From the NCBI GenBank assembly GCA_902783185.1, contig CACZPQ010000098.1, positions 1 to 47,637 of the forward strand: a stretch of 47,637 nt of DNA, written 5' to 3'. This DNA is from an uncultured Erysipelotrichaceae bacterium. Lineage in GTDB: Bacteria; Bacillota_I; Bacilli_A; RF39; UBA660. Below, piece after piece: positions 1 to 47,637 of this stretch. Both the position numbers and the translations under genes were made by a program. The notes beneath the pieces were generated by a model. The model was given only the letters and a program-made list of their open reading frames with translations. It was not told the origin of the DNA and searched no databases. Position 1 is the stretch's first letter. Each line of letters begins with the position of its first letter.

Positions 1-363
1 TCTTCGTGGACAGGAAAAGTAGGACTATTTTATCCAAGTGATTATTTATATGCAACAAGTGGAGGAAACGCAACAAATAGGCAAACATGTTTAGGATTAG
101 GAATGTATACGGACTGGAGTAATTCGTCATATGCAAACTGTAAGGATAACGATTGGTTAAAACCAGCAAGCGGATATACATGGTCCTTGTCGCCTCGTGC
201 TAGCTCGTCTTACGCTGCACATGTGTTCCTTGTCATTAGCACTGGTAACGTCAACGACTACGATGCCAACGGTGCCCGCGGGGTTCGCCCAGTAGTCTTC
301 CTTAAATCTTCAATCTCCATCACCGGAGGTGATGGATCATCGACGAATCCATACATTATATGA
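1..363 (+). CDS. 3' end of a secreted/surface protein (5'-truncated by the window edge) with a C-terminal lectin-like 'GxRP' module
   Basis: Frame 1 is open from base 1 (SSWTGKVGLFYPSDYLYATSGG...) and ends at TGA 361-363. The C-terminus (...YTWSLSPR...GARGVRPVVFLK...GGDGSSTNPYII) parallels the C-terminal modules of ORFs 7443..8717 (FRPIIVF...GSGTSTDPWII) and 22527..23438 (GLRPEIIL). Confidence 0.6.
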   Translation, partial: SSWTGKVGLFYPSDYLYATSGGNATNRQTCLGLGMYTDWSNSSYANCKDNDWLKPASGYTWSLSPRASSSYAAHVFLVISTGNVNDYDANGARGVRPVVFLKSSISITGGDGSSTNPYII

Positions 364-481
364 TAAGAGAAAGTAAATATCGTAAGGAAAATATAAAAAC
401 GAAGAGGAAAAAACATTTGGGTAGACAAGAATTTCTTTCAAGAAAGACTTGCTAGGCCAAAGAGCGCGATTTTAGTTATCA

Positions 482-511
482 ATAAGTTTACATAGTGTAA
501 ACTTATTTTTA
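482..511 (+). terminator. Rho-independent terminator
   Basis: Perfect 11-bp stem ataagtttaca/tgtaaacttat with a 3-nt loop, followed by a T-run. Confidence 0.6.
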
Positions 512-558
512 TAGATAAATAAATAAAAATATGATTTAATTATTATAGGGATGATGTT

Positions 559-1407
559 ATGAAGTTAGATGAAGATAAAATATTAAAATTAACTTATGGA
601 GATAAAATATTAAATTTTTATAATATAATTATAAATAATTTTTCTGCATATGATTTAGATGATTTTATATATAATTTAAATACATTAAAAGTAGTAGTAT
701 TACAAGATAATCTTGATGCATATCCATTTTATGATTCAAGAAAAAATAAATTATATATACCAAGAAAAGGATTAAAAGATGAATATATATATCATGAATT
801 ATTTAGAATGTTATCTACATATCATTTAAAAGATGCTATATATTCGGGATTTGCTACTATTAATAAAAAGAATAATGAATCAATTGGTAAAGGTTTAAAT
901 GAAGGATATACTCAAGTTTTAGTAGATCATTATTTTAAAGATAATGAAGATACTAATAATTATTATGCTGTTGAAAAACATATTGCTTCTCATTTAGAGT
1001 CTATAATAGAACCAAAGACTATGGAAAGATATTATTTGAATTCTGATTTAGAAGATCTTGTATATGATTTAAATAGATTTAGTGAAACTAAAGAAGAAGT
1101 TACTAATTTTATTAATAATATTGATTCTATTAGTGAAGATATCAGTAATAATATTAATATTAATAGTATTAGTAATAAAATAAATGATGTATTAAGATTT
1201 TTATTAAATGAATATATTGTTAAACAAACTATGCTTTATCATAGACTATTAATAGATGATAATACTTTTAAAACTAATATAGAAAACTATTTAAAATCTA
1301 TTTCTTCACCTATATTATATAAAGATAGTACTTATCAAGTAATGTCTATTAATGATGTTGAAAATGTTTTAGGAACTAATAGTTTAGAAGTAGAAAAAAC
1401 AAGATAG
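559..1407 (+). CDS. hypothetical protein (possible degenerate zincin-like motif)
   Basis: 282-aa ORF. It contains YHELFRMLSTYH followed about 35 aa later by GLNEGYTQ, a thermolysin-like HExxH...NExxS spacing in which the second His is replaced by Arg. No other motif was recognised. Confidence 0.4.
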   Translation: MKLDEDKILKLTYGDKILNFYNIIINNFSAYDLDDFIYNLNTLKVVVLQDNLDAYPFYDSRKNKLYIPRKGLKDEYIYHELFRMLSTYHLKDAIYSGFATINKKNNESIGKGLNEGYTQVLVDHYFKDNEDTNNYYAVEKHIASHLESIIEPKTMERYYLNSDLEDLVYDLNRFSETKEEVTNFINNIDSISEDISNNININSISNKINDVLRFLLNEYIVKQTMLYHRLLIDDNTFKTNIENYLKSISSPILYKDSTYQVMSINDVENVLGTNSLEVEKTR

Positions 1408-1470
1408 AATATTGTAATTATTTATTAATTATGATAAAATTAAATCAATAATAAAGAGGGGAATAAAAGT

Positions 1471-2814
1471 ATGGAAGATTTATATATACATGACATTTTA
1501 GATTACTTTGTTAAAAAGATATGGGTAATTGGTTTAATTACCATTTTAAGTGTGTTAATTGGTTTAATATATAGTATTGGTATTAAAACACCAATGTATA
1601 AATCAACAACATCAGTAATATTAGCCTCTAACCAAACAATTACTCAAAGTGATTTAACTTTATATCAAAAATTAATTAATACATATACACAAATAGTAAC
1701 AAGTAAAAATGTAATTAATGATACTATTAAAGATTTAAGTTTAAATTATGATTATGAAGCATTAAAGAAAAATGTTAGTGTTAATGCTGTTACTGACACT
1801 GAAATCATTAAGATTGCTGTTGCTGATGAAAATGCACAAATGGCTAGAAATATATCAGATACAATAGCTAAAAACTTTAAAGAAGAAGTAGCTAATATTT
1901 ATAATCTAACAAATGTATCTGTACTTGATCAAGCAGAGGTTTCTAATACACCATATAATCATAATATAATAAAAGAAACTCTTATTTATACTGCTGTAGG
2001 TATTATATTAGGTATTGGTTTACTGTTTATTAGATATTACTTTGATAAAAATATTAAAACTAAAGAAGAAGTTGAAGAAAAAATTAAATTACCTATAATG
2101 GGTGCTGTAAGAGATTGTTTAAAGGATGTTAAAGTAACTGGTAATAAAGATGCTATATTACTAAGTGATTATCCTAAAGCAGGGTTTGTTGAAGATGTTA
2201 AAACAATAAGAACTAATTTAGATTTTTCATCTCTTGATAAAAAGATTAAAAAAATCCTTGTTACATCATCAATTCCTGGTGAAGGAAAAAGTTTTATTTC
2301 ATCTAATTTAGCTATATCTTTTGCTCAAAATAATAAAAGAGTATTATTAATGGATTGTGATTTAAGAAAAGGTATTGTTCATAAGAAATTTAATATGAAA
2401 AATATTGGTTTATCTAATTTAATTGCTAGAAATGATTTAGATAATATTAATACATATATTAATCATACTAATATTAATAATTTAGATGTTATGACAAGAG
2501 GTATTGTTCCTCCAAATCCATCGGAATTATTAAATAGTAAAATATTTGAAGCAGTACTTAAATTATTAGAACCATTTTATGATATTATAATACTTGATGG
2601 AACACCTATTACTAATTTACCAGATTCATTAATAGTATCTAGATTTGCTGATAAAACATTAGTTGTATCAACAATAGGATATACACCAATAGATCTTTTA
2701 GAAAATACTAAAAAGTCTTTAGAAAATGTTAATGCAGATATTGCTGGTGTTATAGTTAATAAAGTTCCTGTTTCAAGAGGCGGATATTACTATTCTGCAT
2801 ATAAATATGAATAA
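1471..2814 (+). CDS. fused Wzz-like chain-length modulator / BY-type tyrosine autokinase (CpsC-CpsD / YwqC-YwqD-like in one polypeptide)
   Basis: Two TM segments flank an extracytoplasmic Wzz-like region. Walker A is SSIPGEGKSF, Walker A' is LLMDCDLRKG and Walker B is IILDGTP. The C-terminal Tyr cluster is GGYYYSAYKYE. Confidence 0.85.
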   Translation: MEDLYIHDILDYFVKKIWVIGLITILSVLIGLIYSIGIKTPMYKSTTSVILASNQTITQSDLTLYQKLINTYTQIVTSKNVINDTIKDLSLNYDYEALKKNVSVNAVTDTEIIKIAVADENAQMARNISDTIAKNFKEEVANIYNLTNVSVLDQAEVSNTPYNHNIIKETLIYTAVGIILGIGLLFIRYYFDKNIKTKEEVEEKIKLPIMGAVRDCLKDVKVTGNKDAILLSDYPKAGFVEDVKTIRTNLDFSSLDKKIKKILVTSSIPGEGKSFISSNLAISFAQNNKRVLLMDCDLRKGIVHKKFNMKNIGLSNLIARNDLDNINTYINHTNINNLDVMTRGIVPPNPSELLNSKIFEAVLKLLEPFYDIIILDGTPITNLPDSLIVSRFADKTLVVSTIGYTPIDLLENTKKSLENVNADIAGVIVNKVPVSRGGYYYSAYKYE

Positions 2815-3520
2815 TTATATAGATTGTCATAGTCATATTCTATTTGGAATAGATGATGGTTCCAAGAATATAGATATGAGTTTAGAAATTATAAATAAAA
2901 TGATTAATCTAGGATTTAAAAGTATAGTATTAACTCCTCATTATATTTCTTATTATCATGCAAATAATATGATTAAAAGAGAAATATTATCTGAACTTAA
3001 TAATAAATTAAGTATGGAAGGTATAGATATTAAACTTTATTTAGCTAATGAAGTTAGAATTACATCAGATATATTAAGTTTAATTAAAAATGATGAAATA
3101 TCATTACTAGGTAATTATTTATTTTTAGAATTACCATTTGACCAAAGAATATATAATTTAGAAAATATTATATATGAATTACAATCAAATAATATAAATA
3201 TTATATTAGTACATCCAGAAAGATATGCATATCTTACTAAAGATGATTATCAAAAATTATTAGATAGTGATGTAATATTTCAAGCTAATTATGAAAGTAT
3301 AATTGGTAAATATGGATCAGGTGCTAAAAAAAGAGTTAAATATTTATTAAGTAATAAAATGATAACTTTACTTGCAACTGATGTACATAGACCAACAACA
3401 ATGATGTTTAGTCAGTGGGATAAAATAGAAAGAAAAATTAAAAAGTATGTTGGTACTGAAGAATATAAGAATTTAACATATAATAATATAAATAATATAT
3501 TAAATAGTATAAGAAGTTAA
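2807..3520 (+). CDS. PHP-family protein-tyrosine phosphatase (CpsB/YwqE-like)
   Basis: N-terminal IDCHSHILFGIDDGSK, plus LTPHY, HPERY and ATDVH metal-binding motifs. The start overlaps the kinase stop by 8 nt. Confidence 0.85.
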   Translation: MNNYIDCHSHILFGIDDGSKNIDMSLEIINKMINLGFKSIVLTPHYISYYHANNMIKREILSELNNKLSMEGIDIKLYLANEVRITSDILSLIKNDEISLLGNYLFLELPFDQRIYNLENIIYELQSNNINIILVHPERYAYLTKDDYQKLLDSDVIFQANYESIIGKYGSGAKKRVKYLLSNKMITLLATDVHRPTTMMFSQWDKIERKIKKYVGTEEYKNLTYNNINNILNSIRS

Positions 3521-3536
3521 TAACTTCTTTTTTTAA
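3511..3536 (+). terminator. Rho-independent terminator
   Basis: 8-bp stem aagaagtt/aacttctt with a 3-nt loop and a T-run. It overlaps the stop codon of the phosphatase gene. Confidence 0.6.
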
Positions 3537-3544
3537 ATTTATAC

Positions 3545-3573
3545 TTGTAATTATAAAACCTTTAATGTATAAT
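3545..3573 (+). promoter_or_regulatory. sigma-70-type promoter for dgkA
   Basis: TTGTAA (3545-3550), 17-nt spacer, TATAAT (3568-3573). Confidence 0.5.
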
Positions 3574-3606
3574 ATGAAACTGTCTTTAAAAAGGAGTTGA
3601 AATACT

Positions 3607-4008
3607 ATGGTATATGATGAAAGAAATAAGAGTAAAAGAAAGGGATTAAAAGGTATTTTATATAACTTTGTATTCTCATGGCAAGGTCTATCTTATGCAT
3701 ACACTCATGAAAAAAGTATGTGGATTCATGCAGTATTATCTTTAATTACTATTATACTAGGATTATTTCTTAATCTAAGAGGAATAGAGTGGTTAATAAT
3801 AATGATTGTTTTAGGTGCAATACTTTCAATAGAACTATTAAATACTGGTATTGAATCAGTTGTTGATATGATTACACATGATTATCATGAACTTGCTAAG
3901 GTAGCAAAAGATACAGGTAGTGCAGCAACTTTTGTAGCAACACTAATTGGTGTAATAACAATACTTTCTATATATGTTCCACATTTTATAAATTTATTAA
4001 ATAAATAA
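3607..4008 (+). CDS. dgkA: diacylglycerol/undecaprenol kinase, DgkA family
   Basis: 133 aa with three TM helices. Motifs are YAYTHEKSMWIH, SIELLNTGIESVVD and AKDTGSAA. Confidence 0.85.
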   Translation: MVYDERNKSKRKGLKGILYNFVFSWQGLSYAYTHEKSMWIHAVLSLITIILGLFLNLRGIEWLIIMIVLGAILSIELLNTGIESVVDMITHDYHELAKVAKDTGSAATFVATLIGVITILSIYVPHFINLLNK

Positions 4009-4019
4009 GGAGAATATTT

Positions 4020-5018
4020 ATGGATAATAAAATAAAATTAGATGAATCATTTATAGATAAAGAAGGTGGAGTGCTTGAATTTATTTATAATGGTACTGCA
4101 AAGAATAGTAATATTGATATTAGCAATGTTAAATATTTACTAAATAAATTTAAAAATAGAAATTTAACTTTTAGTAGTATGGAAACTAACTTAAGAATAT
4201 TAAGAACTATTTTAAGAGATTTTAATGAAGATTCATTATTTATAAGTTATGAAAATAATGATTTCATCGAAACATTAGAATATGATAATTATGAAATAAG
4301 TTATTTTTATAAAGAAGATATGAAGAACAATATGACAATAGATTATGAAAAAAGTCATGGTATTGAAGTAAAGTATGATAATAATAATATTATAAACAAT
4401 ATCGATGATATAAAATTAACAACAGATAGAATTAATACAATATTACAAGAAATGCATAGATTAAATAAAGTAAAGGAAGTAGAATTAACTGATGATAATA
4501 AACTTCTTATTGAAGTGTATAAATCATTTTATAATGAAGATCCTGATTTTAGTGATGAATTTATAAATAATAAAATACAAGCAATGATGAGTATTTTGTG
4601 TACATTTAATCTAGGTTTCACAAGTTATGACTATATTGACAAATATGGAGCATATTTTGATAAATATAGAGATGAAACACCATTTTCAATTTCACTATAT
4701 GGTACGGTAAATAATTTATTTCCGCTTGGAAAGATAACAAATGTTGAAAATCCATATTACCTAAGTAATAGAGCAGAAAAAGAAATTGCTATCATTGGTG
4801 AAACTATAAGAAATACTGAAAGTTATAAAGAAAATGAATTAGCAACATTATCTACATTTAGTAAAGTAGCATATGGTACAAATTATTCACAATATCATTT
4901 TGATGATTCAAATGATATTGCATCTCGTTCAAGTTGCCCTGTTGATAAAGTAGAATCATATTTAAAATTAGTTAAAAAAATAAATGAAAGAATAGATGTA
5001 GAAATAAAAAATATTTAA
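4020..5018 (+). CDS. hypothetical protein
   Basis: 332-aa ORF starting 11 nt after dgkA, with RBS ggag. No motif was recognised. Confidence 0.5.
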   Translation: MDNKIKLDESFIDKEGGVLEFIYNGTAKNSNIDISNVKYLLNKFKNRNLTFSSMETNLRILRTILRDFNEDSLFISYENNDFIETLEYDNYEISYFYKEDMKNNMTIDYEKSHGIEVKYDNNNIINNIDDIKLTTDRINTILQEMHRLNKVKEVELTDDNKLLIEVYKSFYNEDPDFSDEFINNKIQAMMSILCTFNLGFTSYDYIDKYGAYFDKYRDETPFSISLYGTVNNLFPLGKITNVENPYYLSNRAEKEIAIIGETIRNTESYKENELATLSTFSKVAYGTNYSQYHFDDSNDIASRSSCPVDKVESYLKLVKKINERIDVEIKNI

Positions 5019-5081
5019 AGATATTACAGTTTTTTAAATATTTTTTTATTGTAAATAATTTTAAATACTATAATATAAAAT

Positions 5082-5116
5082 AAAAAAAATCGAACAATAA
5101 AGTTCGAGTTATTTTT
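5082..5116. terminator. bidirectional hairpin terminator
   Basis: Stem tcgaac/gttcga with a 6-nt loop, flanked by an A-run on the left and a T-run on the right. It would serve both ORF 4020..5018 and the minus-strand tRNA. Confidence 0.5.
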
Positions 5117-5119
5117 ATA

Positions 5120-5164
5120 TGGTAGCGCCGGTGTGATTCGAACACACGACCCTTCGGGTATGAA
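5120..5164 (-). pseudogene. 3' half of a tRNA-Met(CAU) gene (anticodon loop to CCA), severed at the anticodon loop; attL
   Basis: The reverse complement reads TTCATAC-CCGAA-GGGTC-GTGTG-TTCGAAT-CACAC-CGGCGCT-A-CCA. tRNA-like sequence stops abruptly after 5164. Confidence 0.8.
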
Positions 5165-5239
5165 GATTTAATACATTTTTTTAAAAAGATCTTTAGTCCT
5201 TATAAAATGGGAGTTTAAGTAAAGTTATAAAAATTAAAA

Positions 5240-5279
5240 AGTATCATAAAGTATCATAACTTATCACAAGTTATCATAC
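5240..5279 (+). repeat. four tandem 10-bp repeats (agtatcataa x2, cttatcacaa, gttatcatac)
   Basis: Read directly. The helical-turn periodicity just inside attL suggests arm-type recombinase/Xis binding sites or iterons. Confidence 0.6.
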
Positions 5280-5282
5280 ATT

Positions 5283-5306
5283 TTGGCACATTTTGGGCAC
5301 ACATTT
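5283..5306 (+). repeat. two direct GGCACA(CA)TTT motifs (left arm)
   Basis: The left-arm sequence is ttggcacattt-tgggcacacattt. The same motif is duplicated at 14488-14514. Confidence 0.6.
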
Positions 5307-5413
5307 AATATTATTTAAATGGTAAAGAAAAAAAGCAAGGTAATAATTATCAAGATTTTGTATGAGTAAGTTTGAATATAAACTTGCTCATTTTTTTATG
5401 AAAGGAGAATATA

Positions 5414-5839
5414 ATGGATAAATTTAATATAAGAAAAATAGAAGGATATACAATTATGTCTAATTACCATTTACGAGATCAGAATTTATCACATGCTGCA
5501 AGAGGTTTATTATCCTTTATGTTATCACTACCAGATAATTGGGATTATTCATTTTCTGGTTTGGTAACAATCAGTAAAGAGGGTAAGGCAGCAATAAGAA
5601 CTATGATAAATGAATTAAAGATGGCAAAATACATTAAAATTAATCGTTATAGGAATGAAAAAGGATATTTTCAATACAATTATGATGTTTTTGAAATACC
5701 CTTTGATATGGACTTAAAAATGTATAATCATCCAACACCCGATTATCGGACTACCGATCATCGGACGTCCGAAAATCAGCAACAAATAAATACTAATAAA
5801 CAAATAGATAAAAAAGACATTTACTTTTTCATATTTTAA
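5414..5839 (+). CDS. helix-turn-helix (HTH_36/DnaD-like N-terminal) replication-organiser-like protein
   Basis: The motif MSNYHLRDQNLSHAARGLLSFMLSLPDNWDYSFSGLVTISKEGKAAIRTMINELKMAKYI matches the pattern typical of phage/ICE replication-initiator N-domains. RBS aaaggag. Confidence 0.6.
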   Translation: MDKFNIRKIEGYTIMSNYHLRDQNLSHAARGLLSFMLSLPDNWDYSFSGLVTISKEGKAAIRTMINELKMAKYIKINRYRNEKGYFQYNYDVFEIPFDMDLKMYNHPTPDYRTTDHRTSENQQQINTNKQIDKKDIYFFIF

Positions 5840-5990
5840 TTTTAAAAAAAATCCTTTCTTTTTTTTTTTTTTAATTCAGTGCAATAATACACATTTCAAA
5901 TTTACACTTTTACATCTAAATCACCACACTATCTTTAATCAAAACAAAAATATACCATTTTTCAAAAAAATAAAAGCAAGTATAACTTGC

Positions 5991-6419
5991 TTACTTTTTA
6001 CATGCATAATTTATTAATAAATTGTAATCGTCAGATATATATATATCATTTACATCCTGTGTGGTATGACAAAGAATAACAAATAAATTTTCTTGAATAG
6101 TATATAGTTGAGAACCACCATCATTCATATTTTTAGCATCATTATTTTCTATCAATTTATCTATACTTGTTTTTTTATTGATAAGATTATTTTTTAAATT
6201 ATCGTCTTTATATATAATATTGTCATTGGAAATATATATATTTTTATCATTATTATATTTCATAACGAAAGTAAAAATATTTTTACTTTCCGTGTTATTG
6301 TTTGATTTCAGATTAGAACATGCTGATGAAACTAATAAAAAATTAACGATAAAAATTACAAAAAAATAATTTTTTATCACATTTTTTTTGTTTTTTATAA
6401 GAGTCGTATTTTCTTTCAT
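5991..6419 (-). CDS. small secreted protein / putative lipoprotein
   Basis: N-terminal hydrophobic segment followed by LLVSSAC, a lipobox-like sequence. Confidence 0.5.
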   Translation of the reverse strand: MKENTTLIKNKKNVIKNYFFVIFIVNFLLVSSACSNLKSNNNTESKNIFTFVMKYNNDKNIYISNDNIIYKDDNLKNNLINKKTSIDKLIENNDAKNMNDGGSQLYTIQENLFVILCHTTQDVNDIYISDDYNLLINYACKK

Positions 6420-6561
6420 ACTATCACCGTATTCATTATATAATACTATTATTTACTTTTCAACTTCTAAATTATTTTTTTCTACAATAGTTTTATTTCT
6501 TAAAACGGATTATAATCAAGATCACTTTGATTTAAATTTATAAATCCAGTAATAATTTGAT

Positions 6562-7008
6562 TTATAATTTTTTATAACACAAGTCATCTATAGATATTTT
6601 AAATTCTTTAGAATATTTATATAAGTTATTTATTGATATTAAACAAGCACCTTTCTCATATTTAGCAATAGCTGGTTGAGTTATATTTAAAATATTTGCA
6701 ACATTCTCTTGTGATAAATTATTTTTTAATCTAATACGTTTTAAATTATTGCCAAGTAAAGTATGATTAAATTGTTTTTGAACATTATTACTTTTTCTAT
6801 TATTTGTAAGATTTAAAATATAATCTATACTATAACCAAAATAATTAGCAAACTTACATAGATATTTAAGTGGAATAATACTTATACCGCATTCATACAT
6901 AGAATATGTGGAACGGCTTATTCCTAAAACTTTAGCAATATTGTTTTGATTTATGTCATGATCTTCCCTAATTTCCTTTAATCTATCAAAATTTATCAAT
7001 GTGATCAC
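6562..7008 (-). CDS. XRE-family repressor with two tandem HTH domains
   Basis: Two copies of the HTH_3 pattern: NQNNIAKVLGISRSTYSMYECG and LSQENVANILNITQPAIAKYEKG. It is divergent from the + strand block of the element. Confidence 0.8.
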   Translation of the reverse strand: MITLINFDRLKEIREDHDINQNNIAKVLGISRSTYSMYECGISIIPLKYLCKFANYFGYSIDYILNLTNNRKSNNVQKQFNHTLLGNNLKRIRLKNNLSQENVANILNITQPAIAKYEKGACLISINNLYKYSKEFKISIDDLCYKKL

Positions 7009-7115
7009 CTATATTAATTTTCCCATTAAAAAAAAATTATTATAAAAAATGCTTATATTAGTTATATTTTTTTGCTGATTTGTGTTATAATAGAAATGAG
7101 AAATGGGTGTTTTAA

Positions 7116-7421
7116 ATGGAAATTGAAGAAGTATTTGTATATTTATTGGTAATTTGTGTAAGTTTGGTTATACTTATATTACTTTGTTATATTTTAGGTG
7201 AATGTATAAAATTTTTATTAAATATATTTCCTAAAAAAGAGATTGTTAATGAATATAAAAATCAACCACGAGTAAAATTATTAAGAGAAATTGAAAAGTT
7301 AAGACAATTATATAATAATAGTGATATTGAATTACAAAAAATGAGAGATAAATATGAAAAGAATTGTAAAGAATTGGATTATTTTAAATCAATTGTTATA
7401 AACAACAAAAAAAATAAGTAA
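7116..7421 (+). CDS. small membrane protein with a coiled-coil tail
   Basis: One N-terminal TM helix followed by a charged helical region. Confidence 0.4.
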   Translation: MEIEEVFVYLLVICVSLVILILLCYILGECIKFLLNIFPKKEIVNEYKNQPRVKLLREIEKLRQLYNNSDIELQKMRDKYEKNCKELDYFKSIVINNKKNK

Positions 7422-7442
7422 TTTAATTTTTGGGAGTGTTAT

Positions 7443-8717
7443 ATGAAAAGATATTTTAAAAGAATTGTTACAAGATTTATTATTATAAGTATTTTATTCT
7501 TGATTTGGATAACAAAAGTAGATGCAACATCTATTTCTAATGTTAATATTGGCGATTATTTTAGTTATACTCCACAAGCTTCAAATTATATTCCTGATCA
7601 TTCTTTGACAGGACATAATGATTCACCATCCTTTGTTCAGAATCCGATAGATGCTTCAGAATTAACAAGGTGGAGAATAATTAAAATTAATACTGATGGA
7701 ACTGTTGAAGCTATCTCTGAAAATATTTCTAGCGAATATGTTTATTTAAGAGGAATTACGGGTTATAAGAATTTATCTGGTATTTTGAATACAATAGCGA
7801 GTTTATACGAAACAACTGGAATTACAGTTGAATCAAGGTGTTTTGGTTATGATGGTCAAACGGAATATATAACTGATGATTCTTATTTAGTGCGATTTAC
7901 TTCTCCGGGTTCATCGACTTCTGAATATACTTCTATTGAAGATGAAACAAAAGGATTAGGTGATTTAAAATATATAAATGATGTTAATCTGGTAAATGAT
8001 TCGCTTAACTCTTTAGTTGCTTACACATTAAGTGGTAGCGAAAATGATTATTGGACTGCCTCAAGATTTCTAGGAGGAGTTTCTAACGATTTGTGGAAAT
8101 ATTATGGTGTATCTATTAGTGGAAGTATGGTATCTTTATCAACTAATAGAAATATTATATATGGATTTATTGGAAGTTCATATACTCATTTTTTAGAATA
8201 TCATCATTTTAGACCAATTATTGTTTTTAATTCTAATTTAGAACTTGAAGGTAGTGGAACATCTACTGATCCATGGATAATTATTCCTAAAGTAAAGGTA
8301 ACATTTGATACAAATGGTGGTTCTTTAATTTCAACCCAAACAATTACAAAAGGTGAAAAAGCAACAAGACCATTAAATAATCCAACTAAAGATGGGTATA
8401 AATTTGATGATTGGTATACAAATGATGCTTACGAAACAAAATTTGATTTTTCAAATTCAACAATAATTAGTGACACTACAATTTATGCTAAATTTATTAA
8501 AAATACATCAAATAGTGGTAACAATAATTTAGGTAATGATAATAATAATAGTGATAATGAAATTTCAATTAATAATAATACAAATACTACTAGTGTTAAT
8601 GATTCTGAAATTGTTCCAAAAACTGGAGATAATATAATTGTTTACTTTATAATACTTGGATTAAGTTTAATTATTCTTATATACATATCATATTATTTTA
8701 AAAGAAAATCATATTAA
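7443..8717 (+). CDS. sortase-anchored surface protein (lectin-like GxRP module + Flg_new/Listeria-Bacteroides repeat)
   Basis: Signal peptide, then YWTASRF...FRPIIVF...GSGTSTDPWII. A VTFDTNGG...DGYKFDDWYT...TIYAKF repeat follows, then an Asn-rich linker and a C-terminal VPKTGD + TM + KRKS sorting signal. Confidence 0.75.
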   Translation: MKRYFKRIVTRFIIISILFLIWITKVDATSISNVNIGDYFSYTPQASNYIPDHSLTGHNDSPSFVQNPIDASELTRWRIIKINTDGTVEAISENISSEYVYLRGITGYKNLSGILNTIASLYETTGITVESRCFGYDGQTEYITDDSYLVRFTSPGSSTSEYTSIEDETKGLGDLKYINDVNLVNDSLNSLVAYTLSGSENDYWTASRFLGGVSNDLWKYYGVSISGSMVSLSTNRNIIYGFIGSSYTHFLEYHHFRPIIVFNSNLELEGSGTSTDPWIIIPKVKVTFDTNGGSLISTQTITKGEKATRPLNNPTKDGYKFDDWYTNDAYETKFDFSNSTIISDTTIYAKFIKNTSNSGNNNLGNDNNNSDNEISINNNTNTTSVNDSEIVPKTGDNIIVYFIILGLSLIILIYISYYFKRKSY

Positions 8718-8792
8718 TTTATAAATATTTATTAACTTTTAGAAAATATATAGTATAATTATTAATATATATTTTTAAGGAATTGATGTAAT

Positions 8793-9320
8793 ATGGATAA
8801 TAATAAAATTGGTTTATTTTTAACTAATTTAAGGGAAGAAAAACATTTAACACAAGAACAACTCGGAAAGGAAATCTTTATTGGAAGAGAAGGAATAAGC
8901 AAATGGGAAAGAGAAATAAATATTCCTTCTACCGAAATGTTGATAAAATTAAGCGATTTTTATAATATTAGTGTTAATGAAATATTAAGTGGGGAAAGAA
9001 AAAATGAAAGCAACAAAGAAAAAATAGAAAGAATTTCACTTGATATTTTAGATGATAGAAATAAAAAAGTTAAGTTTATAAAAATTCTTGTTTTAAGTTT
9101 TTTGATTATTATATTTGTTTTGTTGGCCATTTTTTTCATTGTAAATTATAATTCGATAAAAGTATATAATATAGGATTTGAAAATGATAAATATAAATTA
9201 GATGAAGGTATATTAGTAATTTCAAGAGATGAATTTTATCTTAATCTTGGTGATATTAGTTCAGAAAATCAAATTACTAAAATTAACTTGTATGTTTTAA
9301 AAAATGAAAAAAATATTTAA
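8793..9320 (+). CDS. membrane-tethered XRE-family HTH protein
   Basis: N-terminal HTH (LTQEQLGKEIFIGREGISKWERE), one TM helix and a short extracytoplasmic tail beginning NYNSIKVYNIGFEND. Confidence 0.7.
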   Translation: MDNNKIGLFLTNLREEKHLTQEQLGKEIFIGREGISKWEREINIPSTEMLIKLSDFYNISVNEILSGERKNESNKEKIERISLDILDDRNKKVKFIKILVLSFLIIIFVLLAIFFIVNYNSIKVYNIGFENDKYKLDEGILVISRDEFYLNLGDISSENQITKINLYVLKNEKNI

Positions 9321-10218
9321 AAATAGTTTATTTATTATTGCAATTCTTTTTGCTTGCATATTCTCTTTAAAGGTTAATGCCATGTCAATTAATGACTTTG
9401 ATCAAAATGATATTATTAAAAATAAAATAGGAACTAAAATTCCAAGACATATATATATTAGTTTGGAAAATAAATACGATATCAAAAAAATAAATTCTAT
9501 AACAACAGATGAACTTAACGAAATATTAAAACATTATAGTCTTCCGGTAGAAGAATATATTGCAACTACTACTTATTTTGATTCAAAAGGAAATGTTATT
9601 GATTCTATTGATAAAGTTATAACTGAAAAAGAAGCTTTAGAAATTGAAAAGAATCAAAAAATTATTCCAGCAATGACTTATCAAGAAAAGAGATTAGTGT
9701 CAACACCAAAAGTTTCATATGAAACAAATGCTAAAAAAATATATATGTATGTTGAAGAAAGTAGTTCATCTAAAATAGTAACATTTTTTGCAAAATGGAA
9801 AAATACACCAAATGTAAAAAAATTTGATGTAATAGGACTAAGAACAGAAGGAAGTGCATCAATTAATTTTTATTGGGCTAGACAATCTGGTTGGGACTCT
9901 AGTGGATATGATGAAATAAGAAACCAATGGTATGAATCTTCCTCAAGTAATTTTAAATCTACATCAAAAGGAATTGGTATGTCAATGAATTTATTTGATG
10001 ATACATATTATCACGAATTAACAATAGCAGGATATGTATACAATTATTCAAATAAAAAAATTGCTGGTTCTTATCAACATGCTACTAATAGTAGTATAAC
10101 ATTGGCACAATCAAAATCATATTCTTTCTCATCTTCTGGTTATGGTGGTGTATTTAAATTTAGTAATTCTGTAGCTAGCAAATATGACGGAATGAAAGGT
10201 ATTTATTATACTCTTTAA
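9304..10218 (+). CDS. secreted protein of unknown function
   Basis: Signal peptide ...SLKVNA followed by a Ser/Tyr-rich, beta-like C-terminal half. The start overlaps the preceding ORF by 17 nt. Confidence 0.6.
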   Translation: MKKIFKNSLFIIAILFACIFSLKVNAMSINDFDQNDIIKNKIGTKIPRHIYISLENKYDIKKINSITTDELNEILKHYSLPVEEYIATTTYFDSKGNVIDSIDKVITEKEALEIEKNQKIIPAMTYQEKRLVSTPKVSYETNAKKIYMYVEESSSSKIVTFFAKWKNTPNVKKFDVIGLRTEGSASINFYWARQSGWDSSGYDEIRNQWYESSSSNFKSTSKGIGMSMNLFDDTYYHELTIAGYVYNYSNKKIAGSYQHATNSSITLAQSKSYSFSSSGYGGVFKFSNSVASKYDGMKGIYYTL

Positions 10219-10308
10219 AAAAAATTAAAAAATTAAAAATTCTACTTATAGGTTGTGTTATTTTATTATAGACAATGATAATATTATCTTATGAAGGGAA
10301 GGATTTTT

Positions 10309-11478
10309 ATGAATCAAGAATTGATTGGAAGTTTTATTCAAGAAAGAAGAAAAGGGAAAAGTTTAACACAAGTGGATTTATCTGAAAAATTAGGAGTAAG
10401 TGATCGAACAGTATCAAAATGGGAAAGAGGAGTTTGTTTACCAGATATTTCCTTATTTAAACCTCTTTGCAATGAATTAGATATATCATTAAATGAATTA
10501 TTTAATGGTAAAAAGGATACTAAAGATCCAAATGAAGACGGAATTGTTAATTATATTAAGTATCAACATAAAAAAAATAGATTTCACATTTTATTAAGTG
10601 TGTTAGTATCATTAGTGGTAATTATATTTTCTATATTGTTGATTTATTTTATTAATAATTATAATAAAATAAAAATATATCGTGTATTTGGTGAAAGTGA
10701 AAATTTTTCATATACGAATGCAATGTTGATCACTTCAAACATGAAAAATATTTATTATGATGGAATTATTGAAAGTAGCAGCGATAATATAAATGTTAAT
10801 GACATAACTTACATGACACTTAAGTGTGATGATAAAATAATCGAAGGTGGTAATTATATTCTTAATGGAATAATAAGTGAAGAATATGGTTATAATGAAT
10901 ATTTTTCAGAAGAAATTCTAGAAAAAATGGATAAATGGTATATTGAAATAACATATAAGTTAAATGATAAAGAAACTACAGAAAGAATTAATCTAACATT
11001 TGAAAACGAAATGAATAATAATAATTTTATTAATAATAAAAAACAAAGTATAAGTGATAATAATAATTCAAAAATAAACTATGATGAGTTTGTTAAAATT
11101 AGAGAAAATGAAACAGAAAACTTAATTGATTATTTAAAAGATAACGGTTTTAAAGAAGATAAAGATTATTATACAAAGGTTATTAGTAAAGATTCAAAGT
11201 TTTCAGTAATAATTCGTGAATGGAAGAGCGATTCTTCAATATATTATTATAAAAATGATTATAAAGTAACAAGTGATTTTACTGGTTTAACACATAAATT
11301 TACAAGTAATGATTTTAAATATAGTTATTATTACGAACAAGATACTGATAAAATAAAATGTGAAAGTGGTAAATGTCCAGATAATATGTATGAAATTGCT
11401 AAAGAATATGTAAAAATATTTAATAAAGAATTTGATCAAGTTTTAACTAAAAGTGCAAAAAGAAGTATAGAAGAATAG
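10309..11478 (+). CDS. membrane-tethered XRE-family HTH protein with a large extracytoplasmic domain
   Basis: HTH (LTQVDLSEKLGVSDRTVSKWERG), a TM helix, then NYNKIKIYRVFGESEN, which is paralogous to 8793..9320. The start was moved to the ATG at 10309, behind RBS gaagggaagga. Confidence 0.7.
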   Translation: MNQELIGSFIQERRKGKSLTQVDLSEKLGVSDRTVSKWERGVCLPDISLFKPLCNELDISLNELFNGKKDTKDPNEDGIVNYIKYQHKKNRFHILLSVLVSLVVIIFSILLIYFINNYNKIKIYRVFGESENFSYTNAMLITSNMKNIYYDGIIESSSDNINVNDITYMTLKCDDKIIEGGNYILNGIISEEYGYNEYFSEEILEKMDKWYIEITYKLNDKETTERINLTFENEMNNNNFINNKKQSISDNNNSKINYDEFVKIRENETENLIDYLKDNGFKEDKDYYTKVISKDSKFSVIIREWKSDSSIYYYKNDYKVTSDFTGLTHKFTSNDFKYSYYYEQDTDKIKCESGKCPDNMYEIAKEYVKIFNKEFDQVLTKSAKRSIEE

Positions 11479-11490
11479 TATTAGTATATA

Positions 11491-11525
11491 GTAAAAGCTC
11501 AATTTATGAGCTTTTACTTTTTTTA
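11491..11525 (+). terminator. Rho-independent terminator
   Basis: 10-bp stem gtaaaagctc/gagcttttac with a 7-nt loop and a T-run. Confidence 0.7.
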
Positions 11526-11590
11526 TGCAAGTTTTACTTTCTTTATTTATAAATACTAATATTATAGTTTCATAATAGGAGGAAGTAAAC

Positions 11591-11848
11591 ATGATAAAAA
11601 AAATATCAAATTTTATTGAAATAGGTGATATTGTAATAAAACTATCCAAAATAATGAATCAGCGGCATATAAGTATTTATGAAATGAGTGTTTTATGTAA
11701 TATTAAATATGATATTATTAAAAAATATTATTATGGAGATATAACAATGTTATCTATAGAAACATTAACTACTTTTTGCTATGTTTTAAATTGTAATGTT
11801 TCCGATCTATTAGAATATAGAAGTGTCGATACAATAGTTCATCAATAA
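11591..11848 (+). CDS. small XRE/Cro-like HTH protein
   Basis: 85 aa with ISIYEMSVLCNIKYDIIKKYYYG and a C-terminal NVSDLLEY, typical of HTH_26/XRE proteins. RBS aggagg. Confidence 0.6.
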   Translation: MIKKISNFIEIGDIVIKLSKIMNQRHISIYEMSVLCNIKYDIIKKYYYGDITMLSIETLTTFCYVLNCNVSDLLEYRSVDTIVHQ

Positions 11849-11862
11849 CTAATTATATTTTT

Positions 11863-11939
11863 GAATATAATTACTTTTTTATTTTAATAATATTTAAATA
11901 TAATTTCTTTTTTATTACAATAATATTTGTATATAATCG
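11863..11939 (+). repeat. 2.3 copies of a 33-bp tandem repeat
   Basis: The copies are gaatataattacttttttattttaataatattt, aaatataatttcttttttattacaataatattt and gtatataatcg. Confidence 0.7.
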
Positions 11940-12243
11940 AAGTATATATTTCTTGTAAATTTATAAAATTAAGGTTACAATTGTTATAATGAGTTAAGAT
12001 TCTAGTAATTGATTCATTATTATCTTGTATTCCCATATTTAGGAACTTTAAATATGGTATTTACATAATTATATTATATGGTAATATAAAACTTGTTTTA
12101 AGCAACTATTGTTCTTAAAAAGGGGTTTTATAATGAATTATAAATATTATGTAATTAATATAATGATATATTTCAATAAAAAGAGTTTTACTCCAATAAA
12201 TTTATTGGTGTAGCTCTTTTTTTGGTTTTTGAAAGAAGGAGTT

Positions 12244-12708
12244 ATGATGAGAAAAAGAAGAAATATTATTCTAACTGATTATGTAGCAAATCAGTATCCC
12301 GTTGAGAAGTATAAAGAATTAATATTTATTACATTAGATCTAGTAGAAAATTTTTTACTAATTTTAGAAAATGGTTTTGATTACAATTCTTCAACAATTG
12401 CATCTTATGGTGAAAAATATGGTTCTTCACAAAAAAATACAAGTTCTAGAATTGAAAAGATAATATTTAAAAATATGGAAGATGAAAAAGAAATTAAAAG
12501 ATTTTTAAATAGCTATTATGATGCATATAATGTTTTAACAGATGAAGAAAAAAAATATTTTGATGCAACTTTTGTAGAAAAATTAAAAGATGTAGATATT
12601 GTAGAAAGATATGGCACTTATGCTAAAAATGTTGTAGATGTTCGAAGAAAGGCAATAATCAAATTTTGTTTAAAAAGTGGTTTAAACAAGTTTGTTGATG
12701 TTATATAG
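12244..12708 (+). CDS. putative ArpU/RinA-like phage late transcriptional regulator
   Basis: About 155 aa. YDAYNVLTDEEKKYFDATFVEKL... followed by RRKAIIKFCL resembles ArpU-family proteins. The start was set at the ATG behind RBS aaggag. Confidence 0.4.
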   Translation: MMRKRRNIILTDYVANQYPVEKYKELIFITLDLVENFLLILENGFDYNSSTIASYGEKYGSSQKNTSSRIEKIIFKNMEDEKEIKRFLNSYYDAYNVLTDEEKKYFDATFVEKLKDVDIVERYGTYAKNVVDVRRKAIIKFCLKSGLNKFVDVI

Positions 12709-12722
12709 AATGGAGAGATATT

Positions 12723-12848
12723 ATGATAGGTAAGATATTAGGAATAATGATATTAATTTTTATGATGTTATTTTGTATATGTGCATGCATTTTATCTTCG
12801 TGGAAAGATAAAATTAATGAGGAGAATGAAAATGAAAAAGAAAAATAA
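12723..12848 (+). CDS. 41-aa hydrophobic peptide with an acidic/lysine tail (not in the ORF track)
   Basis: Translation is MIGKILGIMILIFMMLFCICACILSSWKDKINEENENEKEK. RBS ggagag lies 5 nt upstream and the stop is TAA at 12846-12848. Confidence 0.45.
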   Translation: MIGKILGIMILIFMMLFCICACILSSWKDKINEENENEKEK

Positions 12849-13050
12849 AATATATAGAGTTAAAATTATTATTAGAAAAATAGAAGATCCTTTTTTAATA
12901 TATGGTATTAATAAGAAATCAGTAAAGAAAAAAGTTACTGATTTTTTAATGCAAACAAATAATATAGCCAATAAAGATCAAATTGAAATCAAATTAGAAG
13001 AAGTTACATATAAAAATGGTAAATATGTAAAGAAAAAATTTTATGAATGA
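12832..13050 (+). CDS. small basic hypothetical protein
   Basis: 72-aa Lys-rich ORF. The ATG at 12832 lies 7 nt after GGAG. Confidence 0.4.
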   Translation: MKKKNKIYRVKIIIRKIEDPFLIYGINKKSVKKKVTDFLMQTNNIANKDQIEIKLEEVTYKNGKYVKKKFYE

Positions 13051-13267
13051 TTTTGGAGAAATATACAATTTAAATGAAATGGCTATATATTTAAAAATAT
13101 CTATTTCTGAATTAAGAAAATTAGTGAGAGAACAACAAATACCATGTTTTAGAATAGGAAACAGAATAAAATTTAATATTAAAGAAGTATCATCATGGAT
13201 TGAAAAACAAAAAAATATAGAAATAAAAAAATCATACATTTTTTTAAATCAAGATTATATGTTATAG
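13043..13267 (+). CDS. xis: excisionase-family DNA-binding protein
   Basis: YNLNEMAIYLKISISELRKLVREQQIPCFRIGNRIKFNIKEVSSWIE matches the MerR-like excisionase HTH pattern. The gene lies immediately upstream of the integrase. Confidence 0.75.
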   Translation: MNDFGEIYNLNEMAIYLKISISELRKLVREQQIPCFRIGNRIKFNIKEVSSWIEKQKNIEIKKSYIFLNQDYML

Positions 13268-13311
13268 TGAGATTATCTTGATAACTTATTATCTTTAGAA
13301 AGAGGTAAAAT

Positions 13312-14469
13312 ATGAGTTGTAAGAGAATTAAAGTTAGAAAAGGAGTTGGAGTATATGATATTGTTATTGAATTAGGATATGATATACATGGAAAAAGAAA
13401 AAGAATTAGAAGAAGATTTTGTGGATCAATGGCTGAAGCTAAAAAAGAAGAAGCACAATTAAAACAAAAATATTATCATATTGGTGAAACAGTAAATTTA
13501 GTGAACTTTACTTTTGAAGAATATTCTGCATTTTTTTTGGAAAAATATTGTGATAGATATATTGAAAAAATAACAAAAAAAGATTATATACATATGTTAA
13601 AAAGAATAAACTTAATAATAGGTAATAAAAAATTAAAAAAAATTGATTCCTTAATATTAAACGAATTGTATGAAACATTAAAAATAGGAGTAGATGGAAA
13701 AACGATATCAAATAAATCGGTATTGCATTATTATGAGCTAATTAACAAAATGTTTAATCAAGCAAAAAAATGGAAATTTGTTGATCGCAATCCAAATATT
13801 GATGCAGAAAGACCAATTGTAATAAAAAAACAAAGAAATATTATTTCTTTTGAGGATTTAAAAAAATTAATTAAATGTGTAGAAAAAGAATCAATAAAAT
13901 ATAGAACAATATTATTATTAGATATAGTCACAGGATTAAGACGAGGAGAAATAGCAGCTTTAAGGTGGTCTTGGATTGATTGGGACAATAAAACTATAAA
14001 TATAAAAGCTTCTTTGAAGGTAATTGATGGTGAAGTTGATGAAGAAAGACCAAAAACAAATGCTGCTATTAGACAAGTTTATATTAGTGATGTAATTATT
14101 GCTTTATTAAAAGAATATAAAGAATGGCAAAACAATTATATTAATACCTTAGGTGAAAAATGGTGTGGAACTGATAGAATATTTACTGATAAATATGGAA
14201 AACATATATATCCAGGGACACCATATAGAATTTTAAAAAAAATTATAAAAAAATATGAATTAAATGATATGACATTTCATGATATAAGACATGTATATGC
14301 AACTTATTTGAATTCAAGAGGTGTTGATATCAAATCTATAAGTGAATTATTAGGTCATTCTAATACAAATATTACATTAGATGTTTATACACATGCTTAT
14401 GATGAAAGAAAAATTGAATGTGCAAATATTTTTGAAAATCTAATATCTGAATCTATTGAAGATAATTAA
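13312..14469 (+). CDS. int: tyrosine site-specific integrase
   Basis: Catalytic motifs GLRRGEIAALRW (Arg), HDIRHVYATY (H-x-x-R) and LGHSNTNITLDVYTH (His...Tyr), with an N-terminal SAM-like domain. Confidence 0.9.
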   Translation: MSCKRIKVRKGVGVYDIVIELGYDIHGKRKRIRRRFCGSMAEAKKEEAQLKQKYYHIGETVNLVNFTFEEYSAFFLEKYCDRYIEKITKKDYIHMLKRINLIIGNKKLKKIDSLILNELYETLKIGVDGKTISNKSVLHYYELINKMFNQAKKWKFVDRNPNIDAERPIVIKKQRNIISFEDLKKLIKCVEKESIKYRTILLLDIVTGLRRGEIAALRWSWIDWDNKTINIKASLKVIDGEVDEERPKTNAAIRQVYISDVIIALLKEYKEWQNNYINTLGEKWCGTDRIFTDKYGKHIYPGTPYRILKKIIKKYELNDMTFHDIRHVYATYLNSRGVDIKSISELLGHSNTNITLDVYTHAYDERKIECANIFENLISESIEDN

Positions 14470-14487
14470 AATTCACAAGTTAAATTC

Positions 14488-14514
14488 TTCGGCACACATT
14501 TCGGCACACATTTG
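14488..14514 (+). repeat. two direct TCGGCACACATTT motifs (right arm)
   Basis: The sequence is ttcggcacacatt-tcggcacacatttg, with the same core as 5283-5306 and in the same orientation. Confidence 0.6.
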
Positions 14515-14598
14515 TAAATTTATAACAAAATTCAAATTATTAATACAAAATAAAAAAAGACAAAAACACGGAAAAAGTAAATGTCTTTTTTATCAATT

Positions 14599-14675
14599 TG
14601 GTAGCGGAGGAGGGACTCGAACCCCCAACATTTCGGGTATGAACCGAACTATCTAGCCAGTTGATATACCCCGCC
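14599..14675 (-). tRNA. complete 77-nt tRNA with anticodon CAU (Met, or Ile2 if lysidinylated), CCA encoded, carried inside the element
   Basis: The reverse complement folds as GGCGGGG-TA-TATC-AACTGGCTA-GATA-G-TTCGG-TTCATAC-CCGAA-ATGTT-GGGGG-TTCGAGT-CCCTC-CTCCGCT-A-CCA. The D stem is unusually AU-rich. Confidence 0.8.
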
Positions 14676-14744
14676 ATAAATAATAATATTAATAATTGTT
14701 ATGGTAAAACTATAAATAATTTTTATTGAAAAACCCCTATAGGG

Positions 14745-14790
14745 CCTTCGGGTATGAACCGAATGCTCTAGCCAACTGAGCTACAGCGCC
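14745..14790 (-). pseudogene. 5' half of the host tRNA-Met(CAU) gene (acceptor to anticodon arm), lacking a T arm; attR
   Basis: The reverse complement is GGCGCTG-TA-GCTC-AGTTGGCTA-GAGC-A-TTCGG-TTCATAC-CCGAA-GG. The flank toward the element (aaaacccctataggg) has no T arm. Its acceptor strand pairs with the 5120-5164 half, not with the tRNA at 14599-14675. Confidence 0.8.
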
Positions 14791-14850
14791 ATAACTATTT
14801 CATTATATCAGTTATATGTAAAATTTGTCAATATTTTTTTATAAAAACAC

Positions 14851-14879
14851 TTGCATTTAATCTAAATATAGTATATAAT
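14851..14879 (+). promoter_or_regulatory. sigma-70-type promoter upstream of rpoB
   Basis: TTGCAT (14851-14856), 17-nt spacer, TATAAT (14874-14879). A leader of about 270 nt follows. Confidence 0.55.
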
Positions 14880-15158
14880 CTAGATATATTTGTCTCAAAG
14901 GAAATTGGTGAAATATATTGAAAAAATTATCGACTCTTTAATTTAATTACATCATAAATCTAAAATCCATTGAAAATACATGGAGTTTTTTTCATGAGAC
15001 ATTTAAATTAGTTATTTATAAGGTGGATGCGAAAGCCTAATTTATATAATTATAACAATGGTTCTAATGGCACAGAACAGTAAAAATTGTTATAAGCTGA
15101 TTTTATGTGTTTTACAGTAATAAAAACGCAAAAAATATTTTAGGTAGGGGTGATTTAT

Positions 15159-18100
15159 GTGGCATACAAAACTAAGAAATTTGGTGATCATGCCGAGAGA
15201 AGAACGTTCTCAAAAATTAACAACACTTTAGAACTAGCAGATTTGCTAGAAATCCAAAAGAAGTCTTATCAAATCTTCTTGGATGAGGGAATCAAAGAAA
15301 CATTCTCTGAACTATTTCCAGTTGAAAGTTTTACTGGTAATATTTCCTTAGAATTTGGAGATTATTACTTTGATGAACCTAGATATTCAATCAAAGAAGC
15401 TAAAGAAAGAATGGTAAACTATGCAGCACCATTAAAGGTACAAGCTAGAGTATTCATTCATGAAACAGGAGAGGTAAAAGAACAAGAAATATTCCTTGGG
15501 GATATTCCTATGATGACTGATTCTGGAACATTTATTATAAATGGTGCAGAAAGAGTTGTTGTGTCTCAACTTGTTCGTTCACCATCAATTTACTATAAGA
15601 GAGAAATTGACAAGAGTGGACGTCATGTTATCACATCAGAAGTTATTCCAAATAAAGGTACTTGGTTGGAATATGAACTTGATGCTAGAGATATATTATA
15701 TGTTAGAATTGATAGAACTAGAAAAGTTACTATTACAACATTCTTAAGAGCATTAGGTTTATCATCTGATGAAGATATTAAGAGTGTATTTGGTGATAAT
15801 GAATATATCTTAAATACATTAGATAAAGATAGTACTAAAAATACTGATGAAGCTTTGATTGAAATATATGAAAAATTAAGACCAGGAGAACCTGCAACAT
15901 TAGATTCTGCTAAAAACCAATTAATTACTAGATTCTTTGATCACTTTAGATATGATTTAGCTAAAGTAGGTAGATACAAATTTAATAAGAAATTAAATGT
16001 TGTTGAAAGATTAATTAATCAAACATTAGCAGAAGATATTAAAGATTCTAAAGGAAAAGTTGTTGTTAAAAAAGGAACATTAGTAGATAAGAATGTTCTT
16101 GAAGATATCAAGAAAGTATTTACTAAAGAAACAAATATTAAAGAAGTTAAAATTAATGAAGAGTTAGATAATTATAACAAAATCCAAACTGTTAAGATAG
16201 TTGATCCAAAGGATGCAAGAAAAGTTATTACTTTAATTGGTACAGATCAAAGTGTAACTGAAAAGAGATTAACTACTCCAGATGTTTATGCATCAATTTC
16301 ATATTACTTAGGATTACATGTTGGAATAGGTACTGATGATGAAATAGATCATTTATCTAATAGACGTGTAAGACAAGTAGGTGAACTTGTTCAAAAACAA
16401 TTTGGTGTTGGTATGTCAAGAATGGAAAGAGTAATTAGAGAAAGAATGACTACTCAAGAACTTGATAGTGTTACACCAAAAACATTAATCAATATTAGAC
16501 CTGTTACTGCAGCTCTAAAAGAATTCTTTGGTTCATCACAACTTTCAGAGTTCATGGATCAAGTAAACCCAATTTCCGAATTAACTAATAAGAGACGTTT
16601 ATCTTCATTAGGACCAGGCGGTATTTCTAGAGATAGAGCTTCATTTGAAGTTCGTGATGTTAACCCATCACACTATGGTAGAATTTGTCCAATTGAGTCC
16701 CCAGAAGGTCAAAATATCGGACTTATTACTTCTTTAGCAAGTTATGCTAAAGTAAATGAATATGGTTTTATTACAACACCATATCGTAGAGTTAAAAATT
16801 TAAAAGTAACTGATGAAGTAGAATATTTAACTGCTGATGAAGAAGCTAATTATTATATTACATCAGCAACAACACCACTTGATAAAGATGGTAAATTAAG
16901 AGATGAAAATATTATTGCTCGTTCAAATGGTGATACAGTAATGGTTAAAAGAGACCAAATTGACTTTATGGATGTTGCTCCAGCTCAAATTGTGTCTATA
17001 ACTACAAGTTGTATTCCATTCTTAGAACATGACGATGCTCGTCGTGCACTAATGGGTGCCAACATGCAAAGACAAGCAGTTCCTCTTCTTACAACTGAAT
17101 CTCCAATTGTTGGAACAGGTGTTGAATATGTTGCTGCTAAATACTCAGGATCAACTGTAACAGCAAAAGCTGATGGAGTTGTTGAATATGCAGATTCTTT
17201 AAAAATAGTAGTTAAAAATGCTAAAGGTGAAGATACTTACTATTTAGCAAATTTTGAAAGAAGTAATGCTTCAACTACAATTAATCATAGACCTTTAGTT
17301 AAAAAAGGTGATAAAGTAACTCGTGGTGAAGTTATTGCTGATGGTCCTTCAACTGATAAGGGAGAATTAGCATTAGGTAAGAATATGGTTGTTGCATTTA
17401 TGACATGTAATGGTTATAACTTCGAAGATGCTGTTGTATTAAATGAAAGATTAGTTAAAGATGATGCTTATACATCACTTCATATTGAACATTACGATAT
17501 TGAATGTCGTGATACAAAACTTGGCCCTGAAGAAATTACAAGAGATATTCCAAATGTTGGTGAAGATGCTAGAAAGAACTTAGATGCAGATGGTATTGTA
17601 AGAATTGGTACTGAAGTTAAAGATGGGGACATTTTAGTTGGTAAAGTTACTCCAAAAGGTGTTCAAGAATTAACTTCAGAAGAAAAATTATTACATGCAA
17701 TATTTGGTGAAAAAACAAGAGAAGTTAGAGATACATCTCTAAGAGTTGAACATGGTGCAGGTGGAATTATTCATGATGTTAAAATTTATACTAAAGAAAA
17801 TTCTGATGAACTTCCTGCTGGTGTTTCAAAAGTAATAAGAGTTTATATAATTCAAAAGAGAAAAATACAAGTCGGAGACAAAATGTCTGGTAGACACGGT
17901 AATAAAGGTGTTATTTCCCTTATATTACCAGAAGAAGATATGCCATATTTAGCTGATGGTACTCCTGTTGATATTATTTTAAATCCACAAGGTGTTCCTT
18001 CACGTATGAATATAGGACAAATCTTAGAATTACATTTAGGTATGGCTGGTAAAAAACTAGGTGTTAAATATGCTACTCCAGTATTTGATGGTGCGTCTCA

Positions 18101-18788
18101 AAAAGAAATCTATGACCAAATGAAAGAAGCTGGCATGGATGAAGATGGTAAGGTTGTACTATATGATGGTAAAACTGGTGATGCATTTGACAATAGAGTA
18201 TCAGTTGGTGTTATGTACATGATTAAACTTCATCACATGGTTGATGATAAGATTCATGCAAGATCAACAGGACCTTACTCACTAGTTACACAACAACCTC
18301 TAGGTGGAAAAGCACAATTTGGTGGTCAAAGATTCGGAGAAATGGAAGTTTGGGCACTATATGCTTATGGTGCTGCGCATGTACTTCAAGAAATGTTAAC
18401 AATTAAATCTGATGATGTAGTCGGACGTGTAAGAGTATATGAAGCACTAGTTAAAGGTAAAACATTAGATACTGCTGGTATTCCAGAGAGTTTCAGAGTT
18501 TTAGTTAAAGAATTCCAAGCATTAGGTTTAGATATTCAAGTATTAAATAATGATGATACTTTAGTAGATCTTAAAGATATGGAAAATGATGATGAAGATC
18601 CTGATTCATTAAAGATTGATGAATTAACTAAACTTGATGATAATAAGGAAGAAGAAATTCCTGAACCAGAAGTAATCGAAGATGAAGAAGAAATTGATGA
18701 AGAAGAAAATGAGTTTGAAGAAGGAAATTTAGATGATTTAGAATTTCCAGATGACCCTGAAGAATTAAAGGAGGATGATCTTATATGA
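15159..18788 (+). CDS. rpoB: DNA-directed RNA polymerase beta subunit
   Basis: Unmistakable RpoB sequence, for example [25 protein letters not shown]-like SQLSEFMDQ and GRHGNKGV. The GTG at 15159 is preferred over the GTG at 15150 because the SD GGGGTGA overlaps 15150. The C-terminus is an acidic tail of about 70 aa. Confidence 0.95.
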
Positions 18789-21700
18789 TGGATGTAAATA
18801 ATTTTAAAGGTATAAGAATATCTATAGCTTCTCCTGAAAAGATTAGGGAATGGTCTTATGGTGAAGTAAAAAAACCAGAAACTATTAATTATCGTACTCA
18901 AAAACCTGAAAGAGATGGATTATTCTGTGAAAAAATCTTTGGACCATCTAAAGATTATGAATGTTCATGTGGTAAGTATAAAAGATTAAGATATAAAAAT
19001 GTAGTATGTGATAGATGTGGTGTTGAAGTTACATCTTCTAAAGTAAGAAGAGAAAGAATGGGACACATCGAACTAGCAGCACCATGTTCTCACATCTGGT
19101 TCTTTAAAGGTATTCCTTCTAAAATGGGACTTGTTCTTGATATGTCTCCAAGAGATTTAGAAGAAGTAATTTATTATGTATCATATATCGTAATTGATCC
19201 TGGTAAAGCCCCTTTAGAAAAAAAGCAAACATTATCTGACAAAGAATATAGAGCATATTATGAAAAATATGGTGATTTATTTAAAGTTGGTATGGGTGCT
19301 GAAGCTATTGAAACTTTACTTAAAGAAGTAGATTTAGATAAAGAAATTGAAAATATTAGAAAAGAATTAGAGGATGCTACTGGACAAAAGAGAATTAGAC
19401 TTGTTAAAAGACTTGATTGTTTAGTATCATTCAAAGAATCAGGATATAAACATGAATGGATGATTTTAAATGCACTTCCAGTAATTCCACCTGATTTAAG
19501 ACCTATGATTCAACTTGATGGTGGTAGATTTGCTACATCTGATTTAAATGATTTATATAGAAGAATTATTAATAGAAATAATCGTCTTAAAAAATTATTA
19601 GAATTAGGTGCTCCTACAATTATCGTTCAAAATGAAAAAAGAATGCTTCAAGAAGCTGTTGATTCATTATTTGATAATGGTAGAAGAGGTAGAAGTGTTA
19701 CTGCAGCTGGTAATAGACCATTAAAGAGTTTATCTTCAATGTTAAAAGGTAAACAAGGACGTTTTAGACAAAACTTACTTGGTAAACGTGTTGATTACTC
19801 TGGTCGTTCAGTTATTGCTGTAGGTCCAGCTCTAAAAATGTATCAATGTGGTCTTCCAAAAGATATGGCTTTAGAATTATTTAAACCACATGTAATTCAT
19901 GGCCTAGTTGAAAGAGGACTTGCTCATAACATTAAAGGAGCTAAAAAATTAATTGATAATAAAGATGAATGTGTATGGGATATAGTTGAAGATGTTATTA
20001 CTGAACATCCAGTATTATTAAACCGTGCACCAACTCTACATAGACTTGGTATTCAAGCATTCGAACCAGTACTTATTGGTGGTAAGGCAATTCGTCTTCA
20101 CCCAATGGTTTGTGCTGGATTTAATGCAGACTTCGATGGTGACCAAATGGCAATCCATGTACCTTTGTCAGAAGATGCTAAAGCTGAAGCTAGAATATTA
20201 ATGCTTTCTGCTAATAACATTTTATCTCCAAAGGATGGAACACCAATTGTTACTCCATCACAAGATATGGTATTAGGAAACTATTACATAACTATTGAAG
20301 AAGAAGGACTTGAAGGAGAAGGAAATGTTTATAAAAACTCTAATGCTGCATTAATGGCATATGATAGAGGTGACATTACTCTTCATACAAGAATTGCTAT
20401 TCCAGTAAATTCATTTAAACATAAAGTATTTACTGATGAACAAAAAGATATGTATTTAGTTACTACTGTAGGTAAAATTAAATTTAATGAAATATTACCT
20501 GATTCATATCCATTTGTTAATGAACCAAGTAAAGAAAACTTAGAAGGTATTACACCAATGAAATATTTCTTACCAATGGGAACAGATATTAAGAAGGCTA
20601 TCAAAGAAATGCCACTAACTGAACCATTTGTTAAGAAAACATTAGTTAATTTAACATCTCAAATATTTAAGAGATATAAAACTACTGAAACATCTATAAT
20701 GCTAGATAGATTAAAAGATTTAGGATTTAAATATTCTACAATTTCTGGTATATCTATCTCAATGAGTGATGTTATTACATCATCAATTAAAGAAGATGTT
20801 ATTAATACTACTCAAGAAAAAGTTGATAAGATTAACAAACAATTCCAAAGAGGTTTAATTACTGATGAGGAAAGACATAATGCTGTTGTTGATGCTTGGG
20901 CTAAAGCAAAAGATGATGTTTCTGATGAGTTAAAGAAATTAGCTAAAGAAGATAAGAAAAATCCAATTCTAATTATGATGAATTCTGGAGCCCGTGGTTC
21001 TATTGACCAATTTACTCAGTTATCTGGTATGCGTGGTTTAATGGCAAAACCTAATGGTGAAACTATTGAAATTCCAGTTAAATCTAACCTTATTGAAGGT
21101 GCAGATGTTACTGACTTCTTCTTAGGAGCACACGGAGGTAGAAAAGGTACTGCCGATACTGCCCTTAAGACAGCTGACTCTGGTTACTTAACTAGACGTT
21201 TAGTTGAAGTTGTTCAAGATGTTATCGTTAGAGAAGCAGATTGCGGAACAATGGGTGGAGTTGAAGTTGGAGATTTACTAAATGATAATGGTGAAGTTAT
21301 TGAACCATTAATCGATAGAATAGTTGGTAGATATACTGCAACTAAAGTAATTGATCCAAATACTAAGAAAACAATTTTAGAAAGAAATGAATATATTTCT
21401 GATAGTATTGCTAAGAAGATTGTTAATGCTGGTATAACTAAGATTAAAATTAGATCAGCACTTGCATGTAACTCAGTAAATGGTGTATGTCAACATTGTT
21501 ATGGTAGAAACTTAGCAACAGGTAATGTTGTTGAAGTAGGTGAAGCTGTTGGTATTATGGCTGCTCAATCAATTGGTGAACCAGGTACTCAGTTAACACT
21601 TCGTACATTCCACAGTGGTGGTGTTGCCGGTGGTGAAGATATCACTCAAGGTCTTCCACGTGTTGAAGAGTTATTCGAAGCAAGAAATCCAAAAGGTAAA

Positions 21701-22441
21701 TCAACAATTTCTGAAATTAGTGGTAAAGTTACTAAGATTGAAGATAATAATGGTAGATATAAAATTACTGTTAAAAATGATATTGAATCTAAAGAACATA
21801 ACACTAATTACAATGCTAAATTATGTGTAGAAAAAGGAAGTGTTGTTAAAGCTGGAGATAAATTAACTTATGGTTCTATATCTCCAAAAGAATTACTTGC
21901 TGTAACAGATCCAATAACTGCACAAATGTATATTGTTAAAGAAATTCAAAATGTTTATAAATCACAAGGTGTTGATGTTTCTGATAAACATATTGAAGTA
22001 ATTGTTAAGAGAATGGTATCTAAAGTTAAAGTTCTTGATGGTGGAGATACAACATTAGTTCCAGGTTTAACTGTATCATTAAAAGAATTTGCTGATACAA
22101 ATAAACCAATATTACTAGAAGGTAAAGTTCCAGCAACTGGTCTTCCAATAATGCTTGGTATTACAAAAGCATCTCTTGAAACAGATTCATTCTTATCTGC
22201 TGCATCATTCCAAGAAACAACTAGAGTATTAACTGAAAGTGCAATTAAAGGTAAGACAGATATGTTAAGAGGTCTAAAAGAAAACGTTATTATTGGTAAA
22301 CTTATTCCTGCTGGTACAGGTGCTAAAGAATATTCTGATGTTGGTATTGAACTTCAAAAAGAATTCTTATCTGATGATGCATCTGAAATCTTAGAAGAAC
22401 AATTATTAGATGATTTAAAAGAAGATTTAGTTGAAGACTAA
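18785..22441 (+). CDS. rpoC: DNA-directed RNA polymerase beta' subunit
   Basis: Zn-finger CSCGKYK...CDRCGVEV, catalytic [10 protein letters not shown], and a trigger-loop region. The ATG overlaps the rpoB TGA (ATGA). Confidence 0.95.
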
Positions 22442-22470
22442 GTCTTTTTTTTATTTTTTATTAAAGTTAC

Positions 22471-22560
22471 ATCTTTTTTAAATTTATTAATTATAGTATA
22501 ATAATTATAAGAAAGTAGAAGATAGTATGAAGAATTTGAAATATTTATTTATAATAGGAT
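22471..22560 (+). repeat. promoter/5'UTR/signal-peptide cassette, copy 1
   Basis: atcttttttaaatt...atagtataataattataagaaagtagaagatagtatgaagaat... is near-identical to 23448-23540. Confidence 0.7.
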
Positions 22561-23438
22561 TATTATTACCATTTTGTGTTTATGCCAAAGGATATGAAAT
22601 AGTATCAGGTGATTTAGATACCGTTGGTTCAATAGTAAAAATAGATTCAGAAGAATTTTATGTAATTGGAAAAGAAGATGATACTCACATAAAATTATTT
22701 GCTAAGTACAATTTAGCTATTGGCTCAGGATTTGACACTTACACTTATAGACAAAGTCCCTTGACAGAACCGCAAAAAGATTCAAACAATGATTTATATT
22801 ATAACGGGGTTTTAAAATTTTCTGAAAATGAATATTGGAAAGATGAAAATGGTAATATTTTAGATAAATATAATAAATCTGAAGGAGATTTTACATATGT
22901 ATATGATGAAAATTCTAATTATTATAATCATTTGAATAAATATGTTGAATACTTGAACAGTAATGGTGTGTGTACTACGGGAAGGTTAATAGATTATAAA
23001 GATTTACATTCTCTTGGTTGTGTTGATAATTGTAGAAGTTGTTTAATGAGTGGAATGGTATATGGGTGTTATTATGCACCAGAATGGGTAACCAATACAT
23101 GTTACTATACCGGGGATGCTGATTATGAACAGAATCATGAAGTTGTAGGTGTGTTTGGAGGATATTCATGGACGTCAAATATTTTATATAATACCTATTA
23201 TGGATTGAGACCAGAAATTATATTAAATTTGAATTGTCCTCAAAAAGAAACAAATGAAGAAGAACAACAAACTAATGAACCAATAAATGAAGTAAAAGAA
23301 GAATCTAATAGTGAAGTAGTATATGAAAATCCACCAACAGGTGCATTTGTATCAATAATTGCATTAATAATACTAATTGTTAGTTCAATACTTATAATTA
23401 TATATTTAAAAAAGAAATCAGTAATAAAGAAGATATAA
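22527..23438 (+). CDS. sortase-anchored surface protein with a lectin-like GxRP module
   Basis: Signal peptide, a Cys-rich region, then ...YYGLRPEIILNL. An acidic linker follows, then NPPTGAF + TM + KKKS. Confidence 0.7.
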   Translation: MKNLKYLFIIGLLLPFCVYAKGYEIVSGDLDTVGSIVKIDSEEFYVIGKEDDTHIKLFAKYNLAIGSGFDTYTYRQSPLTEPQKDSNNDLYYNGVLKFSENEYWKDENGNILDKYNKSEGDFTYVYDENSNYYNHLNKYVEYLNSNGVCTTGRLIDYKDLHSLGCVDNCRSCLMSGMVYGCYYAPEWVTNTCYYTGDADYEQNHEVVGVFGGYSWTSNILYNTYYGLRPEIILNLNCPQKETNEEEQQTNEPINEVKEESNSEVVYENPPTGAFVSIIALIILIVSSILIIIYLKKKSVIKKI

Positions 23439-23447
23439 ATTAATTTA

Positions 23448-23540
23448 TATCTTTTTTAAATTAAATAAATATAGTATAATAATTATAAGAAAGTAGAAGG
23501 ATAGTATGAAGAATATGAAATATATTTATTTATCAATAAT
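23448..23540 (+). repeat. promoter/5'UTR/signal-peptide cassette, copy 2
   Basis: See 22471-22560. Confidence 0.7.
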
Positions 23541-26430
23541 TGGATTATTATTTTTAGTATTAATACCATTTAGTGTACAAGCAAAAGATATTGAAGTAAC
23601 TAATGTTGAAGTACTAGAAAAAAATCATTATGTAAGTGAAGTAAATAGTCCAAGTATAAATGAAGATAAAATAGACTTTAATTTAAAATTTGAAGATTAT
23701 GAGCAATATATAACATATAAAATAACAATAAATAACAATTCATATTATGATTATACATATGAAATAAATAAAAAAGATGAAAGTATAATTAAATATGAAA
23801 TATTAGATGAAGAAAATAAAATAAACTATAGTAGTACAAAAGATATAGTATTAAAAGTATGGTATAAAGAAGAAATAAATGAAGAATTATATAATGACAA
23901 TAAATATAATATAGAAGATAAAATAGAATTAAAGTTTAGTGGACCAGAAATAACATCAGTAGATACAATAGAGGAACTAAAAAAAGCAATAGAGAACCCA
24001 GAAACAGGAGCATTTTTCTCAATAATAATAGCATTAATAGTATTAATAATAAGTATAATAGTATATAAAAAAGCAAAGTCTTTATCAAAATTTAAACATT
24101 TTATATGGTTAATATTATTAGTACCAGTAATAGTATTAGCAAGTAGTAATACAATTAGTATATACTTAAACTTTAATATTGAACTTGATAAGCCAACTAG
24201 AGCAATACTAATGTATAGTGGTAATGTTAATTCAAGAATGATGCAATTAGCTGGTGGTAATGACAAAATCGTAGCTATTAAAAGAAGCTTTGAAAAAAAT
24301 GATAATGCAGTTGAAGTTCAAAATATGGAAAACTATAGTGATCCATCTAGTTATTCAGTAACACCATCAGAATATAAAATATATATGTGGTATGATGAAA
24401 CTCAAAAAACAATATATTATTATTCTGATGCAGTAAGAGTATTATATCATCCAAGTGGATCAGGTTTTTATAATAATTTAACTAATTTACAAGAAATAGA
24501 TGATATAAAAACAGATATATTATATTATGCATCATATATGTTTAATGGAGCATCATCTGGTTTAGAGAGTGTATCATTAGATTTATCTAATTGGAATATG
24601 AAAAATGTTGCTTCAGTTAATGAATTATTAGCTCATTTTGGAAAAGATACCAAAAATATTGAAATAACTGCTAATGACTGGGAATTTAATAACATTAAAG
24701 ATAGAAATGGAAGTTATATTTTTGCATATTTAGGGGAAGCATCAGAAATTGGTAAAGTAGATAAAATAACAATAAATGCTAATAATTGGAAAATAGGTGG
24801 TAATTGTTATAATCCTGAATTTTACGAATATAATGGTGTTATATATTATTCCTCGCAAGGAGCTATACATGATGTATTTTATTATATAGGAAGTAATGCA
24901 TATAATGTCAAAATAAGTGCTAAAAATTGGAATCTAGAAAATCAAACGTCATTGTATGAATTGTTTTATGGTACAGGAAATGATACTTATCAAAATTTAG
25001 AACTTGATGTATCTGGACTTAATGCTCCAGAGGCTTTAACAATACAAAAAGCTTTTATTAGTACTGCTCAAGATCCTTATTATGGAAGTGAAGAAAGAAA
25101 TTTAAATGTCAAAATTAATGTAAGTAATTGGAATTTACCAAAGGTTGTTGATTATAATATGGCATTTATGCAAGTAGCCGAATATGGTATAAATGAATTA
25201 GAATTACTAGGTTTAGATACTTGGGATGTATCTAATGCTAAAAATATGAATGCAATGTTTTATTATTTAGGATTGGATGCTAAAAAAGTAAAATTTAGCG
25301 ATATAAATAACTGGGATGTATCAAATGTTGAAGACATGGCTCAATTATTTAATGATGCGTTTAAGGAATGTGAGGAATTAGAATTAAATCTTTCAAATTG
25401 GGATGTTTCGAATGTTAAAAATATTGGTGGTGCTTTTGGCTATGTTGGTAGTAATAGTAGAAACGTTAATATTAATGTTTCTAATTGGAATTTATCCGGT
25501 ATAGAGTCTTGGAATGGTAATTTATTTAATAATGTTGGTGAAAATGCTGAAAATTTAACTTTTAAAGCCGATAATCTTAAATTTAATACTACAACATCGA
25601 TAAGCGGGATATTCTCATCGCTTGCATATAATGCTAACAATGCTGATATTAGTATTTCAAATTTGAAAGCAAGCAATAATCTACAGTCTATTTTAGGTGG
25701 TCTTGGTGCAAATGCCAAAAGTATTGATTTAAATATATCAAATTGGGATTTAACAAATGTAACTGTCAATAATATCATTGGATCACCACTCACTAATACA
25801 CTTAATGTTAATATTAATATGTCTAATTGGAAAATAAATAGTAATACAAGAATTGATTCTCTATTTAGTTATCTTGAAGGATTAAATGTAGTCTTTAATC
25901 TTGATGCATCAAATTGGGATTTAGGTGATGCAACAAGTTTAAGTAAATTATTTAAAAGTACAGCACAAAAAGTCCATTCATTGAAACTTGATTTATCTGG
26001 ATGGGATACATCAAATATTACAGATATGTCAGAAATGTTTAATTATGCATTTAATAATAGATGGTTTACAGTTACTTATGATAGACCATATGCTCCACCT
26101 ACATATCATTATTATGAAGGTGATGTAGAACCAACAATTGAAATAATAGGTATAGATAAATGGGATGTATCAAATGTTACCACTATGGAATATATGTTTA
26201 GTAATTCATTCAAGTATTTTAAAAACTTAAAATTAGATTTAAGTTCATGGAATATTTCTAATTTAACTAATGCTAATTATATGTTTAGTTCCTTTGGACA
26301 ATACACAATAGGTGATAAAGGATTTGAATTAAATTTAAGTGGATGGAATATAAACGGTATTGCAAATAAAACAGATATTTTAAATAATATTGGTAATGGT
26401 TCATCACGTGCAAATGTTATTACAACATAA
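23506..26430 (+). CDS. large surface protein: N-terminal domain + internal NPETG sorting signal + second TM + DUF285/BspA-like repeat region
   Basis: Signal peptide, then NPETGAF-TM-KKAK at aa 164-191 and a second TM at aa 197-212. More than 15 repeats of the L(D/N)LSNW(D/N)(V/T)SNV.(N/D)M..MF type follow. Confidence 0.8.
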   Translation: MKNMKYIYLSIIGLLFLVLIPFSVQAKDIEVTNVEVLEKNHYVSEVNSPSINEDKIDFNLKFEDYEQYITYKITINNNSYYDYTYEINKKDESIIKYEILDEENKINYSSTKDIVLKVWYKEEINEELYNDNKYNIEDKIELKFSGPEITSVDTIEELKKAIENPETGAFFSIIIALIVLIISIIVYKKAKSLSKFKHFIWLILLVPVIVLASSNTISIYLNFNIELDKPTRAILMYSGNVNSRMMQLAGGNDKIVAIKRSFEKNDNAVEVQNMENYSDPSSYSVTPSEYKIYMWYDETQKTIYYYSDAVRVLYHPSGSGFYNNLTNLQEIDDIKTDILYYASYMFNGASSGLESVSLDLSNWNMKNVASVNELLAHFGKDTKNIEITANDWEFNNIKDRNGSYIFAYLGEASEIGKVDKITINANNWKIGGNCYNPEFYEYNGVIYYSSQGAIHDVFYYIGSNAYNVKISAKNWNLENQTSLYELFYGTGNDTYQNLELDVSGLNAPEALTIQKAFISTAQDPYYGSEERNLNVKINVSNWNLPKVVDYNMAFMQVAEYGINELELLGLDTWDVSNAKNMNAMFYYLGLDAKKVKFSDINNWDVSNVEDMAQLFNDAFKECEELELNLSNWDVSNVKNIGGAFGYVGSNSRNVNINVSNWNLSGIESWNGNLFNNVGENAENLTFKADNLKFNTTTSISGIFSSLAYNANNADISISNLKASNNLQSILGGLGANAKSIDLNISNWDLTNVTVNNIIGSPLTNTLNVNINMSNWKINSNTRIDSLFSYLEGLNVVFNLDASNWDLGDATSLSKLFKSTAQKVHSLKLDLSGWDTSNITDMSEMFNYAFNNRWFTVTYDRPYAPPTYHYYEGDVEPTIEIIGIDKWDVSNVTTMEYMFSNSFKYFKNLKLDLSSWNISNLTNANYMFSSFGQYTIGDKGFELNLSGWNINGIANKTDILNNIGNGSSRANVITT
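24540..26400 (+). repeat. array of degenerate ~25-30-aa DUF285 / 26-residue surface-protein repeats (coding)
   Basis: The motif NW(N/D)(V/L/T)SNV...M(F) recurs throughout the translation. Confidence 0.7.
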
Positions 26431-26444
26431 AAGATTTAAATTTA

Positions 26445-26473
26445 TTTACAATAATATTAAAAAATGCTATAAT
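26445..26473 (+). promoter_or_regulatory. sigma-70-type promoter of the T-box operon
   Basis: TTTACA (26445-26450), 17-nt spacer, TGcTATAAT extended -10 (26465-26473). Confidence 0.6.
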
Positions 26474-26493
26474 TTACTTGTATTTCGAATGTA

Positions 26494-26690
26494 TTTAAGA
26501 GGAGTATTAAAATAATTATTCAAAGAGAATTAGTGGTTGGTGGAAACTAATAATAATGTTTTAAGAAGGTTGCTTAAAGAGAAATAATCGAATATAACTC
26601 GTTACGTTATAAAGAGTATGATATAAATCATAAATTAAGGTGGTACCGCGGCTTTAGTCGTCCTTTAGTTTATGATTTTTTTATTGAGGT
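26494..26690 (+). promoter_or_regulatory. T-box riboswitch leader with a Val (GUU) specifier
   Basis: The Stem I lower helix is tttaag (26494-99) / cttaaa (26573-78). AGTA is at 26503-06, the AGAGA bulge at 26524-28 and the distal loop ggttggtggaa. The specifier loop is ...GAA-g-GTT-g (GTT at 26569-71). The T-box motif aattaaGGTGGTACCGCGg is at 26631-52. The terminator arms are aaatcataaa.. and ..tttatgattt, followed by a T-run. Confidence 0.85.
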
Positions 26691-26696
26691 GAAATT

Positions 26697-27398
26697 ATGC
26701 AAAAAGAATTAGAAATGTTTGAAAAATTTATTAATGATTATGATTTAACTATACCACAGTTAAAAGGAAAGAAAGAACATACATATAGAGTAGTTGGATA
26801 TGCTAAAGAAATTGCTAAATCTTTATTGTTATCTAACGAAGATATTAATTTAGCAGGTATATGTGCTTTATTTCATGATTTAGGTAGATTTCCACAATAC
26901 ACTCAGTATCATACATTTTATGATGATGATTCTATAGATCATGGTGATAAAAGTTACGAAATATTAAAAGAATTAAATTATAATAATGAAATAGTCTTAA
27001 AAGCAGTTAAATATCATAATAAATATAGAGTTGATGATAGTTTAAGTGAAAGAGAATTATTGTTTGCTAATATTACAAGAGATGCTGATAAAATTGATAT
27101 AATGTTAAAACAACTTGGAGATTCCTATAAAGAAGATTATAATATTTCTAATGATATAATGAATTTCTTTTATGAACAAAAACTAATTAATAATGAAACA
27201 ATAAAAAATAAAACTGATGGAAAATTAAGAACGTTAACTTTTATTTTTGATATTAATTATAAAAAGAGTTTTGAAATAATTAAGGAATCAAATATAATTG
27301 ATAAATATATTAATTTAATATATAATGCAACAAATGATGAAAAAATATTTGAAATAAGAGATATTTTAAATGAAAGGATTGATAATTATGTTAGATAG
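26697..27398 (+). CDS. HD-domain phosphohydrolase family protein
   Basis: The motif HTYRVVGYAKEIA...CALFHDLGRF...DKID is an HD-superfamily signature. Confidence 0.7.
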   Translation: MQKELEMFEKFINDYDLTIPQLKGKKEHTYRVVGYAKEIAKSLLLSNEDINLAGICALFHDLGRFPQYTQYHTFYDDDSIDHGDKSYEILKELNYNNEIVLKAVKYHNKYRVDDSLSERELLFANITRDADKIDIMLKQLGDSYKEDYNISNDIMNFFYEQKLINNETIKNKTDGKLRTLTFIFDINYKKSFEIIKESNIIDKYINLIYNATNDEKIFEIRDILNERIDNYVR

Positions 27399-29907
27399 CA
27401 AATATGATCATAAGCAAGTTGAAAAAAATAAATATAATACATGGAAAGAAAATGGATATTTTAATGCAGGAGATAAAAGTAAAAATCCATATTGTATTGT
27501 AATACCACCACCTAATGTTACTGGAAAACTACATATTGGACATGCTTATAACGTAGCAATACAAGATGCTATTATTAGATATAAAAGAATGCAAGGATTT
27601 GATACACTTTGGTTACCAGGAATGGATCATGCTGCAATTGCAACTGAAGCTAAAGTAGTTAAAAGGCTAAAAGACAAGGGCATTAATAAGTATGAATATG
27701 GTAGAGAAAAGTTTTTAGAGGCTTGTTGGGATTGGACTAAAGAATATGGTGGTACAATTCGTGATCAATGGGCTGCTATGGGAATATCAGTTGATTATAC
27801 TAGAGAAAGATTTACTCTTGATGAAGGCTTAAATAAAGCTGTTACTAAAGTATTTGTTGACTATTATAATAAAGGTTTAATATATCGTGGTGAAAAGATT
27901 ATTAACTGGGATCCAGTTGCTAAAACTGCTTTATCTAATGAAGAAGTTATTTATTCTGAAGAAAAGAGTGCTTTTTATCACTTAAAATATGTTTTGGAAG
28001 ATAGTGATGAATATTTAGATGTTGCAACAACTAGACCAGAAACGCTATTTGGTGATACAGCTGTTGCAGTTAATAAAGATGATGAAAGATATAAAAAATA
28101 TATTGGTAAAAACGTTATATTACCAATTATGAATAAAGCTATTCCTGTTATTGCTGATGAACATGCTGACATGGAAAAAGGAACAGGTGTAGTTAAAATA
28201 ACACCAGCACATGATCCTAACGATTTTGAAGTAGGTAATAGACATAATCTTGAAAGAGTATGTATCATGAACGATGATGCAACATTAAATGAAAATGTGC
28301 CAGAAAAATATCAAGGAATGACAAGAGAGGATGCTAGAGAAGAAGTTTTAAAAGATTTAAAAGAACTTGGACTTCTTTTAGATGTAGAACCACTTGTTCA
28401 TGAGGTTGGTCATTCTGAACGTACTCATGTAATGGTTGAACCAATGATTAAAGAGCAATGGTTTGTTAAAATGGATGAACTAGCTAGTAATTTATTAAAT
28501 ACTCAAAATAAAAAAGATGAAAAGGTAAATTTTGTTCCTGATAGATTTGAAAATCTATTAAAATCTTGGATGACTTCGTGTCATGATTGGTGTATTTCAA
28601 GACAACTATGGTGGGGACATAGAATTCCAGCATGGTATAAAGGTGATGAAGTATATGTTGGACTTGAAGCTCCAAAAGAGTCTGGTTGGGTTCAAGATGA
28701 AGATGTTTTAGACACATGGTTTTCATCTGCATTATGGCCATTTTCAACATTAGGTTGGCCAGATAACACTGAAGATTTAGAAAGATATTATCCAAATGAT
28801 TGTTTAGTTACTGCTTATGATATTATTTTCTTCTGGGTTGCAAGAATGATTTTCCAATCAGAAGGATTAAATAATATTAGACCATTTAAGGATTGTATTA
28901 TTCATGGTTTAATTCGTGATAAAAATGGTAGAAAAATGTCTAAATCACTAGGTAATGGTGTAGATCCATTTGATATGATTGAAAAATATGGTGTTGATGC
29001 GTTAAGATATTATTTAAATACTGATGTTTCATTTGGTACTGACCTTAGATTTGATGAAACAAAAATGTCATCAACTTGGAATTATATTAATAAAATATGG
29101 AATGCATCAAGATTTGTTTTAATGAATATTGAAGGATTAAAAGAATATACTTTTGATAATTTAACTGATGAAGATAAATGGATTCTTACTAAATATGAAA
29201 ATATAGTTAAATCAAGTATTAATCATATGGATAAATATGAATTTAATTTATTTGGTACTGAAACATATAGTTTTATTTATGATGATTTTTGTTCAAATTA
29301 TATTGAATTTGCTAAATTTAATAGTGATTCTAATACTACAAAATCAGTTTTATGTTATGTTCTAACTGGCATATTAAAAATGTTACATCCATTTATGCCA
29401 TTTGTAACTGAAGAAATATATCAAATGTTACCAATTAAAGAAACTGCATCTATTATGATATCTAAATATCCAGAATATAACAAAGATTTTGTTTATAAGA
29501 ATGAAGAAAAAATAGTTGATGATAAAATAGAATTTATTAAAACTTATAGAAATATTAAGACAGAGAATAATATTCCAAAAGATGTACAAGTGTTAATTAA
29601 TACTAATGATCAAATAATTATAAAAATGTTAAAGATTGAAAATATTATAACAAATCCAATTAATATTAAATCTTATAATGTAAAAGCAAATAATTATAAA
29701 GCAACTATTTTCTTTGAAAAACAAGAATCTATTGCAGATAAACAAATAAAAGAAACTCAAATTAAATTATTACAAGATTCTATTGCAAGACGTGAAAAAC
29801 TATTATCTAATGAACATTATGTTAATAAAGCACCAAAAAATATTGTAGATATGGATAGACAAAAATTGGAAGAAGAAAAGAAAAAATTAGAGGAATTATT
29901 AAAATAG
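27388..29907 (+). CDS. valS: valyl-tRNA synthetase
   Basis: PPPNVTGKLHIGHA (HIGH), KMSKSLGN (KMSKS) and a C-terminal coiled coil. The start was set at MLDSKYDHKQVE behind RBS aaagga and overlaps the HD gene by 11 nt. Confidence 0.95.
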   Translation: MLDSKYDHKQVEKNKYNTWKENGYFNAGDKSKNPYCIVIPPPNVTGKLHIGHAYNVAIQDAIIRYKRMQGFDTLWLPGMDHAAIATEAKVVKRLKDKGINKYEYGREKFLEACWDWTKEYGGTIRDQWAAMGISVDYTRERFTLDEGLNKAVTKVFVDYYNKGLIYRGEKIINWDPVAKTALSNEEVIYSEEKSAFYHLKYVLEDSDEYLDVATTRPETLFGDTAVAVNKDDERYKKYIGKNVILPIMNKAIPVIADEHADMEKGTGVVKITPAHDPNDFEVGNRHNLERVCIMNDDATLNENVPEKYQGMTREDAREEVLKDLKELGLLLDVEPLVHEVGHSERTHVMVEPMIKEQWFVKMDELASNLLNTQNKKDEKVNFVPDRFENLLKSWMTSCHDWCISRQLWWGHRIPAWYKGDEVYVGLEAPKESGWVQDEDVLDTWFSSALWPFSTLGWPDNTEDLERYYPNDCLVTAYDIIFFWVARMIFQSEGLNNIRPFKDCIIHGLIRDKNGRKMSKSLGNGVDPFDMIEKYGVDALRYYLNTDVSFGTDLRFDETKMSSTWNYINKIWNASRFVLMNIEGLKEYTFDNLTDEDKWILTKYENIVKSSINHMDKYEFNLFGTETYSFIYDDFCSNYIEFAKFNSDSNTTKSVLCYVLTGILKMLHPFMPFVTEEIYQMLPIKETASIMISKYPEYNKDFVYKNEEKIVDDKIEFIKTYRNIKTENNIPKDVQVLINTNDQIIIKMLKIENIITNPINIKSYNVKANNYKATIFFEKQESIADKQIKETQIKLLQDSIARREKLLSNEHYVNKAPKNIVDMDRQKLEEEKKKLEELLK

Positions 29908-29931
29908 TTTAGATTATCTAAACTATTTTTA
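29905..29931 (+). terminator. Rho-independent terminator
   Basis: 9-bp stem tagtttaga/tctaaacta with a 3-nt loop and a T-run. Confidence 0.7.
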
Positions 29932-29993
29932 AATATTGACAAAAATAGCTATTTATAGTAAATTAGAAGCAATATTTTTAAGGGGTGATTATT

Positions 29994-31457
29994 ATGATGA
30001 ACGATATTACCTTAGAAAGATTACTTATTAAAATGAGAGAGTATTTAAACTCTGATTTAAGTATGGTTGAAAAAGCATATGACTTAGCTAATCAATGTCA
30101 TGCTGGACAATATAGAGATAGTGGTGAACCATATATTACACATCCATTAAATGTTGCATATATTTTAGCATCAATGCATTTAGATATTGATACTATATGT
30201 GCAGCACTTTTACATGATGTAGTTGAAGATACACCGTGTACATTAGATGAAATAGAAAATGAATTTAATAAAACTATTAGAACATTAGTTGATGGTGTAA
30301 CTAAGATTAGTAATATTTCATTTTCTTCACCTAAAGAAAAAAATATAGCTAATACAAAGAAAATTATTTCAAGTGTTATGATAGATGTTCGTATAGTAAT
30401 CATTAAAATAGCAGATAGATTACATAATATGAGAACTATTGAAGTAAAAACACAAGAAAAAAGATTAAAAAAAGCATATGAAACAATGGATATCTTTGTA
30501 CCTCTTGCTTATTCATTAGGACAATATGAATTAAAAAATGAATTAGAGGATTTAGCATTTAAATATTTAAAACCTGATGATTACAAAAGAACATTAGAGT
30601 TATATCAAATGATAGATGTTGAAAGTAGGGATTCTTTAAATACAATGTTTTGGAATATTAAAGAATCATTATCTAAAGAAAATATTAATAATGAAATAAA
30701 AACAAGAATTAAACATATTTATGGTATTTATACTAAGTTATCTTCTGGATTAAAATTATCAGAAATACATGATTTATTAAATTTAAAAGTACTTTTAGAT
30801 AGTATTGATGAATGTTACTTAACTTTGGGTAGAGTGCATCAAATATATCATCCAGTTAATGATAAATTTAAAGATTTTATTTGTAATCCTAAAACTAACC
30901 ATTATCAATCACTTCATACAACAGTATTTGCACCAGATAATAGATTAGTTCAAGTTCAAATAAGAACAAAAGATATGGAAAATATTGCTTGTTATGGTCT
31001 TCCTGCACTTTGGGATATAGATAAAGAAAATACAAGAGAAAGTATGCAAGAAAAGTTTAAAAATAGATATCAATTTTATAATGATTTAAAAGAAATAAAC
31101 GGATATTATTCAAATAACGAAGAATTTGTTAATGAAGTTAAAAAGGAACTATTTGCTGATAAAATATATGTTTATACCCCAGATGGTGAAGTAGTTGAAC
31201 TTCCAAAAGGTGCAACAGTAGTAGACTTTGCATATAAATTAGGTAATTATTATGGAGATAAGATGTCTGGTGTATTAATAAATGATCAACCAGCAGGTAT
31301 TAATACTAAACTTAAAAATAATGATAGAGTAAGAATAATACTAAATGATAGTTTAGTTCCAAATGTAAATGAAAATGTTGATACAATGACTACTAAAGCT
31401 AGAAAAAGAAAGAAAGATATTAAAACAGCATTAAATGCAATTAATAAAACAAAATAA
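29994..31457 (+). CDS. short RelA/SpoT homologue (HD hydrolase + synthetase-like + TGS, no C-terminal regulatory domains)
   Basis: HAGQYRDSGEPYITHP and LLHDVVEDT mark the HD domain. YQSLHTTVF and QVQIRTKDME mark the synthetase-like domain. IYVYTPDGEVVELPKGATVVDFAY marks the TGS domain. The protein is 488 aa. Confidence 0.8.
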   Translation: MMNDITLERLLIKMREYLNSDLSMVEKAYDLANQCHAGQYRDSGEPYITHPLNVAYILASMHLDIDTICAALLHDVVEDTPCTLDEIENEFNKTIRTLVDGVTKISNISFSSPKEKNIANTKKIISSVMIDVRIVIIKIADRLHNMRTIEVKTQEKRLKKAYETMDIFVPLAYSLGQYELKNELEDLAFKYLKPDDYKRTLELYQMIDVESRDSLNTMFWNIKESLSKENINNEIKTRIKHIYGIYTKLSSGLKLSEIHDLLNLKVLLDSIDECYLTLGRVHQIYHPVNDKFKDFICNPKTNHYQSLHTTVFAPDNRLVQVQIRTKDMENIACYGLPALWDIDKENTRESMQEKFKNRYQFYNDLKEINGYYSNNEEFVNEVKKELFADKIYVYTPDGEVVELPKGATVVDFAYKLGNYYGDKMSGVLINDQPAGINTKLKNNDRVRIILNDSLVPNVNENVDTMTTKARKRKKDIKTALNAINKTK

Positions 31458-31486
31458 AAATATAAGATATTTCTTATATTTTTTTA
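31458..31486. terminator. bidirectional terminator between rel and fem
   Basis: 10-bp stem aaatataaga/tcttatattt with a 4-nt loop, with A-runs and T-runs on both sides. Confidence 0.6.
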
Positions 31487-32760
31487 CTTTTTATAAAATA
31501 ATATATTTTTATTGCAACATTGTATATAAAGTAAGCAAATTTATCTATAACTAAATCAAATTCACCAATTAATTCTACAACTTTACCACCAAAGTCTCTT
31601 TTAAACGAATATAAACCAAATAATGGATTATTTTCATCAAATATACCTGATATACCATAAAAATTATATCTATCATAATTATTTTCTATAGCGTATTTTA
31701 ATCCTGCCCAATGTAGAGTATATGCTGATTGAAATTCCATAAATTCATCATATGAACCACCAACTGAAGATAATACTTCATTTTTACTTAAATAAAATAG
31801 TATTCCTCCTAATGTAATAATTTCACCATGTTTTTCTTTTAACTCTTCTAAGTGATTAATATTTTTTTCTAATCTTTTAATTTCATTTCTTGAAGTTTCT
31901 TGTTTTTGATCAAACTTTTTCTTATTTACTTTAGTTGGATCTTCATTATATTGTTTTTCTCTTAAATTAATTTCTTCGTTTAGTTTATTTATTTCATCTT
32001 TATATTCATTTATTGATGTATTAGTATCAAGTTCTGCAAGTAGTATTTTTATAAAGCCATTTTTATCCATTTCTTTAAACATTTTTTGATAGTAGGATAG
32101 TGGTCTATCTAAAAAACCTCTTCTTTTAGCAGTATGCTCTGATATAGCTTTAAATTTATCTAATTCATCATATTTTATTTCTCTAACTTTAATTTTATTT
32201 CTTTCATTTTTTCTTAAGATTTGTCTAGTTTTAGGATCCATCCCTTTCATTACTTCTTCAACTGTTGTATTTTTAGTTGGAGTAATAAATATCCATCTTG
32301 GTTGTACTTCTTCACCAGCAACATTAAATCCCATATGCTTATACTTTAAATTAATTAAATTATTGTAGGCATTTTTATTATTTTTTCCATTTTCTACTAT
32401 ATTTCCATGTAAATCTCTTTCTTGATAAGAAATATAAGGATCTATTTTTATAAATATAGCTTTATTCTTTTTAGCCCAAATTTTTAATTCTTTAGTAAAG
32501 AATGTTAATAATTCAACATTATCATAATCAATTAAAAAGCCACGTGGTGCATAAAACATCTTTTTACCAATAGGTGTTTTTTTAGCAAGTATTAAAGAGG
32601 CAGCAATTACTTTATTGTTTTCTTTAACTCCAACTAAATAACTTTCCCAACCAGTCATTGCTTTTAAATTTCCCCAGTTAACTGTTTGGTGAAAAGATGC
32701 TTGTTCATGATTTGTTGCAAAGTCCATAAATTCTTTTTCATTTAATATTTCAAATTTCAT
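31474..32760 (-). CDS. FemAB-family peptidoglycan interpeptide-bridge aminoacyltransferase (tRNA-dependent)
   Basis: N-terminal ...SFHQTVNWGNLK..., a central coiled-coil insertion and C-terminal ...YNFYGISG...GLYSFKRDFGG. Confidence 0.8.
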   Translation of the reverse strand: MKFEILNEKEFMDFATNHEQASFHQTVNWGNLKAMTGWESYLVGVKENNKVIAASLILAKKTPIGKKMFYAPRGFLIDYDNVELLTFFTKELKIWAKKNKAIFIKIDPYISYQERDLHGNIVENGKNNKNAYNNLINLKYKHMGFNVAGEEVQPRWIFITPTKNTTVEEVMKGMDPKTRQILRKNERNKIKVREIKYDELDKFKAISEHTAKRRGFLDRPLSYYQKMFKEMDKNGFIKILLAELDTNTSINEYKDEINKLNEEINLREKQYNEDPTKVNKKKFDQKQETSRNEIKRLEKNINHLEELKEKHGEIITLGGILFYLSKNEVLSSVGGSYDEFMEFQSAYTLHWAGLKYAIENNYDRYNFYGISGIFDENNPLFGLYSFKRDFGGKVVELIGEFDLVIDKFAYFIYNVAIKIYYFIKSKKI

Positions 32761-32882
32761 ATAATCATTTCCTTACTTATTAATTATAACTTTAATTAAA
32801 TAAAAAAGAAAGATTTTTATAGACAAATATGTATATTAAATGCTAATATAAACATTAAATCTAAAACTAGCAGGAGGTTTAA

Positions 32883-33389
32883 ATGCAAAATAAAAAGAAT
32901 AATTATATTGATGTAACAAAAAAGTGGATTAGTAATGCTAATCCTAATTCTCATGAAATAAAAGAATTAGATTATTGGATTATTAATAATAAAAAGAAGA
33001 AAGTAGATGGTAAGAACATACTTTTAGATTATAGTAAAAGTGAATTAGAATGTGCCAAGTGGTTAGAATCTACTTTTGGCGGAGAAATATTTATGTGTCC
33101 AAGAGTTAATATACCTGAAGGAATAAAAACACCTGACTTTATTTGGAATGGAGAATATTGGGATTTGAAAGAAATAAAAGGAAACGCTAGTAAAACATTA
33201 GATACTGCATTAAAAAATGCAAAAAATCAATCACCAAATTTTATTATAGATATAACAAAATCAAATATAAATATTAATAAGATAATTAGCCAAATTAAAA
33301 AAATATCCTTAAATAAGGATAGATTCTGGATCAAAAAAATTATTATAAAAAAATATGATAAAATTATTATTATATTAAAAAGAGATTGA
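32883..33389 (+). CDS. standalone PD-(D/E)xK (restriction-endonuclease-fold) toxin-like protein
   Basis: The motif E-x3-AKWLESTFGGEI...IKTPDFIWNGEYWDLKEIKG gives an E...PD...D-x-K arrangement. It resembles the C-terminal nuclease/tRNase modules of polymorphic toxins. No delivery domain and no adjacent immunity ORF are present. Confidence 0.45.
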   Translation: MQNKKNNYIDVTKKWISNANPNSHEIKELDYWIINNKKKKVDGKNILLDYSKSELECAKWLESTFGGEIFMCPRVNIPEGIKTPDFIWNGEYWDLKEIKGNASKTLDTALKNAKNQSPNFIIDITKSNININKIISQIKKISLNKDRFWIKKIIIKKYDKIIIILKRD

Positions 33390-33426
33390 CCACCAGTCCC
33401 CATAACGGACCAAGACCAATCTCATT
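33377..33426 (-). ncRNA. candidate ~50-nt sRNA 1 (promoter + GU-rich hairpin terminator), antisense to the stop codon of ORF 32883..33389
   Basis: On the minus strand: TTGACA (33461-33456), 17-nt spacer, TATATT (33438-33433). A 42-nt hairpin (33423-33382) with 17 bp and one bulge follows, then U5 (33381-33377). Confidence 0.5.
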
Positions 33427-33496
33427 ACATATAATATACTATTATTTATAAAATATGTCAATTAATTATTATATTTATTATAATTATTGTAATACT

Positions 33497-33542
33497 AAAA
33501 AGAGGCTGACCCTCGTTCCAATGAACGGGGACCAACCTCATT
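33497..33542 (-). ncRNA. candidate ~46-nt sRNA 2 (second copy of a 118-bp tandem unit)
   Basis: On the minus strand: TTGACA (33577-33572), 17-nt spacer, TATATT (33554-33549). A 38-nt hairpin (33539-33502) follows with 16 of 17 positions paired, three of them G-U, then U5 (33501-33497). Confidence 0.5.
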
Positions 33543-33632
33543 AAATTTAATATACAATAATAATTAAATTATGTCAATTAATTAATAATAACAATAATGT
33601 ATATTATATAAAATAAAAATAATACTAATAAT

Positions 33633-34841
33633 ATGAATATAAATGAATTAAAATTTTCAATATTGTGTGATGATGAATATGATAAATTTGCTAAGTCTCA
33701 TCCATTAAATAATTTTTTTCAAAGTATATATATGAAAGATTTACTCATTTCTTTAAATAGAAGTGTTTATTTAGTTGGATTAAAAGATCATAATAAAAAT
33801 ATTATATGTGCTACATTACTAACTAATACTAGTTCTTTTTTTAAACATTATACTTATGAAGCGTTAAAAGGTTATTTAATAGATTATAGTAATTCTAAAT
33901 TAGTTAGTTATTTTACTAATGAAATAATAAAATTTATTAAGCTATTAAATGGATATAGATTAATAATAGATCCATATATTATAAAAAAACAGAGAGATAT
34001 TAATGGCAATTATATAAAAAATGGAATAGATAATACTTATGTTATTAATTATTTATATGATTTAGGTTTTAAAGAAATAAAGAATAATCAGGTAAAATTA
34101 ACTTTTGTACTTAATACTAATAAAGATTTTAATAAATTATTTAATGAAATGAAACCTAATACTAGAAATATAATTAATAAAACTATTAATAAATATAAAT
34201 TAATTGTTGAAGAATTACCATATGAAAAATTATATTTATTTAAGAGAATTACTGAAGAAACTTGCTCAAGAAGAAACTTTCATGATAGAAATTTATCATA
34301 TTATCAAAATATGTATAAATCTTTTAAAGATAATATTAAAGTATTAATATGTAAATTAGATTTAAAACTATATCTAAATGAATTAATAAATGAAAAGGAA
34401 TCTATTAATAATAAATTAAATACAAATAACGAAAAAAAGAAAAATACTTTAAGAAAAGAATTATTAAATATTAATAAAAAGATTAAAGAAATAGAAAATT
34501 TAAAAAAAGATAATGATTATCTAATATTATCTGGGGCTATGTTTATAACATATGGAAGTGAAGTAGTATATTTATTTAGTGGGTCATATGAAAAATATAT
34601 GAAATTTAATGGGCAATACCGTTTGCAATATGAAATGATTAAATATGCTTGTTTAAATAAATTTAAAAGATATAATTTTTATGGTATTAAAAGCTGTGAT
34701 GATAATGATGGAATCTATGAGTTTAAAAAAGGATTTAATGGTTATGTTGAAGAACTCTTAGGAGCATATGAAATAGGTATAAGTTTTCCTTATAAAGTAT
34801 ATAAATTATTAAGTAACTTAAAAAAAATATTTAAAAAATAA
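33633..34841 (+). CDS. FemAB-family aminoacyltransferase paralog
   Basis: Same architecture as 31474..32760 (FFQSIYMKDLL, a central coiled coil, YNFYGIK...YEFKKGFNG), but divergent and more AT-rich. Confidence 0.75.
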   Translation: MNINELKFSILCDDEYDKFAKSHPLNNFFQSIYMKDLLISLNRSVYLVGLKDHNKNIICATLLTNTSSFFKHYTYEALKGYLIDYSNSKLVSYFTNEIIKFIKLLNGYRLIIDPYIIKKQRDINGNYIKNGIDNTYVINYLYDLGFKEIKNNQVKLTFVLNTNKDFNKLFNEMKPNTRNIINKTINKYKLIVEELPYEKLYLFKRITEETCSRRNFHDRNLSYYQNMYKSFKDNIKVLICKLDLKLYLNELINEKESINNKLNTNNEKKKNTLRKELLNINKKIKEIENLKKDNDYLILSGAMFITYGSEVVYLFSGSYEKYMKFNGQYRLQYEMIKYACLNKFKRYNFYGIKSCDDNDGIYEFKKGFNGYVEELLGAYEIGISFPYKVYKLLSNLKKIFKK

Positions 34842-34881
34842 ATAAGTTATGATAATATAATATTAGTAAGGAGGAATATAT

Positions 34882-35430
34882 ATGTGGTGGATTATAGTTT
34901 TGGTTATTGTTGCCGTAATTATTTTATGGGTTATTGCTACTTATAATAGATTAGTAGGATTAAGAAATAAAGTAAAGGATCAATGGGCACAAATTGATAC
35001 AGTATTAAAGAGAAGATTTGATTTAATCCCTAACTTAGTTGAAACAGTTAAAGGCTATGCTAAACATGAAAAAGAAACTTTAGAAGAAGTTATTGCTGCA
35101 AGAAATGCATATGCATCTGCTACTGTTCCTGAAGAACAATTAAAAGCTGATGGCGAATTAACTAAAGCAATTTCTAAAATTTTTGCTTTATCTGAAGCAT
35201 ATCCAGAATTAAAAGCAAATGAAAATTTTACTAGCTTACAAAATGAACTAACAGAAACTGAGGATAAAATTCAATATGCTAGACAATTTTATAATGATAC
35301 AGTACTTACATACAATAATGCATGTCAAGTATTCCCTGCAGTTATAGTTGCTAATATATTTGGATTTAAACCTACAAACTTCTTTGAAGCTTCTGAAGAA
35401 GAAAGAAAGAATGTAGAAGTAAAATTCTAA
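34882..35430 (+). CDS. lemA: LemA family membrane protein
   Basis: An N-terminal TM helix, then YNRLVGLRNKVKDQWAQIDTVLKRRFDLIPNLVETVKGYAKHEKETL...ARQFYNDTV. Confidence 0.9.
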   Translation: MWWIIVLVIVAVIILWVIATYNRLVGLRNKVKDQWAQIDTVLKRRFDLIPNLVETVKGYAKHEKETLEEVIAARNAYASATVPEEQLKADGELTKAISKIFALSEAYPELKANENFTSLQNELTETEDKIQYARQFYNDTVLTYNNACQVFPAVIVANIFGFKPTNFFEASEEERKNVEVKF

Positions 35431-35494
35431 AAAGGTTTAATTTTTATTAAATCTTTTTTCTTTTTATGTTATTATATATTTAGAGGGTGGTAGA

Positions 35495-36229
35495 ATGTAT
35501 AAAAATCCAAAATATATAGTAGATATTTTAACAAGTGAATTAAATATTGATTTTAATGATATATTTAATAAATTAAATAGTTTTGATGTATATATAAAAG
35601 AAAGAGATATAAAAAGATTTTTAGATAATAAATTTTATGAAGAAAACCCTGATATTAAAGTTAAAACAGATAAATTAAATCTTGATATTACAAGTGATAT
35701 TTATGATAATGTGTCTAATTATGGAGATAGATTTGTATTATTCTTAAAGTTTGATAAATATAGATTTGAACCATATACACTAGATTATTTTAAAAACTAT
35801 ATATGTATTTTAAAAGAGAAATGTATGATTATATATAAAATTATTGAAGGATTAATAGATAAAACTATTCCTAAATATATTTTAGAGAATTTAGATATTA
35901 ATTTAGATGAAAATGGTAATATTTTGATGACTGATATATTAAGATTAACTAAACCATTTATATATAATTTTCAAAAATTATCTGATTTTACAACAAGAGC
36001 TAATAAACTAGAAACATACTTAGATTTTAAACTATCACTTGATAGATTATGCAAAGAAGATATAAACGAAAATGAATTATATCCATCTAATAATTTACAA
36101 AATGAAGATTATTTATTAAATGGTGAAGATGGATATATTCCATATACTGAAAAACAAAAAACATTAATCAAAAAAAGAGAAGAAGAAGCACTTCAAAATA
36201 TGTGTGATTTAGTTAAAAACTTAAAATAA
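35495..36229 (+). CDS. hypothetical cytoplasmic protein
   Basis: 244-aa ORF with RBS agggtgg and no recognised motif. It is wedged between lemA and the DUF2207 gene. Confidence 0.5.
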   Translation: MYKNPKYIVDILTSELNIDFNDIFNKLNSFDVYIKERDIKRFLDNKFYEENPDIKVKTDKLNLDITSDIYDNVSNYGDRFVLFLKFDKYRFEPYTLDYFKNYICILKEKCMIIYKIIEGLIDKTIPKYILENLDINLDENGNILMTDILRLTKPFIYNFQKLSDFTTRANKLETYLDFKLSLDRLCKEDINENELYPSNNLQNEDYLLNGEDGYIPYTEKQKTLIKKREEEALQNMCDLVKNLK

Positions 36230-36242
36230 GGAGGATAATTAT

Positions 36243-37913
36243 ATGAAGAATATTAAGTATTTATTAGCATTTGTATTATTATTTATTTGTAGTATAAGTG
36301 TTGTTAGTGCATCTAATAAATTAAATAAAATATCAATGGATATATTTGTAGATGATGAAGGCAATGCTCATATTACTGAAGTATGGAATGCAAAATTAAG
36401 TGAAGGAACTGAAGGATATCATCCTTACTATAATTTAGGTAATTCTTATATATCTGATTTTAGTGTTACAGATGATAGTGGAACAACTTATACATATAAT
36501 GATAGTTGGAATATAAAATCATCATTTGATACTAAAAAATATACTAATGGTATATATAAAGATGGTAATGAAGTAGATCTTTGTTGGGGTATATCAAAGT
36601 ATGGATCAAGAGTATATACTTTAAAATATACTATTAATAACTTTATATATAATACAAGTGATGGAACTCAAATATTATTTTGGCAATTAATACCATATGA
36701 TATGAAACCAAAACCAAATGATGTATATATAAAAATATATGGTAGTAAAGCATTTGAAAGTACTTTGGATGTATGGGGTTATGGTAATTATGGTGGAACT
36801 GCATATGTATATGATGGATATATTGAAATGCAACCACCAAAAAATGGATTAAAATCAGATGATTACATGACAATATTAGTTAAATTTCCTGAGGGATATT
36901 TTAATACAACTAATAAAATAAATAAGAGTTGGGATGATGTATTTGCTGGAGCTGAAGATGGTTCAACAAAATATGATAAAGATAAAGAAGATTTTTTGGA
37001 AATGATTTGGGGGATACTTAGTGTCTTAATTTGGCCAATAATAATAATATTAATTGCCATTTTTGGTTCTAAATATAGTGGTAGCAACAAAATTAAGAAT
37101 AAAGTATATCCTAAAAAAGATGTATTACCATTTAGAGATTTACCATTTAAAGATAATTTTGGTAGAGCATATCTTATTTCTGATGAATATAAATTATTAA
37201 ATAAGAAAACTGATTATTTAGGTTCATTATTACTTAAATGGATTAAAGAAGATTTAGTTAGTGTAACTACTGAAGAAAAAGGAATATTTAAAAATAAAGA
37301 AACTAAGATAGAATTTAAGAAAAATCCTACAGATCCTCAAGAATTAAAGATGTATAACATGATGAAAGAAGCGGCTAAAGATAATATCTTAGAAACTAAT
37401 GAATTTAAAAAATATTGTTCTAAGCATTATTCTACAGTATTGGGTTGGTTTGATTCTACATTAGCTTATGAATATGGATTATTAAGTAAAGAAACTAAAT
37501 ATATAGGACCAGTAATGGTTAAAAATAAACAAGTAATGGGTGCTACTAATGAATTAAATGAAAAAGCATCCCAAATGGCAGGATTAAAGAAATTCTTTAA
37601 AGAATTTACATCAATGCATGAAAAAACAGCAATTGAGGTTAAAATGTGGAGAGAATATTTAATCTATGCTCAAATATTTGGTATGGCTAAAGAAGTAGCT
37701 AAAGAATTTAAAGATTTATATCCAGATGTTATTAGTGATGATATGTATAATGATGTTATATTAATAAATACATTCTCATACACTGGAGTAAGTGCAGCAT
37801 CAACTGCAAAAGCTAGAGCTGAAAGCTATTCATCAGGTGGTGGAGGATTCTCATCTGGTGGCGGAGGAGGAGGTTCCTTCGGTGGTGGAGGCGGCGGAGG
37901 CGGCTTCCGTTAA
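36243..37913 (+). CDS. DUF2207-family membrane protein with a C-terminal poly-Gly tail
   Basis: Signal peptide, an extracytoplasmic beta-rich domain, a TM helix (ILSVLIWPIIIILIAIFG) and a cytoplasmic domain. The protein ends SSGGGGFSSGGGGGGSFGGGGGGGGFR. Confidence 0.7.
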   Translation: MKNIKYLLAFVLLFICSISVVSASNKLNKISMDIFVDDEGNAHITEVWNAKLSEGTEGYHPYYNLGNSYISDFSVTDDSGTTYTYNDSWNIKSSFDTKKYTNGIYKDGNEVDLCWGISKYGSRVYTLKYTINNFIYNTSDGTQILFWQLIPYDMKPKPNDVYIKIYGSKAFESTLDVWGYGNYGGTAYVYDGYIEMQPPKNGLKSDDYMTILVKFPEGYFNTTNKINKSWDDVFAGAEDGSTKYDKDKEDFLEMIWGILSVLIWPIIIILIAIFGSKYSGSNKIKNKVYPKKDVLPFRDLPFKDNFGRAYLISDEYKLLNKKTDYLGSLLLKWIKEDLVSVTTEEKGIFKNKETKIEFKKNPTDPQELKMYNMMKEAAKDNILETNEFKKYCSKHYSTVLGWFDSTLAYEYGLLSKETKYIGPVMVKNKQVMGATNELNEKASQMAGLKKFFKEFTSMHEKTAIEVKMWREYLIYAQIFGMAKEVAKEFKDLYPDVISDDMYNDVILINTFSYTGVSAASTAKARAESYSSGGGGFSSGGGGGGSFGGGGGGGGFR

Positions 37914-37937
37914 GAAGGTTATACCTTCTTTTTTTGT
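37912..37937 (+). terminator. Rho-independent terminator
   Basis: 8-bp stem aagaaggt/accttctt with a 3-nt loop and a T-run. Confidence 0.7.
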
Positions 37938-37950
37938 AATTTGGCCTTGC

Positions 37951-37960
37951 GGGGGGGGGG
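37951..37960 (+). repeat. G10 homopolymer tract in an intergenic promoter region
   Basis: Read directly. It is the only G or C run longer than 6 in the window. Confidence 0.9.
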
Positions 37961-37994
37961 TCAAAATATGCTATCATTATACTAGGTGGTAGCC

Positions 37995-38972
37995 ATGAAA
38001 CAATTTAATAAAAATAAAGAATTAAAAAAATTAAGAATAAAACAAAATAAAAATACTTATATAAAAAAAATAAGTATAGTTATTTCATGTTTTATATTAT
38101 TAATAGGAATAATCATGTTTACATTTGCTAAGTTTGAGAGTAATAGTTCAGAATATACATTAATAAATGGAAAAGTAAAATATTTAGGTGGAGATATAAA
38201 TATAGTATCATATAATTATGATGGAAGGAATAACAGTGAACCACCAAGTAAAGAAGATGGATACATACTAACGAATATAAATTGTGAAAATGCTCAAGGA
38301 GAATGGGATGATTTAAATTGGGAATTAAATATATCAAATTTAACAAGTAAAGTTAAATGTAATTTAGAATTTGATAAAACAAGTAATTATCAAATAATAA
38401 AATATAATACAAATGGAGGATATTTAGAAGAACAATATAAAAAAGGAGTAGTAGGAGAACAATTAGGAGAATTACCAACACCAATAAAAGTAGGATATAC
38501 ATTTGATGGATGGTATAAGGAATCAACATTTACAAATAAAGTAGAAGAAACAACTATAATAGATCAAACAATAACAAATTTATATGCAAAATATACAGTT
38601 GGTGGTGAAAATATAAATCGTTTAATTTTGGCTGATGATATTGCTAGTGCATATTATTCGGGGTTAACTTTTTATGATTCTGATTTTTTTGATTATGTAA
38701 GTGGTAGTCAAAGAACAGCATATAGTGGAGCAACAAATATAACATTAAAAGCTAAGTTTAGCGGAGAAGTTGTTGTATGGTTTGGAAAGCAAAGTAATGG
38801 AACTTTATCTATAAATGGAGTGTCACAAACGCTTGTAAGTAGTAAAGTTGTTACATTACAAATAAATAGTGGTGATACAGTAAATGTTAATTTTCCTATA
38901 TATTATAATGCACTATTAATGTTTTATAATTGTGATCGAAGTACATGGCAGGGTGGCAATATTGGAGGATAG
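37995..38972 (+). CDS. membrane-anchored surface protein with a Flg_new (Listeria-Bacteroides) repeat
   Basis: N-terminal signal anchor ISIVISCFILLIGIIMFTFA, then IIKYNTNGG...VGYTFDGWYKE...NLYAKY. The start was set at ATG 37995 behind RBS aggtgg. Confidence 0.7.
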   Translation: MKQFNKNKELKKLRIKQNKNTYIKKISIVISCFILLIGIIMFTFAKFESNSSEYTLINGKVKYLGGDINIVSYNYDGRNNSEPPSKEDGYILTNINCENAQGEWDDLNWELNISNLTSKVKCNLEFDKTSNYQIIKYNTNGGYLEEQYKKGVVGEQLGELPTPIKVGYTFDGWYKESTFTNKVEETTIIDQTITNLYAKYTVGGENINRLILADDIASAYYSGLTFYDSDFFDYVSGSQRTAYSGATNITLKAKFSGEVVVWFGKQSNGTLSINGVSQTLVSSKVVTLQINSGDTVNVNFPIYYNALLMFYNCDRSTWQGGNIGG

Positions 38973-39038
38973 TCAATAACTTTCTTTAGAAATTGAATAA
39001 ATAAAAAATCAAAAGTATTAATAAACTATCGGATAGTT

Positions 39039-39066
39039 AAAAAAGTGTTATATTAACACTTTTTTT
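39039..39066. terminator. bidirectional terminator
   Basis: Stem agtgtta/taacact with a 3-nt loop, an A-run on the left and a T-run on the right. Confidence 0.55.
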
Positions 39067-39745
39067 CTTTTATAAATGCTCTTAATATTTTAGTTAATGC
39101 TCTTTTTTCAATTCTTGATACATAACTTCTTGATATTTTTAATTCTTTAGCAATATCTTTTTGAGTCATTTCTTTAGTATTATTTAAACCATATCTTTTT
39201 ATTATTATTTCTTTTTCTCTCTTATTTAGTTTATCTATATATTTATTTAATAAATCAACATTTTCTTTTAGATATACTTTATCTTCTAAGGTATTATCAG
39301 TATCTTCAATAACATCTATTAGACTAATAGCATTACCATCTTTATCATAACCAATAGTATCATCTAAAGAAACATTATTTTTATATTTCTTTGTTGTCCT
39401 AAAAAACATCAACACTTCGTTTTCTATACAGCGACTCACATATGTTCCAACTTTAACATTTCTTTCATTACTATATGAATCTATTCCTTTAATTAAGCCA
39501 ATAGTACCAATACCTATTAAATCATCTTGATCGACATTGCTGTTTTCAAACTTTTTAACTATATGAGCAACTAATCTTAAATTATGTTCTATTAAAGAAT
39601 TTCTTGCATTTTTATCACCATTTAGCATTTTATTTACTAGAGTTTGTTCTTCTTCATATGATAATGGATCTAAAAATACTGTATTTGAATAACTACCAGT
39701 TAAAAAGAATGTATTTTTAATAATTTCAATTAACCAACTTAACAT
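39053..39745 (-). CDS. sigK: sporulation-type sigma factor, SigK-like (with a pro-sequence)
   Basis: LIEHNLRLVAHIVKKFENS, DLIGIGTIGLIKGIDSY and CIENEVLMFFR are near-identical to SigK signatures. The N-terminal FFLTGSYSNTVFLDPLS aligns with the pro-SigK cleavage region. Confidence 0.7.
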   Translation of the reverse strand: MLSWLIEIIKNTFFLTGSYSNTVFLDPLSYEEEQTLVNKMLNGDKNARNSLIEHNLRLVAHIVKKFENSNVDQDDLIGIGTIGLIKGIDSYSNERNVKVGTYVSRCIENEVLMFFRTTKKYKNNVSLDDTIGYDKDGNAISLIDVIEDTDNTLEDKVYLKENVDLLNKYIDKLNKREKEIIIKRYGLNNTKEMTQKDIAKELKISRSYVSRIEKRALTKILRAFIKEKKC

Positions 39746-39813
39746 TTAATCACCTTAATTAATTTTATTTTATTTATTGTAATTTCATGATAAAATATAT
39801 ATGGTGATATGAA

Positions 39814-40362
39814 ATGAAAAGGGTAAGAATATTAGTATTAATATTTGCATTAATAATGCTGTGTGGTTGTGATAATAAATTTCAAGGAACTTGGTGTAAA
39901 TATAATGATGTAGCAACTACGTTAGTTATTTTAACTAATGATATTAGTGATAATCAAATAAAAGAAATTACAAATTATATTAATAAAATTGAAAACTTAA
40001 AATCATATGATATTATTGATAAAATTGAAGATGCATCAAAGATGATTACAATTTATTATAAAAATGATGATAATATTTTAGAATATGAAAAAATGATTAA
40101 AACATTTACTGGTATTGATTCAGTTAAATCTACTAAGGTAAATGAAGTAGTAGATAAATTGGTTGTTAAAAAAGAAGATTATACATTAGGTAGATCTTTA
40201 AATAATTTAACTGCTAATGAAATGAGTGGTAAATATAAAATTGAAAATGATGAATTATTACTTGATGATGGAGTTAAATTTTATTATAAAAATAAATATT
40301 TATGTTATGACGAATATTGTAATAGTGTTTTAACTAAATCTAAAACTAATGACTGTGGATAG
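39814..40362 (+). CDS. putative lipoprotein
   Basis: Signal peptide ending with the lipobox-like sequence LIMLCGC. Confidence 0.55.
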   Translation: MKRVRILVLIFALIMLCGCDNKFQGTWCKYNDVATTLVILTNDISDNQIKEITNYINKIENLKSYDIIDKIEDASKMITIYYKNDDNILEYEKMIKTFTGIDSVKSTKVNEVVDKLVVKKEDYTLGRSLNNLTANEMSGKYKIENDELLLDDGVKFYYKNKYLCYDEYCNSVLTKSKTNDCG

Positions 40363-40374
40363 GAAGTGATAAGT

Positions 40375-40899
40375 ATGAATAATTTTATTCCAGATATATA
40401 TGCTAAGAATATATTTAATATTGATTATAAAAAATTAAAAAAAGATGGAATAAAATGTATATTATTTGATCTTGATAATACAATAACTCCATTAACTGAA
40501 AATGAACCATCTAAAGATGTTAAAGAGTTATTTGCATATATTGATGATTTAAATATAAAAATAATTATTCTATCCAATAGTAAAAAGAAAAGAGTAGCTC
40601 CATTTAAAGAAATCTTAAATGTAGATTCTGCTTATATGTCTATGAAACCATTAAAAAGAAAATTTAAAAAGGTTTTAGGAATGTTTAACTTAGATTTTAG
40701 TGAAGCAGCACTAATAGGTGATCAGGTATTAACTGATGTTTTAGGTGCTAATAGATGTGGTATAACATCAATACTTGTTGATCCCCTAACTGATGAAGAT
40801 AAATTTTTAACAAAAATAAATAGAAAGTTTGAAAGAATAATATTAAATAAACTAAAGAAGAAAGGTATATATGAAAAAGGAAAGTACTATCATAATTAA
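40375..40899 (+). CDS. yqeG: YqeG-family HAD phosphatase
   Basis: The ILFDLDNTI (DxD) and IGDQVLTDVLGANRCGITSILVDPL motifs are present. Confidence 0.8.
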   Translation: MNNFIPDIYAKNIFNIDYKKLKKDGIKCILFDLDNTITPLTENEPSKDVKELFAYIDDLNIKIIILSNSKKKRVAPFKEILNVDSAYMSMKPLKRKFKKVLGMFNLDFSEAALIGDQVLTDVLGANRCGITSILVDPLTDEDKFLTKINRKFERIILNKLKKKGIYEKGKYYHN

Positions 40900-41860
40900 A
40901 AAATGTTTAGGCTGTGGGTCTGTAATGCAAAACGAGGATAATTCAAAAGTGGGTTATGTTCCATATGAACATATTGAAGAAGCAGATTATTGTCAAAGAT
41001 GTTTTAAATTAAAAAACTATAATGAAAAAGTAATGAATGAAGTATTAGTTGATGAAAATGAAGTAATTGATATTGTTAATAAAAGCAATAAATATGCTTT
41101 TTTTCTAGTAGATTTTTTAAATATATCTAATGAAACAATTAATACTTACAAAAAGATTAGTATAGATAAAACATTAGTTATTTCAAAGAGTGATTTAATA
41201 TTTAGAGATATTAAATTAGATAAGGTTAAAGAAAATTTAAAAAATATATATAATCTTGATGATAATATAATATTTTTAAGTTCAAAAAAGAATTATAATA
41301 TAAATACTATATTTGCTATATTAAAGAAAAATAATAAAAAGAGTAGTTATATATTAGGCTATACAAATGCTGGTAAATCAACTTTAATTAATAGTTTAAA
41401 AAATGATAATCAAATATTAGAATCATCAGTACCTAATACAACACTAGATTTTATTAATATAAAAATAAATGATTTTGAAATAATTGATACTCCTGGTTTT
41501 AATTTGAAAAATACATTTTATAAGGATAAAGAATATGAATTAATCAAAAAGATGAATCCAGTATATTTTGTTAGTCCAATGAATTATCAAGTTAAAGATA
41601 ATCAAATATTTTTAATCGAGGATAGATTATTTTTAAAAGGGTTTGATAATAATAATATTACTTTTTATATTAGTAATTTAATTAGAATTAAAAAAATATA
41701 TAAAGATGAAGATATTATTTATAAGGAAATAGATATTGATGATAATTCAGATGTTGTTATATCTTCACTTGGATTTATTAATGTTAAAAAGAAATGTAAA
41801 TTATTAGTTAATGAAGAATTATTTGATTTAATTAATATTAGAAAATCAATATTTAATTAG
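40871..41860 (+). CDS. yqeH: ribosome-biogenesis GTPase YqeH (circularly permuted)
   Basis: N-terminal Zn ribbon CLGCG...CQRCF. The motif order is SKSD (G4), then GYTNAGKSTLIN (G1), then DTPG (G3). Confidence 0.8.
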   Translation: MKKESTIIIKKCLGCGSVMQNEDNSKVGYVPYEHIEEADYCQRCFKLKNYNEKVMNEVLVDENEVIDIVNKSNKYAFFLVDFLNISNETINTYKKISIDKTLVISKSDLIFRDIKLDKVKENLKNIYNLDDNIIFLSSKKNYNINTIFAILKKNNKKSSYILGYTNAGKSTLINSLKNDNQILESSVPNTTLDFINIKINDFEIIDTPGFNLKNTFYKDKEYELIKKMNPVYFVSPMNYQVKDNQIFLIEDRLFLKGFDNNNITFYISNLIRIKKIYKDEDIIYKEIDIDDNSDVVISSLGFINVKKKCKLLVNEELFDLINIRKSIFN

Positions 41861-41882
41861 TTATTATTAAAGGGTGGTAGTA

Positions 41883-43658
41883 ATGAGTAAAATACATGTT
41901 ATGTCAGAAAATTTAGCAAATAAAATATCTGCTGGTGAAGTAGTTGAAAGAGTTGCATCAGTTGTTAAAGAACTAGTTGAAAATGCAATTGATGCAGATG
42001 CTAAAGAAATTGATGTTGAACTAAAAAATAGTGGTTTGAATTCTATTGTTGTAATTGATAATGGAAATGGCATGGATGAAGATGATGCTCATCTTGCTTT
42101 TTCTCGTCATGCTACTTCAAAACTAAATAAAGAAGATGATTTATTCTTTATTAATACACTAGGATTTAGAGGTGAGGCACTACCATCAATTGCAAGTGTA
42201 TCAGAAGTTGATATTATAACATCTCAAGGTAAAGTTGGAACACACCTTAAAATAAAAGGTGGTAAATTATTAGTAGATGAAAAATCTGATGCAAGAAAAG
42301 GAACAAGAATTGAAGTTACTAATTTATTCTATAATACACCAGCTCGTCTTAAATTTTTAAATTCAGAAGTAACTGAATTAGCTAATGTTACATCATTCAT
42401 TGAAAAATTAGCTTTATCTCGTCCTGATATTAGATTTAGTTTAAAAAATAATGATAATTTAATAGTAAAAACAAGTGGATCAAATGATTTAAAGAAAACT
42501 ATTCATGAAATATATGGACTTCAAATATCATCCAAGTTAATAGAAATTAATGCATCTAATGATGATTATGATATCTCAGGTTATATTTGTAAACCTGAAA
42601 TATTAAAATCTAATCGTAATTATATGATTACTATTGTTAATGGTAGAGTAGTAAAAAATATTGATATAAATAAAGCTATAAATGATGCGTATTATACATA
42701 TAAACCTGATATTAAATATCCAATAGTTATATTAAATATATATACTGATCCAACACTAATTGATGTTAATATTCATCCTACTAAACAAGATATAAAAATT
42801 TCTAAAATAAAGGATTTATATTCATTAATAAATGATACTATAAAAGATGCATTATATAATAATTTATTAATACCAGATGCAACTCTTAGAGTAAGTCCTA
42901 ACTTTAAAGTAAATAATGAAATATTATCTGATGTTTTAAAAGAAAATAATATTGAAGAAGAAAAACATGAAAAAATTAATTTAACTGATGATCATGCCAT
43001 TGTTGGGCAAACAACACTAGACTTAGGTGATTCTAAAGAAGATGATAATGTAGTTATAAATTCTGAAATGAAAAATTTAGTTTTATATCCTATAGGACAA
43101 GCTAATGGAACATATATTTTAGCAGAAAATGATGAAGGTTTTTATCTAATTGATCAACATGCTGCTGAAGAAAGAGTTAATTATGAAAAAATTCAAAAGT
43201 CATTAAAAGATAAAAAGGTAAATACAATTGAACCATTAATTCCAGTTACAATTGAATTATCTAAAAGTGATGCAATAATATTAAATAAAAATATAGATTA
43301 TTTAAAAACTTTAGGGTTTAATATTGAGGAATTTGGTGTGAATACATTCGTGGTTAAAGAAGAACCTATATGGTTAAAATCTGATTATGAAGAATTAACA
43401 ATTAGGGAAGTAATTGAACAAGTTATTCAAAAAGGAAATGATTTTGATCCATTAAGATTTAATGATCATATAATAAAAACTGCAGCTTGTAAAATGTCAA
43501 TTAAAGCAAACACTAAAATGAGTTTGGATGCTATGAAAATATTGCTAGATGAATTAGTTTTATGTGATAATCCATATAATTGTTGTCATGGAAGACCAAC
43601 AATAATTAAGTTTAGTAATTATGATTTAGAAAGAATGTTTAAAAGATCAATGAATTAA
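41883..43658 (+). CDS. mutL: DNA mismatch repair protein MutL
   Basis: LANKISAGEVVERVASVVKELVENAIDA, DNGNGM and GFRGEALPSI mark the GHKL ATPase. The C-terminal QHAAEERVNYE region is also present. Confidence 0.9.
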   Translation: MSKIHVMSENLANKISAGEVVERVASVVKELVENAIDADAKEIDVELKNSGLNSIVVIDNGNGMDEDDAHLAFSRHATSKLNKEDDLFFINTLGFRGEALPSIASVSEVDIITSQGKVGTHLKIKGGKLLVDEKSDARKGTRIEVTNLFYNTPARLKFLNSEVTELANVTSFIEKLALSRPDIRFSLKNNDNLIVKTSGSNDLKKTIHEIYGLQISSKLIEINASNDDYDISGYICKPEILKSNRNYMITIVNGRVVKNIDINKAINDAYYTYKPDIKYPIVILNIYTDPTLIDVNIHPTKQDIKISKIKDLYSLINDTIKDALYNNLLIPDATLRVSPNFKVNNEILSDVLKENNIEEEKHEKINLTDDHAIVGQTTLDLGDSKEDDNVVINSEMKNLVLYPIGQANGTYILAENDEGFYLIDQHAAEERVNYEKIQKSLKDKKVNTIEPLIPVTIELSKSDAIILNKNIDYLKTLGFNIEEFGVNTFVVKEEPIWLKSDYEELTIREVIEQVIQKGNDFDPLRFNDHIIKTAACKMSIKANTKMSLDAMKILLDELVLCDNPYNCCHGRPTIIKFSNYDLERMFKRSMN

Positions 43659-43682
43659 AAATAGAATAGTTATATTACTATT

Positions 43683-44210
43683 CTATTTTATATTGTTTAT
43701 AATTGATATTACTTTTCCATATATTTTATTTATATTAGTATTGTAATAATTAATTATTATTTCTTCATTAACTAATGCTACAACTAAATCTTTTTCATTA
43801 TAGGAATCATAAGTATTATAAATAATAAATTGATTATAATATTTACTTGATGGATTAGTTATTTTTAATATAAATGAATCTTTATTAATATTAAATAATT
43901 TATTTGATAATTTAATATAATCAATATTATTATAATCATTATTTAAAAGATTAAATTCATGTATTAAAGGTATATTTAACATTAGTTCATTATTTATAAT
44001 TTCAATAGTTCTAAATTTATTATTAGTTTTTTTAATATAACCTTTATTAACGAGTGTTTTAATATGAGAAAAAACTGTTGAAGATGATGAAATGTTATTA
44101 CCTTTACATATTTCTCTTATTGATGGTGAATAACCATTAATAGATATATATTTCTTTATAAAATTTAATATTTCTAATTGTCTTTTTGTTAAATCTAAAG
44201 ATTCATTCAT
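43683..44210 (-). CDS. LexA-like repressor with a degenerate S24 peptidase domain
   Basis: The N-terminal wHTH LTKRQLEILNFIKKYISINGYSPSIREICKGNNISSSSTVFSHIKTLVNKGYI is LexA-like. The C-terminal half aligns to S24 but lacks the Ala-Gly cleavage site and the catalytic Lys. The start was set at the third ATG, behind GGTGAT. Confidence 0.65.
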   Translation of the reverse strand: MNESLDLTKRQLEILNFIKKYISINGYSPSIREICKGNNISSSSTVFSHIKTLVNKGYIKKTNNKFRTIEIINNELMLNIPLIHEFNLLNNDYNNIDYIKLSNKLFNINKDSFILKITNPSSKYYNQFIIYNTYDSYNEKDLVVALVNEEIIINYYNTNINKIYGKVISIINNIK

Positions 44211-44310
44211 TAATATCACCATAATATATAATAACATTTAATAATAATAATTTACACTATAACTTGAAATTTTTATTAAATTTACATATAATTTATATAG
44301 GAGAATAAAT

Positions 44311-45444
44311 ATGAAAAAGAAAGTATTAGTATTATATGCATCATATGGTAGTGGTCATAAATCCATTGCTAATTATGTTGCAGAGTATATAAAAAAAGAG
44401 GATAAAAATGTGGAAGTGGCTACACTTGATATATTAACTTATTCAATGAGAGTAATTGGAAGTATATCACAAAAGATTAATTCGTTTTTTATGTTAAAAA
44501 CTCCAGTTATACATAATTTCTTTTATAATTTAACAAGTACTAAACTTGGTGGGGATGTAATTGATTCTATATCAACACAAATATTTAAAAATAAAAGAAT
44601 GGAAAATGCAATAAAGAAATTTAATCCTGATTTAATTGTTGCTACACATTTCTTTGGACCAAGTTTAGCAAAATATTATAATGATAAGGGTATTATAAAT
44701 GCTAAGGTTATTACTATTGTAACAGATTATGATGTAATTGAATTATGGATGAAATATCATGAAGATGTTAGTTATTTTGTAGTAGCAAATAAATATATGA
44801 AAAAAGATTTAATTAAAAGAGGAGTAGATAAAAATAAAATTAAAGAATTTGGTATTCCTATTATGCCAAATATTAATTCTAAATTTAATAAAAAAGAGTA
44901 TTTAAAAAAATACAATTTAACTGGTAAAAATAAAATATGTATCTTCTTTGGTGGAGGAGGTAATGGTTCTTCAAAAACTTTACCATATATTAAAAAGGTT
45001 GCAAAATCTAATCCCAAATTAGATATTATATTTGTTGCTGGAAAGAATGAATATAGTAAAACAGTTGTAGATGATTTTGTTGCAAATAATGGATTAGAAA
45101 ATGTTAGAACAATTGGTTTTGCAACTAATGTACCAGATCTATTAGAACTATGTGATTTTGTTATTTCAAAACCTGGTGGTATCCAGCTTACTGAATGCTT
45201 GTATTTTAAGAAACCTGTACTAATGATTAGACATTCTGGTGGTCAAGAAATTGCCAACTATAAATATTTTGAAAAAGAAGGTTTTGGAATGTTTTTTAAA
45301 ACAAGATGGGGTTTAAATAAACATGTTAAAGCAATATTAAATAATGATAAAATATTGAAAAAATATAGTGAAAATATGAATAAAAAATGTAACAATAACG
45401 ATTCAATTGAAAAAGTATATGATTTAATTAAAAATATATTGTAA
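44311..45444 (+). CDS. MGDG-synthase/UgtP-like diacylglycerol glycosyltransferase (GT28)
   Basis: N-terminal KVLVLYASYGSGHKSIA, with C-terminal SKPGGIQLTE and GQEIAN motifs. Confidence 0.75.
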   Translation: MKKKVLVLYASYGSGHKSIANYVAEYIKKEDKNVEVATLDILTYSMRVIGSISQKINSFFMLKTPVIHNFFYNLTSTKLGGDVIDSISTQIFKNKRMENAIKKFNPDLIVATHFFGPSLAKYYNDKGIINAKVITIVTDYDVIELWMKYHEDVSYFVVANKYMKKDLIKRGVDKNKIKEFGIPIMPNINSKFNKKEYLKKYNLTGKNKICIFFGGGGNGSSKTLPYIKKVAKSNPKLDIIFVAGKNEYSKTVVDDFVANNGLENVRTIGFATNVPDLLELCDFVISKPGGIQLTECLYFKKPVLMIRHSGGQEIANYKYFEKEGFGMFFKTRWGLNKHVKAILNNDKILKKYSENMNKKCNNNDSIEKVYDLIKNIL

Positions 45445-45524
45445 ATAAGTTAATAAAGTCTATTTAAAAAATAGATTTTTTTAATTTTTCATGGTATATT
45501 AATAATAGTAGGGTGATGTGTGAT

Positions 45525-47507
45525 ATGAATGATGAACAAAGAAACATTATTAATACTATTAAACTATTAGCTATAGATATGATTGATGCTGCTAGTTCTG
45601 GACATCCGGGCATTGTATTAGGTGCGGCACCAATTCTTTATATGTTATATGCAAATCATTTAAGAATAGATCCAAAAAATCCAAATTGGGTTGATAGAGA
45701 TAGATTTGTTATGTCTCCAGGTCATGGTTCTGCTCTTTTATATGCAACATTATTTATGGCAGGATATGATATTTCATTAGAGGATTTAGTAAGATTTAGA
45801 CAAATTGATTCTAAAACACCGGGACATCCAGAATATGGTAAAACTCCAGGAGTAGAATATTCAACAGGTGTATTAGGTGAAGGATTTGCTGCTGCTGTTG
45901 GTATGGCAATGGCTGAAAAGTATTTACAAGGATATATTTCAAATTATGTAGATAAACAAAAAATTATTGATCATAAGATATATTGCTTAGTTAGCGATGG
46001 AGATTTAGAGGAAGGAATTTCTTATGAAGCGGCCAATTTAGCATCATTATATGGTTTAAATAATTTAATTGTTTTATATGATTCAAATTCAATGACACTA
46101 GATAATAATTTATCAGCATCATCTTCAGAAAATATTATAAAAAGATTAGATGCACTAGGTTGGAATATCGATTATGTTAATGATGGAAATAATCTTAAAA
46201 AATTGGATCAAGCAATTACTAAAGCTAAAAGAAATAAAAACAATCCTACTTTGATTGAAATAAAAACAATTATAGGTCAAGATTCATTTAATCAAGGTAC
46301 AAATATAGTTCATGGTAGACCACTATCAAAAGATGATATAACATCATTACATCAAATATTTAAATTAAATACATCTAAATTTGAGATAACTAAAAAATAT
46401 TTAGATGACTTTAGAGAAACTATTCAAAAAAGAATGGAAAAAGAAATTGCTAAATGGAATGAATATTATGAAATATTTCATTTAACTAATTCTAATGAAA
46501 TTCAAACATTTGATAGATTTATTAAAGAAGGTAATATTAATTTATCTTTTGATGCTAAGAATTTTAAAATAAATGCAACATATGATGAAGATTTAAGAGA
46601 AACAAATAATAAGATTATGAATATTATTGCAGAAAGAACACCATTCTTTATTGGTGGTTCTGCTGATTTATCAGCAAGTTGCAATACTAAGTTATTAAAA
46701 TATTCTGCTTTTTCTAAAAATGATTATTCGGGAAGAAATATTTCGTATGGTATTAGAGAACATGCTATGGCTGCAATAACAAATGGTATGACAACATATA
46801 ACTTAAGACCATATGCATCAACATTTTTAACTTTTTCTGATCATATGAAACCATCAATGAGAATTGCTGCAATGCAAAATTTAGCATCTACGTTTATATT
46901 TACACATGATTCAATTAAAATAGGCGAAGATGGTCCAACACATCAACCAATTGAACAATTAATTACATTAAGAAGTATTCCTAATATGCATGTATTTAGA
47001 CCTGCGGATATTAATGAAGTTATTGGTTCTTGGGATGCAATAATGAAATTAGGAAAAACTTCATCACTTATTATTCATAAAGGAAAAACTCATGTTTTAG
47101 CTGGCACTAGTGGTGAAGAAGTTAAAAATGGAGGATATATTGTAAAAAATGAAAAACAAAGATTAGATGGAGTGATTGTATCTTGTGGAAATGATTTAAC
47201 AACATCTCTATTAATTGCTGATGAATTAAGTGATACTTATGATTTAAGAGTTGTTTCAATGCCTTGTTTAGAATTATTCTTTAATAAACCACAAGAATAT
47301 AGACAAAGTATTATTCCAAAAGGTGTAAAAGTAATTGCAATTGAAGCATCTACAAAAGAGAATTGGACTAGAATTACTAATTACGATAATGTTATTGGTT
47401 TATCAACATTCGGATATAGTGGTAAAGAACATGATGTATTAAGAAAAATGAATTTTGATAAAGATGGCATTAAAAATCAAGTATTAAATATTTTAAAAAA
47501 TATGTAA
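45525..47507 (+). CDS. tkt: transketolase
   Basis: SSGHPG, MSPGHGS, CLVSDGDLEEGISYEA, EHAM and EDGPTHQPIEQL motifs are present. An alternative start lies at 45513/45516. Confidence 0.92.
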   Translation: MNDEQRNIINTIKLLAIDMIDAASSGHPGIVLGAAPILYMLYANHLRIDPKNPNWVDRDRFVMSPGHGSALLYATLFMAGYDISLEDLVRFRQIDSKTPGHPEYGKTPGVEYSTGVLGEGFAAAVGMAMAEKYLQGYISNYVDKQKIIDHKIYCLVSDGDLEEGISYEAANLASLYGLNNLIVLYDSNSMTLDNNLSASSSENIIKRLDALGWNIDYVNDGNNLKKLDQAITKAKRNKNNPTLIEIKTIIGQDSFNQGTNIVHGRPLSKDDITSLHQIFKLNTSKFEITKKYLDDFRETIQKRMEKEIAKWNEYYEIFHLTNSNEIQTFDRFIKEGNINLSFDAKNFKINATYDEDLRETNNKIMNIIAERTPFFIGGSADLSASCNTKLLKYSAFSKNDYSGRNISYGIREHAMAAITNGMTTYNLRPYASTFLTFSDHMKPSMRIAAMQNLASTFIFTHDSIKIGEDGPTHQPIEQLITLRSIPNMHVFRPADINEVIGSWDAIMKLGKTSSLIIHKGKTHVLAGTSGEEVKNGGYIVKNEKQRLDGVIVSCGNDLTTSLLIADELSDTYDLRVVSMPCLELFFNKPQEYRQSIIPKGVKVIAIEASTKENWTRITNYDNVIGLSTFGYSGKEHDVLRKMNFDKDGIKNQVLNILKNM

Positions 47508-47572
47508 AGAAAATGTACAAATTTCAATTTAAAAAAAGGAAATTAAGGATTTACCTAGAATAATAATAGTAG

Positions 47573-47604
47573 AGGGACTAATTAATTTTAATTAGTCCCT
47601 TTTA
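47573..47604 (+). terminator. Rho-independent terminator
   Basis: 11-bp stem agggactaatt/aattagtccct with a 6-nt loop and a T-run. Confidence 0.7.
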
Positions 47605-47637
47605 TATTTATAAAAAGAAAGGAGGTGTAAAAATGAA

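Follow-up and report, generated by a model that had tools for sequence, protein, structure and literature searches.

Why should the end of one gene in a very AT-rich bacterial genome be GC-rich and poor in adenine? The question is raised by the first few hundred bases of a contig from an uncultured Erysipelotrichaceae bacterium (GenBank assembly GCA_902783185.1, contig CACZPQ010000098.1, forward strand); the whole stretch analysed, 47,637 nt in length, is referred to here as the window. A first-pass annotation, which had read the sequence alone, interpreted the patch, which lies at the C-terminus of a lectin-like module, as the variable region (VR) of a diversity-generating retroelement (DGR). 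The present analysis strongly supports the VR call, in that the template repeat (TR)/VR pairs of relatives occupy the same spot, only one of 44 invariant positions is an adenine, the variation follows an NNY pattern and the encoded fold is C-type-lectin-like and resembles DUF6273. Other parts of that interpretation were not borne out: the paralogues that it placed within the window proved weak or wrong, and no cognate TR, Avd or reverse transcriptase (RT) was found over the approximately 90 kb of this species that could be read. We consider it very probable that positions ~190-291 are the VR of a DGR target gene and were written by a DGR.

Composition and codon usage of the patch

Two nested features frame the question:
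1..363, forward strand: 3′ end of a gene of the DGR-target type, comprising the last 120 codons and a TGA stop; the ORF begins beyond the left edge of the window.
181..303, forward strand: VR-homologous block, codons W-S-L-S-P ... R-P-V-V-F-L, the GC-rich and A-poor patch, recognized by composition, GC3 and homologous blocks.

At 181-300 the base counts are A 18, C 37, G 31 and T 34, which corresponds to 56.7% G+C, 15.0% A and 28.3% T, compared with 24.9% G+C and 40.7% A for the full 47,637 nt, and the adenine-specific depletion reported at first reading is thereby confirmed. Among all 120-nt frames of the window, a G+C content of at least 50% or an A content of at most 15% was reached at two sites only, the patch and a site at 37.7-37.9 kb. 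The latter belongs to an unrelated 556-aa ORF, of which it encodes the glycine-rich (GGGG...) tail; being such a tail and having no alignment to the patch, it was ruled out as a TR or a second VR.

The shift is most evident in codon usage. The 41 codons of 181-303 have a GC3 of 58.5% and an A3 of 7%, compared with 10.1% and 43% in the 26 ORFs of the window (12,366 codons). Codons used in the patch are scarce elsewhere: in these 26 ORFs CGC accounts for 1% of Arg codons, GTC for 2% of Val, TCG for 2% of Ser and GCC for 4% of Ala. Because the shift falls at synonymous sites, the amino-acid composition does not explain it. The remaining adenines are clustered as first noted, with 9 of the 18 within 247-270 (AAC GTC AAC GAC TAC GAT GCC AAC), and the patch does lie at the C-terminal end, in the last ~60 codons of the ORF ending at 363.

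A composition that changes this sharply inside one gene would also fit horizontal transfer or gene conversion from a donor of higher G+C content, with no retroelement involved. The first-pass annotation had indicated that such an origin would be betrayed by the whole upstream gene sharing the composition of the patch. It does not: upstream of the patch, the G+C content of the same gene is 0.17-0.43 in 60-nt windows, which argues against a GC-rich donor.

The target gene, its product and its neighbourhood

Contigs of the same organism, with identities of 99.8-99.97%, were found via the neighbouring 282-aa protein; among them, L001 matches the window at 99.97% where the two overlap and adds 8.8 kb upstream. 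It carries the complete gene (L001:7636-9201), which encodes 521 aa. In the 8.8 kb upstream of it lie genes for TyrRS, a HAD hydrolase and a DUF3800 protein, SUF genes, and a paralogous surface-protein gene that is truncated by the end of the contig, and downstream in the window are the gene of the 282-aa protein, which is of unknown function, and capsule genes (Wzz-kinase, CpsB). A consensus scan detected no intrinsic terminator after the gene.

The 521-aa product is a membrane-anchored surface protein that comprises an N-terminal membrane helix (residues 3-34), a pilin/TasA-like beta-sandwich extending to residue ~200 and a C-terminal domain of ~300 aa. The beta-sandwich weakly resembles archaeal pilins or bundling pili, with a sequence match to 6nav (E=0.006) and a fold match to 7ueg (E=6e-4). 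AF2 models reached pLDDT values of 86.4 and 93.4, the latter for a model of the C-terminal domain that was built from P0012, the orthologue in L111, at 85% identity. When the PDB was searched with the fold of the entire protein, matches to the N-terminal beta-sandwich prevailed and the lectin domain went unreported, and the C-terminal domain was modelled separately. With this model, the best solved-structure match found by Foldseek was 9qa6, the IgA peptidase (IgAse) of Thomasclavelia ramosa (E=1.5e-9, 324 aligned columns, 18% identity). The N-terminal domain of IgAse is a C-type-lectin-like domain of ~290 residues, with a core about twice the usual size (PMC12237041), and, judging from the aligned length, the match probably falls on this domain. 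The best predicted viral matches (Foldseek, BFVD) were phage DUF6273 proteins (E=2e-7); published work treats DUF6273 as a CLec-like domain of DGR targets whose C-terminal end holds the VR (PMC11792537, PMC10743442).

According to its model, therefore, the C-terminal ~300 aa is an enlarged C-type-lectin-like (DUF6273-like) domain, whose final strands and loops are encoded by the VR. With its end 70 nt ahead of the stop codon, the VR core lies at the 3′ end of the target ORF and, on the modelled structure, within a C-type-lectin-type fold, as is typical of DGR targets. The Pfam assignment is less direct. The window fragment scored 14.7 bits against DUF6273 (PF19789), below the gathering threshold of 23.5 bits (E=0.027), and full-length P0001 had no Pfam match at E<=0.1; a PF19789 match is precomputed for several homologues. 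The protein is a DUF6273 relative by fold and family links, not a member by the Pfam rule.

The paralogues that had been proposed inside the window were not confirmed: the ORF at 7443-8717 has no more than a C-terminal motif of 26 residues in common with the protein (BLASTP E=0.006), and that at 22527-23438 shows no significant similarity (E=0.77). Genuine AT-rich paralogues were found on other contigs from a sample that holds the window's organism (L015:5738-7300 and L001:3-1400).

Relatives with complete DGR cassettes

The family is very large: gut and rumen metagenomes contain more than 5,400 homologues of the 521-aa protein. Aligning the 13 closest of them revealed conserved flanks (..CKNNDW.. 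and ..PVVFLKSS.ITGG.G..NPY) on either side of a segment, W-T-L-S-P-x-A-x-S-S-x-A-x-x-V-F-x-V-...-G-V-R-P, that varies at discrete columns, with residues reachable from AAY codons. We scanned 80 family loci from metagenome contigs for RT motifs and with phmmer, and found DGR-type RTs (IGNMTSQ...YMDD, Pfam RVT_1) adjoining family members at L034, L092 and L059, with a bAvd-like ORF next to the RT in L034.

The TR/VR pairs of the RT-bearing relatives differ at TR adenines in 19/23 and 20/21 of their mismatches, and their VRs extend from (A/T/S)-P codons to ...R/S-P-A, which is equivalent to ~190-291 of the window. Taken together, the complete cassettes consist of target, TR, bAvd and RT, with TR-VR mismatches at template adenines ranging from 19/23 to 22/22. 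The upper value comes from L107 and L109, in which TR and RT are identical and the VRs differ at 22 positions, all 22 of them TR adenines. Similarly, one identical RT occurs in six samples with six different VRs. From such sequence comparisons, the RT clade of these cassettes is demonstrably active.

The unusual composition is also a property of the family. In 36 of the 39 detected instances of the VR block, a set that includes the same gene from different assemblies several times, G+C is 0.41-0.58 and A is 0.11-0.26 (A <=0.23 in 35), compared with 0.30-0.39 and 0.34-0.46 upstream in the same genes. The other three blocks are eroded, one of them being that of the paralogue L015, from the same sample as L001, at 0.28 G+C. 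Both this recurrence and the coincidence of the patch boundaries with the boundaries of TR/VR homology in relatives speak against the transfer of a GC-rich segment from a foreign donor.

A cassette of this clade need not share a contig with its target. L088 comes from the sample of L092 but lies on a separate contig; 17 of its 19 mismatches to the L092 TR are at adenines, and its 3′ flank is identical. Standalone cassettes were also observed: in L102, L103 and L105 the TR directly follows the RT stop codon and the contig carries no target (a bAvd match was recorded for L103-L106, and none for L102). Conversely, no TR accompanied 10 of the 11 target loci that have 3 kb or more of sequence on each side. 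The TRs recovered so far all belong to the class with 39 codons, and none was seen for the 41-codon VR class to which the window belongs.

VR boundaries, 3′ flank and hairpin

Comparison with these relatives allowed four further features to be delimited:
190..291, forward strand: inferred VR core, from TCG CCT (S-P) to CGC CCA G, the stretch expected to be copied from a TR; boundaries transferred from the TR/VR pairs of L034, L092, L066 and L107.
274..291, forward strand: G+C-rich 3′ end of the VR (GCCCGCGGGGTTCGCCCAG), at an IMH-like position, read from the sequence.
292..311, forward strand: stretch directly 3′ of the VR (TAGTCTTCCTTAAATCTTCA), a candidate target-recognition flank on account of its conservation in relatives.
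316..336, forward strand: perfect 9-bp hairpin with a 3-nt loop (TCCATCACC GGA GGTGATGGA), 25 nt past the VR core, recognized by folding and in relatives.

In the relatives, TR-VR homology ends in equivalent GC-rich sequences (...CGCCCAG, ...CCCCCGCC or ...CCGGCGC), and 274-291 may act as an IMH. The following flank is conserved over its first 17 bases, 292-308 (TAGTCTTCCTTAAATC and the base that opens the next codon), including rare codons. The sequence CCAGTAGTCTT(C/T)CTT(A/C)AATC is kept at synonymous sites in the window, L016-L021, L024-L026, L097 and L098, at a protein identity of only 50-70%, and GTC, TTC and CTT within it are rare codons in the window ORFs.

In nine relatives, which were picked by eye for showing the hairpin, 96% of cells are paired and three pairs are changed on both sides, with compensatory changes such as ATC..GAT to ATT..AAT and ACC..GGT to TCC..GGA. 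The fold z-score of 271-350 is only -0.83. The hairpin was rejected as a general rule of the family, being absent from L034 and L092, which are proven cis targets, and from others. A role of 316-336 as a target-recognition element is thus suggestive only.

The same locus and a second locus across strains

The window's organism has at least two loci with a GC-rich VR, referred to as locus A and locus B, in addition to the AT-rich copies L015 and L001:3-1400. Locus A is the gene of the window, and L111 is its orthologue in another strain, with the same TyrRS upstream and with DNA downstream of the gene that is 99% identical to the window from 39040. The VR of L111 is by a wide margin its most divergent part, with 65-76% identity to that of the window in 60-nt bins, compared with ~96% for most of the gene. 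Since the VRs differ while the downstream flanking DNA is 99% identical, the VR of locus A appears to have been rewritten within ~1% of genomic divergence. The L111 allele also alters two codons that otherwise belong to the scaffold, GCT to AAT and TTC to AAC, which a single shared TR does not predict.

At locus B (L097, L098 and L099) the flanks are likewise 99% identical between strains and the VR 65%, and the entire C-terminal half is a mosaic. The body of the locus A gene also differs between strains in mosaic patches, suggesting that recombination among paralogues contributes to the variation. Such mosaicism, along with the abundance of paralogues, is what would be expected if ordinary diversifying selection and paralogue recombination had acted on a ligand-binding loop, the composition being a by-product of amino-acid preference; mosaic gene bodies could likewise accompany conversion from a GC-rich donor. 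Both explanations make predictions about individual codon positions, which can be examined without a TR.

Adenines and codon positions among VR alleles

The seven closest VR alleles (window, L111, L097, L098, L019, L020 and L021) share 44 invariant positions among the 102 of the core, of which only one is A, compared with 28 A among 72 invariant positions in the flanks (Fisher p=3.8e-6). At the variable positions the bases are nearly uniform (G 110, T 110, A 94, C 92). Among the 13 alleles of the 41-codon class, 16 hypervariable codons have mean entropies of 1.78 bits at the first position, 1.49 at the second and 0.76 at the third, and the third base is often fixed as C or T (in 13/13 alleles at two codons and 12/13 at four more). 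The 12 scaffold codons show the opposite pattern, with 0.07, 0.00 and 1.13 bits. Read at the sequence level, randomized first and second positions combined with a fixed pyrimidine at the third are the expectation for an AAY template and not for ordinary selection. Variation is in this sense restricted to template-adenine positions, the template itself being deduced from the alleles.

Diversifying selection on amino acids does not fix third-position pyrimidines while randomizing positions 1 and 2, does not raise GC at synonymous scaffold sites, and does not strip only adenine from invariant positions, and we regard it as very unlikely to have produced the patch. A GC-rich donor, which predicts neither the loss of adenine from invariant positions nor the NNY rule, appears more improbable still, to the point of being nearly negligible. 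The DGR origin of the VR accounts for both features.

Proposed mechanism

In the mechanism that we propose, which is established for DGRs in general, the TR RNA would be copied by a DGR RT working with bAvd, template adenines would be miscopied at random, and the resulting cDNA would replace the VR, guided by its GC-rich 3′ end and the adjoining flank. The TR of this clade is G+C-richer than the genome, with its adenines placed in AAY codons, and a VR written from it would consequently be GC-rich and A-poor, with ~16-17 NNY codons. These codons would allow roughly 10^19-10^20 protein variants and no stop codons.

Search for the TR, Avd and RT of the organism

If a DGR wrote this VR, where is its cassette? 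No second copy of the VR and no TR was detected in the 47.6-kb window by a 20-mer search with up to three mismatches, a repeat search, a relaxed self-BLAST or an in-frame scan for AAY-rich sequence, and none of the window ORFs of 80 aa or more was identified as an RT by phmmer with two family-associated DGR RTs as queries, in agreement with the first-pass annotation. Its suggestion that TR and RT probably lie upstream fails for the 8.8 kb readable in L001, which are occupied by other genes. Overall, TR, Avd and RT were absent from the window, from these 8.8 kb and from ~35 kb of other contigs attributed to the same species (L015, L097-L099 and L111), a total of ~90 kb that represents perhaps 6-9% of a genome that we estimate at ~1-1.5 Mb.

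Public data were searched more widely. Nine genome-contig matches to the A-free 20-mer GGTGCCCGCGGGGTTCGCCC were dismissed as chance, being 20-33 nt long and from genomes of 55-74% G+C. A viral-contig collection yielded zero or chance matches to two N-masked scaffold patterns and a 3′ flank pattern, and metagenome collections likewise revealed no TR or RT of the organism. A profile search recovered 1654 related RTs, none of them assigned to the window's organism, and look-ups with RT and target led to other organisms or to no new alleles. With the 120-aa fragment as a query for further alleles, only 12 matches were returned, all short and distant.

These results bear on whether the VR is still being written. 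It could be an orphan, written by a DGR whose cassette has since been lost and frozen as an allele under ordinary evolution. This would be in keeping with the ~90 kb devoid of TR and RT, with the decay seen in the family, where the VR of L015 is eroded, and with a partial TR-like match of 46 nt in L040 and a TR-like sequence in L080, no RT being found on either locus. The identity of the VR in four assemblies (window, L001, L002 and L003; L004 and L005 do not reach it) has the same tendency. These four, however, differ by 2-14 substitutions over 6-11 kb (2-7 between the window and each of the others), and because they are near-clonal, at 99.8-99.97% identity, their shared VR says little about current activity. 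Several observations oppose loss of the cassette. We regard the VR as un-eroded, since its GC3 is 58.5% against a regional GC3 of 10%, and in the paralogue L015 from the same sample G+C has fallen to 28%. The IMH-like flank is intact, as is the hairpin, the L111 strain carries a different VR beside a downstream flank of 99% identity, and the DNA searched covers only a small part of the estimated genome. An orphan VR is accordingly a serious possibility, to which we give about a third of our credence; by analogy with the remote targets of relatives, we lean slightly towards the window copy being a live remote target of a cassette elsewhere in the chromosome.

Comparison with known systems and implications

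The DGR of Bordetella phage BPP-1 reportedly comprises the VR of Mtd, a TR, Avd, bRT, an IMH and a downstream hairpin, with TR and RT directly beside the target. The window resembles it in adenine-specific variation, a CLec-type fold, a position at the 3′ end of the target and a GC-rich VR end followed by a short hairpin. In contrast to BPP-1, TR and RT are missing from the neighbourhood in the window, the hairpin loop has 3 nt, and the hairpin is missing from L034 and L092. Cellular DGRs may have several or remote targets, one TR serving VRs at separate loci (e.g., in Treponema and Legionella). The L092 TR with its remote VR in L088 and the standalone RT-TR cassettes without a nearby target are comparable arrangements; for the window's organism, in which the TR was not located, the link is made by analogy.

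Phages of gut Firmicutes provide the closest parallel in domain type. The DUF6273 targets of the Faecalibacterium prophages Lelie, CP11, Roos and Pioen (‘tentaclin’-type) share with the window gene the domain, the C-terminal VR and the logic of an AAY-rich template (PMC11792537, PMC10743442). Unlike these, the window gene is chromosomal and flanked by housekeeping genes (TyrRS and capsule genes) with no cassette nearby, and its N-terminal part consists of a membrane helix and a pilin/TasA-like domain rather than a tail-fibre module. IgAse, the best solved-structure match to the ~300-aa domain, is a metallopeptidase with no reported DGR, and the similarity is limited to 18% identity.

DUF6273/CLec targets, remote targets and DGRs of gut Firmicutes are thus already described, and the current understanding of DGRs is unchanged by these results. 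What is added is modest: a target gene in a chromosomal setting, a product with a pilin/TasA-like domain in its N-terminal part, the large size of the family and a structural relation to IgA peptidase. As a tentative and rather doubtful extension, we propose a phage-independent DGR network in rumen and gut Bacilli, in which a standalone avd-RT-TR cassette would rewrite the lectin heads of dispersed paralogous surface proteins, the N-terminal domains (TasA/camelysin-like and similar to archaeal bundling pilins) may form fibres that display the diversified adhesin, the covarying hairpin would mark competent targets, and the gene of the window would be a live node.

Some practical consequences follow for surveys. 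Where the genome is very AT-rich, base composition alone suffices to recognize a DGR footprint, even with the cassette far away, and a test that dispenses with the TR can be offered, namely that adenine is the base lacking conservation across alleles. DGR surveys restricted to the vicinity of RT genes will miss most targets. The analysis also points to a very large family of surface proteins in Bacilli whose lectin-like tips are hypermutated, with many of the genes far from any cassette, and this is relevant to the ways in which uncultured Bacilli of the rumen and gut diversify the surfaces that they use for adhesion or recognition.

Target protein, its paralogues and possible links to surface fibres

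Further paralogues of the target gene, whose product is a 521-aa surface protein, were observed in samples containing the organism of the window, at positions 5738-7300 of contig L015 and 3-1400 of contig L001. In one paralogue the N-terminal composition profile is near-identical, but the variable region (VR) block has decayed to 28% G+C, and the hairpin that lies 3' of the VR core is absent. Another carries Listeria-Bacteroides-type repeats, as judged by eye, and ends in an AT-rich, non-VR C-terminus. Sequence and fold comparisons of the target protein's N-terminal beta-sandwich (residues 1-200; L001:7636-8240) matched it weakly to archaeal pilins and bundling pili (6nav, 8tib, 7ueg, 7pnb), and the camelysin/TasA family mark (PF12389) was found on some homologues. 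Together, these matches and the family mark hint that the target protein could be a fibre subunit.

In a human-gut relative (L107:7698-11288, and likewise in L108), genes for ParA/CbiA-like and T2SSE-type ATPases lie downstream of the DGR cassette together with two unnamed ORFs, a set resembling that for Tad/type-IV-pilus assembly, which agrees with the prepilin-type N_methyl signal on some family members. In addition, a short recurrent motif (TATGGTTACGGCTATA and variants), which may belong to the RNA structure that the DGR uses for priming, was observed 25-45 nt 3' of the template repeats (TRs) in the reverse transcriptase clade of these relatives:

L034:7195-7215, TATGGTTACGGCTATA-type motif
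L066:2140-2160, TATGGTTACGGCTATA-type motif
L092:1775-1790, TATGGTTACGGCTATA-type motif
L107, after the TR, TATGGTTACGGCTATA-type motif

Target-gene orthologue in another strain

In strain L111 (ENA ERZ914794 scaffold_2537), comparison with window positions 364 and 39040 revealed a junction at L111:2131-2140, where sequence sharing 99% identity with window 39040-47637 begins directly after the target-gene orthologue. About 38.7 kb of the window between 364 and 39040, including the capsule genes and rpoB/rpoC, is thus skipped, reflecting either a rearrangement with its breakpoint at the end of the target gene or a scaffolding error. Within the orthologue, a tandem duplication of 17 nt (two copies of ATGGGTAGATGAAGACA; L111:1050-1100) divides the gene into one ORF of 176 aa and another of 343 aa, reflecting either a pseudogene of that strain or an assembly artefact.

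Other features of the window

A segment of ~8.7 kb, which contains HTH regulators and an LPXTG surface protein, is bracketed by an inverted repeat and by a recombinase-type ORF adjoining a tRNA gene, and is therefore probably an integrated element:

5801-5830 and 14571-14600, 30-nt inverted repeat, 97% complementary
13312-14469, tyrosine-recombinase-type ORF, judged by eye from motifs
14599-14675, minus strand, tRNA-Met, adjoining this ORF

Besides the VR patch, the sole GC-rich, A-poor spot in the window (37800-37913) encodes a Gly-rich tail (SSGGGGFSSGGGGGGSFGGGGGGGGFR):

36243-37913, 556-aa membrane protein bearing the tail

A run of 10 G (37951-37960), which could be a slippage-prone tract, lies immediately 5' of the next ORF (37986-38972).

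Copies of a 58-nt direct repeat, 91% identical (22464-22521 and 23442-23499), each lie 5' of one of two adjacent signal-peptide protein genes:

22527-23438, signal-peptide protein gene
23506-26430, signal-peptide protein gene

As the similarity runs on into the first codons of both genes, their upstream region looks duplicated. Finally, a T-box leader (26488-26668; Rfam RF00230, 107 bits) is located upstream of ORFs at 26697-29907.

Follow-up and report, generated by a model that had tools for sequence, protein, structure and literature searches.

A CdiA_C-type nuclease gene with convergent hairpin RNA genes: a candidate toxin/RNA-antitoxin module of gut Bacilli and temperate phages

How is a nuclease toxin controlled if its gene stands alone between housekeeping genes and is followed not by a gene for an immunity protein but by two small RNA units running towards it? 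This question is raised by the region around ORF 32883-33389 of the window, that is, the entire 47.6-kb stretch of DNA analysed here. A first-pass annotation made from the letters alone had proposed that the two minus-strand units are autonomous small-RNA genes tied to a toxin-like ORF, and the linkage across relatives described below supports this proposal. We suggest that the locus constitutes a two-component toxin/RNA-antitoxin module in which the RNA is most likely cis-antisense to the mRNA of a tRNase toxin, and we assign to this reading a probability of about 0.5.

A nuclease gene and two convergent small-RNA units

The features on which the argument is built are the following.

32820..32849, plus strand: putative toxin promoter, TAGACA, 18 nt, TAATAT, with an upstream TG (promoter scan; motif kept in the close relatives L001 and L002)
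32872..32877, plus strand: Shine-Dalgarno sequence AGGAGG, 5 nt before the toxin ATG (sequence; conserved in relatives)
32883..33389, plus strand: stand-alone CdiA_C-domain protein of 168 aa, putative PD-(D/E)XK tRNase toxin (Pfam, fold, conserved residues)
33377..33426, minus strand: predicted sRNA 1, ~50 nt; hairpin 33423-33382, U-run 33381-33377 (folds; covariance model, 71.9 bits)
33433..33461, minus strand: promoter of sRNA unit 1; TTGACA 33461-33456, 17 nt, TATATT 33438-33433 (promoter scan and motif count; relatives have this promoter in the corresponding position)
33479..33509, plus strand: remnant of a toxin gene 3' end (...aaaaagaggctga) within unit 2 (direct repeat D2, 72% identical to 33359-33408)
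33497..33542, minus strand: predicted sRNA 2, ~46 nt; hairpin 33539-33502, U-run 33501-33497 (folds; covariance model, 64.6 bits)
33549..33577, minus strand: promoter of sRNA unit 2; TTGACA 33577-33572, 17 nt, TATATT 33554-33549 (promoter scan and motif count)

The ORF had been taken for a protein nuclease, and its domain assignment agrees with this: residues 82-161 match the nuclease-family toxin domain CdiA_C (Pfam PF18451) over profile positions 1-81 of 81 (67.6 bits; cut-off, 26.6; E = 1.1e-18). When the AlphaFold2 model (pLDDT 92) was compared with the PDB using Foldseek, the sole match with E < 1e-3 was 4g6v_A, i.e., CdiA-CT 1026b from Burkholderia (E = 1.7e-4; probability 1.00; TM 0.45/0.55), and the same chain ranks first in a profile search of PDB sequences (E = 0.01). 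Among 31 relatives, D85, L95, K96, Q116 and N119 are invariant and D94 is nearly so; judged from the alignment, D85, D94 and K96 fit the conserved acidic and lysine residues of the PD...(D/E)xK type. The ORF thus presumably encodes a PD-(D/E)XK nuclease of the CdiA-CT(1026b) type acting as a tRNase; CdiA-CT 1026b itself cuts the acceptor stem of tRNA-Ala (PMC9086364). The gene lies between FemAB genes and has its own ribosome-binding site, forming a stand-alone cassette between housekeeping genes, and it is not C-terminal to a delivery protein, neither a MuF domain nor a prophage being present. Its product is a soluble nuclease domain of 168 aa, not a small hydrophobic peptide of the kind expected of a type I toxin, and its putative promoter is weaker in the promoter scan than those of the sRNAs.

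At 33377-33577, two minus-strand units follow each other in tandem, each consisting of TTGACA-17-TATATT, a G·U-rich hairpin of 17 bp and a U-run. In all 47.6 kb of the window this promoter motif has just two matches, compared with a chance expectation of 0.04, and both of them are the sRNA promoters, which are also the two top promoter-like sites of the local scan (11/12). In both units the hairpin starts 9 nt past the -10 box and is followed by TTTTT, so that the annotated order of promoter, long hairpin and U-run is confirmed. Finer details required some adjustment: the direct repeat is real, but its spacing is 116-120 nt rather than exactly 118 nt, with 83% identity between the copies in the promoter/leader part and 72% in the gene-end/hairpin part; hairpin 1 does form 17 pairs with one bulge, but contains five rather than six G·U pairs; and for hairpin 2 the described pairing at 16 of 17 positions with three G·U pairs is an equivalent alternative register, while the minimum-energy register has 16 pairs, a 1-nt bulge and two G·U pairs. 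The strand specificity of the hairpins, likewise claimed at first reading, is borne out by the folding energies, which for hairpins 1 and 2 are -18.8 (z = -3.6) and -24.2 kcal/mol (z = -4.8), respectively, for the minus-strand RNA versus -12.1 and -19.3 kcal/mol for the plus strand.

The final 8 nt of the toxin ORF (33382-33389) lie within hairpin 1, which thus takes in, much as had been observed, the TGA stop and the greater part of the two last codons. Unit 2 is a solo unit without ORF overlap and contains only the gene-end remnant, which is indeed kept at 33479-33509; within the favoured reading it would represent a solo copy retained from a second module. Based on the mapped start in a Streptococcus prophage of the same layout (see below), transcription of the window sRNAs should begin ~7 nt past the -10 box and yield RNAs of ~50 and ~46 nt with ~3 unpaired nucleotides at the 5' end. 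A coding role of the minus-strand RNA was discarded, since inspection revealed neither conservation of its short ATG frames (an ATG is missing from L005) nor a ribosome-binding site in front of them.

When applied to the window, a covariance model of the hairpins matches these two units only (the next best score being 18.9 bits), and each obtains an identical score again in three further contigs with this toxin gene. The locus also occurs in the ENA assemblies ERZ1024285, ERZ28614175 and ERZ919118. Scans against Rfam 15, run with gathering scores over the entire window, with E <= 10 over the region of the units and also over 16 related loci, gave no family match. The best Rfam match in the window region, SpF03 (22 bits versus a threshold of 50; E = 0.57), was rejected as weak and was not reproduced on streptococcal loci.

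Linkage to the toxin domain, covariation and transcription

The association of hairpin and toxin domain holds throughout the family. An antisense hairpin with a T-run is located at the end of the toxin domain in 166 of 173 toxin genes (75 of 81 non-redundant), and for 50 of the 81 a sigma-70 promoter scoring at least 10/12 is additionally present within 32 nt; the corresponding values for 372 control ORFs are 20% and 1.3%. This linkage is seen both where the toxin is a stand-alone gene, in chromosomal surroundings that are unrelated, and where it forms the C-terminal domain of a phage MuF head protein, with neighbours varying from locus to locus (FemAB, UvrB, CotZ, GlyRS, GerA, phage scaffold), and the hairpin overlaps or abuts the stop codon in every case, regardless of its sequence type. 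Many relatives of the window ORF are in fact C-terminal domains of MuF head proteins of temperate Firmicutes phages, including S. pyogenes prophage 315.6, where SpyM3_1433 combines Phage_Mu_F with CdiA_C; other fusions are found as ORFs of 520-735 aa. The module belongs, as one branch, to the wider world of phage MuF polymorphic toxins.

Pattern searches of larger collections point in the same direction. A degenerate hairpin pattern yielded 23 matches in GTDB representative genomes, of which seven are real hairpins, all located at a toxin homologue or toxin remnant, and the remaining 16 are non-hairpin chance matches in unrelated phyla. In IMG/VR, patterns derived from the non-coding inner hairpin gave 34 matches: 32 are convergent with and adjacent to the toxin domain, one lies at a contig edge and one is an orphan (the T3 hairpin pattern had no exact match there). 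A generic repeat of the REP or MITE type, named in the first-pass annotation as the outcome that would speak against its proposal, was thus not what emerged, the real matches in both collections sitting almost exclusively at toxin loci. Units also exist as solo or orphan copies, as copies upstream of the toxin gene and as arrays of 4-5 differing hairpins (up to five in L046), some of which have no terminator of their own; intact solo units with perfect promoters and compensated stems are represented by unit 2 of the window, L025, L023 and L204. The MuF context, the arrays and the orphan units were absent from the earlier account, and together they open up a second mechanism, that is, direct RNA immunity against the protein.

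The alignment of the hairpins is paired in 90% of its cells and exhibits double changes at 12 of 17 pairs. Its covariation score of 0.388 compares with 0.236±0.014 for shuffled alignments, none of 500 reaching 0.388, and with at most 0.116 for slid controls: the RNA structure is under selection. The antisense strand is the more stable one in 51 of 52 unique hairpins (3.6 versus 0.4 G·U pairs per hairpin), no T-run is present on the sense side in 42 of 56, and one U·G pair, with a G·U next to it, is kept in 36 of 37 distinct sequences.

No conserved protein partner was found: the downstream ORFs fall into 123 clusters with no family common across loci, and sampled members matched only YjcQ, DUF6275 or Bro-N, or nothing, with no match to an immunity family. 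The toxin and the gene after it are separated in the window by 244 nt in which the two RNA units are the only features, with no small gene directly behind the toxin; here as well as in L002 and L006 the space is too small for a protein partner gene. Diverse protein immunity genes may exist in some phage loci. XRE-type HTH genes lie beside units in one MAG only. Since the pairing of toxin and hairpin RNA recurs without a shared immunity protein, the RNA is probably the toxin's antidote.

Transcription of a counterpart is documented by the dRNA-seq data for S. pyogenes S119, which reveal a primary start at 1445566 and a primary transcript of 70 nt, SP119_SR103 (Rosinski-Chupin et al. 2019, PMC6431027, Tables S2, S5 and S6). 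The 51 nt upstream of this start are identical to the predicted promoter of prophage Javan513 (TTGATA-17-TATAAT), and the transcript maps exactly onto the predicted promoter and terminator of this same-layout prophage. Its 3' end lies 14 nt inside the MuF-CdiA_C gene SP119_1434, the domain content of which was checked, so that the terminator hairpin covers the last 14 nt of the gene. The late operon does not reach 3 rpkm when SP119_SR103 is expressed, and the latter is listed only as an antisense ncRNA without function or link to the toxin domain (PMC6431027). It shares with the window the architecture and the partner-gene family, but its hairpin is of a different sequence type, longer, and contains internal loops. 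Because the class-A covariance model yields no match on streptococcal prophages, the link to SP119_SR103 rests on toxin domain, position and architecture, and not on RNA homology.

How the RNA may act

In the reading to which we give about even odds, a stand-alone nuclease gene with a moderate promoter of its own would be opposed by two tiny convergent genes with consensus promoters, each producing a ~50-nt hairpin RNA that ends at its own U-run terminator. The hairpin would be strong and function as a terminator on the antisense strand only, since the G·U pairs become A·C mismatches on the sense strand and the U-run is absent there. Being one-way, it should let toxin transcription pass through, so that the toxin mRNA would carry at its 3' end the full complement of the sRNA(s). 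Abundant sRNA could then pair with the stop-codon/3' region of the mRNA and cause its decay or block productive translation, keeping the toxin off in a manner resembling 3'-overlapping type I antitoxins and the lambda OOP RNA. The separate antisense RNA gene overlapping the toxin, as expected for type I, is present at the sequence level (convergent consensus promoter, hairpin terminator, 8-nt overlap), and the position of the hairpin at the stop codon, whatever its sequence type, fits a role in cis.

Several observations do not sit easily with antisense control in cis, however. The ORF overlap comprises only 8 nt here, a longer duplex requires a toxin 3' UTR that is hypothetical for this locus, and pairing at the 3' end presupposes that the toxin mRNA reads through. 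Moreover, very stable, nearly bare hairpins with loops of 3-7 nt and ~3 unpaired 5' nucleotides are kinetically poor antisense RNAs, and a purely cis role leaves the solo units, the upstream units and the arrays unexplained. In phages the partner is the essential head protein MuF, encoded in the middle of the late operon, where silencing would be costly, and antisense RNA provides no protection from a toxin that arrives as a protein. The nearly invariant U·G pair, finally, could be a feature for recognition by a protein. Pairing in trans with the toxin 5' UTR and ribosome-binding site was rejected, since complementarity of the sRNAs to the toxin 5' region does not exceed that of shuffled controls.

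A serious rival, which we consider possible though tentative, is direct inhibition at the protein level: the hairpin RNA would bind the tRNase, whether MuF-fused or stand-alone, as a pseudo-substrate mimicking its RNA substrate, in a type III-like fashion, and would thus serve as the RNA 'immunity factor' of a polymorphic toxin. Solo units and arrays would then be orphan-immunity repertoires that shield lysogens and bystanders from the MuF-injected toxin of related phages. In support of this, (i) the sRNA amounts to little more than a helix plus 3' tail, with the U·G pair and its G·U neighbour preserved, (ii) consensus promoters imply a high RNA copy number, (iii) arrays combine 4-5 different hairpins, some of them terminator-less, (iv) solo units remain intact in promoter and stem, and (v) no immunity protein is conserved between loci. 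On the other hand, to our knowledge no PD-(D/E)XK nuclease is inhibited by RNA, a trans-acting protein ligand needs no strict position at the stop codon, and unrecognised, diverse protein immunity genes may exist in phage loci. Also, hairpin type follows toxin sequence only loosely: at 70-75% identity toxins have different types, and one type spans toxins that are only 40% identical. Strict co-variation of hairpin type and toxin had been considered as a test for direct binding, but so loose a correlation does not tell the models apart. The toxin family does cut structured RNA, as exemplified by the tRNA-Ala acceptor stem (PMC9086364), and because the head protein to which phages fuse the toxin is essential and packaged, nothing but neutralisation at the protein level would shield both producer and recipient (following the logic of PMC5576092).

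It appears unlikely, in turn, that the units are insulators or regulatory transcription units and not antitoxins, i.e., that a strong outward promoter, halted at once by a one-way terminator, tunes or blocks read-through between the toxin cassette and its neighbours or regulates the downstream gene, the toxin being harmless to the host or otherwise controlled. Each unit indeed contains little beyond promoter and terminator, the terminators are one-way in the 42 of 56 unique hairpins without a sense-side T-run, and the annotation given to the S. pyogenes RNA by its discoverers makes it antisense to the following gene's 5' UTR as well (PMC6431027). Regulated transcription is also suggested by the palindrome TGTAATTACA, which directly follows the -10 box in 9 of 75 unique units and, as a near variant, in one more. 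Yet the toxin domain is the sole partner common to chromosomal and phage contexts, the stems covary well above chance, and a nuclease that is catalytically intact, as judged by sequence, and has no other neutraliser would need explaining.

A DNA-level element, either a dispersed repeat (REP/MITE) or an attC-like recombination site at a cassette boundary with the hairpin forming in single-stranded DNA, is very improbable: an imperfect inverted repeat of conserved structure and variable sequence does lie at the 3' end of a mobile-looking cassette, and tandem modules with gene-end remnants imply that recombination occurs there, but the 47.6 kb contain no more than two copies, no copies turned up elsewhere than at toxin loci (the real genome matches and 32 of 33 assessable IMG/VR matches are at toxin genes), -35/-10 boxes at fixed spacing and a U-run in fixed orientation are needless for a DNA site, the G·U pairs, 3.6 in each hairpin on average, would turn into G·T mismatches in DNA, and the counterpart is transcribed as a discrete 70-nt RNA.

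Relation to known systems

The favoured toxin/RNA-antitoxin module recalls the type I pairs txpA/RatA and bsrG/SR4 of Bacillus subtilis, with which it shares the convergent RNA gene with its own strong promoter and terminator, the overlap with the toxin 3' end, the weaker toxin promoter and the occurrence of modules in mobile or prophage-like DNA. The known 3'-overlapping type I systems have hydrophobic toxin peptides of less than 60 aa and overlaps of 75-120 nt. In the window, by contrast, the toxin is a soluble PD-(D/E)XK domain of 168 aa, the RNA of ~50 nt forms one hairpin, the overlap is 8 nt and control by base-pairing is putative. RalR/RalA and SymE/SymR are type I systems with nuclease toxins, SymE and RalR being exceptions to the rule of small hydrophobic peptides, and the pairing target of their antitoxins is the 5' or coding portion of the message, not its 3' end. 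They resemble the present module in combining a protein nuclease with an RNA antitoxin, and RalR/RalA (cited in PMC5576092) is also prophage-borne, but their toxin folds are unrelated and they have no tie to polymorphic toxins. Given that these systems exist, the first-pass claim of an undescribed type of pairing was overstated as a matter of principle, an RNA antitoxin for a protein nuclease not being new; it holds insofar as a literature search of incomplete coverage turned up no account of CdiA_C/MuF toxins having an RNA partner, which represents absence of evidence only.

The lambda OOP RNA (~70-77 nt), with a promoter and a terminator of its own, runs convergently to cII, matches the 3' end of that gene as its complement, and acts through RNase III. 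It is likewise a convergent phage RNA at a gene's 3' end that can be expressed while neighbouring phage genes are silent, but its target is a regulator and not a toxin, and there is no homology. With the type III systems (ToxIN, CptIN, TenpIN) the module may share the neutralisation of an endoribonuclease by structured RNA, and it shares tandem units, two in the window and up to five in L046. The type III repeats, however, precede the toxin gene on its own strand, are almost identical to one another and undergo processing by a toxin of ToxN fold, whereas the window units lie downstream, are convergent, have their own promoters and are diverse (hairpin parts 72% alike), and the toxin belongs to the CdiA_C, PD-(D/E)XK fold and not to the ToxN/AbiQ fold. 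Finally, the toxin domain is the same as in MuF polymorphic toxins with cd13442 / CdiA-CT 1026b and in the CdiA-CT/CdiI 1026b pair (Pfam CdiA_C, fold match 4G6V). Published models of MuF toxins assume a small immunity protein encoded downstream (PMC5576092), while the only conserved neighbour here is the hairpin RNA gene.

It is assumed so far that polymorphic and MuF toxins are neutralised by small immunity proteins and that type I RNA antitoxins guard small membrane peptides, whereas a branch of a well-studied tRNase toxin family is paired almost always with a ~50-70-nt hairpin RNA gene, but not with any conserved protein. Provided that the RNA is the antidote, (i) a class of nuclease-domain toxins would join the RNA-controlled toxin systems, (ii) the 'immunity-less' MuF toxins would be explained, and (iii) a function could be given to an orphan prophage sRNA known from S. 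pyogenes transcriptomes. Should direct inhibition turn out to be true, the RNA would be the first RNA immunity partner of any polymorphic toxin system, and a new toxin fold would come under direct neutralisation by RNA. The module is found in gut Bacilli, in gut phages and in prophages of S. pyogenes, S. equi, S. agalactiae and S. suis, and its presence in cultured, genetically tractable streptococci makes the antisense and direct-inhibition models testable at once. The relatives in the genome set are MAGs labelled 'Bacilli bacterium' from rabbit, deer and human gut.

Two predicted small-RNA units at the end of a putative CdiA_C toxin gene

Between 33359 and 33587, the 3' end of a stand-alone putative toxin ORF (32883-33389, plus strand, 168 aa) is followed on the opposite strand by two tandem units with these features:

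33461-33433, minus strand: unit 1 promoter, TTGACA-17 nt-TATATT (sequence and promoter scan)
33423-33382, minus strand: hairpin 1, starting 9 nt past the -10 box, then TTTTT
33577-33549, minus strand: unit 2 promoter, TTGACA-17 nt-TATATT (sequence and promoter scan)
33539-33502, minus strand: hairpin 2, starting 9 nt past the -10 box, then TTTTT
33479-33509: remnant of the toxin gene end, inside unit 2

This order of promoter, hairpin and T-run in each unit is as the first-pass annotation had read it, as are the gene-end remnant in copy 2 and the overlap of hairpin 1 with the ORF, which takes in the final 8 nt of the latter. The tandem arrangement stands as well, with a measured spacing of 116-120 nt in place of exactly 118; likewise, hairpin 1 has the 17 pairs and one bulge described, with five rather than six G·U pairs on recount, and hairpin 2 has 16 pairs. 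The two promoters are the sole TTGACA-17-TATATT sites in the 47.6-kb window (0.04 expected) and rank top among the promoter-like sites of a local scan. Folded as minus-strand RNA, hairpins 1 and 2 reach -18.8 (z = -3.6) and -24.2 kcal/mol (z = -4.8), compared with -12.1 and -19.3 kcal/mol for the plus-strand versions. Three further contigs with the same toxin gene carry both units, with identical covariance-model scores. The only terminator-like site in a 2-kb scan, a hairpin with T-run at 32926-32944 (minus strand), lies within the toxin ORF, in its 5' part, and could stop antisense read-through from the small-RNA promoters.

Judged by sequence, the 168-aa product is a clear CdiA_C member (Pfam PF18451, E = 1.1e-18), that is, of the family of the CdiA-CT 1026b toxin and SitA3 (PMC9990079). 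Its AlphaFold2 model (pLDDT 92) has a single significant PDB neighbour, 4g6v_A (E = 1.7e-4, probability 1.0): the Burkholderia pseudomallei 1026b CdiA-CT toxin, which cuts the acceptor stem of tRNA-Ala (PMC9086364). Residues D85, L95, K96, Q116 and N119 are the same in all 31 relatives compared. A strong Shine-Dalgarno sequence precedes the gene, as does a moderate predicted promoter that is conserved in close relatives; the gene is flanked by two FemAB genes, with relA/spoT-like and lemA genes near, and lies outside any prophage. The FemAB genes (31474-32760, minus; 33633-34841, plus) are divergent paralogues, and in a related contig (L194, 2751-3949) the right-hand one is broken up into ORFs of 234 and 176 aa. 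Elsewhere in the window, a T-box leader (107 bits; 26488-26668, plus) lies upstream of ORFs 26697-27398 and 27370-29907, and a tRNA-Met gene (14599-14675, minus) is preceded by an own-strand consensus promoter (TTGACA-18-TATAAT; 14831-14802, minus).

Linkage of hairpin and toxin domain, and selection on the RNA

Most of the 85 homologues of the toxin are stand-alone, 160-200 aa long and from gut metagenomes. Across seven distinct contexts the flanking genes all differ (PriA/sigma/CotZ; UvrB; HIGH_NTase/HTH; TK/GlyRS; an unannotated gene pair; GerA/Bro; GyrA/HTH), and a convergent promoter-hairpin-T-run unit is present at the toxin stop in all seven. One 205-aa homologue (P0074, on a 707-bp contig) has precomputed Pfam matches to both CdiA_C and GNAT acetyltransferase families, and may be an unusual fusion or an assembly artefact. 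In many of 160 further loci from metagenome and IMG/VR collections, the toxin is carried as C-terminal domain by a phage MuF-type head protein of 520-735 aa. An antisense hairpin with T-run marks the toxin-domain end in 166 of 173 toxin genes and, since many loci are from near-identical phages, in 75 of 81 non-redundant ones; 50 of these 81 also have a promoter (≥10/12) within 32 nt, and most remaining loci have an extended -10 box (TGnTATAAT type). Among 372 mechanically listed control ORFs from the same DNA, the corresponding values are 20% and 1.3%.

The linkage is likewise found when starting from the RNA. A degenerate pattern for class A, the hairpin type of the window units, gave 23 matches in a set of one genome per GTDB species: chance, non-hairpin matches in unrelated phyla account for 16, and seven are real hairpins, every one from a 'Bacilli bacterium'-type MAG (toxin 3' end, four; just upstream of a toxin gene, two; beside a toxin remnant, one). 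Two other hairpin types, queried with patterns from their non-coding inner part, gave 34 matches in IMG/VR, of which 32 are convergent with and adjoin a toxin domain; of the other two, one is at the edge of a contig and one an orphan in a phage whose MuF protein has a different C-terminus. The class-A covariance model, whose E-values are rough, detects nothing in the window but the two units (71.9 and 64.6 bits; runner-up 18.9), and in 100 related loci only units at toxin ends or extra tandem units behind them. The matches being confined almost entirely to toxin loci, the element is not a generic repeat; the proposed tie to the toxin-like ORF is supported. Rfam has no family match for the units or for the 16 related loci scanned.

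The model-guided alignment holds 37 distinct sequences, with 90% of cells paired and both partners altered at 12 of 17 pairs; its covariation score of 0.388 exceeds that of shuffles (0.236±0.014; 0/500 reach it) and slid controls (≤0.116), with the proviso that an alignment fitted to the model leans toward structure. One U·G pair is retained in 36/37 sequences. About eight hairpin sequence types can be distinguished, several sharing a 5'-UGGUC/GGUCA-3' submotif. The strand-specific structure noticed in the window extends across the family: for 51 of 52 unique hairpins of all types, the antisense RNA folds more stably than its sense counterpart (means -21.9 and -13.7 kcal/mol), with 3.6 and 0.4 G·U pairs per hairpin, respectively. 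The hairpin detector, run with fixed thresholds on the antisense strand, somewhat inflates this asymmetry, but does not account for a nine-fold G·U excess. Since, in addition, 42 of 56 unique hairpins lack a T-run on the sense side, the hairpin is a one-way terminator for a small RNA. Toxin or phage late-operon transcription should run on through it.

A transcribed counterpart in Streptococcus prophages

The toxin domain is present in 41 Streptococcus prophages, for example in SpyM3_1433 of prophage 315.6 (Phage_Mu_F plus CdiA_C), with the same convergent layout. In S. pyogenes S119, which is 65 SNPs apart from MGAS5005, dRNA-seq located a primary start site at 1445566(+) (PMC6431027); the 51 nt upstream are identical to the predicted promoter of MGAS5005 prophage Javan513 (TTGATA-17-TATAAT). 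The corresponding 70-nt ncRNA SP119_SR103 (1445566-1445636), with a predicted rho-independent terminator, is expressed with late operon <3 rpkm, and its authors give no function (PMC6431027, Tables S2, S5, S6, R-script file). Its 3' end falls 14 nt within the MuF-CdiA_C gene SP119_1434. The streptococcal hairpin does not match the class-A covariance model, and the link is therefore one of shared toxin domain, position and architecture. In S. pyogenes prophage 315.6, a strongly hydrophobic ~38-aa peptide ORF with a strong ribosome-binding site (SpyM3_1432, MFIWQMVLVALGVLVLILIVGIAAIAVK...; L197 3082-3196, plus) lies just beyond the small-RNA promoter; the -35 box of this promoter and the ribosome-binding site overlap, on opposite strands. 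This ORF is not conserved among other loci of the toxin family.

Mode of action, arrays and solo units

The evidence shows a conserved, structurally constrained small-RNA gene, a counterpart of which is transcribed, attached to the 3' end of a putative tRNase-toxin domain; its mode of action is inferred. A protein partner is not apparent: the spacers around the toxin gene in the window and in two related loci (L002, L006) are too small for another gene, and the downstream ORFs of all loci form 123 unrelated clusters, with no immunity-family match among those sampled. Jamet et al., who described MuF toxins carrying the domain (cd13442), took small downstream ORFs to encode immunity and mentioned no RNA (PMC5576092). 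In the literature searched, we found no description of the toxin domain paired with a hairpin RNA, in agreement with the first-pass view of the pairing as undescribed. The module would resemble type I systems in its working, with base-pairing putative here, but its toxin in the window is not a small hydrophobic peptide; it departs from type III systems in both anatomical criteria, and from polymorphic toxin systems in lacking a downstream immunity protein.

We favour cis-antisense control (probability roughly 0.5), because (i) the hairpin lies over or against the stop codon in every case, regardless of sequence, (ii) hairpin type is tied only loosely to toxin sequence, and (iii) 3'-overlapping type I antitoxins and lambda OOP are close precedents for antisense control at a 3' end. 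However, the RNA is an almost bare, stable hairpin with a short overlap with the ORF, solo units and arrays are maintained intact, the phage target is an essential head protein, and a toxin delivered as protein is counterable by a protein-level inhibitor only. Direct inhibition of the toxin by the hairpin RNA is therefore a serious, if less probable, rival. That the units are insulator or regulatory elements without antitoxin function appears unlikely, and a DNA-level element very improbable.

Units also occur in multiples or away from a toxin stop:

L046 1840-2340 and L048 2940-3340, minus strand: behind one toxin gene, an array of four to five different hairpins
L204 7797-7905, plus strand: orphan promoter-hairpin-T-run unit (hairpin type T7) with a small ORF (MKYRKKPVVIEA...) on one side and the scaffold gene on the other

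Extra tandem units resembling window unit 2 are found in six loci (L018, L046, L048, L050, L062, L108). In the two arrays some units have their own promoter yet no T-run, so that transcripts with two or three hairpins are possible. In L016, three units accompany a single toxin gene plus a toxin fragment; in L025 and L023, intact units precede the toxin gene; and the L204 phage encodes a 591-aa MuF protein with a C-terminal domain different from the toxin. Tandem toxin cassettes in L037, L039 and L016, each with its own hairpin type (in L037, T3 then T2) and accompanied by toxin fragments, resemble the orphan toxin/immunity cassettes found in polymorphic toxin loci.

A palindrome that is absent from the window, and that could be an operator, recurs just past the -10 box in the unit leaders of nine loci (L005, L006, L034, L035, L037, L047, L115, L116, L123), with a one-mismatch variant, GTAAATAC, in the L008 leader. 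In L005 and L010, two loci of the same MAG, XRE-type HTH genes immediately precede the units.
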